DNA from: a virus
Lineage: Duplodnaviria; Heunggongvirae; Uroviricota; Caudoviricetes
Reading direction: 5' to 3' (one strand)
IMG/VR virus record: IMGVR_UViG_640753025_000001
Coordinates: 1 to 50,042 of that record
DNA length: 50,042 nt
In this document: positions 1 through 50,042 of the stretch, piece after piece
How positions within the stretch are numbered: position 1 is the first letter of the stretch
How the letters are laid out: each line of letters opens with the position of its first letter
Translations under genes and position numbers: made by a program
Notes under the pieces: model-generated
Seen by the model: the letters and a program-made list of their open reading frames with translations, nothing else
Database searches by the model: none
What the model was told of the DNA's origin: nothing

Positions 1-1254
1 ATGCTGGAACAAATGGGCATTGCCGCGAAGCAAGCCTCGTATAAATTAGCGCAACTCTCCAGCCGCGAAAAAAATCGCGTGCTGGAAAAAATCGCCGATG
101 AACTGGAAGCACAAAGCGAAATCATCCTCAACGCTAACGCCCAGGATGTTGCTGACGCGCGTGCCAATGGCCTTGGCGAAGCGATGCTTGACCGTCTGGC
201 ACTGACGCCCGCACGGCTGAAAGGCATTGCCGATGATGTGCGCCAGGTGTGTAACCTCGCCGATCCGGTGGGGCAGGTAATCGATGGCAGCGTACTGGAC
301 AGCGGCCTGCGTCTTGAGCGTCGTCGCGTACCGCTGGGGGTTATTGGCGTGATTTATGAAGCGCGCCCGAACGTGACGGTTGATGTCGCTTCGCTGTGCC
401 TGAAAACCGGTAATGCGGTGATCCTGCGCGGTGGCAAAGAAACGTGTCGCACTAACGCTGCAACGGTGGCGGTGATTCAGGACGCCCTGAAATCCTGCGG
501 CTTACCGGCGGGTGCCGTGCAGGCGATTGATAATCCTGACCGTGCGCTGGTCAGTGAAATGCTGCGTATGGATAAATACATCGACATGCTGATCCCGCGT
601 GGTGGCGCTGGTTTGCATAAACTGTGCCGTGAACAGTCGACAATCCCGGTGATCACAGGTGGTATAGGCGTATGCCATATTTACGTTGATGAAAGTGTAG
701 AGATCGCTGAAGCATTAAAAGTGATCGTCAACGCGAAAACTCAGCGTCCGAGCACATGTAATACGGTTGAAACGTTGCTGGTGAATAAAAACATCGCCGA
801 TAGCTTCCTGCCCGCATTAAGCAAACAAATGGCGGAAAGCGGCGTGACATTACACGCAGATGCAGCTGCACTGGCGCAGTTGCAGGCAGGCCCTGCGAAG
901 GTGGTTGCTGTTAAAGCCGAAGAGTATGACGATGAGTTTCTGTCATTAGATTTGAACGTCAAAATCGTCAGCGATCTTGACGATGCCATCGCCCATATTC
1001 GTGAACACGGCACACAACACTCCGATGCGATCCTGACCCGCGATATGCGCAACGCCCAGCGTTTTGTTAACGAAGTGGATTCGTCCGCTGTTTACGTTAA
1101 CGCCTCTACGCGTTTTACCGACGGCGGCCAGTTTGGTCTGGGTGCGGAAGTGGCGGTAAGCACACAAAAACTCCACGCGCGTGGCCCAATGGGGCTGGAA
1201 GCACTGACCACTTACAAGTGGATCGGCATTGGTGATTACACCATTCGTGCGTAA
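1..1254 (+). CDS. proA: gamma-glutamyl phosphate reductase
   Basis: 417-aa ORF recognised as enterobacterial ProA; lies directly upstream of thrW as in E. coli. Confidence 0.93.
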
Positions 1255-1368
1255 ATAAAACCGGGTGATGCAAAAGTAGCCATTTGATTCACAAGGCCAT
1301 TGACGCATCGCCCGGTTAGTTTTAACCTTGTCCACCGTGATTCACGTTCGTGAACATGTCCTTTCAGG

Positions 1369-1444
1369 GCCGATATAGCTCAGTTGGTAGAGCAGCGCAT
1401 TCGTAATGCGAAGGTCGTAGGTTCGACTCCTATTATCGGCACCA
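1369..1444 (+). tRNA. thrW: tRNA-Thr (anticodon CGU), thrW-type
   Basis: 76-nt sequence GCCGATATAGCTCAGTTGGTAGAGCAGCGCATTCGTAATGCGAAGGTCGTAGGTTCGACTCCTATTATCGGCACCA with encoded CCA end. Confidence 0.9.
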
Positions 1445-1447
1445 TTT
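1399..1447. repeat. attL core: 49-bp direct repeat covering the tRNA 3' end
   Basis: ATTCGTAATGCGAAGGTCGTAGGTTCGACTCCTATTATCGGCACCATTT is repeated exactly at 43256..43304; flanks diverge on both sides. Confidence 0.8.
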
Positions 1448-1458
1448 AAATCAATAAG

Positions 1459-2619
1459 TTACCTCGCATTTAAGTAAACCACGTTCTCCTCTTGTGCCGT
1501 ATTTGTGCCATTGCGACTTATAATCGCATCGATTTTGCTTGCGTGCTCGGTGAGATGCCCGGCTGAAAGGTGGGCGTATCTTTGAACCATTTCGAGAGTT
1601 TCCCATCCTCCCATCTCTTTAAGTGCAAGAAGAGAGACACCAGACTGAACCAGCCAGCTTGCCCAGGTATGCCTCAGGTCATGGAAGCGGAAGTTGCTAA
1701 TGCCTGCCCGCTTTAACGCTCCCTTCCATGCCTTGTTGCTGTCGGTTCTCATCTTCCTTACCGCTGCTGTTTTTGTTCCGTCGCTTCGGTAGGCAGGTTT
1801 GGTGTGGACAAACACCCATCTCTTATGGAGACCCTGCTGTTTTCTTAATATCTGGCATGCGGTTTCGTTAAGAGGAACTCCGATCGCATTGCCAGCTTTT
1901 GTTTCATCAGGGTGCATCCATGCCATTTTCTTATCCAGATCGACCTGTGACCACTCAAGGTCTGTAACGTTGGAACGGCGAAGGCCTGTCGTGATTGCAA
2001 ACATGACCACAGGGAAGAAATGAGGAGCAATTTCTGCAAACAGGCGCTTCGATTCCTCCTCTGTAAGCCATCTGATTCGTCCATTCTTAACGCGTGGTGT
2101 TGATATTTTGGGCGCCCTGTCAAGCCATCCCCATTCAACAGCCATATTGAGAATAGCGCGAAGTATTGCCAGATGCCGCGTCTTCGTTCCTTTGCTTGCC
2201 AGCTTTGGTTTATACTCCGGCACTGGCTTGCCAAGCCGCAAACACCTGTCCCGGCTCATTTCCCAGTTCAGGCGATGGCGGCGGTTTTCCATCCCGTCTA
2301 CCGCCTCCATTATTTTTTCTGTTGTTATGTCTGAGAGAATGGTTTCTCTGAAGTGCAACATCCAGAACGATATAATGCTCTTGTCATCATCAATGGACTT
2401 CTTATCCGATTTCTCACGCAGCCACCGTATGCAGGCTTCCTTGAATAGCTTTTTCGGTGATTCCCCGAGATTTTTTACTCTCCACGCTTCTGCTTTCAGA
2501 CGATCGTGAAGTTCTTGCGCTTGCCTTTTGTCCGATGTTTCAAGAGAGCGTCTAACTCTTGATCCATCTGGCGCGACGAAATCGCAGTGCCACGTGCCAC
2601 CGCGTAGTTTGATTGACAT
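1459..2619 (-). CDS. int: tyrosine integrase, P22 Int-like
   Basis: 386-aa ORF with HDLRHTW and RYAHL catalytic region; 3' end 12 bp from attL. Confidence 0.9.
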   Translation of the reverse strand: MSIKLRGGTWHCDFVAPDGSRVRRSLETSDKRQAQELHDRLKAEAWRVKNLGESPKKLFKEACIRWLREKSDKKSIDDDKSIISFWMLHFRETILSDITTEKIMEAVDGMENRRHRLNWEMSRDRCLRLGKPVPEYKPKLASKGTKTRHLAILRAILNMAVEWGWLDRAPKISTPRVKNGRIRWLTEEESKRLFAEIAPHFFPVVMFAITTGLRRSNVTDLEWSQVDLDKKMAWMHPDETKAGNAIGVPLNETACQILRKQQGLHKRWVFVHTKPAYRSDGTKTAAVRKMRTDSNKAWKGALKRAGISNFRFHDLRHTWASWLVQSGVSLLALKEMGGWETLEMVQRYAHLSAGHLTEHASKIDAIISRNGTNTAQEENVVYLNAR

Positions 2620-2843
2620 GCTTTAACCTCCTGCACATCAACCGCATTCACCGCGCTATTGTGTCTCACAGACTTAAGCGCCGCAATGCAGTCTGACTTG
2701 CAAATGCGATATGGACTTTTAGGTTTATCTGGATTTATCTTTGCGGCCTGAAGTCGTCCACTTCGTATCCACTGTGTGATAGTGCCTTTGTCTACCTTCA
2801 GATACGACGCAGCTTCTTCACGAGTGAAGATTTCTTCTTCCAC
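2496..2843 (-). CDS. xis: excisionase-like protein
   Basis: 115-aa ORF upstream of and overlapping int start; N-terminus MEEEIFTREEAASYLKV typical of P22-type Xis. Confidence 0.7.
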   Translation of the reverse strand: MEEEIFTREEAASYLKVDKGTITQWIRSGRLQAAKINPDKPKSPYRICKSDCIAALKSVRHNSAVNAVDVQEVKACQSNYAVARGTAISSRQMDQELDALLKHRTKGKRKNFTIV

Positions 2844-2928
2844 CTGGAATCTCCATTTGTTGGATTGACATTATTGCGGTAGGTCTGGATATCTTGAGAA
2901 ATGAACAGGCCTCATCGAGTGTGAGGCG

Positions 2929-3273
2929 TTAGTCCTTGCGTAGCTCGCTGATTCTTCTGTAAGTCTGTGGTGCTTTGTTTCCGTGTATCTTCATTTCAGA
3001 CTTCAACAGAGCAACGAGGGAATCCCATTCGTTGAGGATGCCTTTGAATGTCGGAACGCGCTTTGCAACCTTGTCGAATGAATCTCTGATTTCTGGAATC
3101 TGCTCAACAAGTGCAACGCATCGCCGGAAGTCTGCTGCGTCATGGGGAGCGCCGAAGTGATGACCATAGATATTCTTTTTCAGTCCACATGCGATTGAGG
3201 CAAGAGTTGCGCTACTGATGCCAACATCGCCAGTCGATTGCCATTTCAAAACCTTCATAGCCAAATCTGACAT
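2929..3273 (-). CDS. hypothetical phage protein
   Basis: 114-aa ORF, co-oriented with the early-left operon. Confidence 0.5.
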   Translation of the reverse strand: MSDLAMKVLKWQSTGDVGISSATLASIACGLKKNIYGHHFGAPHDAADFRRCVALVEQIPEIRDSFDKVAKRVPTFKGILNEWDSLVALLKSEMKIHGNKAPQTYRRISELRKD

Positions 3274-3460
3274 TTCTTGTCTCCATAAAACAAAACCCGC
3301 CGTAGCGAGTTCAGATAAAAGAAATCCCCGCGAGTGCGAGGATTGTTAGTTGCTATCTGCTGCTTCCTTGGTCATTACCATATCCACCCAATTTCACCAG
3401 ACATGATTCTCGCAATCACTATTATCACCAAAGTGATAATCACAACTTTAACTGGCGGCA

Positions 3461-4102
3461 TCATTCACCATCCTGCTCCGGCGGTTCTGGCAGCGGCATC
3501 CAGTGAGTTACGTCATCCAAGATATTTCCTGATAAATACGTGAAAGCTCTATATTTTTTGTAATCAATTGGATTTACAACCCAGTTCCAATATGCGGCCA
3601 CGATTTCACCTTGACTAAATGCCAGTAACATTTTGGTGTCTTCCGGCATTCGATCACTACAGCTTATCCAACTACCCGGAGTTACCGGAGAGTTGCCGCG
3701 TTCTTTAATGTGCAAGCGAGGCTCACCATCTTTTGGTTCAGGCCACTGGCGTTCCATGTTGATCTTCAATTTATTTTCCATAGCAGCGGTAATTTCAGCA
3801 TCACTGATACCAGCACGGCGCTGTGCATCCCACAACAGAAACTGCATATCAGCCCACTCGCTAAGATCGTCTGGTTCGGCTGCGGCTTCCAGTGCCTCTT
3901 TTGAGAGATGTTTCAGCGGACCAATGGGGCCAACGCAGCCAAATGTGGAGTCAGACCATTTGGCATGCTCGTGGCGAATCTGTTCGCGTTCCAGTGATGC
4001 CAGTGCAATTCGTGCCAGTTCCATTTGTTCGCCACGAGTAAGTCCGTTATCAAGCGGATTTTTAATGAATAATTTGATACGTTCTTTGGTTATAGCGCTC
4101 AT
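3461..4102 (-). CDS. phage protein, DUF551-like C-terminus
   Basis: ORF with AAGGAG RBS before ATG at 4102 (MSAITKE); C-terminal WMPLPEPP motif recalled from DUF551 proteins. Confidence 0.5.
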   Translation of the reverse strand: MSAITKERIKLFIKNPLDNGLTRGEQMELARIALASLEREQIRHEHAKWSDSTFGCVGPIGPLKHLSKEALEAAAEPDDLSEWADMQFLLWDAQRRAGISDAEITAAMENKLKINMERQWPEPKDGEPRLHIKERGNSPVTPGSWISCSDRMPEDTKMLLAFSQGEIVAAYWNWVVNPIDYKKYRAFTYLSGNILDDVTHWMPLPEPPEQDGE

Positions 4103-4103
4103 A

Positions 4104-4796
4104 TCACTCTCCTTTGATGCGAATGCCAGCGGTGCGGGAATCATTCCATCGCTTTACTTCTTCACGAATTACGTCAATGCATTCTTTCGAATCCATTAGG
4201 TAATCTTCATCAAAAAGACGTTCCTGTTCGTTTTCTATCGCAACAATGATTGCTTCAACTAACTTTTGTGCCTGAGAATCACTTTCTAACTCTGCTATGC
4301 GCTTCTCTGCGGCTTCCAACTTCTCGCGCATATCGTCAACGTACTCGACCAGAGATCCGCCAGCAGGAATTTCGCACTCCTCGACCAGTTGGAAGTAGAT
4401 ATCAGCTGCGGCCCGTGTGTTGCTATGCCTAGCGTCGCCCATCTCACCTTCACGAAGAGCATCGCGTTCGGCGGTAAGATTGGCTATTTTGCTGTCTTTG
4501 CCTTCCAGCTCAACTCTCAGCTTCCCAACCGTAAGAGCAATATCCTCGTTCTCCTGGTCACGGCGTTTGATGTATTGCTGGTTTCTTTCCCGTTCATCCA
4601 GTAGTGCCAGCACGGTTTCTGGTCCGGCCAGAAATTTGAAGGCGTTGAGCGCATCAATATCCACACCGTAATCTTTAAGTTCCTGTTCACTTAACAAATC
4701 ATCATCAGCTGGCAACATTAACAGGCGTTCCATTGCTGGAATTGCACGTTCCGCCGCCTCACGTAGTGCCTGATAGTCAATTGTCATACTCGCCAT
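4104..4796 (-). CDS. Ea22-like coiled-coil protein
   Basis: 230-aa acidic ORF rich in heptad-like E/L/K segments; position matches lambdoid ea22; start may be 4787. Confidence 0.5.
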   Translation of the reverse strand: MASMTIDYQALREAAERAIPAMERLLMLPADDDLLSEQELKDYGVDIDALNAFKFLAGPETVLALLDERERNQQYIKRRDQENEDIALTVGKLRVELEGKDSKIANLTAERDALREGEMGDARHSNTRAAADIYFQLVEECEIPAGGSLVEYVDDMREKLEAAEKRIAELESDSQAQKLVEAIIVAIENEQERLFDEDYLMDSKECIDVIREEVKRWNDSRTAGIRIKGE

Positions 4797-5428
4797 CCCT
4801 CACAGTTGTAATCACTACAGCCTTCAAAATCATATGGGCTGTACTGCCAGGTGATTTTTCCGCAATGCGGACAATTCCAACGCACCTTCCCGCTTCGCGA
4901 CTTCTTTCTTCTGTTCTGCTCTTTCAACCAGTCAGGCATGACCAAACCTGCGCCCTGAACCATTGTTCTGCGGTTAAAGTTATTGATATTGAACGTCCGG
5001 CGCTTTGCTGCATCAGCAATGGAAAATGGCAACCAAACTATTCCTGGTTCGTTTTTGTTGGCGACGCTAAAGATGGTCGCTTTACTGAAGTCATCTGTTG
5101 GCAATCCACCGTGTTGAAGCCAGTAAACATCGTTGCCGTTCCAGCTACCTTTTTTGTAGGCCACATACGCAGTGCAATCTGACTCAATCAGGCTTTCTGT
5201 GGGGATGTACTGGCAATCAACGTGCCACACAGCCATTGCATCCACGCTATCAGCGCAAACAGGCTGATCGATATCTCGTCCACAATTCCAGGCTTTTTGG
5301 GCTTCTTCCAGCGTGTAAACATGAGCGCGATCGATATCAGAACTGTAACCATTGCCGTTATGGCAATGGAATGAGGCGTTATTACCCACAGTTTCACGCA
5401 AGCACATCATGTAAAAGCGGTTATTCAC
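4784..5428 (-). CDS. hypothetical Cys-rich phage protein
   Basis: 214-aa ORF with C-terminal CPHCG...CSDYNCEGW cysteine cluster; GTG start after AAAGGAGG. Confidence 0.5.
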
Positions 5429-5592
5429 TGGTTGCCTCCTTTACGCCACATCGCATTCAGATATTTGTTTTGATTTACTGATGGAAAAGAATTTCTCTTA
5501 AGCAATTCCTCTCTCGATGGCATTGGCTTTACGCGTTGGCGAATAATCATTTCTGCCGGAAGAATGCCGGGATTGTATGCAAGTCCTCTCAT
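5425..5592 (-). CDS. small hypothetical protein (55 aa)
   Basis: ATG at 5592 preceded by AAAGAGGAA RBS; below the ORF-track size cutoff. Confidence 0.3.
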
Positions 5593-5608
5593 GGTAAATT
5601 CCTCTTTG

Positions 5609-5923
5609 TTAATTTATTCGTATGCCTGCTCTTTCTTCATCGAGTTTTTTTAGCTTGTATCGCATAGCCCTTACTGAATAAATTGAGCGGCAGGTTGCAA
5701 TTGCTATTTCTTCTGCGGAGAACTTACCGAAAAGTGATACTTCGGCTCTTGTCCATCGTCTTCCACGAAGTCGGCTAACAATGTCAGCGCCAATCCTTGT
5801 TGCTTTCGCCATTACTGCTTTTTCAGTCCTTTCCAGTTTTTCAGCGATAACTTCAACTGGCATTGTCGCCGCTACTTCGCGTAAGAAATCGACTTCCCAT
5901 TTCTCCCATGGATTCTTTTTCAT
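5609..5923 (-). CDS. hypothetical phage protein
   Basis: 104-aa basic ORF in early-left operon. Confidence 0.5.
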
Positions 5924-6325
5924 AGGCGATACCGTTATTTGATAAGAAGTGAAGGTTTCCCAACTTTGAGTTGAGCGCCGGGGATATTTATTCCTGCTTT
6001 TAGTTGGTGTTTGATTGCCAGTTTGTCGGCTTTAATTGTTGTTTCAAACTCAACGTATTCTGGAGGAAGGGCGCTTGAGTCGATGATTTCTACAGTTTCT
6101 GACGGTTTGCGGATTGTTACCTGGTGAATACCTGCTCGAATCTTTTTCTTTCCAACCATTTCAAGCGATGACGCTATATACGTCATAATGCTATCAATCT
6201 TATTTTGAATTACTGCTGCTCTTTCATTCAGTGACTTTGCCTCTTCCTTGAGGCGTTCAGCATAACCATGAATCGCCACGGGTTTAACAGACACCTCAGA
6301 GTCATTTAAGATGGCTTAAAGAGAG

Positions 6326-6610
6326 GTGCCCATGAGCGGTAAGCGTTATCCCGAAGAGTTTAAAACTGAAGCAGTCAAACAGGTTGTTGATCGCGGTTAT
6401 TCTGTTGCCAGCGTTGCAACACGTCTCGATATCACCACCCACAGCCTTTATGCCTGGATAAAGAAGTACGGTCCGGATTCTTCCACTAATAAAGAACAGT
6501 CAGATGCTCAGGCCGAGATCCGCCGTCTCCAGAAAGAGCTGAAACGGGTTACCGACGAACGGGACATATTAAAAAAAGCCGCGGCGTACTTCGCAAAGCT
6601 GTCCGACTGA
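6326..6610 (+). CDS. IS3-family transposase OrfA (HTH)
   Basis: 94-aa ORF; A-run (TTAAAAAAAGCC) near 3' end consistent with a -1 frameshift site. Confidence 0.9.
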   Translation: MPMSGKRYPEEFKTEAVKQVVDRGYSVASVATRLDITTHSLYAWIKKYGPDSSTNKEQSDAQAEIRRLQKELKRVTDERDILKKAAAYFAKLSD

Positions 6611-6666
6611 GGTACGCCTTTATCCGTGACAACTCCTGTTGCTGGCCTGTTCGCCTGCTCTGTCGG

Positions 6667-7479
6667 GTGCTGGATGTTCATCCCAGTGGTTTTTACGCCT
6701 GGCTTCAGCAGCCGCATTCACAACGCCATCAGGCAGACCTGAGACTGACAGGACAGATTAAACAGTTCTGGCTGGAATCGGGATGCGTCTATGGTTATCG
6801 CAAAATCCATCTGGATTTGCGTGACAGCGGGCAACAGTGCGGAGTAAACAGAGTCTGGAGACTGATGAAACGTGTCGGAATAAAGGCTCAGGTCGGATAC
6901 CGAAGCCCGCGGGCACGTAAAGGCGAGGCCAGTATCGTGTCACCCAACAGGCTCCAGCGACAGTTCAATCCGGATGCTCCTGATGAGCGTTGGGTAACGG
7001 ACATAACCTACATCAGGACCCACGAAGGCTGGCTGTATCTTGCCGTTGTTGTTGATCTGTTCTCACGCAAAATTATCGGCTGGTCCATGCAATCCCGGAT
7101 GACAAAGGACATTGTCCTGAACGCACTGCTGATGGCTGTATGGCGGCGTAATCCCGAAAAACAGGTGCTGGTTCATTCGGATCAGGGCAGTCAGTACACA
7201 AGCCATGAGTGGCAGTCGTTCCTGAAATCACACGGCCTGGAGGGTAGCATGAGCCGTCGCGGTAACTGCCATGATAATGCGGTTGCAGAAAGTTTTTTCC
7301 AGTTGTTGAAACGTGAACGGATAAAGAAAAAGATCTACGGAACGCGGGAAGAAGCCCGCAGTGATATTTTTGATTACATCGAAATGTTTTATAACAGTAA
7401 GCGTCGGCATGGTTCTAGCGAACAGATGTCACCGACAGAATATGAAAACCAGTATTATCAACGGCTCGGAAGTGTCTAG
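6667..7479 (+). CDS. IS3-family transposase OrfB (DDE catalytic domain)
   Basis: 270-aa ORF from first Met; expected expression as OrfAB fusion by frameshift. Confidence 0.9.
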   Translation: MLDVHPSGFYAWLQQPHSQRHQADLRLTGQIKQFWLESGCVYGYRKIHLDLRDSGQQCGVNRVWRLMKRVGIKAQVGYRSPRARKGEASIVSPNRLQRQFNPDAPDERWVTDITYIRTHEGWLYLAVVVDLFSRKIIGWSMQSRMTKDIVLNALLMAVWRRNPEKQVLVHSDQGSQYTSHEWQSFLKSHGLEGSMSRRGNCHDNAVAESFFQLLKRERIKKKIYGTREEARSDIFDYIEMFYNSKRRHGSSEQMSPTEYENQYYQRLGSV

Positions 7480-7632
7480 ATTATCCGTGGCGATTCACCA
7501 GACTCATTTTTAATAATGGCAAGAAGTTGCTCTATTTTATCGGTAAATTCTCCTTCCATGCCTTCTATTGTGTCAGCAATCATCTCTGGCTCTAAATCTG
7601 AATCCATCAATTTTGCGTATTCATTGGCAATT

Positions 7633-8535
7633 TCATACAGTTTGCTCACTGGCAACCTCCAGTTTCGCTTTGCATTCTGCGTAAATGGCTTGTATGTTCT
7701 GCTGCAATTTCATTCCAGATGTCAGGCGATATGCTTCTGCAAAATATCTCTTCAAATCATCCATGTTTTCAGCCTGAGTCATTTCATCACAAAGAAGTTG
7801 TGCTTTTTCCATTATTTCCTGCTGGCGTTTCCGTTCATCTTCGCGGATATCTTCCTCTGATTTGTGCGGCATAACTGGTTCCTGATGCATACCTTCATCT
7901 TCGTTAAGCAGGTGAATGGCATTATCCAGTCGCTGGGCTTTAGGCCAGTATTTGCTGGCGCGTTTAACTATTGTTTTACGTGCCATCTCTTCCCAGAATG
8001 TTTTCCACGGTCCATTCTTTGCCTTGCTCGTTGCTTCCACAGCTTTAATTTCTGCCAGACTCATTTCTTCAGTCAGGTAGTCACCATCTGCTGTTTTAAC
8101 CGTACAATAACCACCAACAATAGAGCCTCGCTCACCAAATGCGTTGTATTTGTGGGTTGGTGCTGAATCAAGGCCATTTGATTCATAGGTGTCGTTTGAG
8201 TACACCAGTTTGCATTGCCCCCACTTAATTGATCCTGTCGATTGCGCAAGATGAAGTAACCCCATGTAACTGATATCAAGGCAAACCATGCCGTCGCGCG
8301 GAACCAGATAAGCCAGTTTGCTAGCCGGGTTTAAGGTGATACCGATCGCCGCAACATTGATGATGGCGTTCTGTGCGCTGGTTGGATTTGCCAGTGCCGT
8401 TTTAGCCAGGTAATCATTTTTCTGGAAATACTGAATTGCAAACTGGCTTTCCTTAGCCCATGTCACCGTCTGTTCAGTCAATGCTCCGCAGAATAACTGC
8501 TCCTGCTGTTTAACGAATTCAACGATATTGCTCAT
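7633..8535 (-). CDS. recT: recombinase RecT
   Basis: 300-aa ORF recognised as RecT family single-strand annealing protein. Confidence 0.88.
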   Translation of the reverse strand: MSNIVEFVKQQEQLFCGALTEQTVTWAKESQFAIQYFQKNDYLAKTALANPTSAQNAIINVAAIGITLNPASKLAYLVPRDGMVCLDISYMGLLHLAQSTGSIKWGQCKLVYSNDTYESNGLDSAPTHKYNAFGERGSIVGGYCTVKTADGDYLTEEMSLAEIKAVEATSKAKNGPWKTFWEEMARKTIVKRASKYWPKAQRLDNAIHLLNEDEGMHQEPVMPHKSEEDIREDERKRQQEIMEKAQLLCDEMTQAENMDDLKRYFAEAYRLTSGMKLQQNIQAIYAECKAKLEVASEQTV

Positions 8536-8843
8536 GCTGCTTCTCCATAAATGTGTCTGCGTTTGAATATTGCGAAGGCATATTCAGCCTTAACTCTTTC
8601 GTTTATTGCATCCCAGAACCATTCAGCGGCTTTTTCCTGATAGTTACAGTCATCATCTTCCAGCCAGTCGATAGCGTCCTTAGTGTGTTCATCTGGTTTA
8701 TATGAGCGAAGCATTTCGCTTATTGGGTCGCAACGTTTGCAGAGACGATCAACTTCACTGTTGATTCGTTCGTAATCTTCATCAGTAAAACTTGCGATTA
8801 TTTGCGATATTTCACGCTTATCATTCAGAGTCAGAATCATCAT
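8532..8843 (-). CDS. hypothetical phage protein
   Basis: 103-aa ORF overlapping recT start by 4 nt. Confidence 0.5.
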   Translation of the reverse strand: MMILTLNDKREISQIIASFTDEDYERINSEVDRLCKRCDPISEMLRSYKPDEHTKDAIDWLEDDDCNYQEKAAEWFWDAINERVKAEYAFAIFKRRHIYGEAA

Positions 8844-8924
8844 CTTTCTCCTGTTCTTTGTGCTGATTGAGCATTTTGTTCATCTGACGAATGAATTCTT
8901 CGTCTGACCAGTTATCTGTAAAAC

Positions 8925-9095
8925 TCATGGACGGCCTTGTTGTTTCAAAATATCCCAAATCTTTTCGAGCAAGCTTTTCATTCTTGGTTGTTTAAAGTCT
9001 GCTCCGGTTAGAATGTTTTTTCGTGAATGCTGTACCGATAAAATCGGGTTGAAAGGGCGAACCGATGCCGCCCCTGCAATAGCGAACTGTTGCAT
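8925..9095 (-). CDS. small hypothetical protein
   Basis: ATG at 9095 (MQQFAIAG) preceded by AAGGAG; ORF-track version extends further upstream. Confidence 0.35.
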   Translation of the reverse strand: MQQFAIAGAASVRPFNPILSVQHSRKNILTGADFKQPRMKSLLEKIWDILKQQGRP

Positions 9096-9170
9096 AGGAT
9101 GCTCCTTCTGTTTGATTGCATAACGAAAACGCCTCGAGTGAAGCGTTATTGGTATGCGGTAAAGCCGCAC

Positions 9171-9539
9171 TCAGGCGGCCTTGATAGTCATATCATCTGA
9201 ATCAAATATTCCTGATGTATCGATATCGGTAATTCTTATTCCTTCACTACCATCCATTGGAGGCCATCCTTCCTGACCATTTCCATCATTCCAGTCGAAC
9301 TCACACACAACACCATATGCATTTAAGTCGCTTGAAATTGCTATAAGCAGAGCATGTTGCGCTAGCATGATTAATACAGCATTTAATACAGAGCCGTGTT
9401 TTTTGAGTCTGTATTCAGAGTCTGACCAGAAATTATTAATCTGGTGAAGTTTTTCCTCTGTCATTACGTCATGGTCGATTTCAATTTCTATTGATGCTTT
9501 CCAGTCGTAATCAATGATGTATTTTTTGATGTTTGACAT
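9171..9539 (-). CDS. hypothetical phage protein
   Basis: 122-aa ORF. Confidence 0.5.
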   Translation of the reverse strand: MSNIKKYIIDYDWKASIEIEIDHDVMTEEKLHQINNFWSDSEYRLKKHGSVLNAVLIMLAQHALLIAISSDLNAYGVVCEFDWNDGNGQEGWPPMDGSEGIRITDIDTSGIFDSDDMTIKAA

Positions 9540-9721
9540 CTGTTCATATCCTCATAGATAAAAAATTGCACTCACATTGGAGGGCAAAGAAGATTTCCAA
9601 TAATCAGAACAAGTCGGCTCCTGTTTAGTTACGAGCGACATTGCTCCGTGTATTCACTCGTTGGAATGAATACACAGTGCAGTGTTTATTCTGTTGTTTA
9701 TGCCAAAAATGAAGGCCACCA

Positions 9722-9973
9722 TCAGGCAGCCTTGTTGTAAATGTTGCAGGTATCAAGTAAGTAATTAGATGGAGCGCCATAAATTATGAATTCATCGTTT
9801 GTCGGGTCCATCTCCATCTCTTGGCCTATTGCCATTCTTGCGTCAGTGTCATCAGCGGCGAAGCATAAAACAGCCCACGCACCCATTGTTTTAAAAAGAA
9901 CTGCAATTGGCTGTGGTTTTACTGAATTTGCGTTAGCGCGAAAATCATAAATCGCACTTTCATGAAATTCCAT
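9722..9973 (-). CDS. hypothetical phage protein
   Basis: 83-aa ORF. Confidence 0.45.
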   Translation of the reverse strand: MEFHESAIYDFRANANSVKPQPIAVLFKTMGAWAVLCFAADDTDARMAIGQEMEMDPTNDEFIIYGAPSNYLLDTCNIYNKAA

Positions 9974-10083
9974 ATATCACCTCAAATAAGTGGTTTGCTA
10001 CCTAATTTCATTTTCTGGCGACCAACACAAGTCACGCCCATTTCACTGCGTGGCTTGCGGTAGTAAATTAAGTTTGTTCAGAC

Positions 10084-10106
10084 AATAAAAAACCCACCGA
10101 AGTGGG
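10084..10106 (-). terminator. rho-independent terminator (tL-like)
   Basis: On minus strand: GC stem CCCAC/GTGGG with TTCG loop followed by T-run, just downstream of ORF 10107..10451. Confidence 0.5.
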
Positions 10107-10451
10107 CTATGACCATTTTTTATTTGGATTTCGTTGGTGAGCGTGATTAACAACTCTGTGCATGACATCCTCATATTTTTCATCTTCAATTTTTTCGACA
10201 TCGCGAGGAAATGGTGTTGCTAATGCTTTGTCAACTTTGTCCATTGGTTCTTCATTAATCTTATATTCAGGACCGTCATCTATAGCATTAAATCCAGGTG
10301 TTACACCGTTTTTTAATGCATATGCTATCCTTTTTTCCCATCTCGCTATTCTCCTCCTGTCTCGAGATGTAAGACCTCTATCAGATACTTTTCTGTTTTG
10401 TCCGCGGTCAGGATTAACATAAATAGTCTTTTTCACCATAAGCATACTCAA
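10107..10451 (-). CDS. hypothetical phage protein
   Basis: 114-aa ORF downstream of N. Confidence 0.5.
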   Translation of the reverse strand: MSMLMVKKTIYVNPDRGQNRKVSDRGLTSRDRRRIARWEKRIAYALKNGVTPGFNAIDDGPEYKINEEPMDKVDKALATPFPRDVEKIEDEKYEDVMHRVVNHAHQRNPNKKWS

Positions 10452-10753
10452 TAAGCACCGTACGGTAGTTTACTGTACAATTTTATTTTTTGGACTGCAT
10501 GTATTTTGTTTCCTAATGGGTTTGAATCTTTGTAATAAATACTTCTATTTTTTCGAACGACTTCTTCTTTCTTCTTGCAGCAAAGGCTTCCTAGTGATGC
10601 TGCTTTGTCTGCTCTGACGCAACCAGAGAGCTTTAGCGCAATTTTTCGCGCCAGTGCTTCATTACTGCGTCGCTCGGCAATAAGTTCTGCTCTGCGAGCT
10701 TTGTAGCGGCTTTTTGCCGTACCTTTGGATTCTTTCCAGACAATGGTTACCAT
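10448..10753 (-). CDS. N: N-like transcription antiterminator
   Basis: ATG at 10753 after AAGGAG; arginine-rich motif KSRYKARRAELIAERR near N-terminus; first gene of the leftward operon after nutL. Confidence 0.6.
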   Translation of the reverse strand: MVTIVWKESKGTAKSRYKARRAELIAERRSNEALARKIALKLSGCVRADKAASLGSLCCKKKEEVVRKNRSIYYKDSNPLGNKIHAVQKIKLYSKLPYGAY

Positions 10754-10863
10754 GATGGTCTCCTTTAAGTGGCTTTGGCGCATGACGCGTCGAGGTGCTT
10801 ATCTTCTCGATCGCTGTCTTGCAGCTGCAATTCGCGCCATCCCCAAAACCACTCAAGTTCTGG

Positions 10864-10903
10864 TCTCAACGGTTAGGTTGAGAGTCCGTCGATGTTAAAG
10901 AGC
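10864..10903 (-). promoter_or_regulatory. nutL-like site (boxA + boxB hairpin)
   Basis: Minus-strand GCTCTTTAAC (boxA) then hairpin TCTCAAC-CTAACC-GTTGAGA; loop CTAACC shared with nutR candidate. Confidence 0.45.
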
Positions 10904-11040
10904 CTGCCAATCTGTTCCGTTTGGCTTCCAGCGTCCTGCTGATGGCTTAAATTTAAGACTTCTTAATTTATTGGTCAAGTGCATTTTTGAAGAAAACTTA
11001 ATTTTATGGGCGTGAATTTAGTTTGTCTTTGATTTTTAAC

Positions 11041-11067
11041 GGGAAATAAAAAAGGGGCGAAAGCCCC
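11041..11067 (-). terminator. rho-independent terminator after repressor gene
   Basis: Hairpin GGGGCGAAAGCCCC with minus-strand T-run directly after the repressor stop. Confidence 0.6.
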
Positions 11068-11718
11068 TTAAGGAAGGTTTGCTAGCTTGGCATCAACGAC
11101 AACGCCAATGATTTTACAGTTCCCATTGATTTCAATCATTGGGTATTGTGGATTGAGTGGTTTCAGGAATTTTCTACCGGCATCAATAACTAACTTTTTG
11201 AATGTCGCCTCGTTTTCTCCTTCAAGTTTGGCGACTACCAGCTTTCCATTACGTGGTTCGACTTCTGGGTCGACGAGAATAATCATCCCCTCAGGAATAC
11301 TCAGTCCTGCCGGGGCAGTCATTGAATCGCCTTTAACGTCGAGCCAAAAAGAGTCTTCAGAACAATCTACCGTTGTGTCGTACCAGTTATCTATTGCACG
11401 CCTATGATATGGCTCTACAGCTTCCATCCAACATCCTGCGCTTACCCAACTAATTAGAGGATACGAACCTCTTGGATCATGCCTGCTGTGATAGGCAATG
11501 TTTGAAAGACTATCCTCTCCTTTCAACAGGTAATCAGGGGAGCACTGCAAAGCCTTGGCTAAGGCCAATAGGTTTTCGCCATTGGGCTCAGTTTCAGATC
11601 GCTCCCATTGGGAAATAGCAACATTAGACACGCCAACCATCTTGCCAAGGGCAGCCTGCCTAATCTTGAGTTCTTTTCTGCGAGCGCGAATACGCTCACC
11701 CATCAGTTGTGTATTCAT
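11068..11718 (-). CDS. c2: prophage repressor, P22 C2 / lambda CI type (HTH + S24 peptidase)
   Basis: 216-aa ORF; N-terminal HTH, C-terminal S24 domain with intact KGDSM Ser and FKKL Lys; recalled as near-identical to P22 C2. Confidence 0.88.
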   Translation of the reverse strand: MNTQLMGERIRARRKELKIRQAALGKMVGVSNVAISQWERSETEPNGENLLALAKALQCSPDYLLKGEDSLSNIAYHSRHDPRGSYPLISWVSAGCWMEAVEPYHRRAIDNWYDTTVDCSEDSFWLDVKGDSMTAPAGLSIPEGMIILVDPEVEPRNGKLVVAKLEGENEATFKKLVIDAGRKFLKPLNPQYPMIEINGNCKIIGVVVDAKLANLP

Positions 11719-11798
11719 AGTTAAGACATCTTAAATAAACTTGACTTAAGATTCCTTTGGTGGATAATTTAAGTGTTCTTTAATTTCGGAGCGAGTCT
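11719..11798. promoter_or_regulatory. divergent repressor/cro promoter-operator region
   Basis: TTGACT-N17-GATAAT promoter towards cro; several TTAAG/CTTAA half-site-like repeats; individual operators not resolved. Confidence 0.5.
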
Positions 11799-11984
11799 AT
11801 GTACAAAAAAGATGTTATTGACCACTTCGGAACCCAGCGTGCTGTTGCTAAAGCACTAGGCATTAGCGATGCAGCAGTCTCTCAGTGGAAAGAAGTTATC
11901 CCAGAGAAAGACGCCTATCGATTGGAAATCGTTACAGCTGGCGCCCTGAAGTATCAAGAAAGTGCTTACCGCCAAGCGGCATAA
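11799..11984 (+). CDS. cro: Cro
   Basis: 61-aa HTH protein divergent from the repressor. Confidence 0.85.
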   Translation: MYKKDVIDHFGTQRAVAKALGISDAAVSQWKEVIPEKDAYRLEIVTAGALKYQESAYRQAA

Positions 11985-11990
11985 GCAAAT

Positions 11991-12031
11991 TGCTCTTTAA
12001 CAGTTCTGGCCTTTCACCTCTAACCGGGTGA
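11991..12031 (+). promoter_or_regulatory. nutR-like site (boxA + boxB hairpin)
   Basis: TGCTCTTTAACAG (boxA) then hairpin TCACC-TCTAACCG-GGTGA just after cro. Confidence 0.45.
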
Positions 12032-12099
12032 GCAAACATCAGCGGCAAATCCATTGGGTGTGCCGCTATAACTCAATATCAATATAGGAAAATTAACAA

Positions 12100-12396
12100 A
12101 TGGCACAAGCAAGCTACAGCAAGCCAACACAGCGAGAAATTGATCGCGCTGAAACAGATTTACTCATCAACCTGTCAACGCTTACCCAGCGCGGTCTGGC
12201 AAAGATGATTGGCTGTCATGAATCGAAGATAAGCAGAACGGACTGGAGATTTATTGCTTCGGTCTTGTGTGCTTTCGGAATGGCATCAGACATCAGTCCG
12301 ATTAGCAGGGCTTTTAAGTATGCGCTTGATGAAATCACAAAGAAAAAATCCCCGGCTGCCACCGAGGATTTTAAGCAAATTGATATGCAATTCTGA
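12100..12396 (+). CDS. CII-like (P22 c1-type) transcriptional activator
   Basis: 98-aa HTH ORF in cII position. Confidence 0.65.
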
Positions 12397-12428
12397 GGGA
12401 ATTACTGGATCAATCCACAGGAGTAATT

Positions 12429-12575
12429 ATGACAAAACAACTCAGTCCTTACCAGGACAAAATTCACAAACACATACTACGTGATCGCTTCCTGTCCAGC
12501 TTCAAGCAGCCTGGTCGATTCCGGGCTGAGTTGGAAAAAGTGAAGCTGATGCAGAAGGAGAAAGGTCATGAGTAA
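12429..12575 (+). CDS. small hypothetical protein (48 aa)
   Basis: ATG at 12429 after AGGAG; stop overlaps O start; below ORF-track cutoff. Confidence 0.4.
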
Positions 12576-13467
12576 CATATCTAATCTAGCCGAAGCCAGA
12601 GAGGCCAGAAGGCTACAACAACCGCATCAAAGCAGCGGTAAGGGGTATGCCTTGCTGCACCGTAAAATTATGGATGTGCCGTTTTACAAGGACGCAGAAG
12701 CAGCGCATCTGTGGGTTCACTTAATCCTCAAAGCAAAGCATACGCCTGAGTATGTAATGACTGACGCAGGAGAAATTCTGGTAGGCAGAGGGAAGCTACT
12801 TGGCGGTAGAAACTCTCTGGCGTTTGAAACAGGACTCAAACCAGATCGCGTTCAGTACCTGCTTAGAAAGTTCAAAAAACTCGGCATGATTGACTGGGTT
12901 TCACACGGTAAATTCTCAGTTTTCTCGGTAGAGAAATATGACGATTATCAGTCAAATTTTGTACCAGCAGATTACCAGCAAATTACCACCTCAAAGCCAG
13001 CAATACCATTGCCTGTAAGCAATACTGTACCAGCAGATTACCAGCAAATTACCACAGATAAAGAATATAATAATATTATCTCTAATACTGACGTATTAGA
13101 GAGTGCCACAGCAGACAAAAAGTCTGACAAGAAAAAACCTTCCGTCAGCTGTCAGGATGTAGTCGATGCTTACCACGAAATCCTTCCTGAAGCGCCAAGA
13201 ATCCGCGCACTGAATGACAAGCGTAAAAACCAGATCCGAACGTTCTGGCGCAAAGCCGGAGTGATAACCCGCCAGCTTGACGGGCATGGGTTCACGATGC
13301 AGGACTGGAGAAATTATTTGAGCTACGTAGGCGAAAATTGCCGATGGATGTTCGAAGAACGCCCAAACCATCAACGCGGAACCGTCTGGCACAAAAAGGG
13401 ATTTGATTTCCTGCTTAACGATAATACCTACCTGAAAGTTCGTGAGGGTGAACACGATGACCGATAA
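12568..13467 (+). CDS. replication initiator (O-like) with internal iterons
   Basis: 299-aa ORF immediately upstream of helicase; contains repeated peptide [10 protein letters not shown] from the DNA iterons. Confidence 0.75.
12961..13055 (+). repeat. origin iterons: two 29-bp direct repeats
   Basis: GTACCAGCAGATTACCAGCAAATTACCAC at 12961..12989 and 13027..13055, each with internal ATTACCA repeat, followed by AT-rich stretch. Confidence 0.55.
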
Positions 13468-14893
13468 TTTTTATGCGCCGCCCCATAGCATCGAGGCAGA
13501 GCAGGCGGTGATTGGTGGATTGCTTCTGGATGATGACAGCAGTGAGCGCGTCCAGAAAGTTCTGGCGATGCTGAAGCCTGATTCATTTTACAGCCGACCA
13601 CACAAAATCATTTTCGAAGAAATAACCAGAATGCACCGGGAGCAAAAGCCAGTAGATGGCCTGACGCTTTTCGATGAACTGGAGCGTAAATCGTTAACGG
13701 CGTCTGTTGGCGGTTTTGCTTATATCGCTGAGATCGCAAAGAACACGCCAAGCGCCGCAAACATCGTTGCCTATGCAATGCAGGTTCGCGAAACCGCAAT
13801 GGAACGCTACGCCATCAACCGCATGACTGAAGCGACGGAATTGCTCTATTCCCGCAACGGAATGACTGCAACGCAGAAGTACGAAGCTATTCAGGCGATT
13901 TTCACGCAACTGACAGACCATGCAAAAACCGGATCGCGTCGCGGCCTTCGCTCATTTGGTGAGGTCATGGAAGACTGGGTTAGCGACCTTGAGAAGCGAT
14001 TTGACCCGTCAGGCGAACAACGAGGAATGAGCACAGGGATCCCATCTCTGGACAGGATGCTGTCACCGAAAGGTCTGGTGAAAGGCTCTCTGTTCGTCAT
14101 TGGCGCTCGCCCTAAGATGGGGAAAACGACGCTATACAGCCAGATGGCAATCAACTGCGCAGTGCATGAGAAAAAGCCCGCTCTGATGTTCAGTCTTGAA
14201 ATGCCTGGCGACCAGATACTGGAAAAGCTGGTAGGACAGAAGTCAGGTGTTAACCCGAATATTTTTTACCTTCCGGCGACAAATGACGCCGATGACGGCT
14301 ATCAGGGTGATTACGATGGTGACTTCAACAGGGCGATCGAAACAGCCAATCGCTTGAGTGAAATCGACATGCTTTACATCGACGACACGCCGGGATTATC
14401 TCTGGCTCAAATCGTCAGCGAAAGCCGTCGAATCAAGCGAGAAAAAGGATGTGTTGGCATGATTCTGGTCGATTACCTGACACTAATGACCGCTGAGAAG
14501 GCCGATCGCAACGACCTTGCTTACGGCATGATCACCAAAGGACTGAAGAACCTTGCCAAAGAGCTTGATTGCGTTGTTGTGCTTCTGACACAGCTTAACC
14601 GCGCACTGGAAAGCCGAACCAATAAACGCCCATTACCAAGTGACTCACGAGATACAGGGCAGATTGAACAGGATTGCGATTATTGGGTGGGGATCCATCG
14701 TGAAGGTGCTTTTGATGACAGTGTTCCACCTGGTGAAACCGAACTAATCCTTCGTCTCAATCGTCATGGCAATACCGGCACGGTGTATTGCATTCAGGCA
14801 AATGGCGCTATTTATGACACAGACCAACAGTCTGCTGAAATGCGCCGCCGTGAACGCGAGGAACCGCAATCCAAGAAGAAAGGAGGATTCTGA
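13457..14893 (+). CDS. replicative DNA helicase, DnaB-like
   Basis: Walker A GARPKMGKT and DnaB-type C-terminal domain; ATG at 13457 overlaps O stop. Confidence 0.9.
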   Translation: MTDNFYAPPHSIEAEQAVIGGLLLDDDSSERVQKVLAMLKPDSFYSRPHKIIFEEITRMHREQKPVDGLTLFDELERKSLTASVGGFAYIAEIAKNTPSAANIVAYAMQVRETAMERYAINRMTEATELLYSRNGMTATQKYEAIQAIFTQLTDHAKTGSRRGLRSFGEVMEDWVSDLEKRFDPSGEQRGMSTGIPSLDRMLSPKGLVKGSLFVIGARPKMGKTTLYSQMAINCAVHEKKPALMFSLEMPGDQILEKLVGQKSGVNPNIFYLPATNDADDGYQGDYDGDFNRAIETANRLSEIDMLYIDDTPGLSLAQIVSESRRIKREKGCVGMILVDYLTLMTAEKADRNDLAYGMITKGLKNLAKELDCVVVLLTQLNRALESRTNKRPLPSDSRDTGQIEQDCDYWVGIHREGAFDDSVPPGETELILRLNRHGNTGTVYCIQANGAIYDTDQQSAEMRRREREEPQSKKKGGF

Positions 14894-14969
14894 TGACCAT
14901 CTACATCACTGAGCTAATAACAGGCCTGCTGGTAATCGCAGGCCTTTTTATTTGGGGGAGAGGGAAGTC

Positions 14970-15410
14970 ATGAAAAAACTAACCTTTGAAATTCGATCTC
15001 CGGCACATCAGCAAAACGCTATTCACGCAGTACAGCAAATCCTTCCAGACCCAACCAAACCAATCGTAGTAACCATTCAGGAGCGCAACCGCAGCTTAGA
15101 CCAAAATCGGAAGCTTTGGGCTTGCCTTGGTGACGTTTCGCGTCAGGTTGAATGGCATGGTCGCTGGCTGGATGCAGAAAGCTGGAAGTGCGTTTTTACA
15201 GCAGCATTAAAGCAGCAGGACGTTGTTCCTAACCTTGCCGGGAATGGCTTTGTGGTAATAGGCCAGTCAACCAGCAGGATGCGTGTAAGCGAATTTGCGG
15301 AGCTATTAGAGCTTATACAGGCATTCGGTACAGAGCGTGGCGTTAAGTGGTCAGACGAAGCGCGACTGGCTCTCGAATGGAAAGCGCGATGGGGAGATCG
15401 GGCAGCATGA
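14970..15410 (+). CDS. ninB: NinB
   Basis: ATG at 14970 ([20 protein letters not shown]); recognised as lambdoid NinB. Confidence 0.8.
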
Positions 15411-15580
15411 TGCGATGTTATCGGTGCGGTGAATGCAAAGAAGATAACCGCTTCCGACCAAATCAACCTTACTGGAATCGATGGTGTCTCCGGTGTGAAA
15501 GAACACCAACAGGGGTGTTGCCACTACCGCAGGAAAAGGAGGACGTGTGGCGAGACAGCGACGAAGTATCACCGACATAA
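15407..15580 (+). CDS. small Cys-rich (zinc-ribbon-like) nin-region protein, NinD-like
   Basis: 57-aa [13 protein letters not shown]...CLRC with two CxxC pairs; start overlaps ninB stop. Confidence 0.45.
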
Positions 15581-15723
15581 TCTGCGAAAACTGCAAATAC
15601 CTTCCAACGAAGCGCTCCAGAAATAAATGCAAGCCAATCCCAAAAGAATCTGACGTAAAAACCTTCAATTACACAGCTCACCTGTGGGATATCCGGTGGC
15701 TAAGATATCGTGCGAGGAAATGA
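15547..15723 (+). CDS. ninE: NinE
   Basis: GTG start after AGGAGGA; 58 aa (V)[29 protein letters not shown]...; missed by ORF track (non-ATG start). Confidence 0.65.
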
Positions 15724-16085
15724 CAATGGATTATTCACAGTTAAGTGATTTTGAAATTAACGTGGCGGTATTCGAAGCCATTCATAACGGATCACCGGAT
15801 TACAAAGAAGGTGAGAATGGCGATATGGTGTTTGTCTCATTTGAGGGAGACATTGTAAACGGAGACGCAGTTGAAGTAGAAGTTGAGCGCGGATCCTTTA
15901 ACCCATGCGCAAACCCAGCAGACGCATGGCCGATTATTGAAAAATACAGGATTAGCATTATCAATCTCGATGAAGACGAGTGGGGTGCACGCGGTGTGGC
16001 CTACTGTAAATCTAAGCGAGCTATACATGAAAATCCCCTCCGCTCCGCCATGATTGTCTTTCTCATGATGCAGAGAATCCAATAA
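15720..16085 (+). CDS. hypothetical nin-region protein
   Basis: ATG at 15720 overlapping ninE stop (MTMDYSQ...). Confidence 0.55.
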
Positions 16086-16261
16086 TGATTAGCCCATCCC
16101 AATCCATTCAATACCAGAAAGAAAGCGTCGAGCGGGCTTTAACGTGCGCTAACTGCGGTCAGAAGCTGCATGTGCTTGAAGTTCACGTGTGTGAGCACTG
16201 CTGCGCAGAACTGATGAGCGATCCGAATAGCTCAATGTACGAGGAAGAAGACGATGAGTGA
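16085..16261 (+). CDS. ninF: NinF
   Basis: 58-aa [40 protein letters not shown]...; below ORF-track cutoff. Confidence 0.65.
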   Translation: MISPSQSIQYQKESVERALTCANCGQKLHVLEVHVCEHCCAELMSDPNSSMYEEEDDE

Positions 16262-16523
16262 TTTCTCTGAGCTTATTTCCTTCAAAAAAGACAGAGAAGA
16301 AATGCGGACTGAATCTGTCTATTACGTTCAACACCGGAATAAACGCTCGGTGCTTGATCAGGAGCTGGTTATTACCGGAGACCTGGCATTCAGAACATAT
16401 AAGGCCAGCATGGAAATGAAGGATTTACCTAAATGTGGTTCTGAAAGAGAAGCCGCGTTAAAGCTGGCAGAGTGGATGCAGAGAATGGCTGCTGCAATTG
16501 AGAATTACTGGAGTGAACCATAA
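16254..16523 (+). CDS. hypothetical nin-region protein
   Basis: 89-aa ORF, ATG overlapping ninF stop. Confidence 0.55.
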   Translation: MSDFSELISFKKDREEMRTESVYYVQHRNKRSVLDQELVITGDLAFRTYKASMEMKDLPKCGSEREAALKLAEWMQRMAAAIENYWSEP

Positions 16524-16813
16524 TGGCTAACCTACGCAAAGAAGCGCGCGGCAGAGAATGCCAGGTACGTATTTACGGCGTATGCAATGGCAATCCTGAA
16601 ACTACAGTTCTGGCACATTACCGGATGGCTGGAATTTGCGGAACGGGAATGAAGCCTGACGACCTGATCGGCGCATGGGCTTGTAGCGCGTGTCACGATG
16701 AAATCGACCGACGCACCCATAATCTCGACAACAAAGACGCCAGACTTTACCACCTCGAAGGCGTGATCAGGACGCAGGCGATACTGCTGAAGGAGGGGAA
16801 GATTAAGCCATGA
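16523..16813 (+). CDS. Cys-rich nin-region protein (putative zinc-binding)
   Basis: 96-aa ORF with CxVxxYGVC...CxxCH cysteine pattern. Confidence 0.55.
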   Translation: MANLRKEARGRECQVRIYGVCNGNPETTVLAHYRMAGICGTGMKPDDLIGAWACSACHDEIDRRTHNLDNKDARLYHLEGVIRTQAILLKEGKIKP

Positions 16814-17172
16814 ACGAATATCAGTTTGTGCTTCCATACCCGCCGTCGGTGAACACCTACTGGCGAAGACGGGGAAGCCAATACTACATCAGCGCTAAAG
16901 GCCAGAAATACCGAAAAGATGTACAGCAAATAATCCGCCAACTCAAGTTAGACATTTTCACCAAATCAAGACTCCGCATCAAAGTCATCGCAGACGTTCC
17001 AGACTCCCGCCGCCGCGACCTCGACAACATCCTGAAAGGTTTACTCGACTCCCTTATCCACGCCGGATTTGCGGAAGACGACGAGCAATTCGATGACATT
17101 CGCGTAATTCGTGGCGTGAAAGTACCAGGCGGAAGGCTTGGAATAAAAATCACCGAACTGGAGAACGCATGA
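16810..17172 (+). CDS. rusA: Holliday junction resolvase RusA
   Basis: 120 aa with RRRDLDN motif and overall collinearity with RusA. Confidence 0.88.
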   Translation: MNEYQFVLPYPPSVNTYWRRRGSQYYISAKGQKYRKDVQQIIRQLKLDIFTKSRLRIKVIADVPDSRRRDLDNILKGLLDSLIHAGFAEDDEQFDDIRVIRGVKVPGGRLGIKITELENA

Positions 17173-17357
17173 ACGCCACAATTCAAACGATACCAGAGCT
17201 TCTTATCCAGACACGAGGCAATCAGACCGAAGTGGCGAGGATGCTTTCCTGCGCAAGAGGAACAGTGCTCAAGTACAACCGAGACAGCAAAGGCGAGCGT
17301 CACGTAATAGTTAACGGCGTCCTGATGGTCAAACAGGGCAAAAGGGGAAGGCCATGA
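17169..17357 (+). CDS. ninH: NinH-like protein
   Basis: 62-aa ORF between rusA and Q. Confidence 0.55.
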   Translation: MNATIQTIPELLIQTRGNQTEVARMLSCARGTVLKYNRDSKGERHVIVNGVLMVKQGKRGRP

Positions 17358-17977
17358 GACTCGAAAGCGTAGCTAAATTTCATTCGCCAAAAAGCCCGAT
17401 GATGAGCGACTCACCACGGGCTACGGCTTCTGACTCTCTTTCCGGTACTGATGTGATGGCTGCTATGGGGATGGCGCAATCACAAGCCGGATTCGGAATG
17501 GCTGCATTCTGCGGTAAGCATGAACTCAGCCAGAACGACAAACAAAAGGCTATCAACTATCTGATGCAATTTGCACACAAGGTATCGGGGAAATACCGTG
17601 GTGTGGCAAAGCTCGAAGGAAATACTAAGGCAAAGGTGCTGCAAGTGCTCGCAACATTCGCTTATGCGGATTATTGCCGTAGTGCCGCGACGCCGGGCGC
17701 AAGATGCAGAGATTGTCACGGTACAGGCCGTGCGGTTGATATAGCAAAAACAGAGCAGTGGGGGAGAGTTGTTGAGAAAGAGTGCGGAAGATGCAAAGGC
17801 GTCGGCTATTCAAGGATGCCAGCAAGCGCCGCATATCGCGCTGTAACGATGCTAATCCCAAATCTTACTCAACCCACCTGGTCACGCACTGTTAAGCCGC
17901 TGTATGACGCTCTGGTGGTGCAATGCCACAAAGAAGAGTCAATCGCAGACAACATTTTGAATGCGGTCACACGTTAG
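17354..17977 (+). CDS. Q: late-gene antiterminator Q (lambda type)
   Basis: 207-aa ORF recognised as lambda Q, with zinc-finger CRDCHGTG...CGRCKG. Confidence 0.9.
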   Translation: MRLESVAKFHSPKSPMMSDSPRATASDSLSGTDVMAAMGMAQSQAGFGMAAFCGKHELSQNDKQKAINYLMQFAHKVSGKYRGVAKLEGNTKAKVLQVLATFAYADYCRSAATPGARCRDCHGTGRAVDIAKTEQWGRVVEKECGRCKGVGYSRMPASAAYRAVTMLIPNLTQPTWSRTVKPLYDALVVQCHKEESIADNILNAVTR

Positions 17978-18019
17978 CAGCATGATTGCCACGGATGGCA
18001 ACATATTAACGGCATGATA

Positions 18020-18048
18020 TTGACTTTTTGAATAAAGTTGGGTAAATT
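18020..18048 (+). promoter_or_regulatory. late promoter pR' (start of 6S RNA / qut region)
   Basis: TTGACT (18020..18025) - 17 bp - TAAATT (18043..18048); region recalled as lambda pR'. Confidence 0.6.
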
Positions 18049-18191
18049 TGACCCAACGATGGGTTAATTCGCTCGTTGTGGTAGTGAGATGAAAAGAGGC
18101 GGCGCTTACTACCGATTCCGTCTAGTTGGTCACTTCGACGTATCGTCTGGAACTCCAACCATCGCAGGCTGAGAGGTCTGCAAAATGCAAT

Positions 18192-18248
18192 CCCGAAACA
18201 GTTCGCAGGTAATAGTTAGAGCCTGCATAACGGTTTCGGGATTTTTTA
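18192..18248 (+). terminator. tR' terminator (end of 6S RNA)
   Basis: Long hairpin CCCGAAAC...GTTTCGGG followed by ATTTTTTAT. Confidence 0.75.
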
Positions 18249-18799
18249 TATCTGCACAACAGGTAAGAGCATTAAAGAACTGGCAAAGAGCTTAACGGTC
18301 TGCGAAAGCATTTCTTAGTGGCACAACTGGCCGGTACAACTGAGTGCTCTTTCCGGTGTGGTGAATGCGCAGGCTGATGCGCGCAGGAGAGCTTCGGAAG
18401 AACAAGGTGCCTGTATACAAGCCGGAGATCAGCGCCGGCCACCACAGCCAAATCCACCCAGAGCAAAACCGTTGTTCATCCTTACCATTCCCTCAGTATT
18501 TTGGGCTACAACCCTCAGCCCATTTTTTAAAGCGTACTTCCACCAAGAACCAGACCTAACCAACTCATTGCTGACACTCTGTGGATACGGTTGTCTAGTG
18601 CGCTTTAAAAAAGAAAACCCAGCATCAATGGCTGGGCTTCGTGATATGAGCGGCATGTATTGTTGGCGCAATCCACGCCTGATTTGCTCATGAATGCGGT
18701 CACGAACAAACCCGTTACAAATCAACCGTAACCCGGATTTGTTCGAGCGACCATATCCATAATTCCTAATTTGAACAGATCCCCTTCTGGGGGTAAGAC

Positions 18800-19123
18800 A
18801 TGAAGATGCCAGAAAAACATGACCTGTTAGCCGCCATTCTCGCGGCAAAGGAACAAGGCATCGGGGCAATCCTTGCGTTTGCAATGGCGTACCTTCGCGG
18901 CAGATATAATGGCGGTGCGTTTACAAAAACAGTAATCGACGCAACGATGTGCGCCATTATCGCCTGGTTCATTCGTGACCTTCTCGACTTCGCCGGGCTA
19001 AGTAGCAATCTCGCTTATATAACGAGCGTGTTTATCGGCTACATCGGTACTGACTCGATTGGTTCGCTTATCAAACGCTTCGCTGCTAAAAAAGCCGGAG
19101 TAGAAGATGGTGGAAATCAATAA
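18800..19123 (+). CDS. S: holin S (lambda type, dual start)
   Basis: 107-aa ORF beginning MKMPEKHD (Met1/Met3 dual-start); recognised as lambda S. Confidence 0.93.
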
Positions 19124-19583
19124 TCAACGTAAGGCGTTCCTCGATATGCTGGCGTGGTCAGAGGGAACTGATAACGGACGTCAGAAAACCAGGAATCATG
19201 GTTATGACGTCATTGTTGGCGGAGAGCTATTCACTGATTACTCCGATCACCCTCGCAAACTTGTCACGCTAAACCCCAAACTCAAATCAACAGCAGCCGG
19301 GCGTTACCAGCTTCTTTCCCGTTGGTGGGATGCCTATCGTAAGCAGCTTGGCCTGAAAGACTTCTCTCCCAAAAGCCAGGACGCTGTGGCATTGCAGCAG
19401 ATTAAGGAGCGTGGCGCTTTGCCGATGATTGATCGCGGTGATATCCGTCAGGCTATCGACCGTTGCAGCAATATCTGGGCTTCACTGCCGGGCGCTGGTT
19501 ATGGTCAGTTCGAGCATAAAGTTGACAGCCTGATTGCAAAATTCAAAGAGGCTGGCGGAACGGTCAGAGAGATTGAGGTATGA
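19107..19583 (+). CDS. R: endolysin R (lytic transglycosylase)
   Basis: 158-aa ORF recognised as lambda R. Confidence 0.93.
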
Positions 19584-20017
19584 GCAGATTAACCGCGATT
19601 ATCTCCGCTCTGATTATCTGCATCATCGTCTGTCTGTCATGGGCTGTTAATCATTACCGTGATAACGCCATCGCCTACAAAGACCAGCGCGATAAAGCCA
19701 CATCCATCATCGCTGATATGCAGAAGCGTCAACGTGATGTAGCAGAACTCGACGCAAGATATACAAAGGAACTTGCTGATGCTAACGCGACTATCGAAAG
19801 TCTCCGTGCTGATGTTTCTGCTGGGCGTAAGCGCCTGCAAGTCGCCGCCACCTGTGCAAAGTCAACGACCGGAGCCAGCAGCATGGGCGATGGAGAAAGC
19901 CCAAGACTTACAGCAGATGCTGAACTCAATTATTACCGTCTCCGAAGTGGAATCGACAGGATAACCGCGCAGGTTAACTACCTGCAGGAATACATCAGGA
20001 CGCAATGCCTGAAATAA
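19580..20017 (+). CDS. Rz: spanin inner-membrane subunit Rz
   Basis: 145 aa, N-terminal TM segment then coiled coil. Confidence 0.88.
19773..19964 (+). CDS. Rz1: spanin outer-membrane lipoprotein Rz1 (embedded in Rz)
   Basis: 63-aa ORF in +1 frame inside Rz; lipobox LLGVSAC then Pro-rich segment. Confidence 0.8.
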
Positions 20018-20048
20018 TTTTTTTGCAAATCACAAAGTCCATTTAATG

Positions 20049-20076
20049 AGCCTCGCGGTGCGGGGCTTTTTTATAT
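20049..20076 (+). terminator. rho-independent terminator after lysis cassette
   Basis: Hairpin AGCCTCGC-GGT-GCGGGGCT followed by TTTTTT. Confidence 0.55.
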
Positions 20077-20216
20077 CTGAGTTTCACAGCGCATCTCACG
20101 CGCATATTAACGAGAGCCTTTCAGTAAGCGAGCCTGAGAAAAGCCGTTATAGGTGGCGACCTCTCTCGGGCGGCTTTTCTGTGAGACAGGCTCACTTTCT
20201 AAAAGGTAAAGACGCT

Positions 20217-20735
20217 ATGAATCATCAATTGGCTAATCTCGATTTCCGGGACATGGTGGTTGTTTCTGGTGATCGCGTGATCACAACCTCCCGCAAGGTA
20301 GCAGCTTACTTCGACAAGCAGCATCACCACATCATTCAGAAAATCGAAAAGCTAGACTGTTCGGATGAATTTCTAACCAGCAACTTTTCGCGGGTTACCT
20401 ATGAACACAAGGGTAATCAGTATGTTGAATATGAAATTTCCAAAGACGGCGCGATGTACATCATCATGTCGTTTACCGGCAAAAAAGCTGCCGCCATCAA
20501 AGAGGCGTTTATCAAAGCATTTAATTGGATGCGTGACAGGCTGATGGAGTTGGCTCACTCATACCAAAGAGAGCACAACGAGTTAATGCTGGAGTTCATG
20601 AAGGAAAAGGATGTTGCCAGTATGTCAGGACGCTTGCTGAGCCGCTGGGGCAGGATCAAAAAACCGCAACTCATAGCAAGAATCGAAAGGCTTGAGCAGC
20701 AGGCGCAAATATCGATCCCCGGACTGCCAAAGTGA
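20217..20735 (+). CDS. rha: Rha-family phage regulatory protein
   Basis: ATG at 20217; N-terminal VVVSGDRVITTSRKVAAYFDKQHHHIIQKIEKL matches the Rha pattern as I recall it. Confidence 0.65.
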   Translation: MNHQLANLDFRDMVVVSGDRVITTSRKVAAYFDKQHHHIIQKIEKLDCSDEFLTSNFSRVTYEHKGNQYVEYEISKDGAMYIIMSFTGKKAAAIKEAFIKAFNWMRDRLMELAHSYQREHNELMLEFMKEKDVASMSGRLLSRWGRIKKPQLIARIERLEQQAQISIPGLPK

Positions 20736-21089
20736 CCATTCCAAAGCCCATCTACAGGTGGGCTTGATAATGAAACCGTGATTTACATCCCTCACAATCC
20801 AGGTATGTAAAAGCTGGATCATGCGAGAACGGATTTAACTAAATCTGTGCGCCACCAGTTAACGGCAGTACCACGAAACAACCCAAGCCAGTAAGTGGGG
20901 AAATAACACTGGCAGCCACTGAAAGATGAACCCCCTGCCTTATGGCAAAAAAGATTCTTTGTGTTGGCGGACTGATGGAAAGACATCGGTTATTGCAGAG
21001 GCCATTCAATGAGTGGTCTCGACAATGGCTTATACCATACACGGGATAACTTAACTGATATCCCTTTTAACGGATAAACGGAGCCAATA

Positions 21090-21332
21090 ATGGCAGAGAT
21101 TATTCCCATGACTGAAGAACAGAAATTCCAGTTAGAGATTTACAAACTGGTCATGAACCAGAACGCAGCCGCAGAAGAAGCATTTCAGTTCATTGGCACT
21201 GACGAGCTGAAGCTTGAGCTATTCAAAATTCACTTCCAGTCAGGTGGCGCTAATTCAGATATCACGACCCGCACTATCGAAGCGGTGCGTAAATCGAAGG
21301 AAGCGTTAGACCTGTTCACTACCGGAGCATAA
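21090..21332 (+). CDS. hypothetical protein upstream of terminase
   Basis: 80-aa ORF. Confidence 0.45.
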   Translation: MAEIIPMTEEQKFQLEIYKLVMNQNAAAEEAFQFIGTDELKLELFKIHFQSGGANSDITTRTIEAVRKSKEALDLFTTGA

Positions 21333-21334
21333 AC

Positions 21335-21775
21335 ATGGCGCGCCCAACAAAGTATCAAGAGGCGTATGCCGAACAGGCACGCAAACTGTGCTTGCTGGGC
21401 TACACCGATGCAGAGCTTGCTGATTTCTTCGAAGTCAGTGAGTCAACTATTAACAAGTGGAAGCTTGATTATCCTGAGTTTTCGGAGTCCATAAAAAAGG
21501 GTAAGGCCGTCGCTGATGCAGAAGTTAGTGACCGTCTTTATCAACGCGCTATGGGCTTCGTGGCTCCAGACATCGATATTCGTGTTATTGAAAACAGAAT
21601 TGTCGAAACTCCGCTTGAGAAGTATTACCCGCCTGATACAACCGCCGCCATCTTCTGGCTTAAGAACCGACAGAAGGATAAATGGCGCGACAAGGTTGAT
21701 CACGAGCTAACAGGCAAAGACGGCGGCGCAATCCAGATTGAAACATCACCGATGAGCACTCTATTCGGAAAATGA
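21335..21775 (+). CDS. terminase small subunit
   Basis: 146-aa ORF with HTH-like N-terminus, overlapping start of large terminase. Confidence 0.8.
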   Translation: MARPTKYQEAYAEQARKLCLLGYTDAELADFFEVSESTINKWKLDYPEFSESIKKGKAVADAEVSDRLYQRAMGFVAPDIDIRVIENRIVETPLEKYYPPDTTAAIFWLKNRQKDKWRDKVDHELTGKDGGAIQIETSPMSTLFGK

Positions 21776-23187
21776 CCTCGATTAATCCTATCTTTGAACC
21801 GTTCATTGAGGCGCATCGCTACAAAGTCGCCAAAGGCGGTCGAGGTAGCGGTAAGTCATGGGCAATTGCGAGGCTGCTTGTTGAAGCGGCGCGTCGGCAG
21901 CCAGTGCGTATTCTTTGCGCTCGTGAACTGCAAAACAGTATCAGCGATTCGGTAATCCGGTTGCTTGAAGATACCATCGAGCGTGAAGGGTATTCGGCTG
22001 AGTTTGAAATTCAGCGTTCCATGATTCGTCATCTCGGAACGAATGCTGAATTCATGTTCTACGGCATCAAAAACAACCCGACGAAGATTAAATCGCTCGA
22101 AGGCATTGATATCTGCTGGGTGGAAGAAGCGGAAGCGGTAACGAAGGAATCATGGGATATCCTGATACCAACCATCCGTAAGCCGTTCTCTGAAATATGG
22201 GTGAGCTTTAACCCGAAGAACATACTCGACGATACCTATCAGCGATTCGTTGTAAATCCTCCCGATGATATTTGCCTGCTGACGGTGAACTACACCGACA
22301 ACCCGCACTTTCCTGAAGTTCTCCGTCTGGAGATGGAAGAGTGTAAACGCAGAAACCCGACACTGTATCGTCACATCTGGCTTGGTGAGCCAGTAAGCGC
22401 AAGTGATATGGCAATCATCAAACGTGAATGGCTTGAAGCCGCAACCGATGCGCACAAGAAACTCGGATGGAAAGCGAAAGGCGCTGTTGTCTCTGCACAT
22501 GATCCATCAGATACAGGGCCAGATGCTAAAGGTTACGCATCGCGCCACGGTTCGGTAGTTAAGCGCATTGCCGAAGGTCTGCTGATGGACATCAACGATG
22601 GTGCTGACTGGGCTACTTCGCTGGCGATTGAAGACGGCGCTGACCACTACCTGTGGGATGGTGATGGTGTTGGTGCCGGGCTACGCAGACAGACAACGGA
22701 AGCGTTCTCCGGCAAGAAAATCACCGCCACGATGTTCAAGGGCAGCGAATCGCCATTCGATGAAGATGCACCGTATCAGGCCGGAGCATGGGCCGATGAA
22801 GTCGTACAGGGCGACAACGTTCGCACTATTGGCGATGTATTCCGCAATAAGCGAGCGCAATTCTATTACGCGCTGGCTGACAGGCTGTATCTGACATATC
22901 GGGCGGTTGTTCATGGTGAGTATGCAGACCCCGACGACATGCTGAGTTTCGACAAAGAAGCGATAGGCGAGAAGATGCTGGAGAAGCTGTTTGCAGAACT
23001 GACGCAGATTCAGCGCAAATTCAATAACAACGGGAAGCTGGAGCTAATGACTAAGGTCGAAATGAAGCAGAAGCTCGGTATTCCATCTCCTAACCTGGCT
23101 GATGCGCTGATGATGTGTATGCATTGCCCGGAGTCGGCTGCGCAACCCGACTATTCCAGTTACTCAATTCCTTGTGGTGTAGGTTGA
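21772..23187 (+). CDS. terminase large subunit
   Basis: Walker A GGRGSGKS near N-terminus, C-terminal nuclease region. Confidence 0.93.
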   Translation: MTSINPIFEPFIEAHRYKVAKGGRGSGKSWAIARLLVEAARRQPVRILCARELQNSISDSVIRLLEDTIEREGYSAEFEIQRSMIRHLGTNAEFMFYGIKNNPTKIKSLEGIDICWVEEAEAVTKESWDILIPTIRKPFSEIWVSFNPKNILDDTYQRFVVNPPDDICLLTVNYTDNPHFPEVLRLEMEECKRRNPTLYRHIWLGEPVSASDMAIIKREWLEAATDAHKKLGWKAKGAVVSAHDPSDTGPDAKGYASRHGSVVKRIAEGLLMDINDGADWATSLAIEDGADHYLWDGDGVGAGLRRQTTEAFSGKKITATMFKGSESPFDEDAPYQAGAWADEVVQGDNVRTIGDVFRNKRAQFYYALADRLYLTYRAVVHGEYADPDDMLSFDKEAIGEKMLEKLFAELTQIQRKFNNNGKLELMTKVEMKQKLGIPSPNLADALMMCMHCPESAAQPDYSSYSIPCGVG

Positions 23188-23188
23188 T

Positions 23189-25387
23189 ATGGCAGAAAAA
23201 AAGATGACTGACTGGCATCGCAAGGTGCTGTGCAACTTTGATAATGCCTGGTCAGCAACGCAGGATATGCGTGAGCAGATTATTGAGGCTCAACGTTTCG
23301 TCAGGGTGTCCGGCGCACAGTGGGAAGGCAGCACAAACGCTGGTTACTCATTTGATGAAGGCAGGTTTGAGCATTATCCGCGTTTTGAACTGAATAAGAT
23401 TGCCCGTGAATGTGATCGCATCATTGGCGAGTATCGACAGAATCGCATCAGCGTTAAATTCAGGCCGAAGGACGATAAGGCATCGGAAGCGTTAGCCGAA
23501 AAGATGAACGGCAAATTCCGCGCTGACTATCAGGAAACATCCGGTGGCGAAGCGTGTGATAACGCATTTGATGATGCCGTAACGGGTGGATTCGGTTGTT
23601 TCCGCATGTGTGCCGATTACGAAGATGAAATGGATCCGAGTAACGAGCAGCGACGCATCAGCCTTCTTCCTGTTTACGACCCAGCGACATGCGTCTTCTT
23701 CGATCAGGACAGCAAGCAATATGACCGTTCTGATGCTATGTGGGCTATGGAAATGTTCTCCATGACGCCTAAAGCGTTCGAGGCTGAATACCCTGATTCC
23801 ATCGCGGCAAGCCTTTCTCGTGATGACACTGGTACTCAGTATGACTGGTCAACGCCCGATGCCATCTATGTTGGACGCTACTACGAAGTTCGCATAGAGA
23901 AGGTGAAGCTCACGGCGTGGCGCAACCCTGTTAGCGGAGAAACGGCAATTTATGATGAAGAGCAAATCAAAGATATTGTCGACGAGCTGACCGATGGTGC
24001 ATTCGAACTGATTGGCGAGCGAACGGTGAAGAAGCGCCGCGTTTATTGCGGTCTTCTGTCTGGCGCTGAATGGCTGGAAGAACCTAAGCGTATTCCGGGC
24101 GAACATATTCCTCTCATCCCGGTATATGGGCGTCGCTCATTTGTTGATAATCAGGAGCGAATCGAAGGCCACGCAGCAAAAGCGATGGATGCACAGCGTC
24201 TTGAGAACCTGATGGTTTCCATGATTGCAGATAACGCTACTCAGGCTGGCGGTGATGGCATTCCTGTAGTTGATGTTGACATGATTCCTGGTCCTCTCGC
24301 CACTCATTGGGCGGAGCGCAACAAAAAGCGCCCGGCGTTCCTGCCGATGGTCAGTCTGAAAAACAAAAACGGAGATATTACTGCGCAGGCTCAGGTCAGC
24401 AGTTATACGCCTCCGACACAAATGCCTCCAGCTCTTGCCGGGCTATTGCAGTACACCGGAACGGCTATTCAGCAAATTACAGGTGCGTCGCAGATTGAGA
24501 ACATGCCGAGCAACGTCGCCACCGATACCGTTGATAGCATCTTTAACCGGATGGACACGCAGTCCTATATCTACATGGACAACATGGCTAAATCCATGCG
24601 TCGCGCTGGCGTTGTGTGGCTTTCTATGGCGCGTGAGGTCTATGGCAGTGATACGCCGATGCGTATCGTTAATGAGGACGGCAGCGATGACGTGGCGTTG
24701 ATGACTGGTGAAGTGGTTGACCGTCAGACAGGGCAGGTTATCGCGCTTAACGACCTTTCGCAGGGTAACTATGAAGTGACTGTCGATGTCGGTCAGTCGT
24801 TCGCTACTCGCCGTGATGCAACGGTTAAGTCGTTACTTTCCATGCTGGCACTTATCCCACCAGGAACGCCGAAGCACGATCTTGTATCGTCGATGATTCT
24901 CGACAATATGGACGGCGAAGGGATGGACGACCTTAAAGAATACAACCGCAATCAGTTGCTTCTGTCTGGCGTTATCAAGCCGAGAACGCCTGAAGAACAG
25001 CAGATGGTTGAACAGGCGAAACAACAACAGGCCAGTCAGCCAGATCCGGCTATGGTTGCTGCGCAAGGTCAGCTTCTTGCTGGTCAGGCTGAATTGCAGA
25101 AAGCGCAGAACGAGCAGGCAGCCATTCAGGTTAAAGCATTCCAGGCACAGACTGATGCTCAGGTTGCAGCGGCAAACGTTGTGAAAATCCTCGCATCTGC
25201 CGATAGCCAGCAGAAATCTGATATCCGCGAGGCTCTGAAACTGCTCGGACAGTTCCAGCAACAGCAAGGAGATAATGCCCGTGCTGATGCAGAGCTTGTC
25301 CTGAAAAGTCAGGCACAGGGCCATGCGCAGCGCATGGACATCAGCAGCATCCTGCAAAAATCAACTCAGCAACAACCACAGCAGTAA
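23189..25387 (+). CDS. portal protein (P22 gp1-like)
   Basis: 732 aa; collinear with P22 portal as recalled, including Q/A-rich C-terminal barrel. Confidence 0.93.
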   Translation: MAEKKMTDWHRKVLCNFDNAWSATQDMREQIIEAQRFVRVSGAQWEGSTNAGYSFDEGRFEHYPRFELNKIARECDRIIGEYRQNRISVKFRPKDDKASEALAEKMNGKFRADYQETSGGEACDNAFDDAVTGGFGCFRMCADYEDEMDPSNEQRRISLLPVYDPATCVFFDQDSKQYDRSDAMWAMEMFSMTPKAFEAEYPDSIAASLSRDDTGTQYDWSTPDAIYVGRYYEVRIEKVKLTAWRNPVSGETAIYDEEQIKDIVDELTDGAFELIGERTVKKRRVYCGLLSGAEWLEEPKRIPGEHIPLIPVYGRRSFVDNQERIEGHAAKAMDAQRLENLMVSMIADNATQAGGDGIPVVDVDMIPGPLATHWAERNKKRPAFLPMVSLKNKNGDITAQAQVSSYTPPTQMPPALAGLLQYTGTAIQQITGASQIENMPSNVATDTVDSIFNRMDTQSYIYMDNMAKSMRRAGVVWLSMAREVYGSDTPMRIVNEDGSDDVALMTGEVVDRQTGQVIALNDLSQGNYEVTVDVGQSFATRRDATVKSLLSMLALIPPGTPKHDLVSSMILDNMDGEGMDDLKEYNRNQLLLSGVIKPRTPEEQQMVEQAKQQQASQPDPAMVAAQGQLLAGQAELQKAQNEQAAIQVKAFQAQTDAQVAAANVVKILASADSQQKSDIREALKLLGQFQQQQGDNARADAELVLKSQAQGHAQRMDISSILQKSTQQQPQQ

Positions 25388-25477
25388 TTAACCCATAACG
25401 TGCAATGGCTGTCTTTATGAGGCCTGGCACCCTATTGCCTTCCGATGGGCTGAACATCGAGTAAACAGGGGTAACAA

Positions 25478-26371
25478 ATGGACCAGATGGCAGAAAACAC
25501 ACCAGAAGTTGAAATCGAAACCGACGCGTCAGAGCAGATTCCTGATGATGTCGAACTGGCTGAAGAAGTCGAAACAGAAGATGGCAGTGAGTCCTCCGGC
25601 AATGATGCAGAGGAAGCTACTGAAACTGATGACGACGAATCAGAACAGGAATTCTACTTTGGTGACGAAAAGCTGGATTCGCCAACCAGCGAAGATGGCG
25701 CAGAGCATGGACTGGTAAAACACCTGCGCAAGACGATTAAAGAGAAAGACCGCGAGCTGAAAGAGCTGATGCGTCAGTCCCAGAAACCCGTCGAGCAGCA
25801 GCCGGTAATCACTCAACCACCGCGAATGCCAAAACTGGACGATGAGGACATCGGTTTCGATGAAGAAATCTACCAGCAACGCATGGCTAAGTGGGCAGAG
25901 GATAACGGCAAGTACCAGCAACAGGAGATGGCTCGCAAGCAGAAGGAGCAGGAGCTTCAGGCTGCCTATCAAGAGCGATTATCCAAATATCAGCAACGTG
26001 TTAAGGCTCTCAAAGTTCCTGGCTATCAGGAAGCTGAGCAGGCCGTACTCGAGGAAATCCCCATCGAGACACAAAACGCGATCCTGTTTGAGTCAGAGAA
26101 GCCGGAAATCGTTGTTCTGGCACTCGGTCGCAACGCTGAACTGCGCAAGCAACTGGCAGAAGCTACCAACCCCGTAGCAATTGGTCGTCTTCTGGAACGT
26201 ATCGAATCGAAGGCCAGAATCATGCCAAAAGCAAAAACCACGGCAGCCACAACCCCGACAGTTAAGGGGAGCAACGGCGCAGTAATCAATAACCTCGACA
26301 AACTGAAAGCCAAGGCGCTGGAAACTGGTGACTGGACGCCGTATTTCGCCGCTAAAAAGGCAAAAAAATAA
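25478..26371 (+). CDS. scaffolding protein (P22 gp8-like)
   Basis: 297-aa acidic, helix-rich ORF between portal and coat. Confidence 0.8.
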   Translation: MDQMAENTPEVEIETDASEQIPDDVELAEEVETEDGSESSGNDAEEATETDDDESEQEFYFGDEKLDSPTSEDGAEHGLVKHLRKTIKEKDRELKELMRQSQKPVEQQPVITQPPRMPKLDDEDIGFDEEIYQQRMAKWAEDNGKYQQQEMARKQKEQELQAAYQERLSKYQQRVKALKVPGYQEAEQAVLEEIPIETQNAILFESEKPEIVVLALGRNAELRKQLAEATNPVAIGRLLERIESKARIMPKAKTTAATTPTVKGSNGAVINNLDKLKAKALETGDWTPYFAAKKAKK

Positions 26372-26389
26372 CCTATCGGAGCATTAAGC

Positions 26390-27643
26390 ATGGCTAACCA
26401 ATTAGCAAAAGACCTTGAAATCATGTTCGAAAACTACGTTGAAGGCTTTGAGGCCGCCTGCGTAGTTTCCCGTAACGCTAAAAAATTCCGTCCCGGTGAT
26501 ACAGCAATGCAGCGAGCAGGTGATGTTCTGTATCGTCCGCAGCATTACCACATGAACATTGAGGAAGGCCTCGATCTCAGCAGCAAAACGCCAACAGCAC
26601 TGGTTCAGCGCCTTGTTCCTTCTGTGTTCAAGGAGCCGAAAAACATTCTGTACACTCTGGATGCGCGTGAAATGCGTGACCCGGAACATAAAACTGAAGC
26701 TGGTCGCGCCGCAGGTATGCGCCTTGCTGCACAGATTGACTCTGACCTGATTTCCATGGTTACGCAGCGTGCTACTAACGTGATCACGATGGCTGACTCA
26801 ACCACAGGTTCACAGGGCCGTGATTTGTGGAACTGTGCGGCAGGTATTGATGCCACCATGACGGCGATTGGTGTACCTCAGGGTATCAACCGTCGCTCTT
26901 TCTGGAACCCCTTCAACTACAAAGACCTTGCTGGCGAGCTTGGTCACCGTGCCTATGCTCAGGGCACAACCCTGACAGCATACGAAAAAGCGCAAATCCC
27001 TCCGGTTGCGTCCTTCGATAGCTACAAGACCGATATTTCTGGTCGTGTTCCGAAGGGTACAGCAACTTCCATTACGCTGGCAGCAGCACCTGCGCACAAG
27101 GTTGAAGCCAAAGATGCTAACGATATGCCAGTGGATAACCGACAGGGGACCATTACGGTATCTGCTGAAGGTTTGCAGGTTGGCGATGCGTTTACCATCG
27201 CAGGGGTGAATTCTGTACACCAGATCACCAAAGATACCACCGGGCAGCCGCAGGTATTCCGCGTTCTGGCAGTAAGCGGAACGACAGTAACTATCTCCCC
27301 GAAAATTCTGCCGCCTGACAACGCGGATGTCGCCAGCCGACCATATGCAAACGTTGATGCTAATGCGGCAAGTAGCGCAGCAATCACCATTCTCAACAAA
27401 AATGCCGCACCGGCTAACCTGTTCTGGGCTGATGGTTCTGTTGAACTGATGTACGGCAAGCTGGCGTTCCCGACTGGTCAGGGTCCACAGGTAATGACAG
27501 CAACCACCGAGCAGGGCGCTACGCTGATCATGTCTTACGCCTTCGACCACATCAAAGGTGTAACCACTGCGCGTTTCACCACCCTGTACGGTTGCTCTGT
27601 ACTTGTTCCTGAATATACGGGCATCGTTATTGCCGGGCAGTAA
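26390..27643 (+). CDS. major capsid (coat) protein (P22 gp5-like)
   Basis: 417-aa ORF in coat position and of P22 coat size. Confidence 0.85.
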   Translation: MANQLAKDLEIMFENYVEGFEAACVVSRNAKKFRPGDTAMQRAGDVLYRPQHYHMNIEEGLDLSSKTPTALVQRLVPSVFKEPKNILYTLDAREMRDPEHKTEAGRAAGMRLAAQIDSDLISMVTQRATNVITMADSTTGSQGRDLWNCAAGIDATMTAIGVPQGINRRSFWNPFNYKDLAGELGHRAYAQGTTLTAYEKAQIPPVASFDSYKTDISGRVPKGTATSITLAAAPAHKVEAKDANDMPVDNRQGTITVSAEGLQVGDAFTIAGVNSVHQITKDTTGQPQVFRVLAVSGTTVTISPKILPPDNADVASRPYANVDANAASSAAITILNKNAAPANLFWADGSVELMYGKLAFPTGQGPQVMTATTEQGATLIMSYAFDHIKGVTTARFTTLYGCSVLVPEYTGIVIAGQ

Positions 27644-27684
27644 TTTTGGTGGGGCTTCGGCCCCATTTTTATTGGGAGAAGACA

Positions 27685-27873
27685 ATGGCACGAACAATGC
27701 TCTATAAGCCTGGCAACATGATCACCTGTGGTCAGTTTGCTGTCGATTACATCATTGTTGATGACGAAGAAGTTAAATCTCACCTGAAAAAAGGTTGGGT
27801 AAAAACTCCTGAAGAAACCGCAACGAAGCAAAAAGTGGCTAAGGCGGAAGAAGATGGCGAAAACGAAGGGTGA
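27685..27873 (+). CDS. small hypothetical protein after coat
   Basis: 62-aa ORF from ATG at 27685. Confidence 0.4.
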   Translation: MARTMLYKPGNMITCGQFAVDYIIVDDEEVKSHLKKGWVKTPEETATKQKVAKAEEDGENEG

Positions 27874-28315
27874 TCTCGTTCTAAAGGCTTTACGAAAAGC
27901 CGGGCTGTATTCCAATGCCACGTTGACAGATGCTGACCCTCAGGCAATTGAAGATGCCATTAATGACCTCGAAGACATGATGGCAGCATGGCAGGCGAAA
28001 GGTATCGAGCTTGGGTATCAGTTTGCTGATACAGAAAACGGCATCATGCCGTTACCTGACGATGATTCAGGTATCCCTGCATGGGCAAATGATGGCGTCG
28101 CTTTGAAACTCGCTGTGCAAGTGTGCATGGATAACGTCATTCAGCCGTCAGACGCTCTCCTTACCGCTGCTGACAGTGCATATCAAACAATCTGTATCGC
28201 TTTAACCAAAATACCACCACTTGAGCGGCGAAATGATATGCCTCGCGGTAGTGGTAACAAAAGCGCGTTTACGTGGAATCGGTTTTACATCGAGAAAGAT
28301 GATCCGAGTACGTGA
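27854..28315 (+). CDS. head completion / tail adaptor protein (P22 gp4-like)
   Basis: 153 aa; KGDLV..ALRKAG N-terminus resembles P22 gp4. Confidence 0.8.
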   Translation: MAKTKGDLVLKALRKAGLYSNATLTDADPQAIEDAINDLEDMMAAWQAKGIELGYQFADTENGIMPLPDDDSGIPAWANDGVALKLAVQVCMDNVIQPSDALLTAADSAYQTICIALTKIPPLERRNDMPRGSGNKSAFTWNRFYIEKDDPST

Positions 28316-28324
28316 GGTGAATAA

Positions 28325-29743
28325 ATGCCGATTCAGCAACTTCCGCTTATGAAAGGTGTCGGCAAAGACTTCCGAAACGCCGACTATATCGACTATCTGC
28401 CAGTGAATATGCTGGCTACACCCAAAGAAATCCTGAACAGCAGCGGATATCTTCGCTCATTCCCGGGCATTGCCAAACGCTCTGATGTGAACGGCGTATC
28501 TCGCGGCGTCGAGTACAACATGGCGCAGAGTGCTGTTTATCGCGTATGTGGTGGCAAGCTGTATAAGGGCGAAAGTGAAGTCGGTGACGTCGCCGGAAGT
28601 GGTCGCGTATCAATGGCGCATGGTCGAACATCTCAGGCTGTAGGCGTTAATGGTCAACTGGTCGAGTATCGCTATGATGGTACGGTTAAAACCGTCTCAA
28701 ACTGGCCTACAGACAGCGGATTCACACAGTACGAGTTAGGTTCAGTTCGCGATATTACGCGCTTACGTGGGCGTTATGCGTGGTCAAAAGACGGCACTGA
28801 TTCATGGTTTATCACTGACCTTGAAGACGAATCGCATCCTGACCGATACAGCGCACAATATCGTGCTGAGTCTCAGCCTGACGGCATCATTGGCATCGGA
28901 ACATGGCGAGACTTCATCGTCTGCTTTGGTTCATCGACGATTGAATATTTCTCCCTGACTGGTGCAACCACCGTTGGTGCAGCTTTGTATGTCGCACAGC
29001 CATCACTGATGGTGCAAAAAGGCATCGCCGGGACTTACTGCAAAACGCCATTCGCTGATTCTTATGCGTTCATCAGCAATCCGGCAACTGGTGCGCCGTC
29101 TGTATACATCATCGGCTCCGGTCAGGTATCACCAATCGCTAGCGCGAGCATTGAGAAAATCCTCCGCTCCTACACTGCTGATGAACTGGCTGATGGTGTG
29201 ATGGAATCGCTGCGATTTGATGCTCATGAGTTGCTGATTATCCACCTTCCGCGCCATGTTCTCGTGTACGACGCATCTTCAAGCGCCAATGGTCCGCAAT
29301 GGTGTGTGTTGAAAACTGGCCTGTATGACGATGTGTACCGCGCTATCGACTTCATTTACGAAGGCAATCAGATAACGTGCGGCGATAAGCTGGAATCGGT
29401 GACCGGGAAATTGCAGTTCGACATCAGCAGCCAGTACGACAAGCAACAGGAACACCTGCTGTTTACTCCGTTGTTCAAAGCGGATAACGCCAGATGCTTC
29501 GATCTGGAGGTGGAATCATCCACTGGCGTAGCTCAGTACGCCGACCGCCTGTTCCTCTCTGCAACCACTGACGGCATAAATTACGGACGTGAGCAGATGA
29601 TTGAACAGAATGAACCGTTCGTTTACGACAAACGTGTTTTGTGGAAGCGAGTAGGGCGCATCAGGAAAAATGTCGGCTTCAAATTGCGCGTTATCACGAA
29701 GTCACCTGTCACTCTGTCTGGCTGCCAGATAAGGATTGAGTAA
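28325..29743 (+). CDS. tail hub protein (P22 gp10-like)
   Basis: 472 aa, same length and position as P22 gp10. Confidence 0.85.
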
Positions 29744-30696
29744 TGGCGGATTCGAATCTCAATGTGCCGGTAATCATTCAGGCTACACGGCTCGACACAT
29801 CAGTCCTTCCACGCAATATCTTCTCGCAGTCGTATCTGCTGTACGTTATCGCACAGGGCACTGATGTTGGTAACGTGGCTAACAAAGCCAACGAGGCCGG
29901 ACAGGGCGCTTATGATGCACAGGTCAGGAACGATGAGCAGGATGTCACCCTTGCAGACCATGAATCCAGAATTGAAGCTGCTGAAGCAACTCTCATCAAT
30001 CATGAACATAGAATTGCAGCAGCGGAAAGCACTCTTGCAGAACATGAAACAAGGATTACGGATGCTGAAACAGAGCTGGCTGATCACGAGACGCGAATTG
30101 CTGCCAATGAATCTGAGTTAGCAAACCATGATGCGCGCATAACTCAGAATACAGCCGATATCGACGCACTTGATACCAGGCTCACAGCGGCAGAGGGAAG
30201 TATTTCGACGCTACAAAGCACAGTTGGTGATCACTCAACAAGAATATCTGCGCTTGAGTATGCCACCACTCGCAAGAAATCAGAGGTTGTTTACTCTGGC
30301 GTATCTGTAACCATCCCGACAGCGCCGACCAACCTTGTTAGCCTGCTGAAAACGCTCACTCCGTCATCCGGCACGTTGGCACCATTCTTCGACACCGTTA
30401 ACAACAAGATGGTTGTGTTCAACGAGAACAAAACCCTGTTCTTCAAGCTGTCGATTGTCGGGACGTGGCCCAGTGGAACCGCCAACAGGTCAATGCAGCT
30501 AACCTTTTCCGGCTCTGTTCCTGACACACTGGTAAGCAGTCGCAACTCGGCGACAACGACCGATAACATCCTGTTAGCTACGTTCTTCAGCGTGGATAAA
30601 GACGGCTTTCTTGCCACAAATGGCAGCACGTTAACCATTCAGTCGAATGGTGCGGCGTTTACTGCCACAACCATCAAGATAATCGCGGAGCAGTAA
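29743..30696 (+). CDS. tail needle (P22 gp26-like) with extended C-terminal knob
   Basis: 317 aa; heptad array [49 protein letters not shown] then ~170-aa C-terminal domain. Confidence 0.8.
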
Positions 30697-31151
30697 TGAT
30701 TCAGTTCAAACCAACGCGAAACATCGACCTGATAGAAGCCGTGGGAAATCACCCCGACATTATCACCGGGAGCAACAACGGTGATGGATACGACTACAAG
30801 CCTGAATGCCGTTACTTCGAGGTGAACGTGCACGGGCAGTTCGGCGGCATTGTTTACTATCAGGAGATTCAGCCGCTGACATTCGATTGCCACGCCATGT
30901 ACCTGCCAGAGGTTCGTGGATTCAGCAAGGAAATCGGGCTGGCGTTCTGGCGATACATTCTGACTAACACCACCGTTCAGTGCGTAACATCGTTCGCTGC
31001 ACGCAAATTCCGCCACGGTCAGATGTACTGCGCAATGATTGGCCTTAAGCGTGTAGGAACAATCAAGAAATACTTCAAAGGCGTGGATGACGTGACTTTT
31101 TACAGCGCCACACGCGAAGAACTAATCGACTTCCTGAATCACGGGAGATAG
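30696..31151 (+). CDS. gp14-like head/tail assembly protein
   Basis: 151-aa ORF in gp14 position. Confidence 0.6.
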   Translation: MIQFKPTRNIDLIEAVGNHPDIITGSNNGDGYDYKPECRYFEVNVHGQFGGIVYYQEIQPLTFDCHAMYLPEVRGFSKEIGLAFWRYILTNTTVQCVTSFAARKFRHGQMYCAMIGLKRVGTIKKYFKGVDDVTFYSATREELIDFLNHGR

Positions 31152-31153
31152 CC

Positions 31154-31846
31154 ATGTTATATGCATTTAAGCTGGGCAGAAAACTGCGCGGCGAGGAACC
31201 TTATTGCCCTGAAAAAGGCGGGAAAGGTGGCAGTTCTGATAAAAGCGCAAAGTATGCAGCAGAAGCTCAGAAGTATGCCGCAGACCTGCAAAATCAGCAG
31301 TTCAACACCATCATGAACAACCTGAAGCCGTTTACTCCTCTGGCTGATAAGTATGTCGGCAGCCTCGAGAACTTATCGTCTCTGGAAGGGCAAGGTCAGG
31401 CACTTAACCAGTATTACAACTCTCAGCAGTATAAAGACCTTGCAGGTCAGGCTCGCTATCAGAGTCTGGCGGCAGCGGAAGCAACAGGTGGATTGGGTTC
31501 CACCGCAACCAGTAATCAGTTAGCAGCAATCGCACCAACGCTTGGTCAGCAATGGCTATCTGGACAAATGAACAATTACAACAACCTGGCAAATATCGGT
31601 CTTGGCGCTCTTCAGGGGCAGGCAAACGCCGGGCAAACATATGCCAACAACATGAGTCAGATTTCACAGCAAAGCGCGGCGCTGGCTGCGGCAAACGCCA
31701 ACCGACCGTCAGCATTGCAGCAGGGTGTTAGTGGTGCTGCATCCGGTGCGCTTTTGGGTGGTGGCATAGCCAGTGCTCTCGAGCTATCAACTCCGTGGGG
31801 TGCTGGTATTGGTGCTGGTCTTGGTCTGCTTGGTTCACTGTTTTAA
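31154..31846 (+). CDS. ejection protein (P22 gp7-like)
   Basis: 230 aa, Gly/Ala-rich C-terminus. Confidence 0.75.
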   Translation: MLYAFKLGRKLRGEEPYCPEKGGKGGSSDKSAKYAAEAQKYAADLQNQQFNTIMNNLKPFTPLADKYVGSLENLSSLEGQGQALNQYYNSQQYKDLAGQARYQSLAAAEATGGLGSTATSNQLAAIAPTLGQQWLSGQMNNYNNLANIGLGALQGQANAGQTYANNMSQISQQSAALAAANANRPSALQQGVSGAASGALLGGGIASALELSTPWGAGIGAGLGLLGSLF

Positions 31847-31856
31847 GGGGTAATCA

Positions 31857-33242
31857 ATGGCTACGTGGCAACAGGGTATTAATTCTGGTGGGTTTCTTGC
31901 TGGCATCGGTGCGCAAAATGAGAATGCGCCAAAGGCAAGCGACATTAACGCAACGCTTGGTCTGATCCGCGAAAACAATGAACTGGCTCGCTCAGGTGCA
32001 AATAACGTTGGTCTGACCGCGTTACGTGGTCTGGCTGGAGTTGCTGATATTTACAAGCAGGAACAGCAACAGAAAGCGATTAATGCGTTCAATAAGGTTC
32101 ATGCTGATGCATGGGCTTCTGGTGATCCATCGGGACTATTTAAGTTTGCCCAGGAAAATCCAGCGTTTGTTGCACAGGCACAACAGGCGTTTTCTGGTCT
32201 TAATGATCAGCAACGCAACGATATGGGCGATTTAGCCATGAGGGCTAACGTCGCTCTTTCTCAGGGACCGGAAGCCTACAGTAAATTCATTACTGACAAC
32301 AAGGACAGGTTAAATCGCGTTGGTGCTAATGCTGACTGGATGATTCAGACAGGTATCCAGAATCCAGAGCAGCTATCACACATGCTGACTACTATGTCTC
32401 TCGGTGCGCTTGGACCAGAAAAGGCGTTTGCTGTTCAGGATAAGATGGCTGGTCGTGAAATTGACCGAGGCAGGCTGGCAGAGACAATCCGCAGCAATCA
32501 GGCTGGCGAGGCACTTCAGGCGAGAGGGCAAAACCTTTCCTATCAGTCAGCAATGACTGGACACGGACTTGCAGCAGAAAGACTGGCACTTGATAAGCAG
32601 AAATTCGGTTTTGAAGTACAACAGGCACAAAAGAAGGCCGATGAACTTATTAATGCTGCGCCAAAACTATCCGTGAACATGGAAAAGGCTATAGAAAAAT
32701 CAGCAGGTGATGCGGCAGCTAGTCGTAATGCTGCCGATTCAATGACAACGCTTGCTGACACGCTTGAGAAGGAGAAGCCAACTCCTGGTTTGTTCGGTAA
32801 CGCTGAAAATATGTTCACTAAGCTTACGGGGCAAGATAACTACCTCCGAGATATGCGGATTAGATTCAACCAACTAGCCAATGCGCAGGCAACCAAGCTT
32901 CTCCCCCCCGGCCCTGCATCAGATAAGGATATTGAGTTTGCAAGGAAAGGCATTCCAAGCGAAACGGATAATCCAATGGTCATGGCTCGATGGTTAAGGG
33001 GTATGGCAAAAATGGAAAGTAATAACGCGAAGTTCAACGAGTTTAGGTCAGAGTGGATGAGTGCAAATGGCAGCCCAGGACAATCTGATCGCAACCGAAA
33101 CATCATGGGGATGGATGTTAAGAAGGGTGAATCATTGAACTCTGCGGCAAAACGTTTTCTTTCCTCAAGTTATGGCGATAGCCAACCTCAACAGCAATTG
33201 TCCGATGACGAATTAATTAGCAAATATCTCGGAGGGCAGTAA
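31857..33242 (+). CDS. ejection protein (P22 gp20-like)
   Basis: 461-aa ORF in gp20 position. Confidence 0.75.
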
Positions 33243-35068
33243 TGGCCTATAGTCGTGAACAGTTGATGACGGCGTTAAGGAATGCTGATGCTGCCGGCGA
33301 TACTGAGGGGGCACGTCGCATTGCTCAGATGCTGTCTTCTGGTGATCAATCCACTCAAAACCAATCGCAGCCAGAAGAACAATCTCTGGTGGGAAAAGCT
33401 ACTGACTGGCTCACTGGTGGTCAAAGTGCAGGGCAAATTGCAGAACAGGCTGGCCGTGGTCTGGTAAACATACCATTTGACGTATTGCAGGGTGGCGCAA
33501 GTCTGATTAATGCAATCAGCCAGGGTCTTGGTGGCCCCAAGGTTTTGGATGATGTTTATCGTCCAGTAGATCGACCAACAGACCCTTATGCGCAAGCTGG
33601 AGAAACAATTGGCGGGTATTTAGTTCCAGGAGTTGGAACGGCAGGAAGCATGGCTATTGGATCACTGGCAGAGGCCGCAAATCAGAAAGGCGATTTCGCA
33701 CAAAATGCAGCCAAAAATGCCGGAGTTAACCTTGCCGCTCAGGGTGTTCTTTCCGCAGCAGCAAAGGGAATAGGGCGTGGAATAACGGCTATAAAAGGTG
33801 ATATTGCGCCAGAAGTGGCGAAGAAAATTGCCACATCAGAATCGATGGGCGTGACACCAATGACATCTGATGTTATCCCGCCGAAAAATGCTTTCACTCG
33901 TGGCCTTACTCAGGATGCCGAGGGGGCTTTGCTCGGGACAGGCTCAAAGAGAGCGGAGCAATATGCAACGCGTAGTAAACTGGTAAGCAATTATTTTGAC
34001 CGTTTTGGTGAGTACAACCCTGATGATGTGGTGAAATCTCTTACCACCACGTTAAGGGGGCGGAAGGATGCCGCTGGCGCTGTTATCAATGACGTCACCA
34101 ATAAAATGGGTAATGCCGCAGTTGATACCACAAATACCATGAATGCTCTGAATACAGCGATCGCAAGACAGGAACGGCTTGGGACGTCTGCCAATCAAAG
34201 CCTGCTTACATCCTTGCGTAACCTACGTGAAGAATTAGCAAACCCTGCAACTGATTTGGATGTTACGTTTGATCTCTTGCGTCAGCACAGAACAGCATTT
34301 AGATCTAATGTTCAGGGAGATGCTATGGTCTTCCCCAACCAGGCAAAAGCAGCTACCAATATGGTAGAGAATGCAATGTCAAAAGACCTTCGTAACGCAG
34401 TTGCTAAAAACCTCGGTGCATCAGACGCAGCAAAATACCTTAAAGCAAATTCCGATTATGCAAACGTTTATAATAAGGTGCTTAATAAAAACATTGCCAA
34501 CAAGCTCAACAAGGCAAGCAGTGAAGCCAGTCCTGAACTTATAAATACCGTTGTATTAAGCAGAAAACCATCTGACGTGAAACGAATCTGGAGCGCACTG
34601 GATGATAAAGGGAAAGATGCTATGCGTGCAGCTTACGTCAGCAAAATAGCGGAAAAGGCCGGCGACTCTCCAGCCAAGTTCATCACTGAAGTTAATAAGC
34701 TGAAATCTCAGTCAGGAGGTGAAATTTACAACACTATTTTTTCTGGAAAGCACATGAAAGAACTTGATGCTCTTAATGAAGTTCTACAGCAAACAGCAAG
34801 GTCAGACACCGCAAATGTAGTAACTCAGACGGGGCAATCGCAAGCCAACAGGATAAGGACGATTGGCGCAACTGCGACTCTTGGCGTATCAATGGGGCTT
34901 GAGGCTGGTTTCGGTGCAATGATGCGCTTGTATGAGTCCAAAGCAGCAAGGAATGCGCTCTTACGTCTGGCAAACACTAAAGCTGGAACGCCAGCCTATG
35001 AAAGAGCGCTGAATAACGCCGCAAATGCCATCAGACCAATACTTGCCAATGATGCAACTGATCGCTAA
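33242..35068 (+). CDS. ejection protein (P22 gp16-like)
   Basis: 608-aa ORF in gp16 position. Confidence 0.8.
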
Positions 35069-35089
35069 GGGTTGATGTCATGGATGTTG

Positions 35090-35728
35090 TTAATTGCGAA
35101 TGGAATCGCGGAACTCTTTGCTTGATAGAAAAGGATCTGTTCTCCTTAACTCATCATAGTTTTTATTAAACTTTCTTGCTTCACCTGGGTATCTGTTGAA
35201 CAAAACATTGCAGAAAAAAGAGAGCAATAACTCACATATGAATGCTAATACCCTGAAAAATAAAGGTATAAAAAGAAGGGAAGGTTCATTGAAGTCTCTA
35301 TTCCAAACAAAATAGACAATCATCCCGACATACCAAATTGATATCCCTATACTGATGATTGTTCCAACAGAGGTAACTACGATCCCGATTAAGTCGGACA
35401 GTCTGTTTGCCAGTAACTCATTTGAGTATCTTGCAATCATATACCGCCAACATTTTGCAATATCATCCTGATCTGTAGAGTCTTCTGGAATAGCTAGGCT
35501 TCTACATATTGAAGTAGCTCTTTTTTTCTCAACTCTTTTTGAGATCCATCCATTAAAGAGATACATCAACACCTGCGTTGCTATTCCTGCACCAAGTGAT
35601 ATCAAAGACATCCCCAAAAATCTCCATCCTGGAGATAGTGACTGGTACTGCCAAACAAAAAAAATTAAAAAACCCAATGAGCCTATGACATAGGCTGATG
35701 TATCGCTATATATATCTATTTTTTTCAT
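35090..35728 (-). CDS. membrane protein in sieA position (putative superinfection exclusion)
   Basis: ATG at 35728 (MKKIDIYSD) after AAGGAG; about four hydrophobic segments; AT-rich gene between gp16 and the immI-like region. Confidence 0.55.
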   Translation of the reverse strand: MKKIDIYSDTSAYVIGSLGFLIFFVWQYQSLSPGWRFLGMSLISLGAGIATQVLMYLFNGWISKRVEKKRATSICRSLAIPEDSTDQDDIAKCWRYMIARYSNELLANRLSDLIGIVVTSVGTIISIGISIWYVGMIVYFVWNRDFNEPSLLFIPLFFRVLAFICELLLSFFCNVLFNRYPGEARKFNKNYDELRRTDPFLSSKEFRDSIRN

Positions 35729-35792
35729 TGAGTAGCCACTCCTTAGTTTTGAGCAGAACACCGGATGATAATGTGTCGCTTCCTAAAGGATA

Positions 35793-36434
35793 TCAAAGCA
35801 ACGGGATTTCAAGGTAAACTGCGGTTGCCAAAATACTAACATCTTCATTTCTAACAAGAATATTAGGATACATTGGGTTTAGGGATACTAAGTTTGTCTC
35901 TATTTCACCAATGTAAACCTGCTTGAAGCTCAATATTTGCTCTTTATCCAATGATGCTATTACATAATCTTTGCTTTTAGCTTTTACTAGAGGGCTGAAC
36001 GTGACAACTGATCCTCTGGGAAAGCTAATACCTGAACTTGTAGTCATAGCTTCACCTTCAATAGTCAATGCAAATGCAGAGTCACCAACATTGTATATTG
36101 CCGGATGAAATCTAGACGATGAATGTTCACCTGTGTTTAGGTAATGCATAACTTCATCTAGTTTGAGGATTGGTATTTGCTTTACCAGAACGTCAGGCAT
36201 GACGTTTTTTGTTCCAGGCCCCTGACCTTCACCCAGAGCTAACCACTCAGCCGTAGTGCCTAATGCGTTGGCTAATGCCTGCAATACACGAAGCCGTGGT
36301 TTAGCCTCACCACCCTCGTATGCAGCTATTTGACGTTGAACAACACCAGCTAATTTTGACAACTGCGCCTGCGTCATACCCCTGGACTGTCTTGCCAGAG
36401 ATACTCTTGATGGGAATTGATCGTCAAAATTCAT
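35793..36434 (-). CDS. second CI-like repressor (HTH + S24-like domain, Ser to Ala at nucleophile)
   Basis: 213 aa; HTH GMTQAQLSKLAGV; C-terminal domain aligns to CI/C2 but has GEAM (Ala129, codon 36048..36050) where CI/C2 have GNSM/GDSM. Confidence 0.8.
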   Translation of the reverse strand: MNFDDQFPSRVSLARQSRGMTQAQLSKLAGVVQRQIAAYEGGEAKPRLRVLQALANALGTTAEWLALGEGQGPGTKNVMPDVLVKQIPILKLDEVMHYLNTGEHSSSRFHPAIYNVGDSAFALTIEGEAMTTSSGISFPRGSVVTFSPLVKAKSKDYVIASLDKEQILSFKQVYIGEIETNLVSLNPMYPNILVRNEDVSILATAVYLEIPLL

Positions 36435-36455
36435 TAGTTCACCATAAAAAATTCA

Positions 36456-36484
36456 TTGACTCATACTGAGTGTGAGTGAATAAT
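36456..36484 (+). promoter_or_regulatory. Pant-like promoter for arc-ant operon
   Basis: TTGACT - 17 bp - AATAAT; spacer holds tandem TGAGTGTGAGTG. Confidence 0.5.
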
Positions 36485-36532
36485 CAAACTACAAAAAGTG
36501 AGATTATGAGTTTTTCAAAAACAGGAGTGCAT

Positions 36533-36706
36533 AATGACTGAAAAGATATCTTCCATCAAGCCGCGTCAGGTTCGTTTTACAGAAAAGGTTGATTCACATA
36601 TCCGCGAATCAGCAAAAAGATGCCATAGGTCAATTCAGGCAGAGATAGCTTATCGAATGGAGTTATTGATGAAACTTGAGGCAAAGGGCGATGTTGTCAT
36701 CCAATA
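36533..36706 (+). CDS. arc: Arc-like ribbon-helix-helix repressor
   Basis: 57 aa; RQVRFTEKVDSHIRESAKRCHRSIQAEIAYRM fits Arc/Mnt pattern; below ORF-track cutoff. Confidence 0.65.
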
Positions 36707-36780
36707 AAAATAGTGAAGCCCGGCAGTGCGCGAACACAAACCGGGCCTCTATGTCAGTAACCGTATGCAAGGAAACTAAC

Positions 36781-37407
36781 ATGAATATTGTAGCAAAATC
36801 AGATTACAACTTCCACGGAGTTGAGTTGGTGCCCACCCGTGATATGCATGGTGTTTGGTTTACATCATCTAATATTGCATCTGCACTTAAATATGCAAAT
36901 AGCCGTGCAGTAACAATGATTTATAACAAGTATAGCGATGAGTTTAGCGCCGGAATGACTCAGGTACTCGAAGTGAGTACCTCAGGAAATTATCGCAAAA
37001 AAGTGCGAGTTTTCTCACTACGCGGTGCCCACCTAATCGCGATGTTTGCTCGCACTCCGGTAGCCAAAGAGTTCCGCCGCTGGGTGCTGGATATTTTGGA
37101 TCGGCAGGCAGAATGCTCACCGATTGCAAAACAGTTTACTGACGAAGAACTGGTTAATCTCTGCTACTTACAATTGTGGATGGAGAAGAGTCAACAAATG
37201 TGCAAACACATCTACCCAGGAATGAAGCAAATTGGTTCTGAGCTTTCAGGAAGAATTTACGATATTGCATATGAGACTCGCTATATGTCAGAAGAAACCA
37301 AGAAATCACTTCTTCGTGAAATGAAGAATCTTGATACCAACAATTTTGTCGTAAAGAACGCTCAGCCAATGCTGACAAAACTGCGCGGCGAGGAATGGAT
37401 TCATTGA
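36781..37407 (+). CDS. ant: antirepressor (Bro-N domain)
   Basis: ATG at 36781 after AAGGAA; N-terminal domain (HGVELVPTRDMHGVWFTS...) resembles phage antirepressor N-domain. Confidence 0.7.
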   Translation: MNIVAKSDYNFHGVELVPTRDMHGVWFTSSNIASALKYANSRAVTMIYNKYSDEFSAGMTQVLEVSTSGNYRKKVRVFSLRGAHLIAMFARTPVAKEFRRWVLDILDRQAECSPIAKQFTDEELVNLCYLQLWMEKSQQMCKHIYPGMKQIGSELSGRIYDIAYETRYMSEETKKSLLREMKNLDTNNFVVKNAQPMLTKLRGEEWIH

Positions 37408-38143
37408 TTGGTGCGCCGGACGGCGCAAAAAGAAAACCGCCAGTGTGCTGCTGGCGGCCTATGTCACACCCTTACTACCACATAAGGAATGCCTAATGAC
37501 TTTGAAGAATGTAGCAAACATCGGATCCGTTGTCACGGATAAAACCATTGACAGCCAAAGTCTTCTGATGATGGTTAATGAAGCTCGCAAGTTATGTGGA
37601 GAGCCATCAGTACGTAACAACAAATTCATCGAGAAAATTGAGGATGAATTGGAGGGCGAGACCTACACAAAAAGTGTAGGTCGGAAAAACGGGGCTGACA
37701 TTGATGTTATCTCCATGACTATCAAGCAGGCGCTTCGTGTTGCTGCTCGCGAATCTAAAGCAGTTCGCCGAACACTTGTAGACAAACTTGAAAGTATGCA
37801 AGAAGCGCACATTAAAAGCGGTAAATCGTCGAGTGGACTTGTTGAGTATCGCCAGGCTCGAACATTGAAAATGACGGTTGAAGCTGTTACCAATCTGTTA
37901 GATTTGATGCCAAATCTTGCGCCGGAAGCAAAGCAGACTGCGGCAGCAAGCATAATCAACCCGATAGTTGGTTTTAATGCAATACCTCTTCCAGCAATAG
38001 AAGAGCATTACTACTCAGCAGGGGAGGTTGCAGAGCAGCTTGGAGTAACGGCAAACAAGATTGGTCGCATTGCTAACGCAAACAACTGAATCGCCACGGG
38101 TTTAACAGACACCTCAGAGTCATTTAAGATGGCTTAAAGAGAG

Positions 38144-38428
38144 GTGCCCATGAGCGGTAAGCGTTATCCCGAAGAGTTTAAAACTGAAGCAGTCAAACAG
38201 GTTGTTGATCGCGGTTATTCTGTTGCCAGCGTTGCAACACGTCTCGATATCACCACCCACAGCCTTTATGCCTGGATAAAGAAGTACGGTCCGGATTCTT
38301 CCACTAATAAAGAACAGTCAGATGCTCAGGCCGAGATCCGCCGTCTCCAGAAAGAGCTGAAACGGGTTACCGACGAACGGGACATATTAAAAAAAGCCGC
38401 GGCGTACTTCGCAAAGCTGTCCGACTGA
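38144..38428 (+). CDS. IS3-family transposase OrfA
   Basis: Identical protein to 6326..6610. Confidence 0.9.
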   Translation: MPMSGKRYPEEFKTEAVKQVVDRGYSVASVATRLDITTHSLYAWIKKYGPDSSTNKEQSDAQAEIRRLQKELKRVTDERDILKKAAAYFAKLSD

Positions 38429-38484
38429 GGTACGCCTTTATCCGTGACAACTCCTGTTGCTGGCCTGTTCGCCTGCTCTGTCGG

Positions 38485-39297
38485 GTGCTGGATGTTCATC
38501 CCAGTGGTTTTTACGCCTGGCTTCAGCAGCCGCATTCACAACGCCATCAGGCAGACCTGAGACTGACAGGACAGATTAAACAGTTCTGGCTGGAATCGGG
38601 ATGCGTCTATGGTTATCGCAAAATCCATCTGGATTTGCGTGACAGCGGGCAACAGTGCGGAGTAAACAGAGTCTGGAGACTGATGAAACGTGTCGGAATA
38701 AAGGCTCAGGTCGGATACCGAAGCCCGCGGGCACGTAAAGGCGAGGCCAGTATCGTGTCACCCAACAGGCTCCAGCGACAGTTCAATCCGGATGCTCCTG
38801 ATGAGCGTTGGGTAACGGACATAACCTACATCAGGACCCACGAAGGCTGGCTGTATCTTGCCGTTGTTGTTGATCTGTTCTCACGCAAAATTATCGGCTG
38901 GTCCATGCAATCCCGGATGACAAAGGACATTGTCCTGAACGCACTGCTGATGGCTGTATGGCGGCGTAATCCCGAAAAACAGGTGCTGGTTCATTCGGAT
39001 CAGGGCAGTCAGTACACAAGCCATGAGTGGCAGTCGTTCCTGAAATCACACGGCCTGGAGGGTAGCATGAGCCGTCGCGGTAACTGCCATGATAATGCGG
39101 TTGCAGAAAGTTTTTTCCAGTTGTTGAAACGTGAACGGATAAAGAAAAAGATCTACGGAACGCGGGAAGAAGCCCGCAGTGATATTTTTGATTACATCGA
39201 AATGTTTTATAACAGTAAGCGTCGGCATGGTTCTAGCGAACAGATGTCACCGACAGAATATGAAAACCAGTATTATCAACGGCTCGGAAGTGTCTAG
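38485..39297 (+). CDS. IS3-family transposase OrfB
   Basis: Identical protein to 6667..7479. Confidence 0.9.
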   Translation: MLDVHPSGFYAWLQQPHSQRHQADLRLTGQIKQFWLESGCVYGYRKIHLDLRDSGQQCGVNRVWRLMKRVGIKAQVGYRSPRARKGEASIVSPNRLQRQFNPDAPDERWVTDITYIRTHEGWLYLAVVVDLFSRKIIGWSMQSRMTKDIVLNALLMAVWRRNPEKQVLVHSDQGSQYTSHEWQSFLKSHGLEGSMSRRGNCHDNAVAESFFQLLKRERIKKKIYGTREEARSDIFDYIEMFYNSKRRHGSSEQMSPTEYENQYYQRLGSV

Positions 39298-39471
39298 ATT
39301 ATCCGTGGCGATTCAAACCTCAAAACTGAGCAGTACGGGAAGTTCTTCCTGGATAAATCGGCGCATTCCAGCAAACAGGTAGAGGCGTTCCGTTACAATT
39401 CTGAAGGCGTTAAAGCACTACAACACCTGCTACATGGCTCAAATGTGGCGTAACATTTTATAATGAAAACT

Positions 39472-39497
39472 AAACCCGCTTAATCGCGGGTTTTTTC
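39472..39497 (+). terminator. rho-independent terminator ending the arc-ant operon
   Basis: Hairpin AAACCCGC-TTAATC-GCGGGTTT followed by TTTTC. Confidence 0.65.
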
Positions 39498-39767
39498 TTT
39501 CCTTAGAATTTCAGCCGCAACTTCTTTTACTCGTTCCGAGATTAATGAGGCCAGCCTCTCTTCTTCATCACGATACCCGCTTACAGGTGATGGTTTGGAG
39601 AGTGATTCTTCCATCGTAGCCACAATTTCAGAATTGATAGACCTGTTATTCATTTTTGCACGCTGCTTAATCTTAGCGTGCAACTCGTGTGTAAGCCTCA
39701 AGTGGAACTGCGCCTCATCGTATTTGCTGTACATCATCAATGCCTCACCAAATGGGTGGAATGGCAT
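39480..39767 (-). CDS. mnt: Mnt-like ribbon-helix-helix repressor
   Basis: 95-aa ORF; LRLTHELHAKIKQRAKMNNRSINSEIVATMEESLSKPSPVSGYRDEEERLA matches the P22 Mnt pattern as recalled; true start may be an internal Met. Confidence 0.65.
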   Translation of the reverse strand: MPFHPFGEALMMYSKYDEAQFHLRLTHELHAKIKQRAKMNNRSINSEIVATMEESLSKPSPVSGYRDEEERLASLISERVKEVAAEILRKEKTRD

Positions 39768-39867
39768 CGTAACCTACTGGATAAATCAACAATCGTACCA
39801 TTTCGGTATGTAACTATAGCTTACCGCAGCTCTGCTGTGGGGACTAATTGCGCCAGGAGCACATCAA

Positions 39868-41778
39868 ATGACTGACACCAATTACCTGATCTCTATGCCG
39901 TCTACACCTTTTTCGGCGCCACGAGCATTTAAATCAGTGGCGAACGGGAAAATCTATATCGGAAACCCTGACACTGACCCGGTAAATCCTGCTAACCAAA
40001 TTCCGGTATATGCCGTTAATGAGAATGGATCCGAGGTTCAGGTTTCTCAGCCAATCATCATTAACGCTGGAGGCTTCCCTGTTTATAACGGGCAGATTAT
40101 GAAGTTCATCACCAAACAGAACTTCAGCATGGCGGTGTATGATGCATATGGGGCGCAGCAGTTTTACTGGATTAATGTTGCAAATATGGACCCAAACTCT
40201 GCGTATCTGGAAGCGGTTAATGATGTTCTTGCAATGCTGGGCTCAAGCGATGGCGCAAAACTGATAGGTGGAATGAGCTTTCTTACAGCGGAAATGTACT
40301 CTCATCTTGTTGAAGGGATGGACTGGAGGAAAGCAATTCAAGCTGCTATAGACCAAGCTCACCAGAACTATTTAGCCGGAAGCGGCCCAACCAATATTCT
40401 CATTGGAGGTGAATTCTCCGTTACTCTCAATCCTAATTCAACTTTGATACCTGGTGAGGTTGCTGCGGGTCGAGGTGCGCTGTGTATGCGTAGTGGTGTA
40501 ACACTGATGGGCGGCGGAGCAATCACGCTTGATGGCAATTTTACTGGCTCAGCCAGCGGCGCAATCATTACAAACTGGGAAGGCGCCGCCGATAACTGCA
40601 AGATTCAGGGGATCACGCTTAACGGCAGCCGTGGCACCGCTGCCGGAACGGGGATTACCTGCATTAATATCTTGGACTCGGATAATGTCACTATTGATAA
40701 CGTTAAGGCGATAGATAGCACTTCTGGAGGGATTTATTTACGCCGAGCTAACAATACGGTTTATGGCTGTTCTAACTCAAGAATTATGAACTGCTACGTT
40801 CACAACGTTGAATATATTGGCATTCAGTGTGAACGCCCCAACGGGATGACCATTACGGGATGTGCCGTAGCCTCCTGCGGTGATAATGGCATTGATATCT
40901 TTGGTAACGTAACTGACGAATCTGGACAGGGAGTTGCGGAGGATGTTGTTGTTAGTAATAACACTATCCGTGATGTAAGCGTAGGAGTGTTCATCGAATC
41001 ATGCGGAAACGTGGCAATATCTTCGTGCCGTATTTCAGGATTTAGTAACTCTGGTGTTTTCTTTAACCGGATAAATACAGCTGCGTATAATTGTTCTGTA
41101 ATTGGATGCACGATAACAGGGGCGGATATTACCTCCAGCCAGGGCATCCGCTGGAAGAATGCAGTTGGTTACACTCGCGTTTATAACAACACACTAAAAA
41201 ACTGTATTGACTCCTTTGTGACAACTGGAGGGATGATTTACGTTGATATTGGGGTGAATAACCATGAAAGCATTGGCAGGTGTTTTCTTTACGTTCCCAA
41301 AAAATCTAACGGATGTGTCTATACAAGAATGGTTCAGCAGGTCTACAACGGAGTTCAGACAGATGGCATACCGTACAACACGACACCTCGTGGTTGGCCA
41401 TCCGCAAACAACACTAGGTACTATCGCTGTTCATTCACCGCGCCGTACATGATGTATTCCGCTACGACTGGGGAAGATAACCTCATTCGGGCTACAGGCA
41501 ATTTGCCATTCAACAGTGGCTGGGGGCCTGCTTACTCGCTATACAATACGATTGTTTCTGGAGAAACAGTAATAGCCATGGGGAGCTCGCTACTGTCTGC
41601 CGGTGAATACATGCTAATAAACGGTTATTATTATTTAGTTTATAGCGTCACATCATCCTATGCTGTAGTAAGGAAATGGGATGTATCCAGTCAGGACTAT
41701 ATTGCCGGAGACTACACATCTTATTTAAATAGCGCATACGCATATTCCATCTTCAGAGCTGCTTGGGGAACACTATGA
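39868..41778 (+). CDS. tailspike protein (P22-type head-binding domain + divergent receptor-binding domain)
   Basis: 636 aa; N-terminal ~110 aa (FKSVANGKIYIGNPDTDPVNPANQIPVY) collinear with P22 gp9; remainder Gly/Asn/Ser/Thr-rich with repeated short strands. Confidence 0.88.
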   Translation: MTDTNYLISMPSTPFSAPRAFKSVANGKIYIGNPDTDPVNPANQIPVYAVNENGSEVQVSQPIIINAGGFPVYNGQIMKFITKQNFSMAVYDAYGAQQFYWINVANMDPNSAYLEAVNDVLAMLGSSDGAKLIGGMSFLTAEMYSHLVEGMDWRKAIQAAIDQAHQNYLAGSGPTNILIGGEFSVTLNPNSTLIPGEVAAGRGALCMRSGVTLMGGGAITLDGNFTGSASGAIITNWEGAADNCKIQGITLNGSRGTAAGTGITCINILDSDNVTIDNVKAIDSTSGGIYLRRANNTVYGCSNSRIMNCYVHNVEYIGIQCERPNGMTITGCAVASCGDNGIDIFGNVTDESGQGVAEDVVVSNNTIRDVSVGVFIESCGNVAISSCRISGFSNSGVFFNRINTAAYNCSVIGCTITGADITSSQGIRWKNAVGYTRVYNNTLKNCIDSFVTTGGMIYVDIGVNNHESIGRCFLYVPKKSNGCVYTRMVQQVYNGVQTDGIPYNTTPRGWPSANNTRYYRCSFTAPYMMYSATTGEDNLIRATGNLPFNSGWGPAYSLYNTIVSGETVIAMGSSLLSAGEYMLINGYYYLVYSVTSSYAVVRKWDVSSQDYIAGDYTSYLNSAYAYSIFRAAWGTL

Positions 41779-42026
41779 CTTACATGAAAGGTGATTACAT
41801 ATCGACGAACTCTCGCTATGGCGAATCGAAGGTAGGATGTTTTGCCTACATAGATGACACCGTGAAAGATGGAGATCTTTATATCAGTGCTATCGGAATT
41901 TATGATGGAGAGGGCAAGGAAAATAAAATATTCGATTTCAACGTAGTAACTCTCAGTGGAGAACCTGATGATGTGTTTTCTTTGGCTAAAGAAACATACC
42001 TGAGCAATTTCTCAATAATTGATTAA
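41775..42026 (+). CDS. small hypothetical protein translationally coupled to tailspike
   Basis: ATG at 41775 overlaps tailspike TGA (ATGA); 83 aa. Confidence 0.45.
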   Translation: MTYMKGDYISTNSRYGESKVGCFAYIDDTVKDGDLYISAIGIYDGEGKENKIFDFNVVTLSGEPDDVFSLAKETYLSNFSIID

Positions 42027-42207
42027 TAATCACCACTAGGCTTTGATGGCAGAGCATTTAAACCAATGAACCTTCCAGTGCCGTAGCCAATACTTCAACA
42101 GATGGAATTCATTGGCTGAACGCCAACAAAGTCATATGATTCAGTAACATTTCCGGTTACTACCATTGATAGTCGCAACATCTATTGATCTTCCCTTACA
42201 GTAAAAC

Positions 42208-42227
42208 TACTGTATATAAAAACAGTA
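42208..42227 (+). promoter_or_regulatory. LexA (SOS) box
   Basis: TACTGTATATAAAAACAGTA fits CTGT-N8-ACAG; 18 bp upstream of ATG 42246. Confidence 0.7.
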
Positions 42228-42245
42228 ATCATCAGAGGGAAGATC

Positions 42246-42485
42246 ATGCACCGTCAGTCAGACATCTATCAGGCTTTCCGCGAGTCGGTATTGCGCAACT
42301 CCAAAGGCTACCAGTATCTGCATACAAAGGATTTTGTGTCAGCGCTGCTCCGGCGTGGGCTGCACTTTACCGACTCAGAGGCTAATGCGTGGATATCTAG
42401 AGAGCAGACGTACTTTGTCGACAAAACCACCGACCATAGCGAAAACCGTTTGTGGATGATGGCTAACATGGGGAGGGTTTTGTAA
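42246..42485 (+). CDS. hypothetical protein, first gene of LexA-box operon
   Basis: 79-aa ORF after AGAGGGAAG; stop overlaps next start (TAATG). Confidence 0.55.
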   Translation: MHRQSDIYQAFRESVLRNSKGYQYLHTKDFVSALLRRGLHFTDSEANAWISREQTYFVDKTTDHSENRLWMMANMGRVL

Positions 42486-42802
42486 TGGGCTTTCCTTCAC
42501 CCGCAGCGGACTACGTCGAGCAGCGACTGTCCGTTAACTCGATATGCAATGTTGGTCCTAACACCCGCGTTTTCGAAAGGGATGGCGGTTATGTTGTGCT
42601 GGATATCTCCCTGAAGCCAAAGCAGGGTAGTCAGGTTCTGATCCAGCACGGCGGCGGGACTGAGCTTGCCACGTTGAGAGGGAGGGCCCTGATTACTGAA
42701 GACGGCGAAGCGATTGAAGGCGAGGCCCTGGATGATATCACTGTCGCCGGCGTGGTGACACACACCATCATCGATGTGAGAAGTGACAGCGTAGCGGTAT
42801 AA
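42485..42802 (+). CDS. UmuD'-like protein (S24 fold, no Ser/Lys dyad, starts at the UmuD' N-terminus)
   Basis: 105 aa starting MGFPSPAADYVEQR, the segment just after the UmuD Cys-Gly cleavage site; GDSM Ser and catalytic Lys positions not conserved. Confidence 0.6.
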   Translation: MGFPSPAADYVEQRLSVNSICNVGPNTRVFERDGGYVVLDISLKPKQGSQVLIQHGGGTELATLRGRALITEDGEAIEGEALDDITVAGVVTHTIIDVRSDSVAV

Positions 42803-42833
42803 GGCAGGCTTTTTAGTGGCCTGCCGCTTTTGA

Positions 42834-43064
42834 TTACTGTGTCTTTTCGTCCAGCCAGTCCGCCCACCACTGCATCATTTCTCTGCGTTTATCGAGATAC
42901 TGAGCATGGTTGTATATTCCACGCACAGATCCGCCGTTGGCATGAGCGAGTTGCACTTCGATAGTTTCGTGATGCACCAAGTGATCAAAGTAATGAAATT
43001 TAACATCCAAGCCTCCATCGATCGATACTTGCGGTAGTTGATAAGGAAAAACTATGGTACACAA
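42834..43064 (-). pseudogene. C-terminal fragment of a P4-type tyrosine integrase
   Basis: EVQLAHANGGSVRGIYNHAQYLDKRREMMQWWADWLD aligns with the C-terminus of the intact integrase at 43465..44673; no N-terminal/catalytic part. Confidence 0.6.
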
Positions 43065-43255
43065 AGCGTTGCACTGGATTGCAAGGCTTTGTGCTCTTCT
43101 GTGGATGTGTGGCTACATGTTTGAAGATCGTTGTGCCGAATTTGTGACATACACATGACAACATCATGCATCAACTTTCTGTTTGTGCCATCAACTATAG
43201 CTTAGTGAATGCGGTTAATGCTTGCTAAAACAGATAGTTATGATTGGTGCTACAG

Positions 43256-43304
43256 ATTCGTAATGCGAAGGTCGTAGGTTCGACTCCTATTATCGGCACC
43301 ATTT
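43256..43304. repeat. attR core: 49-bp direct repeat (displaced 3' part of thrW)
   Basis: Exact copy of 1399..1447. Confidence 0.8.
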
Positions 43305-43464
43305 CAAACTCTTCCCAAGTCTACCGAAATCAACTAAAAGCTCGTATACTGCGGTTTCTGGCCCGTATCTTATCTCCTGTTATCAACTAGACTCAACCGA
43401 AATCAAGTCGCAGTTGGGGGCATAAGTGGGGGCATTTTGTGTTCGGTCTAGGGAGATGCCCCCA

Positions 43465-44673
43465 ATGAAACTTAATGCGCGACAGGTAGACGCAGCTAAA
43501 CCCAGAGAGAAAGCCTATAAGCTGGCAGATGGTGCTGGTTTGTATCTTGAGGTTGTTCCCTCTGGTTCCAGATACTGGCGGATGAAATATCGCTTCAATG
43601 GAAAAGAGAAGCGTATGGCCTTTGGTGTCTATCCGGCAGTGTCCCTTGCACAAGCGAGGGCACTGCGTGACGACGCCAAGAAAAAGCTTGCCGAAGGTAT
43701 CGATCCATCGCTTGCCAAGAAAGAAGAAAAGCTGGTTCGAGATGTGCAGCTAAATAATACGTTTCAGGCTGTGGCACTTGAATGGCATGGAACGAAGGTG
43801 AGCCGATGGTCAGAAGGTTATGCCTCGGACATTATCGAAGCCTTTAATAAAGATATTTTTCCCTATATTGGCCAACAACCGGTGAATGAAATCAAACCGC
43901 TGGTTCTGCTTAATGTGCTGCGTCGAATTGAAAGCCGTGGCGCGACAGAGAAGGCCAAGAAGGTTCGCCAGCGTTGCAGCGAAGTCTTTCGTTACGCCAT
44001 CGTAACCGGTCGTGCGGAATACAATCCTGCAGCGGATCTTACCAGCGCGATGTCAGGGCATGAATCGAAGCATTATCCCTTCCTTACTGTTGAGGAGTTA
44101 CCAGACTTTTTTAAAGCTCTCGCAGGCTACACAGGAAGCCCGTTAGTTGTTCTTGCGGCACGTCTGCTGATCCTCACGGGAGTTCGCACTGGCGAACTCC
44201 GAGGTGCTTTCTGGAGTGAGTTTGATCTTGAAAAAGCGGTGTGGGAGATACCTGCCGAGCGTATGAAGATGAAACGGCCTCACCTTGTCCCCCTCTCTAC
44301 CCAAGCGCTGGAAATCGTACAGCAACTCAAAGTGATGTCAGGGCAATATCCACTGGTGTTCCCGGGACGTAATGATCCCCGCAAGACGATGAGTGAAGCG
44401 AGTATTAATCAGGTTTTTAAGCGGATTGGATATACGGGGAGGGTAACGGGGCATGGTTTCCGTCACACGATGAGTACGATTTTGCATGAGGAAGGTTTCA
44501 ATACAGCGTGGATTGAAACCCAGCTGGCTCACGTTGATAAAAATGCGATTCGTGGGACGTATAACCATGCGTTGTATTTGGAAGGACGTAGGGAGATGAT
44601 GCAGTGGTATGCGGACTATATAAACGCTAATCATAATTCATGTATTTCTTTGCTGGTGAACGCTACAAAGTAG
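43465..44673 (+). CDS. int: tyrosine integrase, P4 type
   Basis: ATG at 43465 after GGGAGA; catalytic HGFRHT and RGTYNHALY regions; begins 160 bp after the tRNA 3' repeat, reading away from it. Confidence 0.9.
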   Translation: MKLNARQVDAAKPREKAYKLADGAGLYLEVVPSGSRYWRMKYRFNGKEKRMAFGVYPAVSLAQARALRDDAKKKLAEGIDPSLAKKEEKLVRDVQLNNTFQAVALEWHGTKVSRWSEGYASDIIEAFNKDIFPYIGQQPVNEIKPLVLLNVLRRIESRGATEKAKKVRQRCSEVFRYAIVTGRAEYNPAADLTSAMSGHESKHYPFLTVEELPDFFKALAGYTGSPLVVLAARLLILTGVRTGELRGAFWSEFDLEKAVWEIPAERMKMKRPHLVPLSTQALEIVQQLKVMSGQYPLVFPGRNDPRKTMSEASINQVFKRIGYTGRVTGHGFRHTMSTILHEEGFNTAWIETQLAHVDKNAIRGTYNHALYLEGRREMMQWYADYINANHNSCISLLVNATK

Positions 44674-44914
44674 ATTTGACGTGATGATAGGATTGATTAG
44701 GAAAATGACCTAAAACCGTATATTTTGATACTTAAGTTTAAACATTAGCCCTATATCCGATCGCCCTTTGTTACCTACACTTCTATCTTTTTTAGGTTCT
44801 AGGGCTGAAAGATTTGAAGATAAGTTTATAAATATCAATAGATTACATGATTGTGTTGGTTCTTGGGTAGCCGTAACGCCTAGGGCGGTAGCGTACTTAA
44901 GATGAGTATAAAAA

Positions 44915-46123
44915 ATGAACAGTAACTATATGCCATTCACACAACGAGATAGTCTCGGAAGATACTATACAAAAGAATCCATAAGTGCATTATTGGTTTC
45001 TCAGATGAAAGCTGAAAAAGTCAATAATATTATTGATTTAGCTTCTGGTGAGGGGAGCTTAACCTATGCTGCTTTAGACCGATGGAAGAATGCAGAAGCA
45101 TATTCTTTGGATATAGAATCTCGGATGTCAAAAAAAGTATGTGATAATCTTACTCATATTGTAACAGATGCCCTTGTTCATTCATTTCCTGAAATGCTTG
45201 CCCGACATCAAGGAAATTTTGATGTTGCAGTATGTAATCCTCCATTCACTCTCCCTGAATGGAGGGATGATTATTTTAAAATCATTAGTGAGATTGGCGC
45301 AGATAAATATATATCTGTCTCAAAATATGTCCCAGCAGAGATAATATTTATATCTCAAGTCATCAGGTTTCTTAAAAAGGGCGGTGAGGCTGGAATAATT
45401 TTACCTGATGGTATATTTACAGCAAGAAAGTTTATAGGTTTAAGACGATATTTATTGAATGAACATTCAATTACAAAAGTCATTGAATTGCCTAGGAATA
45501 TCTTCAAAAGGACAGAGGCTAAAACACATATTTTAATTTTTAATAAAAAAATTATGCCTCATCATAAAATACAATTACATTGTATAACTAAAGATGGGGA
45601 ATTGTCGCCTCCTGTTTTAATTAGAAAAGAAGATGCGGTTGAGAGAATGGACTACTCTTATCATTATAATAAAAATGAAGGTAAAGGGTTTAGCACAATA
45701 GGGATGCTTAAAAATATTTCAATTTTTAGAGGTAGGTTTAATTCAAAGGAAATTACGGAACATGTTTTTCATACGACAAAATTTAGTGGTGATGAAAAGT
45801 ACATTAAATTCCACTGCAACTCTGTAGAAGAATTGAAGCCATCAAAATTAGATGTCATTGCTAAGCCTGGTGATATATTAATAGCAAGAGTTGGGCGAAA
45901 TTTTCATAAAAAAATATTGTTTGTTGAGAGCGGCTATTCTTATATCAGTGACTGTATTTTTCTGATACGAGCCTCTGGTGGAGATAAGAAAAAACTATTT
46001 GATTTTCTTTGTTCTCAAGATGGGCAAGAGGAATTATCTCGAGCGAGTAGTGGTGTAGCCGCACAACATATTACAATGGATGCATTAAAAAAAATACATC
46101 TTGTAAGGATTAAACATGACTGA
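44915..46123 (+). CDS. N6-adenine DNA methyltransferase, gamma class
   Basis: 402 aa; GRYYTKESI (motif X-like), IIDLASGEGSLT (AdoMet motif I), CNPPF (motif IV, 45236..45247); ~160-aa C-terminal putative recognition domain; AT-rich. Confidence 0.8.
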   Translation: MNSNYMPFTQRDSLGRYYTKESISALLVSQMKAEKVNNIIDLASGEGSLTYAALDRWKNAEAYSLDIESRMSKKVCDNLTHIVTDALVHSFPEMLARHQGNFDVAVCNPPFTLPEWRDDYFKIISEIGADKYISVSKYVPAEIIFISQVIRFLKKGGEAGIILPDGIFTARKFIGLRRYLLNEHSITKVIELPRNIFKRTEAKTHILIFNKKIMPHHKIQLHCITKDGELSPPVLIRKEDAVERMDYSYHYNKNEGKGFSTIGMLKNISIFRGRFNSKEITEHVFHTTKFSGDEKYIKFHCNSVEELKPSKLDVIAKPGDILIARVGRNFHKKILFVESGYSYISDCIFLIRASGGDKKKLFDFLCSQDGQEELSRASSGVAAQHITMDALKKIHLVRIKHD

Positions 46124-47822
46124 TGTGGAATTAGATAGTAATTTTCTTATCGAGGAACGAGCTGATTATATTGATGAGGATACGATAAAAAATAATACTA
46201 TCAGATCTGGAGAGTTTTTCGATATTATACATAATGCTCTTATATCCCCAGGCATCAAACTTATAGTTGGTCCTAGGGGATGTGGTAAAACACATTTGAT
46301 GCGTTATGCTTGGGTTGAATGTAAAAACGATGATAACGCACCATTACCACTCTATGTTTCTTTTAATAAATATTTTAAGTTAGAGCCGCTTTTAAAAAAT
46401 AAACCAAATGCAATTGATCTCTTTCATAAATGGGTATTAGCAAAGATACTACTCTCTGCTTATGAAATTGCTTGCGATATTGAAGATTCTGAATATCTTG
46501 ATTTGTCAACGATACTCATAGCGGATAAAGAGTTCCTAATTAATTTAATCGTAAGGCTTGAGCAGGGTCTTTCGCCATCATTAGAACAAGAAAACATTGT
46601 TCAATTGATCAGTGTTTCTTCTGTCATATCCTCGTTGAGTTCACTATGTGATTGGCTTGAACGTAAAAGAGTCATTATTTTATTAGACGATGCAGCAATA
46701 AGCTTAACTCCTGAATATCTTTACGAGTTTTTTGATATTGTACGTAGTCTAAAAACCTCAAAAATAGCTTTAAAGGCATCGGTTTATCCTGGAACAACCG
46801 AATATGGCCCAAGGTTTCATGTTGCTCATGATGCTGAAACAATTGATGCTTGGATTTCGGTACAGCACCCTAATTATTCCTCAGTGATGGATGCTATAGC
46901 GCAGGCAAGGTTTCCTGGGTATGATGGCATTCCGGATGACTTGAAAGAGTTATTTAAATTCTCAGCATTTGGTATTCCACGTTCTTTTTTGATGATGTTA
47001 AGAGATTATCAAACAACTTTAAGTCAGACAACTCAGCAAAAATTTAATAAAATAATTGAAAGGTATGTTGAGCTTAGACTCAGCGAATACAGTTCACTAA
47101 AAGATAAGCTACCTCGATTGTTTGACATTGTTTCATTAGGTGAATCACTTTTATTAAAAGTAGTCGAATTACTCAAGGAAAGTAACTCCCAATATAAAGA
47201 AGAGAAACAAGTCATAATCGGTATAGAGAAAAATGATAATGTTTATTTTTCTCGACTCACTAAGCTATTAATTGAAACAGGGCTTTTTTATAATCTTCCT
47301 GATATTTCTCATGGTGATGGGCGTACTTATGAAAGATATATACCTCATTATGCTTTATTAATAAAGGAAAGAGTGTTTAACGAAGGAAGTAGAGGTTTTT
47401 CTCCTTCTCAGATTATTCAAAAAATACTAAGAAAGAATGCTAAGCATCCTGTCAGAAGAAACATTTCATCATTATTCAATGCTGAGCAACTTGCGAGACT
47501 TAAACTAACTTTACCTCCATGCAATAACTGCAAGACTCCGCGATTGACTGACAATCAAAAATTTTGCCATCATTGTGGGAATCAATTGATTGATGAGTCG
47601 GCCTATAATCAGTGCATGTCTATTCCACTGTCAAAAGTACCACATCTAACATCTTGGCAAATGCAAAAACTATCTGGGCTGGAAAAAGTAAAAACTATAG
47701 GAGATGTATTGTCTTTACAAGACCCTGGGAGTGAGTTAAGAAAAATTCACAGAATAGGACCCAAAATTGCCAATAAAATTATGGACAAAGTGTTATTACA
47801 TGTTGAAGAGTTTTTGTCTTAA
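46116..47822 (+). CDS. P-loop ATPase with C-terminal zinc ribbon and helix-hairpin-helix
   Basis: 568 aa; Walker A GPRGCGKTH (46269..46295), Walker B-like VIILLDDA, CNNCKTP...CHHCGNQL (from ~47519), HhH IHRIGPKIANKI; start overlaps MTase stop. Confidence 0.7.
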   Translation: MTDVELDSNFLIEERADYIDEDTIKNNTIRSGEFFDIIHNALISPGIKLIVGPRGCGKTHLMRYAWVECKNDDNAPLPLYVSFNKYFKLEPLLKNKPNAIDLFHKWVLAKILLSAYEIACDIEDSEYLDLSTILIADKEFLINLIVRLEQGLSPSLEQENIVQLISVSSVISSLSSLCDWLERKRVIILLDDAAISLTPEYLYEFFDIVRSLKTSKIALKASVYPGTTEYGPRFHVAHDAETIDAWISVQHPNYSSVMDAIAQARFPGYDGIPDDLKELFKFSAFGIPRSFLMMLRDYQTTLSQTTQQKFNKIIERYVELRLSEYSSLKDKLPRLFDIVSLGESLLLKVVELLKESNSQYKEEKQVIIGIEKNDNVYFSRLTKLLIETGLFYNLPDISHGDGRTYERYIPHYALLIKERVFNEGSRGFSPSQIIQKILRKNAKHPVRRNISSLFNAEQLARLKLTLPPCNNCKTPRLTDNQKFCHHCGNQLIDESAYNQCMSIPLSKVPHLTSWQMQKLSGLEKVKTIGDVLSLQDPGSELRKIHRIGPKIANKIMDKVLLHVEEFLS

Positions 47823-47892
47823 TTTTGATGGCATGTACTTGTCAATCGTGTCTTTCTTATCTGAAAAGTTTAATTTAAAAAGAGTCGGGAAA

Positions 47893-48870
47893 ATGGAACT
47901 AGAATCAAAAGAGGATTATGAAGAGACCACTCATCATAATGTGGCGTCCTCAGTTGTCACTGCAACCCATGATAACTTAGATGGAAGAGAGTTTTTTGAA
48001 CTATGTAGTAATCCAGCTCTAGTTTTTTCGTTTGAGACACACAAAAAATTTAATGAGTTACCTGTTGATAGCAAGGAATCCCCGTTAGATCTTTTTATAG
48101 CTAATACAAAGCAACTTCACTTGTTAAGATCTGGTGATATTTCAAACACATTAAGCCATCTGTTGTTATTAGGTTATGTGTCTGCAGCCGAAAGTTATTT
48201 GCGAGCTCTTATCAGAAATCTAATTAATCATGATGAATATATACAGTCTATAGTTTCTGATAAGGCCGTTAGTTATGCAGCGGCACAACACCATAAAAAG
48301 GAGTTATTACCAGAAGCTTTACTTGAGGACTTTTCATTGGCAAGCCCTTATAATGTTTTTGAAACATTAAAGGACATTATTGGAATGAAAGGACAACGAC
48401 CAATCGAAATGATGAAATGCTCAAGCGAATTCATGAAAGTTTGCGAGTTAAGGCATTGTTGTGTTCATCGATTTGGTAAGTTGGGTTCGAAAAATGCAAT
48501 CCGACTAGGATTGGCTGAACATATGAAGCACTTAGAAAAACCGATAATACTCAATAATGATGATCTCGAGCAAATCGCATTTATTGTTGAGAATTTTATT
48601 AGAACTTTGAATAATACCGTTTTCAAATTTATAATTAATCGTACAGTTGAGAACAAAAATAAGGAAAAAGGAGGGGAAAGACTATATGATTCTGAATGGA
48701 CATGGGTGTTTGAAAAAGATATAAGTCGATACGAAAAGTATTATTCAATATTTAGTGCCAAAAACGATACCCTTCCCGGATTATCATTACAGGATTCATA
48801 TCAACTTTTTGTTAATGCATATAAGCCTAAACTTCCTGCAAGAAAAAATAAAAAAACTGAAGAAAATTAA
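47893..48870 (+). CDS. hypothetical protein with Rx4H (HEPN-like) motif
   Basis: 325 aa from ATG 47893; RHCCVH at 48451..48468; AT-rich; alternative in-frame starts at 47767 and 47833. Confidence 0.5.
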   Translation: MELESKEDYEETTHHNVASSVVTATHDNLDGREFFELCSNPALVFSFETHKKFNELPVDSKESPLDLFIANTKQLHLLRSGDISNTLSHLLLLGYVSAAESYLRALIRNLINHDEYIQSIVSDKAVSYAAAQHHKKELLPEALLEDFSLASPYNVFETLKDIIGMKGQRPIEMMKCSSEFMKVCELRHCCVHRFGKLGSKNAIRLGLAEHMKHLEKPIILNNDDLEQIAFIVENFIRTLNNTVFKFIINRTVENKNKEKGGERLYDSEWTWVFEKDISRYEKYYSIFSAKNDTLPGLSLQDSYQLFVNAYKPKLPARKNKKTEEN

Positions 48871-49070
48871 CGCCACTACTATCTGAAAATATTAGTAATT
48901 TTTACTTGAAATGGCAGGGCGTTATTTTTTTTGATTGAATATGGGTAATGTTAAATATCTAATCATTTGAAACTTCTAGCTATATTAATAAATGTAATGT
49001 GTGAATGATGATGGTGCTTGCTTTAACTATAGATTGTTATTCCATATAGAAATTAGGTAATGACTCCAAC

Positions 49071-49574
49071 TTATTGATAGTGTTTTATGTTCAGATAATG
49101 CCCGATGACCTTGTCATGCAGCTCCACCGATTTTGAGAACGACAGTGACTTCCGTCCCAGCCTTGCCAGATGTTGTCTCAGATTCAGATTATGTCGCTCA
49201 ATGCGCTGAGTGTAACGCTTGCTGATAACGTGCAGCTTTCCCTTCAGGCGTGATTCATACAGCGGCCAGCCATCCGTCATCCATACCACGACCTCAAAGG
49301 CCGACAGCAGGCTCAGAAGACGCTCCAGTGTGGCCAGAGTGCGTTCACCGAAGACGTGCGCCACAACCGTCCTCCGTATCCTGTCATACGCGTAAAACAG
49401 CCAGCGCTGACGTGATTTAGCACCGACGTAGCCCCACTGTTCGTCCATTTCAGCGCAGACAATCACATCACTGCCCGGTTGTATGCGCGAGGTTACCGAC
49501 TGCGGCCTGAGTTTTTTAAGTGACGTAAAACCGTGTTGAGGCCAACGCCCATAATGCGTGCACTGGCGCGACAT
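49071..49574 (-). CDS. insB: IS1 InsB (expressed as InsAB' by frameshift)
   Basis: 167-aa ORF recognised as IS1 InsB. Confidence 0.9.
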
Positions 49575-49768
49575 CCGACGCCATTCATGGCCATATCAAT
49601 GATTTTCTGGTGCGTACCGGGCTGAGAGGCGGTGTAAGTGAACTGTAGTTGCCATGTTTTACGGCAATGAGAGCAGAGATAGCGCTGATGTCCGGCAGTG
49701 CTTTTGCCGTTACGCACCACGCCTTCAGTAGCGGAGCAGGAAGGACATCTGATGGAAATGGAAGCCAC
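49493..49768 (-). CDS. insA: IS1 InsA
   Basis: 91-aa ORF recognised as IS1 InsA. Confidence 0.9.
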
Positions 49769-49823
49769 GCAAGCACCTTAAAATCACCATCATACACTAA
49801 ATCAGTAAGTTGGCAGCATTACC

Positions 49824-50042
49824 CAAAATCAACAAGCTCAGTTTCATCCAGCTCAACAAATTCAAGTATTTTTTCTTTCGCATTTTTTCTTTCGCATCGG
49901 CATCGCGGTTTTGTTTTTTCAAATACGTCTGAAAATACTCACATGCTTTCGCAAAACTCATTGTGTAAATCATTGCCGCATATCGTAGTGCCTGTAACTC
50001 CATATGCGTCCCCGTTTCATCACGTTTTAATTCGATAACCAC
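49824..50042 (-). pseudogene. partial ORF running into IS1, unknown function
   Basis: Minus-strand frame enters from beyond the window edge and continues across the IS1 end at 49823. Confidence 0.3.

What the first reader, a model, noticed from the sequence alone, without database searches (positions are those of the whole stretch)
42834..43064. Orphan C-terminal fragment of a second P4-type integrase inside the prophage, 190 bp from attR
The last ~40 codons of a P4-type integrase (similar but not identical to the intact one 400 bp away) lie on the minus strand inside the prophage repeats, with no N-terminal or catalytic part. It is a mirror image of the intact gene across the att core. Together with the adjacent LexA-controlled cassette this suggests the attP-proximal arm was picked up from an earlier thrW-resident element.
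Basis: partly seen in the sequence, partly recalled or inferred. Interest (0 to 1): 0.4.

Follow-up and report, generated by a model that had tools for sequence, protein, structure and literature searches.

The report
Leftover integrase stub from module swap
The fragment is real but ordinary: it is the dead last 43 codons of an argW-type (IntS) phage integrase gene, left behind when a P22-like phage exchanged its integration module for a thrW-specific one, and it did not come from the neighbouring thrW island.

Summary
Window 42834-42964 (minus strand) is the last 43 codons plus stop of a P4-architecture integrase. RefSeq already annotates it as a partial integrase pseudogene in E. coli HS. 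The rest of the ORF (42965-43064) is not integrase.

The proposed origin does not hold. The stub resembles the adjacent island integrase only weakly (48% aa; 74.6% nt over 67 nt). It is 42/44 aa identical to IntS, the argW-specific integrase of KplE1/CPS-53, HK620 and Sf6. Both parental arrangements exist in other E. coli:
- LexA cassette, terminator, then full-length intS beside argW. This is colinear with window 42084-42964 at 98.75%, and the homology stops at 42964.
- gtrCBA, gtr leader, hairpin, then the thrW attP arm. This matches from 42987 rightwards.

The stub is therefore a non-homologous junction scar of an integration-module exchange. About 31 other E. coli genomes and 4 viral contigs share the identical junction. 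The same intS end, cut at other points, borders a lambda-type module (434, JEP4) and a dacD-adjacent prophage end. HS's copy is itself chimeric within the stub (crossover 42889-42914), so the scar has served as a homology patch for exchanging the cassette.

It is most likely non-functional. Interest is low.

The parts
42834..42964 (-). 3' stub of an IntS-type (argW-specific) integrase gene: 43 codons plus stop, equal to IntS residues 343-385
   Evidence: 42/44 aa identical to full-length IntS of E. coli AR Bank #0346. DNA is colinear at 98.75% and the homology ends exactly at 42964. It is 91-94% identical to intS of K-12, HK620, Sf6, CUS-3 and IME10. PGAP annotates it as a partial integrase pseudogene.
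42889..42914 (.). Interval inside the stub that contains a homologous crossover. To its left HS equals the argW-type allele; to its right HS equals the thrW-scar allele.
   Evidence: HS vs AR0346: 0 mismatches in 42800-42914, then 6 in 42915-42960. HS vs ZF8-1: many mismatches up to 42858, one at 42888, none in 42889-42991. All the differences lie at third codon positions.
42965..42986 (.). 22 nt of unassigned origin at the non-homologous junction. It may be a divergent gtr leader or filler DNA.
   Evidence: It matches neither parent. It occupies the position of the roughly 25-nt gtrA leader and is about 54% identical to it (my count). It occurs only together with the stub in 4 viral contigs and has no exact match in the species-representative genomes.
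42987..43059 (-). Stub of the gtrA promoter/leader region, without the gtr genes
   Evidence: 95% identical to the sequence immediately upstream of gtrA (yfdG) in the thrW prophage of strain 19451123, and 83% to the same region in strain DAM. The gtrA start codon maps to window 42963-42965. The P22 gtr transcription start lies 25 bp upstream of gtrA (PMC2909390).
43060..43093 (.). Hairpin X', a terminator-like element that recurs at the edge of integration modules
   Evidence: dG -18.9 kcal/mol, z = -4.7. It lies just downstream of the intS stop in argW prophages, at the left edge of the thrW attP arm in HK446/mEp213, and left of the intS stub in 434/JEP4. In ZF8-1 two copies flank the scar.
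43094..43255 (.). P arm of the thrW-type attP
   Evidence: 95-97% identical to the annotated attP regions of HK446, HK542, mEp213, HK75 and SfX.
43256..43307 (+). attR core: duplicate of the 3' part of thrW
   Evidence: 51/52 identical to 1399-1450. It contains the P22 attP core ATGCGAAGGTCGTAGGTTCGACT (PMC8022706).
1399..1450 (+). attL core within thrW
1459..2619 (-). The prophage's working integrase (SfX/HK446 type, thrW-specific), unrelated to the stub
   Evidence: 100% aa identity to HK446 Int and 54.5% to P22 Int. Pfam finds Phage_integrase only, with no Arm-DNA-bind_3 domain. No similarity to the stub.
42803..42825 (+). Terminator hairpin between the cassette and the stop codon of the stub
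   Evidence: It is identical in AR0346 and XJ23PTE1.
42084..42802 (+). LexA-box moron cassette inherited together with the left part of the stub: box at 42208-42227, ORF79 at 42246-42485, UmuD'-like ORF105 at 42485-42802
   Evidence: Colinear with the stub in argW prophages. PHROG phrog_3893 and phrog_3469 'UmuD-like'. Alignment to UmuD starts at Gly25.

Best explanation
The fragment is a non-functional junction scar.

In IntS-type P22-like phages (Sf6, HK620, KplE1/CPS-53 and relatives) the order is: tailspike, moron slot, intS reading leftward, attP(argW), xis reading leftward. The 3' end of intS therefore abuts the moron slot.

A non-homologous crossover joined two phages. The first was of the IntS type and was cut 131 nt before the end of intS. 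The second was a thrW-type phage with the layout gtrCBA, gtr leader/promoter, hairpin X', attP(thrW), int. It was cut at, or within about 25 nt of, the gtrA start codon. The product keeps the tailspike-side genes, the intS stub and a gtr promoter stub. It integrates with the SfX/HK446-type Int at thrW.

Later, homologous recombination inside the surviving stub (crossover 42889-42914) brought in the LexA-controlled UmuD'-like cassette from an argW-type phage. That gave the arrangement now seen in E. coli HS prophage phiHS4.

Shown here: both parental arrangements, the exact breakpoints, the shared junction in other genomes, and the chimeric SNP pattern. Inferred: the order of the events and the absence of any present function.
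For: 1. Parent A exists. In E. coli AR Bank #0346 the order is cassette, terminator, full-length intS (385 aa), tRNA-Arg, yfdC. It is colinear with window 42084-42964 at 98.75%, and the homology stops at 42964.

2. Parent B exists. In strain 19451123 the order is gtrC, gtrB, gtrA, then a 95% match to window 42987-43302. The gtrA start codon maps to window 42963-42965.

3. ZF8-1 shows the form the model predicts before the cassette arrived: tailspike, X', intS stub, gtr leader stub, X', attP(thrW).

4. The identical junction ...CACTTCGATAG|TTTCGTGATG... is present in ZF8-1, strain 1283, about 31 further E. coli genomes and 4 IMG/VR contigs, with different left flanks.

5. The SNP pattern within the stub is chimeric, and every difference is at a wobble position. 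These are allelic differences between functional intS genes, not decay.

6. The same intS end is truncated at other points next to other modules. A lambda-type attP/int borders it in 434 and JEP4, where the remnant equals 42843-42919. A dacD-adjacent prophage end borders it in XJ23PTE1, which has the same tailspike and cassette and loses homology at 42894.

7. Published work on KplE1 places intS as the first gene and the RDF torI as the last gene of the prophage (PMC3509656). This gives the geometry used above.

8. The fragment has no Pfam hit and lacks everything N-terminal of IntS residue 342.
Against: - The 22 nt at 42965-42986 match neither parent, so the exact B-side breakpoint and the B-parent allele are not pinned down.
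- The order of events (module swap first, cassette second) rests on a few SNPs within 130 nt.
- Absence of function is inferred, not tested. The reading frame is still open, a probable gtr promoter stub points into it, and the stub recurs at several module boundaries.
Confidence: 0.88

Rival explanations
1. One reading: the stub and cassette are remains of an earlier P4-like element resident at thrW, picked up by the phage, for example by imprecise excision.
For: The stub belongs to the same broad integrase family as the island integrase 400 bp away (48% aa identity). It lies close to attR.
Against: - DNA identity to the island integrase is only 74.6% over 67 nt, against 98.75% colinear identity, cassette included, with argW prophages that carry an intact intS.
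- Between the stub and att lies a complete, conserved phage attP arm plus a gtr promoter stub. No host or island DNA is there, which argues against imprecise excision.
- The same junction also occurs next to different right-hand flanks.
Confidence: 0.02
2. The stub is kept because it does something. One option is a transcript started at the retained gtr promoter stub that runs through the stub and regulates the convergent LexA cassette. A second is a 76-aa peptide. A third is a selected 'linker' that promotes exchange of morons between phages with different integration modules.
For: - The frame is open for 76 codons.
- The gtr promoter region upstream is retained up to about the mapped transcription start.
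- Stubs of the same gene recur beside three different kinds of module boundary.
- HS shows one real crossover inside the stub.
Against: - The only candidate start is a TTG with no evident ribosome-binding site, and there is no internal Met before the last 14 residues.
- The promoter scan finds no minus-strand promoter between 42965 and 43100.
- Only 1 of the 4 GATC sites of the P22 phase-variation region is present.
- The stubs have different lengths (about 52, 77 and 131 nt), so no common element beyond the last roughly 50 nt is conserved.
- Recurrence is explained by geometry alone, because the intS 3' end abuts the moron slot.
Confidence: 0.07
3. A second integrase gene once stood here intact and decayed in place.
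For: None beyond the presence of a fragment.
Against: - A 1158-nt intS ending at 42834 would extend to about 43991, through the attP arm, the att core and into the island integrase.
- Homology ends abruptly at 42964 against an unrelated but identifiable sequence.
- There are no frameshifts or stops, and all differences are synonymous-position changes.
Confidence: 0.01

Closest known systems
intS, the integrase of the argW recombination module of KplE1/CPS-53, HK620 and Sf6 (Panis et al.; PMC3509656, PMC2951348)
   Same: The stub is the 3' end of this gene: 42/44 aa and 91-99% nt identity. It has the same stop-codon context and the same neighbourhood as in argW prophages, being convergent with the moron that follows the tailspike.
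   Different: Only residues 343-385 remain. There is no arm-binding, core-binding or main catalytic region. It lies in a thrW prophage rather than at argW. It is joined to a gtr promoter stub.
Gene-fragment scars at mosaic joints of lambdoid and P22-like phages (the non-homologous recombination plus selection model of Hendrix, Juhala and Casjens; from my own knowledge)
   Same: Homology breaks abruptly inside a gene. Both parental arrangements are still extant. The neighbouring modules are functional. The shared remnant is later used for homologous exchange.
   Different: Nothing essential differs. This is a particularly clean example, with the same gene truncated at three or more different points next to different integration modules.
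The intS stub left of attP in coliphage 434 and P22-like phage JEP4
   Same: It comes from the same gene end (window 42843-42919 equivalent, 91% identity). It has the same position, between the moron or b region and an integration module of another type.
   Different: The breakpoint differs (77 nt vs 131 nt). The partner module is lambda-type int/attP. It is preceded by hairpin X' instead of the LexA cassette.
The thrW island integrase right of attR (43465-44673; P4-type, CP4-6 position)
   Same: The parent gene has the same Pfam architecture, and the C-terminal motif is conserved (48% aa).
   Different: It is not the source of the stub: only 74.6% nt identity over 67 nt. It is a different lineage with a different tRNA target.

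Membership tests
IntS-type (argW) integrase gene | High sequence identity to intS across the region present | tested here: met
   42/44 aa, E = 6e-31. 98.75% nt identity, colinear with AR0346. 91-94% to K-12, HK620 and Sf6 intS.
IntS-type (argW) integrase gene | Complete gene with arm-binding, central and catalytic domains | tested here: not met
   Only the last 43 codons are present. The fragment has no Pfam hit, whereas full IntS has three domains. It is a pseudogene remnant, not a member in the functional sense.
IntS-type (argW) integrase gene | Location next to tRNA-Arg argW with attL between them | tested here: not met
   The stub lies about 290 bp left of a thrW attR. Its intact relatives lie next to argW.
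P4-type integrase (Arm-DNA-bind_3 / Phage_int_M / Phage_integrase architecture) | Domain architecture of the gene the stub derives from | tested here: met
   IntS of AR0346 has PF13356 + PF22022 + PF00589. The island integrase has the same set.
   The stub is 48% aa and 74.6% nt (67 nt) identical to the HS island integrase and 76% to the ZF8-1 island integrase. Every megablast hit with an annotated full-length gene under it falls on intS; the rest are partial 'integrase' pseudogenes or unannotated prophage sequence.
Mosaic-joint scar from non-homologous recombination | Abrupt end of homology, with each side continuing in a different extant parent | tested here: met
   The three-way comparison places the A-side break at 42964/42965 and the B-side match from about 42987.
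Mosaic-joint scar from non-homologous recombination | The same junction is inherited by several genomes | tested here: met
   33 E. coli genomes and 4 IMG/VR contigs share the junction.
Functional small gene or regulatory RNA | Transcription, translation or a phenotype | not testable with these tools
   Only consensus scans are available. They find no minus-strand promoter between 42965 and 43100.

The most novel reading that the evidence does not exclude
The intS 3' stub, possibly together with hairpin X', is a selectively retained 'linker' that lets P22-like and lambdoid phages with different integration modules (argW, thrW, lambda attB, dacD-adjacent) swap the moron cassette behind the tailspike by homologous recombination. 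Alternatively, the retained gtr promoter stub transcribes it as an antisense or terminating RNA against the convergent LexA-controlled UmuD'-like cassette.
Probability: 0.07. Interest if true: 0.45.

Novelty: already known. Interest (0 to 1): 0.12.

Why it matters
It matters little for biology at large. The fragment is a pseudogene scar that RefSeq already annotates as a partial integrase, and it belongs to a well-studied integrase family.

Its value is as a clean, base-resolved record of how temperate phages change their chromosomal integration site. Both parents are still extant. The identical junction is inherited by about 30 genomes. The same gene is cut at other points next to other modules. 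One later homologous crossover inside the scar moved an SOS-controlled cassette.

The attP-proximal arm of phiHS4 came from argW-type P22-like phages, not from a thrW island.

Tried and rejected
1. Similarity to the prophage's own Int: none.

2. Source of the 22-nt junction segment (42965-42986). An exact-pattern scan of IMG/VR found only copies already attached to the stub. A scan of the GTDB representative genomes found nothing. Its origin stays open.

3. Whether the retained gtr stub is a P22-style phase-variable promoter. Only one GATC (43020) falls where the four P22 sites would be, and the consensus scan gives no minus-strand promoter there. The idea was not pursued further.

4. Pfam on the fragment and on the two cassette ORFs gave no hits. 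PHROGs and PDB were needed to identify ORF105 as UmuD'-like.

5. Literature. I found no paper describing this stub. The phiHS4 preprint does not mention integrase, and the epsilon34 and phage L papers do not discuss int remnants.

6. I considered and rejected in-place decay of a full gene, because the geometry is impossible. I also rejected imprecise excision from thrW, because an intact attP arm lies between the stub and att.

Full report
**Setting.** The window is the proA-thrW region of the E. coli HS chromosome (100% match).
- tRNA-Thr(CGT) thrW lies at 1369-1444.
- A 52-nt direct repeat (1399-1450 and 43256-43307, 51/52 identical) bounds a prophage of about 41.9 kb. The repeat contains the published P22 attP core (PMC8022706).
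- The tailspike (P22-type head-binding N-terminus) and the RefSeq features (Arc, antirepressor) in close relatives mark the prophage as P22-like.
- It is the mitomycin-inducible, curable prophage phiHS4 of a 2026 preprint.
- Its own integrase (1459-2619, minus strand) is 100% identical to that of the thrW-integrating phage HK446 and 54.5% identical to P22 Int. It lacks the Arm-DNA-bind_3 domain.
- Right of attR lies a separate island that starts with a P4-architecture integrase (43465-44673).

**The observation.** ORF 42834-43064 (minus strand, 76 codons, TTG start) ends in 44 residues that are clearly integrase.
- Identity to the island integrase is 26/54 (E = 3e-17). Identity to residues 342-385 of a full-length IntS is 42/44 (E = 6e-31).
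- Only 42834-42964 is integrase-derived. PGAP annotates 42834-42968 as 'integrase, incomplete, missing N-terminus'.

**What the stub derives from.** At the DNA level it is 91-94% identical to the 3' end of intS. This is the integrase of the argW recombination module of KplE1/CPS-53, HK620, Sf6, CUS-3 and IME10, and it occurs in well over a thousand E. coli genomes. Against the island integrase next door the stub reaches only 74.6% over 67 nt. IntS has the P4-type architecture, so 'P4-type' is correct, but the lineage is the argW one.

**Geometry.** In argW prophages the order is argW, intS, moron or gtr genes, tailspike. The RDF sits at the far end (PMC3509656). In the circular phage, the 3' end of intS therefore abuts the moron slot behind the tailspike and converges on it. 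The stub occupies exactly that position in the window.

**Both parents are extant.**
- Parent A is E. coli AR Bank #0346. Its order is cassette (ORF79 + ORF105), terminator, full-length intS, tRNA-Arg, yfdC. It is colinear with window 42084-42964 at 98.75%, and the homology ends at 42964.
- Parent B is strain 19451123. Its order is gtrC, gtrB, gtrA, followed by a 95% match to window 42987-43302. That match comprises the gtrA leader/promoter, a strong hairpin here called X' (43060-43093; -18.9 kcal/mol, z = -4.7) and the thrW attP arm. The same arm is annotated as attP in HK446, mEp213 and related phages.
- In parent B's register the gtrA start codon falls on window 42963-42965. The P22 gtr transcription start lies 25 bp upstream of gtrA (PMC2909390).
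- The 22 nt at 42965-42986 match neither parent. They have the length and position of the gtr leader and about 54% identity to it. Their origin is unresolved.

**One non-homologous crossover explains the structure.** The crossover joined parent A, cut 131 nt before the end of intS, to parent B, cut at about the gtrA start. The product is: tailspike side, intS stub, gtr promoter stub, X', attP(thrW), int.
- Strain ZF8-1 shows the predicted plain form, with an X' hairpin on each side of the scar.
- The identical junction (...CACTTCGATAG|TTTCGTGATG...) is present in ZF8-1, strain 1283, about 31 further E. coli genomes and four IMG/VR contigs, with various left flanks. It is an inherited scar of a single event.

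**The HS copy is chimeric inside the stub.**
- It is identical to AR0346 from the cassette up to 42914, then differs at six sites in 42915-42960.
- It differs from ZF8-1 at many sites up to 42858 and once at 42888, then is identical through 42991.
- All these differences are at third codon positions. They are allelic differences between working intS genes, not decay.
- The simplest reading is that a thrW-type phage already carrying the scar acquired the LexA-controlled cassette from an argW-type phage by homologous recombination within the 131-nt stub (crossover 42889-42914). The reverse order of events is not strictly excluded.

**The same gene end is truncated elsewhere at other points.**
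- In coliphage 434 and the P22-like phage JEP4, a 77-nt stub (equal to 42843-42919) preceded by X' lies left of a lambda-type attP/int.
- In strain XJ23PTE1, a prophage with the same tailspike and cassette as phiHS4 ends next to dacD and keeps only 42834-42894.
- Shorter stubs also appear in the E. coli search.
- This recurrence follows from the geometry. Any replacement of the IntS module that spares the neighbouring moron must cut inside or beyond the intS 3' end.

It is right that this is an orphan end of a second, P4-architecture integrase and that the arm is foreign. It is wrong that the arm came from an earlier thrW-resident element. Three points count against that idea:
- The donor lineage is argW-type P22-like phage.
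- A complete phage attP arm separates the stub from att.
- A full-length gene in this position would overrun the att core.
The 'mirror image' with the island integrase is coincidental.

**Function.** The stub is most likely non-functional.
- It lacks everything N-terminal of IntS residue 342.
- It has no credible translation start.
- The consensus scan finds no minus-strand promoter in the gtr stub.
- Only one of the four GATC sites of the P22 phase-variation region is retained.
A residual possibility of about 7% is that the stub is transcribed from the gtr promoter stub against the convergent cassette, or is retained as a recombination linker. This needs RNA and deletion experiments.

**Novelty.** The feature is already annotated as a partial integrase, and the phenomenon (gene stubs at mosaic joints) is textbook for lambdoid phages. 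The added value is a base-resolved reconstruction with extant parents. Interest is low.

Noticed in passing
window 6269-7497 and 38087-39315: Two 100% identical 1229-bp IS3-family insertion sequences lie in direct orientation inside the inducible prophage. Each has an orfA (HTH_Tnp_1) and an orfB (rve). Each has its own 3-bp target duplication (CCA and AAC). The repeat tool reported only the first 300 nt.
   Followed up: partly
window 42208-42802: A moron cassette with a perfect LexA box (TACTGTATATAAAAACAGTA, 42208-42227), ORF79 (phrog_3893, function unknown) and ORF105. ORF105 aligns to UmuD starting exactly at Gly25, the N-terminus of the RecA-cleaved UmuD'. It has Tyr where the catalytic Ser would be, so it looks like a pre-cleaved, catalytically dead UmuD' look-alike under SOS control. 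The same cassette sits between tailspike and integrase in Klebsiella phages (80-87% nt).
   Followed up: partly
window 42987-43059: A gtrA promoter/leader stub survives without any gtr gene. Only one GATC (43020) remains of the four that drive Dam/OxyR phase variation in P22 gtr.
   Followed up: partly
window 43060-43093; L009 3437-3470; L004 3001-3044: A conserved hairpin (X', -18.9 kcal/mol) marks the outer edge of three different integration modules: after the intS stop, at the left edge of the thrW attP arm, and left of the intS stub in 434/JEP4. It is probably the terminator that ends int transcription, and it is a recurrent mosaic boundary.
   Followed up: partly
L008 (E. coli XJ23PTE1) 1-4298: A prophage with the same tailspike, ORF87 and LexA cassette as phiHS4 (99.7% identical) ends next to dacD instead of thrW and keeps only about 61 nt of the intS stub. 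Near-identical virion and moron genes are therefore combined with a third integration site.
   Followed up: no
window 44915-48870: The island right of attR carries, after its P4-type integrase, an HsdM-family methyltransferase, a zinc-ribbon protein (568 aa) and a further 367-aa ORF. This may be a defence locus. It was not examined.
   Followed up: no
window 41763-42026: An 87-aa ORF directly follows, and slightly overlaps, the tailspike gene. It has no Pfam or PHROG hit. The identical protein (WP_000221849.1) is annotated in the XJ23PTE1 prophage.
   Followed up: no

Follow-up and report, generated by a model that had tools for sequence, protein, structure and literature searches.

A three-gene cassette encoding a DNA methyltransferase, an ORC/STAND-type ATPase and a putative HEPN protein in the thrW island of Escherichia coli HS

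The Hma (Type-1 BR) system joins a helicase-nuclease (HmaA), an N6-methyltransferase (HmaB) and a DUF499 ATPase (HmaC), often with an N-terminal HEPN domain (PMC12839542). BREX type 1 comprises six genes (BrxA, BrxB, BrxC, PglX, PglZ and BrxL), and MADS, a methylation-associated defence system, comprises mad1–mad8 (Maestri et al., 2024, cited in PMC12065111). PrrC-EcoprrI and RloC show genetic linkage between DNA modification and a HEPN ribonuclease under NTPase control; PrrC is an ABC-like ATPase fused to HEPN, and the partner is a complete type I enzyme. The idea of HEPN domains in restriction-modification (R-M) contexts dates back to 2013 (PMC3710099), and HEPN RNases have been discussed as effectors of R-M and BREX-related systems (PMC3710099, PMC12839542). 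Here we compare with these systems a cassette of three genes, g1, g2 and g3.

The cassette and its proteins

The window, the whole stretch of 50,042 nucleotides analyzed here, carries the trio at 44915-48870, on the + strand throughout. The genes belong to the thrW island of E. coli HS, lying just 3′ of an intact tyrosine integrase and beside BREX-1. Its main features are as follows.

43257..43304, + strand: copy of the 3′ part of tRNA-Thr, forming the island attL and prophage attR (sequence read directly)
43465..44673, + strand: intact tyrosine (P4-type) integrase of the thrW island (Pfam; PGAP annotation)
44915..46123, + strand: g1, HsdM-like gamma-class N6-adenine DNA methyltransferase, 402 aa, WP_001375306.1 (Pfam, PADLOC, NCBIfam)
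45236..45247, + strand: g1 catalytic motif IV, NPPF, N108-F111 (translation)
46116..46123, + strand: 8-nt overlap of the g1 stop and g2 start, ATGACTGA (sequence read directly)
46116..47822, + strand: g2, ORC/Cdc6-STAND-type AAA+ ATPase, 568 aa, WP_000132879.1
46269..46292, + strand: g2 Walker A, GPRGCGKT, G52-T59 (G52, P53, R54, G55, G57, K58 and T59 invariant in 39 homologues)
46686..46691, + strand: g2 Walker B, DD, D191-D192 (invariant in 39 homologues)
47520..47576, + strand: g2 zinc ribbon CxxC...CxxC, C469, C472, C484 and C487 (invariant in 39 homologues)
47893..48870, + strand: g3, HEPN-like all-helical protein, 325 aa from the ATG at 47893
48451..48468, + strand: g3 Rx4H motif RHCCVH, R187-H192, putative HEPN catalytic motif (homologue alignments)

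The GC content of 44500-48999 is 0.29-0.38, compared with 0.44-0.55 for the integrase and prophage and 0.50-0.55 for IS1. The integrase ORF spans 43426-44673, with the start placed at 43465 by PGAP, and matches Arm-DNA-bind_3 (3.8e-29), Phage_int_M (4.8e-34) and Phage_integrase (7.3e-23) in Pfam. The intact tRNA-Thr lies at 1369-1444, the part matching the 43257..43304 copy being 1399-1447; in strain JNE170426, the tRNA directly precedes the integrase. An earlier note on this DNA had described three co-oriented, AT-rich genes in the cargo position next to an intact integrase, and the ORF calls, GC content and Pfam matches agree with that description.

The first protein, g1, consists of a catalytic domain (~aa 1-230) and a fused HsdS-like target recognition domain (TRD, ~aa 258-400). 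Motif I (DLASGEGSL), followed by motif IV (NPPF) and a C-terminal TRD, identifies it as a gamma-class N6-adenine methyltransferase, the class proposed in the earlier note. Its Pfam matches are to N6_Mtase (E=1.7e-22, 80.6 bits against a cut-off of 20.4) and Eco57I (6e-11), and it matches the PADLOC MTase_II model PDLC03285 over its full length at 8e-237; the closest PDB sequence relative is EcoR124 HsdM (5.7e-8). Among 74 homologues, N108, P109 and P110 each reach 99% conservation. The TRD is no more variable than the catalytic domain (mean pairwise identity 0.32 vs 0.34), in contrast to the typical diversifying specificity domains of R-M systems. The published PacBio text on E. coli HS reports only GGTAAG, which is BREX-specific, and no motif attributable to g1, a result that weighs neither way (PMC6326788). 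The ATG of g2 (46116) and the TGA of g1 (46121-46123) fall within the 8-nt overlap, located exactly where it had been noticed before, and the arrangement suggests translational coupling.

The second protein contains an AAA+ core and lid (~aa 30-300), a helical region (306-360), a winged helix (~365-420), a C4 zinc ribbon (467-490) and a helix-hairpin-helix (HhH) tail (496-567). The Walker A and B motifs, lid, winged helix and fold similarity, the last of these to Cdc6/Orc1, NB-ARC or PF01637 ATPases, place g2 among the ORC/Cdc6-STAND AAA+ ATPases. Residues 469-492 match Zn_ribbon_3 / DZR in Pfam, and the HhH assignment draws on a weak match to HHH_8 (E=0.054) together with a helical tail in the AF2 model. 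The P-loop ATPase, the zinc ribbon and the HhH that had been read from the sequence are all supported, the HhH match being the weak one. The winged helix, zinc ribbon and HhH are three putative nucleic-acid-binding modules.

The third gene ends at 48870 and has possible starts at 47767, 47800 and 47893. PGAP uses the ATG at 47800 (356 aa, WP_000920175.1), which overlaps g2 by 23 nt, and the alignment of distant homologues begins at the 47893 methionine. The 70-bp gap previously described between g2 and g3 therefore holds for the 47893 start and not for the PGAP start; in other species, g3 mostly overlaps or abuts g2. An Rx4H motif had also been pointed out, and g3 indeed carries RHCCVH, of the HEPN Rx4-6H type. 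In the numbering of the 325-aa form, R187, H188, C189, C190, H192 and R193 do not change among 38 homologues, and R187, H192, E100 and N240 are still invariant among 32 more divergent members. Links of g3 to HEPN families are weak but repeated, its likeness being to RiboL-PSP-like HEPN proteins, and we regard it as a putative HEPN-type RNase.

Comparison with described systems

The cassette contains no helicase, HsdR or canonical restriction endonuclease (REase), as the earlier note had stated; its further statement that HsdS is missing needs qualifying, because g1 carries an HsdS-like TRD of its own (aa 258-400, NCBIfam MAD5 S-subunit, E=6.9e-5). Departing from classical type I R-M, the cassette is without a helicase, a ResIII domain or a separate S gene; departing from classical type II R-M, it has no cognate REase (PD-(D/E)XK, HNH, GIY-YIG or PLD) beside the methyltransferase. 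In its N6_Mtase fold, motif I, NPPF and HsdS-like TRD, g1 resembles HsdM and the type II gamma methyltransferases with TRDs, but it is conserved alongside an AAA+ ATPase and a putative HEPN protein rather than a cognate REase, HsdR or separate HsdS.

Hma and the trio are alike in combining an N6-adenine methyltransferase, an ORC/Cdc6-STAND AAA+ ATPase with a winged helix and HEPN (putative in the trio), and the trio would also share the R-M-like logic of modifying self, sensing and restricting. Moreover, 10 of 39 g2 relatives weakly match the Hma-embedded PADLOC candidate HEC-02A. The trio, however, is without a helicase-nuclease or any DNase, and no helicase gene recurs in its flanks. The Hma ATPase exceeds 1000 aa, whereas g2, at 568 aa, has no DUF499 match and ends in a zinc ribbon and HhH; the methyltransferase is a small HsdM-plus-TRD fusion; and the putative HEPN component is a separate RiboL-PSP-like protein, the only candidate effector.

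Similarity to other systems is likewise partial. Compared with the six genes of BREX type 1, the trio has three, among them a putative HEPN effector, and is without PglZ, BrxA, BrxB or BrxL; against the 500-bit cut-off of the PglX model, g1 reaches 30.7 bits, and the similarity of g2 to BrxC (~1200 aa) is limited to the N-terminal ATPase fold. For MADS, g1 matches MAD2/mad2 (PADLOC 1.9e-20, NCBIfam 3.6e-16) at 58.6 bits against an equivalog cut-off of 720, and the MAD5 match falls below its 400-bit cut-off. Weak matches to mad8 occur in 13 of 39 g2 relatives (best 1.2e-6; E=0.004 for the g2 of the window), and no other components of the eight-gene system are present. In contrast to PrrC, in which an ABC-type NTPase is N-terminally fused to the HEPN nuclease, the STAND/ORC-type ATPase and putative HEPN protein of the trio are separate, and the usual partner is a lone methyltransferase rather than a complete type I enzyme.

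No named system matching the trio was found in PADLOC 2.0.0 (2023), NCBIfam 20, Pfam, PHROGs or PDB sequences, nor was the trio found as a described system in full-text literature searches, which covered few subscription journals. The described kinds nearest to it are Hma/BREX-related systems, MADS, and PrrC with type I R-M. The suggestion that the system is undescribed holds to this extent; the concept itself is partly known and less novel, since a methyltransferase, an ORC/STAND ATPase and HEPN have already been described together in Hma/Type-1 BR (PMC12839542). That the trio is a named and characterized system missed by these searches seems to us quite unlikely. The PADLOC release dates from 2023, so that newer DefenseFinder or PADLOC versions, REBASE or subscription papers could hold it, and the full-length match of g1 to the REBASE-derived MTase_II model means that the methyltransferase at least is catalogued. 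Against this, none of g1, g2 and g3 has an equivalog in NCBIfam release 20 (June 2026), no PDB sequence is related to the profiles of g2 and g3, PGAP and UniRef give generic names (‘HsdM family’, ‘zinc ribbon’ or ‘ORC-CDC6 family AAA ATPase’, ‘hypothetical’) and one spurious name (‘phage head-tail connector’), and a 2026 preprint states that, among the immune systems of E. coli HS, BREX alone has been studied.

Conservation and distribution

We surveyed linkage in 80 loci, each from a different species, spanning Proteobacteria, Bacteroidota, Myxococcota, a Bacillota MAG and others. Of these loci, 68 have all three genes intact, in the order g1-g2-g3 (n=48), g2-g3-g1 (n=11) or with g1 divergent (n=9). 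A g3 homologue immediately follows g2 in 77/80 loci, the three others including one contig-end truncation (L067) and one fragmented g2 (L078), and a g1 homologue adjoins the pair in 74/80. This linkage is far above chance expectation, and the retention of the same three genes despite rearrangement points to a functional link. Pairwise identities are correlated between g2 and g3 (r=0.88), g1 and g2 (r=0.61), and g1 and g3 (r=0.66).

The flanks of the 80 loci are unrelated and hold no recurrent fourth gene. The concern that IS1 had removed further components was therefore not substantiated: with a self-contained trio in 68 species, such a loss is unlikely, and the trio is a complete, self-contained, horizontally mobile module. 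The same flanks bear on whether the trio serves the adjacent BREX-1 as an accessory, which we judge highly improbable. Both do share one island, the trio ~2 kb upstream of brxA, and g2 resembles the BrxC ATPase domain, but IS1 and a pseudogene intervene, and 80 other species carry trio homologues in unrelated surroundings. Furthermore, brxAB occurs in 399 E. coli genomes vs 148 for the trio, and no more than 131 of the brxAB copies reach 99% identity or above.

Of 5426 complete E. coli genomes, 148 carry the exact trio proteins, all 148 copies being at least 99% identical; the proteins are also recorded from Klebsiella pneumoniae. This uniformity is consistent with recent horizontal spread, and the flanks repeatedly contain tyrosine integrases and serine recombinases, which adjoin the trio in many loci. 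Both observations would suit a selfish module that stabilizes its island, enforcing its own maintenance by post-segregational killing as methylation is diluted, with any anti-phage effect incidental or absent; orphan-methyltransferase decay products exist as well. Such addiction is compatible with defence rather than exclusive of it, and the defence-island context (BREX-1 in E. coli, and a PRTase-CE/ORC-CDC6-like cassette next to the trio in 9/80 loci) speaks against it; as the main role of the trio we rate it very unlikely. In four loci (L069, L074, L076 and L086), g1 remains one ORF with g2, g3 or both in fragments, a pattern of decay typical of R-M systems.

Proposed mechanism and significance

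On the basis of domain content and gene linkage, we put at about even the chance that the trio acts as an R-M-like immune system whose effector is an RNase, not a DNase. In this scheme, g1 would methylate a specific sequence in host DNA, marking it as self, and g2, like BrxC and other ORC/STAND ATPases, would bind DNA. An encounter of g2 with unmethylated target DNA would trigger ATP-dependent assembly, which would license g3 to cleave RNA (tRNA, rRNA or mRNA) and so arrest the infected cell. Favouring the scheme are the domain identities, operon overlaps, conservation as a unit, co-divergence and R-M-type decay, as well as links to methylation-based defence through the MADS and HEC-02A matches, an HsdR-adjacent pair, and a protein (P0038) in which a methyltransferase catalytic domain is fused to a g3 domain. 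The limited variability of the g1 TRD counts against it.

Three loci (L025, L040 and L042, the last flanked by thrB/thrC) hold intact g2-g3 pairs without an adjacent g1-type methyltransferase, and in a long-g3 subfamily g1 is missing altogether. Such pairs indicate that g2-g3 is not obligatorily gated by g1 and is not lethal without g1 nearby, and the three intact ones weaken the methylation-gating model. They are in line with a latent two-piece ATPase and HEPN ribonuclease that is silenced by contact with a methyltransferase or type I R-M enzyme and released once that partner is inactivated by an anti-restriction protein or DNA mimic of a phage; in that case, g2 would not be reading methylation to tell self from non-self. 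Distant g2′-g3′ pairs without g1 lie directly 3′ of type I HsdR (L089) or convergent with it (L092), recalling PrrC/RloC, and beyond the PrrC/EcoprrI precedent the analogy has been made explicit for R-M-linked HEPN domains (PMC3710099). We nevertheless consider a guard of this kind unlikely: a dedicated g1-type methyltransferase without an REase accompanies the pair in 73/80 main-family loci, leaving no classical restriction activity to back up; the three DNA-binding-type modules of g2 fit direct DNA sensing; and its ATPase is of the STAND/ORC type, while that of PrrC is of the ABC type.

Returning to the R-M-like reading with an RNase effector, we consider less likely than not its fullest form, a widespread minimal innate immunity in which the methylation state set by g1 is read by an ORC/STAND ATPase and relayed to RNA cleavage by a separate HEPN nuclease, with no DNase and an abortive output, the ATPase-HEPN pair being portable and also docking with type I R-M. 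Should the R-M-like reading be correct, the trio would be the simplest known link from DNA-methylation self-recognition to an RNase effector. With three small genes where BREX and MADS have six to eight, it would offer a tractable system for the long-standing question of how BrxC and other ORC/STAND-type ATPases detect modification status and relay the signal. E. coli HS is a model gut commensal resistant to more than 100 BASEL coliphages (2026 preprint); as this resistance is unexplained and only BREX has been studied, the trio may account for part of it. Annotation gains in practice as well, g3 being at present labelled ‘hypothetical’ or, wrongly, ‘phage head-tail connector’ (PGAP/UniRef).

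The cassette and its setting at thrW

The region under study is 100% identical to E. coli HS NC_009800.1 (record position = window position + 290372), where the trio of genes is the first cargo of an island inserted at the thrW tRNA-Thr gene. In HS the island runs integrase, trio, IS1, pseudogene and the well-studied BREX-1 cluster; a defence island of a model commensal houses the trio.

Features of the window
44915-46123, + strand: g1, predicted adenine methyltransferase (MTase)
46116-47822, + strand: g2, predicted ORC-CDC6-like ATPase
47893-48870 (from 47800 in PGAP), + strand: g3, HEPN-like protein
1369-1444: tRNA-Thr gene (thrW)
1399-1447 and 43257-43304: duplicated 3' ~48 bases of the tRNA-Thr (thrW) region
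About 1448-43256: P22-like prophage
42834-42968, - strand: integrase remnant
49056 to about 49823: IS1
49797-50042, - strand: frameshifted or truncated gene beyond IS1

Every element listed in the earlier note is present: the three open reading frames, an intact integrase (all three expected Pfam domains were found), AT-rich trio DNA (GC 0.29-0.38 vs 0.44-0.55 on either side) and an 8-nt overlap of g1 and g2, ATGACTGA. The 70-bp gap reported before g3 holds if the gene starts at ATG 47893 and vanishes with the PGAP start, ATG 47800, which overlaps g2. The start at 47893 is favoured, without proof, on three grounds: conservation of the extra N-terminal residues does not extend beyond close relatives, the alignments of distant homologues begin at the 47893 Met, and this ATG has GGGA just before it. 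Scans of 44500-49100 were uninformative in such AT-rich DNA: promoter-like sites numbered 18, with 21.6 expected, and g3 was not followed by a convincing terminator.

The prophage, which is phiHS4 of the 2026 HS preprint, sits between the tRNA and the island in HS, so that thrW is occupied by two elements in tandem; its insertion duplicated the final ~48 bases of the tRNA region. In strain JNE170426, the island integrase directly follows the tRNA. The left end of IS1 lies 185 bp past the g3 stop, and the same IS1 is present in JNE170426, where the minus-strand gene beyond it measures 981 bp. This gene is immediately upstream of brxA (BREX-1), itself outside the window.

Between the tailspike region of the prophage and the att copy, PGAP annotates the 135-bp integrase remnant, which lacks the N-terminus; the P22-like prophage, or else an earlier occupant, is the presumed source of this truncated integrase. 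In the PGAP annotation, a prophage gene immediately before the Arc-family repressor and tailspike is broken by an IS3-family element (38150-39297). At the prophage end, a plus-strand 105-aa ORF (42485-42802) begins MGFPSPAADY and shares one base with the preceding 79-aa ORF (42246-42485); by eye, we take its N-terminus to resemble UmuD/S24-peptidase-like proteins.

Conservation of the trio across genomes

A g2 profile searched against the GTDB genome collection recovered 80 loci from 80 species; ORFs were called in each locus and then searched with g1, g2 and g3.

Arrangement of the trio at the 80 g2 loci
48: intact, order g1-g2-g3
11: intact, order g2-g3-g1, mainly Bacteroidota and deltaproteobacterial MAGs
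9: intact, g1 divergent from g2-g3
5: g2 and/or g3 fragmented, g1-type MTase ORF kept
4: g2-g3 without g1 (one, L070, cut by a contig end)
3: no g3 match (L067, L077, L078; truncated or fragmented loci)

Pairwise identities are correlated between g2 and g3 (r=0.88), g1 and g2 (0.61), and g1 and g3 (0.66). The possibility that these are three unrelated genes was rejected, since the three are conserved together and their identities co-vary. When all flanking ORFs within 4 kb were clustered, no additional gene recurred as a fourth member; the neighbours met most often were a different three-gene cassette (9 loci), and integrases or recombinases. Independent inspection of Pseudomonas, Lysobacter and Stenotrophomonas again found the trio, each time among unrelated genes. 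The suggestion that IS1 had removed further components is therefore not upheld, and the HS cassette is complete. This methylase-ATPase-HEPN cassette is genuine, complete and widely distributed.

The E. coli copies are chromosomal: of 5426 complete genomes, 148 carry the trio at 99% identity or more. No phage with g2 was found in the phage collection, and in the plasmid collection g2 was on only 5 large plasmids. The brxAB genes of the HS type occur in 399 E. coli genomes, with only 131 copies at least 99% identical; by these counts the trio is separable from BREX, and a role as a BREX accessory is highly improbable.

In the five loci with broken genes (L069, L073, L074, L076, L086), g2 and/or g3 is split into several ORFs; g1 is still a single ORF in four of them and is shortened in L073. 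Fragmented g2 or g3 beside a kept g1 is a pattern of orphan-methylase decay, like that of degenerating R-M systems.

Domain content of the three proteins

Residues 11-228 of g1 are covered by Pfam N6_Mtase (1.7e-22) and Eco57I (6e-11), and contain motif I, DLASGEGSL, followed by NPPF, whose N108, P109 and P110 are each conserved in 99% of 74 homologues. Over its last 150 residues g1 matches an HsdS-type specificity subunit (NCBIfam MAD5, 6.9e-5) and includes GDIL..R, scaffold residues typical of target-recognition domains (TRDs). The REBASE-derived PADLOC model MTase_II PDLC03285 matches g1 end to end (8e-237), so the protein is catalogued as a type II-style methylase, and its nearest solved relatives are type I HsdM subunits. 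Together these features identify g1 as a predicted single-chain HsdM-plus-TRD adenine methylase. The TRD is not hypervariable (identity 0.32 vs 0.34 in the catalytic domain). Asking whether any region of g2 co-varies specifically with this TRD, we found that a variable insert (aa 125-175) correlates with g1 at r about 0.62 vs 0.50-0.55, a slight and not decisive difference.

The AF2 model of g2 is confident (pLDDT 86.4). Features invariant among 39 homologues include the Walker A (GPRGCGKT) and Walker B (DD191-192) motifs, a GIPR motif and four cysteines. A winged helix at aa ~365-420 (PHROG transcriptional regulator match, 1.2e-5) is followed by a C4 zinc ribbon and a helical HhH-like tail. 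Pfam PF24389, 'ORC-CDC6-like', covers only aa 40-122 of g2 but spans the entire length of another, 669-aa family, which makes g2 a distinct family within this class. Against PDB sequences the g2 profile returned P-loop noise only.

The third protein belongs to a compact family (418 cluster representatives among 1.84 billion) for which there is no Pfam model, and its AF2 model is all-helical (pLDDT 84.2). Its profile had zero matches to PDB sequences even at E<=10, Foldseek of the model against PDB gave nothing significant (the best, E=1.2, is a HEPN toxin), and none of 38 close members has a Pfam HEPN match. RHCCVH is invariant; in more divergent members only E100, R187, H192 and N240 (325-aa numbering) stay so, a pattern that would be expected of a catalytic Rx4H. 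Pfam HEPN_RiboL-PSP is matched just below threshold by 7 of 31 divergent members (best 1.7e-5), HEPN_Apea and HEPN_Cthe2314 by one each, and PADLOC RTasHEPN matches g3 weakly. Taking the Rx4H invariance, the helical model and the sub-threshold matches together, we judge HEPN membership likely rather than demonstrated.

Public names for the trio proteins are generic or wrong. PGAP calls g1 (WP_001375306.1) 'HsdM family class I SAM-dependent methyltransferase', g2 (WP_000132879.1) 'zinc ribbon domain-containing protein' or 'ORC-CDC6 family AAA ATPase', and g3 (WP_000920175.1) 'hypothetical protein'. Some GenBank and UniRef entries name g3 (47800-48870) 'phage head-tail connector protein'; since the protein neither resembles connector proteins nor matches any entry in PHROGs, this label is unsupported and appears to be a propagated error.

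Proposed action and relation to known systems

Domain content, operon structure and evolutionary coupling are established here for the trio; its function we infer. The observation of the earlier note is confirmed and its interpretation as a whole partly supported; the note had also put forward self-marking by methylation with an ATPase/HEPN effector as a plausible model. There is about an even chance that the trio works like an R-M system. In this scheme g1 would mark host DNA, and g2 would inspect DNA through its winged helix, zinc ribbon and HhH and assemble ATP-dependently wherever a target is unmodified, a behaviour proposed in PMC12839542 for BrxC and DUF499 ATPases; RNA cleavage by g3 would then halt the infected cell, the role suggested in PMC3710099 for R-M-linked HEPN domains. 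Survival of the MTase ORF beside a fragmented g2 or g3 fits such a model.

Intact g2-g3 pairs without an adjacent g1-type methylase bear on whether the pair needs a methylase at all. A divergent subfamily without g1 has a longer g3 (460-500 aa), which carries an uncharacterised extension of ~230 aa at its C-terminus; a g2-like ATPase with a zinc ribbon always comes before this g3.

Pairs and long-g3 contexts in other genomes
L025 1123-3842; L040 1268-3873: intact g2-g3 pairs
L042 6968-9516: intact g2-g3 pair, Flavobacterium, flanked by housekeeping genes thrB and thrC
L089 1-5897; L092 175-7129; L090 5904-9087: long-g3 contexts

A type I HsdR adjoins the long-g3 pair in two of four contexts examined: one pair lies directly downstream of HsdR, and another is convergent with an HsdR bearing a weak match to DUF4145, a HEPN family; a third pair stands alone. 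The metagenomic protein P0038 (522 aa), which lacks both TRD and ATPase, joins an N6_Mtase catalytic domain (aa 8-218) to the HEPN-like domain of g3 (aa 245-520); it represents either a Rosetta-stone fusion or what a deletion has left of a trio. From these cases, the ATPase-HEPN pair is a module, usually, not always, partnered with a DNA-modification enzyme. The methylase-less pairs and the non-hypervariable TRD weaken the R-M-like model and keep alive a PrrC-like guard, which we regard as unlikely. A mainly selfish addiction role, compatible with the other readings, is distinctly unlikely.

The closest known kinds are Hma/Type-1 BR, BREX-1, MADS and PrrC/EcoprrI, each of which fails on at least one defining feature in the trio; judged by its sequence, the trio would resemble them in its working and belong to none. 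No PADLOC 2.0 model rises above noise for g2 or g3, the family alignments giving weak mad8, HEC-02A and RTasHEPN matches only, and NCBIfam 20 has no equivalog for any trio protein. Full-text literature searches, whose reach stopped short of the MADS paper itself, found no description of the trio, and according to the 2026 HS phage preprint BREX is the only HS immune system to have been studied. It is unlikely that the trio is already named in current DefenseFinder/PADLOC releases, REBASE or subscription journals.

The three-gene cassette directly beside the trio in 9 of the 80 species (upstream in 8, downstream in 1; for instance, L021 2996-6806), and also in Pseudomonas viridiflava (L003 9099-12949), encodes a PRTase-CE protein (PF24390, 2e-44), the 669-aa ORC-CDC6-like ATPase (5.8e-108 to PF24389, matched from end to end) and a protein of ~307 aa that matches nothing in Pfam. 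By its looks it is a candidate defence system paralogous to the trio and likewise centred on an ATPase.

Follow-up and report, generated by a model that had tools for sequence, protein, structure and literature searches.

We analysed a window of 50,042 nucleotides (the whole stretch, positions 1 to 50,042 of IMG/VR record IMGVR_UViG_640753025_000001), which is a sequence of Escherichia coli HS and carries a 3.9 kb cassette with a GC content of 33% on a thrW integrase island beside BREX. The thrW tRNA-Thr gene is located at 1369-1444, and a 25-nt exact repeat of its 3' end at 43277..43301 (+ strand) marks the att junction between a P22-like prophage and the integrase island. The P4-type tyrosine integrase of the island (43426..44673, +) matches Pfam Arm-DNA-bind_3, Phage_int_M and Phage_integrase; its open reading frame begins at GTG, and the PGAP start is 39 nt further in, at about 43465. 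In strain 13E0767, the tRNA-Thr gene, the integrase and the cassette follow in this order with no prophage in between. At its other end the cassette is bounded by an IS1 copy (49071..49768, -), a junction that recurs in other E. coli, and BREX-1 (brxA-pglX) of HS lies beyond this IS1, past the end of the window.

The cassette is formed by three genes on the + strand, which encode a DNA methyltransferase (44915..46123), an ATPase (46116..47822, ATG to TAA, 568 aa) and a third protein, here called P3 (47800..48870). The ATPase start overlaps the methyltransferase stop by 8 nt (ATGACTGA) and AAGGA is positioned 7 nt upstream of the ATPase ATG, so that translational coupling from the methyltransferase to the ATPase, as stated in the original prediction for this gene, is plausible from the sequence; the ATPase gene is indeed operonic with that of an N6-adenine DNA methyltransferase. 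Promoter and terminator scans of the cassette gave results no better than those of shuffled sequences.

The ATPase consists, from the N-terminus, of an ExRAD motif, an AAA+ core (aa ~40-250), in which a large and variable helical insert follows strand 2, a lid containing FGIPR (aa 285-289), a winged helix, a zinc ribbon and an (HhH)2-like tail. The Walker A motif GPRGCGKTH (aa 52-60) is encoded at 46269..46295 and the Walker B strand VIILLDDAA, of the hhhhDD type (VIILLDD, aa 186-192), at 46671..46697. The winged-helix domain (aa ~365-418, 47208..47369) was delimited by DSSP of the structural model and by conservation. It is followed by the ribbon CNNCKTPRLTDNQKFCHHCG (aa 469-488, 47520..47579) and by a C-terminal domain of five helices in the model (47595..47819), which includes the HhH motif IHRIGPKIANKI (aa 544-555, 47745..47780); all these features lie on the + strand. 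In consensus searches of the C-terminus, Pfam HHH_5 was matched at E 2e-4 and zinc-ribbon families at E 3e-5; none of these matches reached the gathering score. When motif conservation was scored across 81 homologues with a median identity of 39%, GPRGxGKTH, the Walker B DD and all four ribbon cysteines were present in 81/81, and Gly548 of the HhH hairpin in 77/81, which rules out a chance origin of the Cys and HhH motifs and bears out the motifs first recognised in this protein. The four cysteines had been read correctly but not their spacing, given as CNNCKTP-x10-CHHC, since eight residues follow KTP and the true pattern is C-x2-C-x11-C-x2-C. H399, R403, Y405, R407 and H411 in the β-hairpin wing of the winged helix are near-invariant. 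The candidate arginine finger R233 (GPRFH) is not clearly conserved, being Arg in only 50/81 homologues next to the invariant F234 and H235, and an ORC-like oligomerisation of the ATPase is therefore only a possibility. The architecture, first noted as an unusual domain combination, is not a one-off but belongs to a conserved family: of the candidates that were scored, 738 were homologues at E<=0.001, and 185 clusters were obtained at E<=1e-30.

The original prediction had also suggested an AlphaFold model with a Foldseek comparison. A single-sequence AlphaFold run gave an unusable model (pLDDT 41), and the AF2 model was confident (pLDDT 85.9, pTM 0.82). Its top matches in the PDB were ORC4 (7jpo_D, E 3.8e-7), Orc1/Cdc6 proteins (2qby, 2v1u and 1fnn) and PAB2304 (2qen); further fold matches were TnsC, RdrA and MalT, with McrB among the weaker ones (E about 1e-3). 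In the model, helices 99-180 separate strand 77-82 from strand 186-191, residues 254-360 make up the lid with the invariant FGIPR289, and residues 391-410 form the winged-helix hairpin. The features of ORC/Cdc6-clade AAA+ proteins, namely Walker A and B, the helical insert, the sensor-2 arginine of the lid and the C-terminal winged helix, were all found in the ATPase, whose NCBI name is already "ORC-CDC6 family AAA ATPase". Initiator and switch AAA+ proteins of this clade are ATP-dependent DNA-bound switches and not translocases. Judging from the model, the ATPase is a winged-helix AAA+ switch of the ORC/Cdc6 clade rather than a translocase. Accordingly, only half of the proposal that it is "DNA-sensing or translocating" survives: sensing fits the fold, while translocation does not, and a helicase or translocase was rejected because there were no helicase motifs or matches and the fold is that of ORC/Cdc6.

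Neither the ATPase nor P3, nor the partner protein of a sister family described below, had significant PDB matches by sequence and profile search. The similarity of the ATPase to McrB was marginal (E 0.25), and its matches in PADLOC v2 and NCBIfam (June 2026) were all sub-threshold (HEC-02A, 7.7e-5; DS-41, 0.008; Sll1717, 32 bits versus 75). In line with the earlier statement, the absence of significant PADLOC or PDB sequence matches indicates that it does not belong to the standard restriction, Mcr or helicase subunits. Archaeal Orc1/Cdc6, eukaryotic ORC4/ORC1 and the archaeal PF01637-type PAB2304 share with the ATPase the succession of parts, from the AAA+ core with a helical insert behind strand 2 through a lid bearing a G-x-x-R sensor-2-like motif to the winged helix, although the identity is just 12-16%; its hhhhDD Walker B resembles that of STAND and PF01637 proteins. 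Compared with the Orc1/Cdc6/ORC initiators, the ATPase has in addition a zinc ribbon and an (HhH)2 tail, and its gene is patchily distributed, located on mobile islands and part of an operon with the genes for a methylase and a HEPN-like protein. Since it occurs in only 147/5426 E. coli genomes (2.7%), with low GC and on an integrase island, we rejected the possibility that it is a housekeeping replication initiator. Pfam PF24389 (ORC-CDC6-like) matched the ATPase with 37.9 bits (cut-off 27), restricted to aa 40-122 and model positions 27-121 of 571, and a full-length PF24389 member (L002:11799-13805, 321 bits) aligned with the ATPase family over aa 9-67 only (hhalign probability 94%).

The first gene encodes a gamma-class N6-adenine DNA methyltransferase of 402 aa, assigned by Pfam, PADLOC and PDB matches, with motif I DLASGEGSL (aa 41-49) and motif IV NPPF (aa 108-111). 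It is composed of a HsdM-like catalytic domain and a C-terminal TRD-like domain, and it matches Pfam N6_Mtase (1.7e-22) and Eco57I, PADLOC MTase_II PDLC03285 over its full length (784 bits) and, in the PDB, type I M subunits. Unlike the specificity domains of typical restriction-modification (R-M) families, its C-terminal domain is no more variable than the catalytic domain. A homologue of the methyltransferase was present in about 75/81 ATPase loci. Five loci form a coherent sub-clade (ATPase identity 0.5-0.73) with intact ATPase and P3 and no methylase within 8 kb, and methylation therefore cannot be universally required.

P3 is a predicted divergent HEPN (RiboL-PSP-like) protein whose start is uncertain: PGAP places the ATG at 47800, and most homologues start near the equivalent of ATG 47893. 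An Ex3R motif (E131-x3-R135; VSAAESYLRALIR, 48178-48216, +) and an Rx4H motif (R218-x4-H223; CELRHCCVHRFGKLG, 48442-48486, +) are invariant in 80/80 homologues, and P3 has both HEPN motifs as defined in the literature, Rx4-6H and Ex3[KR] (PMC3710099). The sole Pfam match of the P3 consensus was PF18735 HEPN_RiboL-PSP, at E 0.006 and 17 bits versus a cut-off of 28.4, over model positions 32-188 of 191; one homologue is named RiboL-PSP-HEPN in UniRef, and weak PADLOC matches to RTasHEPN (RT-associated HEPN) and Csm6 were seen. Thirty individual homologues gave no HEPN match in Pfam, P3 itself had no match in PADLOC v2 and NCBIfam (June 2026), and hhalign showed no relation of the P3 profile to either a Cthe_2314-type HEPN protein encoded nearby or the partner protein of the sister family. 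A conserved C-terminal extension carries the invariant N271, R281 and D307. Searches with Pfam, NCBIfam and PADLOC revealed no DNase family in either the ATPase or P3. We predict that P3 is a metal-independent HEPN RNase. The ATPase itself, originally proposed as the effector, is probably the sensor, and the likely effector is this always-adjacent downstream gene.

We then compared 81 loci from Proteobacteria, Bacteroidota, Myxococcota, Planctomycetota, Bacillota and Acidobacteriota. The ATPase and P3 genes were adjacent in 80/81, the single exception being a truncated contig, and the methyltransferase gene was placed relative to them in three layouts. Intergenic gaps ranged from about -16 to +60 nt, often with 1-4 nt overlaps, and pairwise identities correlated at r=0.87 for ATPase and P3 and at r=0.57 for ATPase and methyltransferase, a sign of co-evolution. 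No further conserved neighbour was found across the loci, so that the conserved core is three genes. [quoted passage not shown] Its immediate neighbours elsewhere include integrases, resolvases and transposases, together with the defence genes PARIS, Lamassu, type I REase, retron, HEC-06, PD-T4-5 and Menshen. In 8/80 loci, a PRTase-CE / CARF6-like module stands side by side with the cassette in the same orientation. A sister ATPase family (hhalign E 2e-53), abundant with 412 metagenome matches, lacks the zinc ribbon, which is a discrete insertion, but retains the (HhH)2-like C-terminal domain; it has a different small partner and no methyltransferase, which fits a design of a sensor with a swappable effector. 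Based on these observations, the ATPase is encoded by the central gene of a conserved and mobile cassette of three genes, for a DNA methyltransferase, an ORC/Cdc6-like DNA-binding ATPase and a predicted HEPN RNase.

Comparison with known systems revealed partial likenesses, the closest in concept, by analogy, being to BREX-related/Hma systems and PrrC-EcoprrI. First, BREX BrxC/PglY and DUF499 (Hma) proteins are likewise ORC/Cdc6-type AAA+ ATPases with DNA-binding wHTH modules and an N6-adenine methylase, and the HEPN that is fused to some of the DUF499 ATPases has been proposed to act as a suicide effector (PMC12839542). The cassette, however, has no helicase-nuclease, PglZ or BrxL; its ATPase is half the size, ends in a different C-terminus (zinc ribbon and HhH) and has no significant PADLOC match to BREX or Hma, and its HEPN is encoded as a protein of its own, the sole candidate for an effector. 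Second, PrrC-EcoprrI, RloC and other R-M-embedded HEPN systems also have an NTPase-regulated HEPN RNase genetically tied to DNA-modification genes, with an RNA-targeting layer coupled to DNA self/non-self marking, but PrrC and RloC contain an ABC-type NTPase fused to HEPN together with a complete type I R-M with DNase (PMC3710099), whereas the cassette NTPase is a separate ORC-like AAA+ protein without a DNase. Third, STAND-like defence NTPases and RADAR RdrA belong to a related NTPase clade, as the RdrA and MalT fold matches show, and follow the same logic of sensor NTPase and effector; in our case the sensor has DNA-binding modules instead of repeat arrays, the effector is separate and a methylase is attached. 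Fourth, the PF24389 ATPases of the PRTase-CE / CARF6-like three-gene module have the distinctive N-terminus in common (RAD/RAE motif and G-RGCGKT-LMRY P-loop), but no similarity is detectable beyond about 60-100 N-terminal residues, and their partners are a PRTase and a CARF6-like protein instead of a methylase and a HEPN-like protein. As for R-M of types I, II and III, a cognate methyltransferase (N6_Mtase, NPPF, MTase_II) is present but a recognisable DNase subunit is not; McrBC type IV does not apply, since the resemblance to McrB is slight, the partner is not McrC-like and the cassette has a methylase. No PADLOC or NCBIfam antiphage model matched the cassette above threshold, and known named systems were set aside on the same searches (PADLOC v2 / NCBIfam, June 2026), with sub-threshold matches for the ATPase and none for P3. 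We found no published description of the methyltransferase/ATPase/P3 triad in the literature, including the DefensePredictor supplements.

The cassette looks like an uncharacterised R-M-like system of defence against phages that probably attacks with an RNase and not with a DNase. In the best reading of the sequences, to which we assign a probability of roughly one half, the methyltransferase labels the cell's own DNA, the ATPase detects DNA without this label and the HEPN protein cuts RNA. By homology, the methyltransferase would place m6A on a host DNA motif as the self mark. The ATPase would use its winged helix, zinc ribbon and (HhH)2 tail to bind DNA and, in its ATP state, may assemble on DNA that lacks the m6A mark. 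This assembly would license P3, which would cut RNA and stop translation, leading to aborted infection or blocked phage gene expression; overall, restriction-modification logic would be given an RNase output. The ATPase-effector pair may represent an ancient core, to which the methylase and the zinc ribbon would be additions particular to this family.

A classical ATP-dependent R-M system, in which P3 is a DNA endonuclease of a new or unrecognised fold and the ATPase loads or loops DNA as McrB does for McrC so that unmethylated DNA is cut, seems unlikely to us. It would account for a tightly linked methylase of a REBASE-type Type II family, the R-M-like operon structure, the weaker McrB fold match and the conserved C-terminal extension of P3. 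However, the sole family signal of P3 is HEPN and its invariant motifs are of the RNase type, no PD-(D/E)xK, HNH, PLD or GIY-YIG model was significant in any of the three proteins (Pfam, NCBIfam, PADLOC), and the sub-clade without a methyltransferase would be lethal with a true DNase-type R-M. We consider it similarly improbable that the cassette acts as a guard or decoy of the PrrC-EcoprrI or PARIS type, where a methylase-ATPase complex would keep the HEPN RNase latent until a phage anti-restriction factor (a DNA mimic or an inhibitor of the methyltransferase or ATPase) or a nucleotide change frees it for abortive infection. HEPN anticodon nucleases that are silenced by R-M proteins and regulated by NTPases offer a precedent (PMC3710099), the winged-helix, zinc-ribbon and HhH surfaces would be natural targets of DNA mimics, and a non-hypervariable methylase fits a role other than specificity diversification; nevertheless, the cassette has no restriction nuclease that a phage would need to inhibit, and both the methyltransferase-less sub-clade and the sister family manage with the ATPase and its partner alone.

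Two further explanations are less probable still. One is a BREX-like exclusion without nucleic-acid cleavage, in which the ATPase would sit on unmethylated phage DNA and so prevent its replication or transcription, with P3 in a structural or regulatory part. In its favour, BrxC, BrxD and the DUF499 ATPases, too, are AAA+ proteins of the ORC/Cdc6 type with a methylase as their partner (PMC12839542), and the cassette adjoins BREX in HS; it is opposed by the lack of PglZ, BrxL, BrxA/B and a helicase, by the missing PADLOC match to BREX or Hma ATPases and by the invariant Rx4H and Ex3R of P3, which argue for catalysis. A non-immune role as a selfish addiction module or an epigenetic/regulatory cassette, with for example post-segregational killing by the HEPN toxin once methylation lapses, would suit the constant location on mobile or variable DNA and a methylase with a toxin-like protein able to stabilise the element, but we regard it as equally improbable because addiction and defence are not exclusive, the neighbours are those of defence islands, and the family is missing from phage records and rare on plasmids.

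We return to the reading in which the methyltransferase marks self, the ATPase senses and P3 attacks RNA. We tentatively suggest that the cassette may represent an undescribed class of innate immunity in which an ORC-like AAA+ protein reads DNA methylation and the output is a HEPN RNase with no DNA nuclease. It would then be one of a broader, unnamed set of systems that pair an ORC-like, HhH-tailed sensor with a small effector that can be swapped, a set that includes the sister system and is linked to the PRTase/CARF6-like module. The ATPase family itself is a bacterial, non-replicative case in which zinc-ribbon and HhH modules are attached to the ORC/Cdc6 fold. If this reading is true, epigenetic self-marking would gate an RNase-based, probably abortive, response via a replication-initiator-like DNA sensor, and the cassette would join DNA discrimination of the R-M/BREX type with RNA attack of the HEPN type, which are usually treated separately. 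In the literature consulted on strain HS only BREX is reported as experimentally studied; the cassette would be a second methylation-linked system beside it, and would bear on phage resistance and on methylome data in E. coli HS.

The ATPase gene (46116-47822, + strand, 568 aa) carries every motif listed in the original prediction, namely Walker A GPRGCGKTH (aa 52-60), Walker B VIILLDD (aa 186-192), a four-Cys zinc ribbon (aa 469-487) and a helix-hairpin-helix (HhH) IHRIGPKIANKI (aa 544-555); only the predicted ribbon spacing was a few residues out, the actual motif being CNNC-x11-CHHC. The ATG overlaps the stop of the upstream methyltransferase (MTase) gene by 8 nt (ATGACTGA), and an AAGGA Shine-Dalgarno sequence sits 7 nt before it. 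When we searched 5.8 billion proteins and scored 8000 candidates, 738 homologues were obtained at E<=0.001, which were mostly 560-590 aa in length and aligned end to end. GPRGxGKTH, both Walker B Asp residues, FGIPR and the four Cys residues are invariant in a 36-sequence alignment and in 81 genomic copies, and the hairpin Gly of the HhH is conserved in 77 of those 81. The Cys and HhH motifs are thus kept across homologues, and the concern that they were chance matches can be set aside.

In the Pfam search, the sole match besides sub-threshold ones was the N-terminal PF24389 'ORC-CDC6-like' (aa 40-122, 37.9 bits), and the zinc ribbon and HhH were matched below threshold; PADLOC and NCBIfam models gave no significant match and PDB sequences gave none. 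The NCBI pipeline names the protein 'ORC-CDC6 family AAA ATPase' or 'zinc ribbon domain-containing protein'. The AlphaFold model calculated from the 36-sequence alignment was confident (pLDDT 85.9, pTM 0.82) and shows an AAA+ core in which a long insert of helices separates strand 2 from the Walker B strand; this insert is the most variable region of the family. C-terminal to the core are a helical lid, a winged helix, the zinc ribbon and a five-helix tail. In this model, the beta-hairpin wing of the winged helix bears the near-invariant residues H399, R403, Y405, R407 and H411. When the model was compared with the PDB using Foldseek, human ORC4 was the best match, followed by Orc1/Cdc6 of Sulfolobus, Aeropyrum and Pyrobaculum and by Pyrococcus PAB2304, with TnsC, RdrA, MalT, RFC and McrB at lower ranks. 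The consensus tail matches HHH_5 (E 2e-4), and the 81 genomic copies show no evident conservation of an arginine finger. Based on the model, the Foldseek ranking and the HHH_5 match, we conclude that the ATPase is a switch-type member of the ORC/Cdc6 clade of AAA+ proteins and carries three DNA-binding modules. We rejected a helicase or translocase on the basis of this fold, and the earlier idea of a 'translocating' effector was abandoned with it.

The ATPase gene is flanked by the MTase gene (44915-46123) and by a gene that we call P3 (47800-48870), all on the + strand. We examined this triad in 80 loci, on contigs of one genome per species from many phyla, and scored the partners by tblastn and ORF clustering. 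A P3 homologue lies 3' of the ATPase in all loci but one truncated contig, and an MTase homologue is present in about 75 of the 80. Most loci are ordered MTase>ATPase>P3, 12 have the MTase last (ATPase>P3>MTase) and 3 have it divergent; the intergenic gaps are tiny or replaced by overlaps, and no fourth conserved gene was found among the 80 loci. The linked genes also co-evolve, with pairwise identities that co-vary between ATPase and P3 (r=0.87) and between ATPase and MTase (r=0.57). The triad is mobile and occurs in defence islands: its direct neighbours are heterogeneous, with integrases, resolvases and transposases being the commonest, and recognised defence genes (PARIS AriA, LmuA, type I REase, retron RT, HEC-06, PD-T4-5, NsnB and CARF6-like) account for about a tenth of them. 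Four megaplasmids carry the triad, and no phage record does. In Serratia (L083-L085, protein P0007), it lies inside an ICE in the opposite orientation to the flanking conjugation genes (TraG_N, TraU, TraC_F_IV, DUF3438 and DUF2895), and in one of these loci, L084, the P3 gene is broken into two ORFs.

The segment 44700-49000 is 100% identical to E. coli HS. Of 5426 complete E. coli genomes, 147 carry it at >=99% identity, in each case as a single chromosomal copy. In HS, tRNA-Thr (thrW, 1369-1444) is followed by a P22-like prophage of about 42 kb inserted at thrW (1369-43301; tailspike 39868-41778, with Arc and an S24 peptidase-like gene), an exact 25-nt repeat of the tRNA-Thr 3' end at the prophage boundary (43277-43301), an intact P4-type integrase (43426-44673), the three-gene cassette with a GC content of 33%, IS1 (from 49071) and, beyond the window, the BREX-1 operon. 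Strain 13E0767 has tRNA-Thr, integrase, cassette and IS1 with the prophage absent, which marks the cassette as cargo carried by a small island at thrW. The prophage, which stands between thrW and this older integrase island, is probably the phiHS4 prophage of bioRxiv 10.64898/2026.05.19.726188. At 42834-43064 (- strand) lies the C-terminal part of another P4-type integrase, a pseudogene in the HS annotation; its sequence (...RGIYNHAQYLDKRREMMQWWADWL) resembles the end of the intact integrase, which suggests successive insertions at one att site. In the region from 49071 to 50042 and on beyond the window (14123-22301 of the HS locus L001), IS1 bounds the cassette, and after it a truncated frameshifted ORF precedes brxA, brxB, brxC and pglX of BREX-1, and in 13E0767 lactate-utilisation genes and a type I restriction-modification (R-M) system lie beyond the identical IS1 junction in their place.

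P3 itself has no match in Pfam, NCBIfam or PDB. VSAxESYxRAxxR (Ex3R) and ELRHCCVHRFGKLG (Rx4H) are invariant in 80 of 80 aligned P3 sequences, a pair of motifs that is the signature of catalytically active HEPN RNases (PMC3710099). The P3 consensus has a single Pfam match, HEPN_RiboL-PSP, which covers most of the model below threshold; a few members touch the PADLOC RT-associated HEPN and Csm6 models, and one homologue is named 'RiboL-PSP-HEPN' in UniRef. Judged from these sequence features, P3 is quite probably a HEPN protein. Where P3 starts is uncertain, since the first ~60 residues of the ORF annotated in E. coli are missing from most homologues.

The MTase (402 aa) is an N6-adenine enzyme of the gamma class, with DLASGEGSL and NPPF motifs and an HsdM-like catalytic domain, and matches the PADLOC MTase_II model PDLC03285 over its full length. 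Its C-terminal domain bears a weak resemblance to an S-subunit-like domain (MAD5) and does not exceed the catalytic domain in variability. On three small contigs (L086-L088), which have no ATPase gene, a 522-aa protein (P0158) fuses the MTase catalytic domain to P3 without the MTase C-terminal domain; the simplest explanation is that a deletion in an MTase>ATPase>P3 operon gave rise to it.

When we searched 1.84 billion cluster representatives with a profile, only 448 ATPase-family clusters were found (185 at E<=1e-30), and the zinc-ribbon family is therefore small. The weaker matches form a sister family of ~538 aa with full-length homology (hhalign E 2e-53), in which the zinc ribbon is cleanly deleted and the HhH tail retained, and which is common in metagenomes (412 confirmed matches). 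In 74 of 80 sister loci (metagenome contigs, L089-L168), the ATPase is immediately preceded by a ~245-aa protein with an invariant YRECSxxVHGN motif of Rx6H-like spacing, which has no Pfam match and no detectable relation to P3; these loci contain neither a methylase nor a P3 homologue. This looks like a separate two-gene system and deserves study in its own right. Within the zinc-ribbon family, five loci form a sub-clade with ATPase and P3 intact and no MTase within 8 kb, among housekeeping genes (L026, L053 and L058 in Bacteroidota; L027 and L052 in Thiotrichales). L026 has an additional Cthe_2314-type HEPN gene shortly downstream (10823-11623). In 8 of the 80 triad loci (L002, 10815-14728; L018, L021, L028 and L080, upstream of the ATPase; L020, L060 and L062), the triad directly adjoins a co-oriented three-gene module of PRTase-CE (PF24390; resembling PADLOC PRTase_III-A models), a full-length PF24389 ORC-CDC6-like ATPase (321 bits) and a CARF6-like protein (PADLOC, 7.5e-61), so that two paralogous ORC-like ATPases stand side by side; they share only ~60 N-terminal residues. 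Overall, an ORC-like DNA-binding NTPase seems to team with small effectors that can be exchanged, and the triad lineage to have acquired the methylase and the zinc ribbon.

The best-supported reading of the triad is an R-M-like logic with an RNase output. The MTase would methylate a specific motif and mark self, the ATPase would tell methylation states apart and sense unmarked DNA, and P3 would then be activated and, as a HEPN protein, would cleave RNA, its putative substrate. The MTase-less sub-clade and the non-hypervariable methylase are the main weaknesses of this model. A rival is a classical DNase-type R-M system, in which P3, its HEPN-type motifs notwithstanding, would be an unrecognised nuclease. 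The triad might also be a PrrC/PARIS-like guard set free by phage anti-restriction factors; HEPN RNases do occur embedded in R-M operons, for example PrrC-EcoprrI (PMC3710099). A BREX-like block without nucleolysis is a further rival, and BREX-related DUF499/Hma systems combine an ORC/Cdc6-type ATPase with a methylase and a helicase-nuclease, HEPN being sometimes fused to the ATPase (PMC12839542). The last rival is a selfish addiction module.

These DUF499/Hma systems and the HEPN RNases of R-M operons are the concepts closest to the triad. We found no description of the triad in the literature, where subscription journals were thinly covered and an earlier account is possible; the accessions of the E. 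coli proteins are absent from the DefensePredictor supplements and searchable full text, and none of the antiphage models in NCBIfam (June 2026) matches. According to work on E. coli HS from 2026, BREX is the only one of the predicted immune loci of this strain to have been studied. The triad would fall among methylation-linked, NTPase-driven defence systems, and the ATPase that had been called unusual is probably the sensor of a conserved and mobile but uncharacterised cassette of methylase, ORC-like ATPase and predicted HEPN protein. Its small size, its origin in a model organism and its position next to BREX make the triad interesting, and it predicts an R-M-like system without a DNase.

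What the first reader, a model, noticed from the sequence alone, without database searches (positions are those of the whole stretch)
47893..48870. Third gene carries a candidate HEPN Rx4H motif; possible abortive-infection effector
RHCCVH at 48451..48468 fits the minimal Rx4-6H HEPN signature in an otherwise unrecognisable, Lys/Glu-rich 325-aa protein. HEPN RNases are frequent toxic effectors of defence systems. A single short motif is weak evidence on its own; the operon context is what raises interest.
Basis: inference. Interest (0 to 1): 0.55.

Follow-up and report, generated by a model that had tools for sequence, protein, structure and literature searches.

The report
HEPN effector of methylase–ATPase defence cassette
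The third gene very probably encodes a diverged HEPN-type RNA-cutting enzyme that always travels with a DNA methylase and a switch-type ATPase, a three-gene cassette with no DNA-cutting enzyme that looks like an undescribed anti-phage system.

Summary
RHCCVH lies at 48451-48468 in a 325-aa ORF (47893-48870) that matches no Pfam or NCBIfam model. The string alone means little: Rx4H appears in 41% of shuffles, and the protein holds two other, unconserved Rx4-6H strings.

Other evidence makes it a real HEPN site:
- Across 110 representatives of 50%-identity clusters, the only invariant columns are this R, this H and an upstream E of an Ex3R motif.
- A confident AlphaFold model puts the motif at the end of a long helix, where HEPN domains carry it.
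- 18 of those 110 representatives give sub-threshold hits to Pfam HEPN_RiboL-PSP.

The gene belongs to a three-gene cassette: an N6-adenine DNA methyltransferase with a target-recognition domain, an ORC/Cdc6-STAND-type AAA+ ATPase with winged-helix, zinc-ribbon and helix-hairpin-helix domains, and the HEPN gene. All three occur together in 54 of 59 species-level genome loci from several phyla. Gene order is sometimes permuted. No fourth gene is conserved and no DNase is detectable.

In E. coli (147 of 5426 complete genomes) the cassette rides a P4-integrase island at tRNA-Thr. In strain HS it sits beside BREX.

Best reading: a methylation-gated, ATPase-activated RNase defence system. Function is inferred, not shown. 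I found no published description.

The parts
47893..48870 (+). Gene 3: diverged HEPN-superfamily protein of 325 aa, the predicted RNase effector. RefSeq uses an alternative start at 47800 (356 aa).
48451..48468 (+). R187-H188-C-C-V-H192: the conserved R[NDH]x3H HEPN catalytic motif.
   Evidence: R and H are present in 56/56 genome loci and invariant in 115 homologues and in 110 representatives of 50%-identity clusters. In the model the motif sits at the C-terminal end of helix 202-223 (356-aa numbering), followed by a loop.
48190..48204 (+). E100-x3-R104 (SAAESYLR): the second HEPN hallmark, an Ex3[KR] motif in the long N-terminal helix.
   Evidence: E100 and R104 are present in 56/56 loci. 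E is one of only three invariant columns in alignment A3. The Ex3[KR] criterion comes from PMC3710099.
44915..46123 (+). Gene 1: gamma-class N6-adenine DNA methyltransferase. The catalytic domain spans about residues 1-230 (motif I DLASGEG, motif IV NPPF). A single type-I-S-like target-recognition domain spans about residues 258-400.
   Evidence: Pfam N6_Mtase 1.7e-22 and Eco57I 6e-11. PADLOC MTase_II 8e-237, full length. NCBIfam MAD5 S-subunit hit at 258-400. The motifs are conserved in 51-52/52 loci.
46116..47822 (+). Gene 2: ORC/Cdc6-STAND-class AAA+ ATPase of 568 aa. Features: Walker A GPRGCGKT (46269-46292), Walker B LLDD (D191-D192, 46686-46691), winged helix (about residues 376-410), 4-Cys zinc ribbon (47520-47576) and C-terminal helix-hairpin-helix (about 47652-47816).
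43426..44673 (+). P4-type tyrosine integrase of the island that carries the cassette. This is context, not part of the conserved cassette.
   Evidence: Pfam Phage_int_M, Arm-DNA-bind_3 and Phage_integrase. In other E. coli it lies directly next to tRNA-Thr.
49071..49768 (-). IS1 that bounds the cassette downstream. In strain HS it separates the cassette from BREX-1.
   Evidence: ORFs. RefSeq annotation.

Best explanation
Gene 3 is a diverged member of the HEPN superfamily, closest to the RiboL-PSP-HEPN clade. It has an intact metal-independent RNase-type active site made of E100, R187, H188 and H192. It is the only nuclease-like component of a self-contained three-gene mobile cassette.

Proposed mechanism:
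- The gene-1 methyltransferase marks host DNA at its recognition sites with m6A.
- The gene-2 STAND/ORC-Cdc6-type ATPase reads DNA through its winged-helix, zinc-ribbon and helix-hairpin-helix modules. It switches on, by ATP-dependent oligomerisation, when it meets unmarked (phage or plasmid) DNA or another infection cue.
- The activated ATPase licenses the HEPN protein, probably a dimer, to cut RNA: tRNA, rRNA or mRNA. This arrests translation and aborts infection.

Shown here: the HEPN hallmarks, the fold, the domain architectures, the conservation and co-inheritance of the three genes, and the absence of a detectable DNase.

Inferred: RNase activity, which component senses what, the role of methylation as the self mark, and the defence phenotype.
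For: HEPN identity:
- The only invariant columns among 110 representatives of 50%-identity clusters are the Ex3R glutamate and the R and H of RHCCVH. The same residues are present in 56/56 genome loci.
- The residue after R is a nearly invariant His. The motif ends a long helix and precedes a loop, as described for HEPN in PMC3710099.
- 18/110 relatives hit PF18735 HEPN_RiboL-PSP (best E 1.7e-5, covering 4-188 of 191 model positions). No other Pfam family collects more than 3.
- PADLOC RTasHEPN matches 11/115 homologues and Csm6 matches 3/115.

Cassette:
- MTase, ATPase and HEPN occur together in 54 of 59 species-level loci from Proteobacteria, Bacteroidota, Acidobacteriota and Myxococcota. 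In 7 loci the order is permuted.
- ORF clustering finds no fourth conserved gene.
- Pairwise-identity matrices correlate: ATPase-HEPN 0.86, MTase-ATPase 0.74, MTase-HEPN 0.72, with 0/999 permutations reaching these values.
- MTase catalytic motifs and the ATPase Walker motifs are conserved.

ATPase class: the fold matches switch/sensor AAA+ proteins including Cdc6/Orc1, BrxC, Avs3 and RdrA.

Defence and mobile context:
- GC is 33-34% against 46.5% for the window.
- The cassette sits on a P4-integrase island at thrW, next to BREX-1 in strain HS.
- Immediate neighbours elsewhere are integrases and transposases. About 10% are strong PADLOC hits: Type I/IIG R-M, DpdF, LmuA, PsyrT, PD-T4-5, HEC-06 and CARF6.
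Against: - No member of the close family, including the window protein, reaches the gathering score of any Pfam HEPN model.
- Foldseek against the PDB gave nothing significant, with best E 0.44.
- Intact ATPase-HEPN pairs exist without a nearby MTase: L047, L057 and the long-HEPN branch L073. Methylation gating therefore cannot be obligatory for the pair.
- The MTase target-recognition domain is only moderately variable across the family. This is less than expected if specificity diversified as in classical R-M.
- No experiment supports RNase activity, toxicity or phage resistance.
- The neighbour enrichment for defence genes is a rough count without a matched control.
Confidence: 0.6

Rival explanations
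1. Guard (PrrC-like) model. The MTase is not a self-marker for the ATPase. Instead it is the guarded or inhibitory partner: the ATPase-HEPN pair is held silent by the MTase (or by methylated DNA-bound MTase) and fires when a phage anti-restriction protein or DNA mimic inactivates it.
For: The precedent is PrrC, which is kept latent by the EcoprrI R-M proteins and released by T4 Stp (PMC3710099). The cassette has an NTPase plus a HEPN linked to a methylase. ATPase-HEPN pairs can exist without the MTase, as expected if the pair is the autonomous Abi module.
Against: The cassette contains no restriction enzyme to guard. Guarding a solitary methylase has no obvious benefit. The ATPase carries three DNA-binding-type modules, which suggests it reads DNA itself.
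Confidence: 0.15
2. Methylation-independent sensor-effector pair. The STAND-like ATPase senses a phage protein or DNA structure, as Avs and RADAR-type ATPases do, and activates the HEPN. The MTase is a co-travelling orphan or epigenetic passenger, or a separate anti-restriction or regulatory function of the mobile island.
Against: The MTase is present in 54 of the 57 loci where it could be assessed. It stays linked when gene order is permuted, keeps its catalytic motifs and co-varies with the other two proteins. That is not expected of a passenger.
Confidence: 0.15
3. Unconventional restriction enzyme. The HEPN-like protein, with the ATPase as motor or clamp, cuts unmethylated DNA rather than RNA. 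The cassette would then be an ATP-dependent R-M system with a new nuclease fold.
For: The gene content mimics an R-M system (modification enzyme plus ATPase plus a single nuclease-like protein) and no other DNase is present.
Against: [quoted passage not shown] I know of no DNA-cleaving HEPN (own knowledge). The conserved triad here is the RNase-type E/R/H with no metal-binding acidic cluster.
Confidence: 0.05
4. Gene 3 is a non-catalytic helical adaptor or RNA/DNA-binding subunit, and the Rx4H match is coincidental.
For: The string is frequent by chance. No curated HEPN model is matched above threshold. Foldseek found nothing.
Confidence: 0.05

Closest known systems
RiboL-PSP-HEPN family (Pfam PF18735) and, more broadly, the Abi-type HEPN clades of Anantharaman et al. 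2013 (PMC3710099)
   Same: All-alpha HEPN-like core. An R-[H]-x3-H motif at the end of helix 3. An upstream Ex3R motif. It is the only Pfam family repeatedly hit by relatives: 18/110, with near full-length coverage of the model.
   Different: All hits fall below the 28.4-bit gathering score, and the window protein itself gives no hit at all. The protein is about 325 aa, with extra N- and C-terminal helices. It is not fused to L-PSP and not in a ParB operon, which are the contexts listed for that family.
PrrC anticodon nuclease embedded in the EcoprrI type Ic R-M locus (and RloC)
   Same: A HEPN RNase controlled by an NTPase and genetically tied to a DNA-modification system. The suicidal RNA-level response acts as an anti-phage strategy.
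   Different: In PrrC an ABC ATPase is fused to the HEPN, and the locus has a full HsdMSR system with a DNase. Here a separate AAA+ ORC/Cdc6-STAND ATPase is present, the MTase is a single polypeptide with its own target-recognition domain, and there is no HsdR or any DNase.
BREX and BREX-related (DUF499/Hma, 'BR type 1') systems
   Different: No PglZ, BrxA/B/L or helicase-nuclease. The ATPase is 568 aa rather than about 1200 and matches neither DUF499 nor BrxC profiles. The HEPN is a separate gene downstream rather than an N-terminal fusion, and it is the sole nuclease rather than a backup. The MTase is small and carries its own target-recognition domain, and is not PglX (PglX hit only 1e-7).
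STAND/AAA+ sensor systems (Avs, RADAR RdrA) and HEPN collateral RNases of CRISPR (Csm6, Csx1, Cas13)
   Different: No fused effector, no CARF or cyclic-oligoadenylate module, and no guide RNA. A dedicated DNA methyltransferase is present in 54 of 59 loci.

Membership tests
HEPN superfamily | Conserved R-x4-6-H motif with a polar residue (N/D/H) after the R | tested here: met
   RHCCVH: R and H are invariant in 115 homologues, in 110 representatives of 50%-identity clusters and in 56/56 genome loci. The following His is at least 90% conserved. The criterion comes from PMC3710099.
HEPN superfamily | [quoted passage not shown] | tested here: met
   In the AF2 model (pLDDT above 90 over this region) the motif occupies the last turns of helix 202-223 (356-aa numbering). 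A loop and the long helix 253-284 follow. This matches the description.
HEPN superfamily | Second conserved acidic residue upstream, typically Ex3[KR] | tested here: met
   E100-S-Y-L-R104: both residues are present in 56/56 loci, and E is invariant in alignment A3.
HEPN superfamily | Overall fold similar to solved HEPN domains | tested here: inconclusive
HEPN superfamily | Metal-independent endoribonuclease activity that leaves 2',3'-cyclic phosphate ends | not testable with these tools
   Needs biochemistry.
Pfam PF18735 HEPN_RiboL-PSP | Score at or above the curated gathering threshold (28.4 bits) | tested here: not met
   The window protein gives no hit at E<=1, or at E<=10 for the 356-aa form. 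The best relative scores 25.3 bits, and 18/110 relatives hit below threshold. It is related to the family but is not a curated member.
Restriction-modification system (types I-III) | A DNA methyltransferase with intact catalytic motifs | tested here: met
   N6_Mtase 1.7e-22 and PADLOC MTase_II 8e-237. Motif I and NPP[YF] are conserved in 51-52/52 loci.
Restriction-modification system (types I-III) | A cognate restriction endonuclease (PD-(D/E)xK, HNH, PLD, GIY-YIG ...) | tested here: not met
BREX type 1 | Core genes brxA, brxB, brxC, pglX, pglZ and brxL acting together | tested here: not met
   BREX-1 lies beyond the IS1 in strain HS only. Other E. coli carry the cassette with no adjacent BREX, and the 59 species loci share only three genes.
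PrrC/RloC anticodon nucleases | ABC (Rad50/SbcC-like) ATPase fused N-terminally to the HEPN domain | tested here: not met
   The HEPN is a separate polypeptide. The ATPase is AAA+ ORC/Cdc6-STAND type.
ORC/Cdc6-STAND class AAA+ ATPases (gene 2) | AAA+ core with Walker A/B, helical lid and a following winged helix | tested here: met
MNT-HEPN type II/VII toxin-antitoxin | Adjacent minimal nucleotidyltransferase antitoxin | tested here: not met
   No MNT in the cassette or among the conserved neighbours.

The most novel reading that the evidence does not exclude
The cassette is a restriction-modification system whose 'R' is an RNase. Self versus non-self is read epigenetically on DNA by a small ORC/Cdc6-STAND ATPase: m6A laid down by its own methylase marks self. 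The response is executed purely at the RNA level by a stand-alone HEPN enzyme, with no DNase at all. That would make it a minimal, three-gene relative of BREX-like logic and a distinct, still unnamed defence system spread across at least four bacterial phyla.
Probability: 0.35. Interest if true: 0.75.

Novelty: new variant of a known kind. Interest (0 to 1): 0.62.

Why it matters
HEPN RNases linked to modification systems have been predicted since 2013. In the known cases they serve as back-ups to a DNase (PrrC with EcoprrI, HEPN fused to DUF499 ATPases).

Here the HEPN is the only nuclease-like protein in a compact three-gene cassette. The cassette is absent from PADLOC v2 apart from its methylase, and I could not find it in the searchable literature. 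If it defends against phage, it would show that DNA methylation status can gate a purely RNA-directed abortive response.

It would also give a small, tractable model for how ORC/Cdc6-type ATPases such as BrxC couple DNA sensing to an effector. That question is still open for BREX.

The cassette sits in E. coli HS, a model gut commensal. A 2026 preprint reports that HS resists more than 100 BASEL coliphages and that only its BREX system has been studied experimentally. The cassette is an obvious candidate contributor and lies next to the BREX locus that has been cloned 'with upstream sequences'.

Tried and rejected
Searches that found nothing useful:
- Direct Pfam and NCBIfam scans of gene 3 gave nothing. 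Scanning 31 close homologues against Pfam gave only noise.
- phmmer and a profile search against PDB sequences gave nothing meaningful; 2x5h at E 0.64 was rejected.
- Foldseek against the PDB gave no significant hit. The afdb50 library was unavailable.
- The promoter/terminator consensus scan of the operon found no more than shuffles give, and there was no terminator after gene 3.
- Literature searches by RefSeq accession, Pfam accession and keyword combinations found no description of the cassette.

Ideas considered and rejected:
- RNLINH (residue 108) looks more canonical as an RNxxxH site, but its His is not conserved.
- I looked for a hypervariable MTase target-recognition domain or a matching hypervariable ATPase segment as a sign of R-M-like specificity switching. 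Conservation dips only moderately (TRD 0.25-0.34, ATPase residues 121-180 0.14-0.32), which is not decisive.
- P0038, an MTase::HEPN single polypeptide, was considered as evidence of functional fusion. It lacks the target-recognition domain and the ATPase and comes from one study's samples, so it is more likely an in-frame deletion remnant.
- The six IMG/VR viral-contig hits were considered as evidence of phage carriage. The 100%-identical hit (L061) carries the same integrase-cassette arrangement as the window, where the island abuts a P22-like prophage, so it more likely reflects a prophage call that runs on into the island. The origin of the other five hits was not examined.

Full report
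**1. Observation**

The + strand ORF 47893-48870 encodes 325 aa. RHCCVH is residues 187-192, at nt 48451-48468, exactly as reported. Lys+Glu make up 18% of the protein. It matches no Pfam-A or NCBIfam model.

The motif string alone carries almost no information. Rx4H turns up in 41% of shuffles of this protein and Rx4-6H in 80%. The protein has two more such strings, RNLINH at residue 108 and RLGLAEH at residue 204, which are not conserved in homologues.

RefSeq starts the gene at 47800 (356 aa). Three points favour 47893 instead. The extra 31 residues overlap the end of gene 2 and are predicted disordered. Three close homologues have a Met aligned with 47893. A purine-rich stretch precedes 47893.

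**2. Is it HEPN?**

Family size. A search of 5.8 billion proteins found 172 homologues. An exhaustive profile search of 1.84 billion representatives found 426 clusters at 50% identity.

Conservation. In 115 homologues CELRHCCVHRFGKLGxKNA is the most conserved block, and LLGYVSAVESYxR is the second. In an alignment of 110 representatives of 50%-identity clusters the only invariant columns are three: the Glu of an E-x3-R motif, and the Arg and His of RHCCVH. The His that follows the Arg is nearly invariant. All four residues (E100, R104, R187, H192) are present in 56/56 genome loci.

These are the hallmarks listed by Anantharaman et al. 2013. [quoted passage not shown]

Structure. An AlphaFold2 model built on 115 sequences is confident (mean pLDDT 84.6, above 90 over most of residues 70-356 in 356-aa numbering) and all-alpha. 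The motif occupies the last turns of the long helix 202-223, before a loop and the long helix 253-284. The Ex3R motif sits in the long helix 116-144.

Profile hits in relatives. Transitive sequence evidence adds support. 18 of 110 relatives hit Pfam PF18735 HEPN_RiboL-PSP, with a best E of 1.7e-5 covering 4-188 of 191 model positions. All these hits fall below the 28.4-bit cut-off. No other family collects more than 3 hits. PADLOC's RT-associated HEPN model hits 11/115 homologues and Csm6 hits 3/115.

I conclude with about 0.9 confidence that gene 3 is a diverged HEPN protein with an intact RNase-type site. It is related to the RiboL-PSP-HEPN family but is not a curated member of it.

**3. Context**

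The window is the E. coli HS chromosome or a near-identical one. The order is: P22-like prophage, an integrase remnant, a P4-type integrase (43426-44673), gene 1, gene 2, gene 3, IS1, then BREX-1 just beyond the window.

- Gene 1 (44915-46123) is a gamma-class N6-adenine DNA methyltransferase with its own single target-recognition domain. Motifs I and IV are conserved in 51-52/52 loci.
- Gene 2 (46116-47822) has invariant Walker A (GPRGCGKT) and Walker B (LLDD) motifs, four invariant Cys and a conserved helix-hairpin-helix glycine.

A scan of one genome per species (GTDB) found 59 loci encoding gene-3 relatives. Of these, 58 also encode the ATPase and 54 the MTase. Two of the loci without an MTase (L004, L058) are on short or truncated contigs. 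The loci come from Gamma-, Beta-, Alpha- and Deltaproteobacteria, Bacteroidota, Acidobacteriota and Myxococcota. In seven loci the order is ATPase-HEPN-MTase.

Clustering all ORFs of these loci shows only these three families are shared. The next real family is integrases, in 6 loci, so there is no fourth gene and no DNase. Pairwise-identity matrices of the three proteins correlate strongly: 0.86, 0.74 and 0.72, with 0/999 permutations reaching the observed values. This is consistent with inheritance as one unit.

The cassette has 33-34% GC against 46.5% for the window. In E. coli it is present at 99% identity or more in 147 of 5426 complete genomes. In two other strains the arrangement is tRNA-Thr, integrase, cassette, IS1, then unrelated genes. 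BREX adjacency is therefore specific to HS-like strains.

Immediate neighbours in the 59 loci are heterogeneous. Integrases, transposases and resolvases lead the list. Roughly one in ten neighbours is a strong PADLOC hit: Type I and IIG R-M, DpdF, LmuA, PsyrT, PD-T4-5, HEC-06, CARF6 and a PRTase. This count has no matched control.

**4. Variants that constrain the mechanism**

Intact ATPase-HEPN pairs without a nearby MTase exist. L047 and L057 are two examples, and in L057 the pair sits among nuo genes.

A more distant branch has a HEPN protein with a C-terminal extension of about 230 aa and no known domain. It follows an ATPase 33% identical to gene 2. In the one locus with enough flanking sequence (L073) no DNA MTase is present. 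In L069 only the helix-hairpin-helix-like C-terminus of the upstream gene is preserved.

The ATPase-HEPN pair is thus the core. The MTase is a nearly constant addition in the main clade.

**5. Mechanism**

The best-supported reading has three steps. The MTase marks host DNA. The DNA-binding switch ATPase is triggered by unmarked incoming DNA or another infection cue. The ATPase then licenses the HEPN RNase, which arrests translation as in abortive infection.

Only the anatomy is shown; each functional step is inferred. Four rivals were considered:
- PrrC-like guarding of the MTase.
- A methylation-independent Avs-like sensor with a passenger MTase.
- A HEPN acting as a DNase.
- A non-catalytic protein.

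They are weighed in the rival section. The last two are poorly supported, given the RNase-type invariant triad.

**6. Comparison with known systems**

The cassette fails the tests for R-M because it has no restriction endonuclease. It fails for BREX because the core genes are absent from the unit. It fails for PrrC/RloC because there is no ABC-HEPN fusion. It fails for MNT-HEPN toxin-antitoxin pairs because there is no MNT.

It works most like two things: PrrC with EcoprrI, and the HEPN-bearing BREX-related DUF499/Hma systems described in PMC12839542. It is smaller than either, and the HEPN is its sole nuclease.

PADLOC v2 recognises only the methylase. The 2013 HEPN census lists other contexts for RiboL-PSP-HEPN, namely fusion to L-PSP and ParB operons, and does not list this operon. 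A 2026 preprint on E. coli HS says only BREX has been studied among its predicted immune systems. My searches found no paper describing the cassette. The library does not cover most subscription journals, so prior description cannot be excluded.

**7. Verdict**

- The HEPN interpretation is supported.
- The cassette is a new variant of a known kind: a modification-linked, NTPase-controlled HEPN defence module.
- Interest is 0.62.

Noticed in passing
L003:9011-12924 (also L008, L027, L028, L031): In 5 of 59 species loci the cassette is followed directly by another three-gene cluster. It comprises a PRTase-like protein (PADLOC PRTase_III-A 1e-15), a 668-aa P-loop ATPase and a CARF6-like protein (7.5e-61). 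The ATPase's Walker A (GGRGCGKTMLMRY) resembles gene 2's, and it has no PADLOC hit. This may be a second, uncharacterised defence module with a paralogous ATPase.
   Followed up: partly
L073:5904-9087; L069:1-1712; L074: A distant branch has an ORC-CDC6-like ATPase (33% identical to gene 2) followed by a 460-500-aa protein. That protein is a HEPN core (RHCAVH and Ex3R conserved) plus a C-terminal extension of about 230 aa with no known domain. No DNA methyltransferase is nearby in L073.
   Followed up: partly
L070:251-1819 (L071, L072): A single 522-aa ORF joins an MTase catalytic domain (residues 1-245) in frame to the HEPN family domain. It has no target-recognition domain and no ATPase. It appears in three metagenome samples from one study. 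It is probably an in-frame deletion remnant, but it is notable because HEPN-methylase fusions were reported as absent in the 2013 census.
   Followed up: partly
window 48442-48468: Cysteines flank the catalytic motif: C184 (55/56 loci), C189 (54/56) and C190 (44/56), in C-x2-R-H-C-C-x-H. C184 and C189 persist in the distant branch. Whether this reflects simple helix packing, a metal site or a redox switch near the active site is unexplained.
   Followed up: no
window 1369-1444, about 1500-42800, 42834-43064: tRNA-Thr (thrW) lies 42 kb upstream of the island. A P22-like prophage (tailspike, Arc and DNA-transfer genes, with an IS3 inside) and the C-terminal remnant of a second P4-type integrase lie between them. 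In other E. coli the integrase-cassette island abuts the tRNA directly, so several elements have stacked at one attachment hotspot.
   Followed up: partly
window 49071-49768 and L067, L068: An IS1 follows gene 3 in all three E. coli contexts examined, but the DNA beyond it differs: BREX-1 in HS, a lactate-utilisation cluster in 13E0767 and a decarboxylase/antiporter cluster in 98212. This suggests IS1-mediated rearrangement or deletion at the island's right end. In two further genomes IS903B or IS1 interrupts the cassette.
   Followed up: no
L057:5212-8837: In a Thiotrichaceae MAG the MTase-less ATPase-HEPN pair sits between NADH dehydrogenase genes (nuoH/I-like upstream, nuoJ-like just before the pair). 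A fragment of an AAA_21/DUF3696 (AbiEii-like) ATPase lies downstream. This is either an odd insertion site or a MAG assembly chimera.
   Followed up: no
window 48214-48231: RNLINH (residues 108-113) looks more like the textbook RNxxxH HEPN motif than the true site does. Its His is not conserved in homologues, so it is a decoy for motif-based reading.
   Followed up: yes
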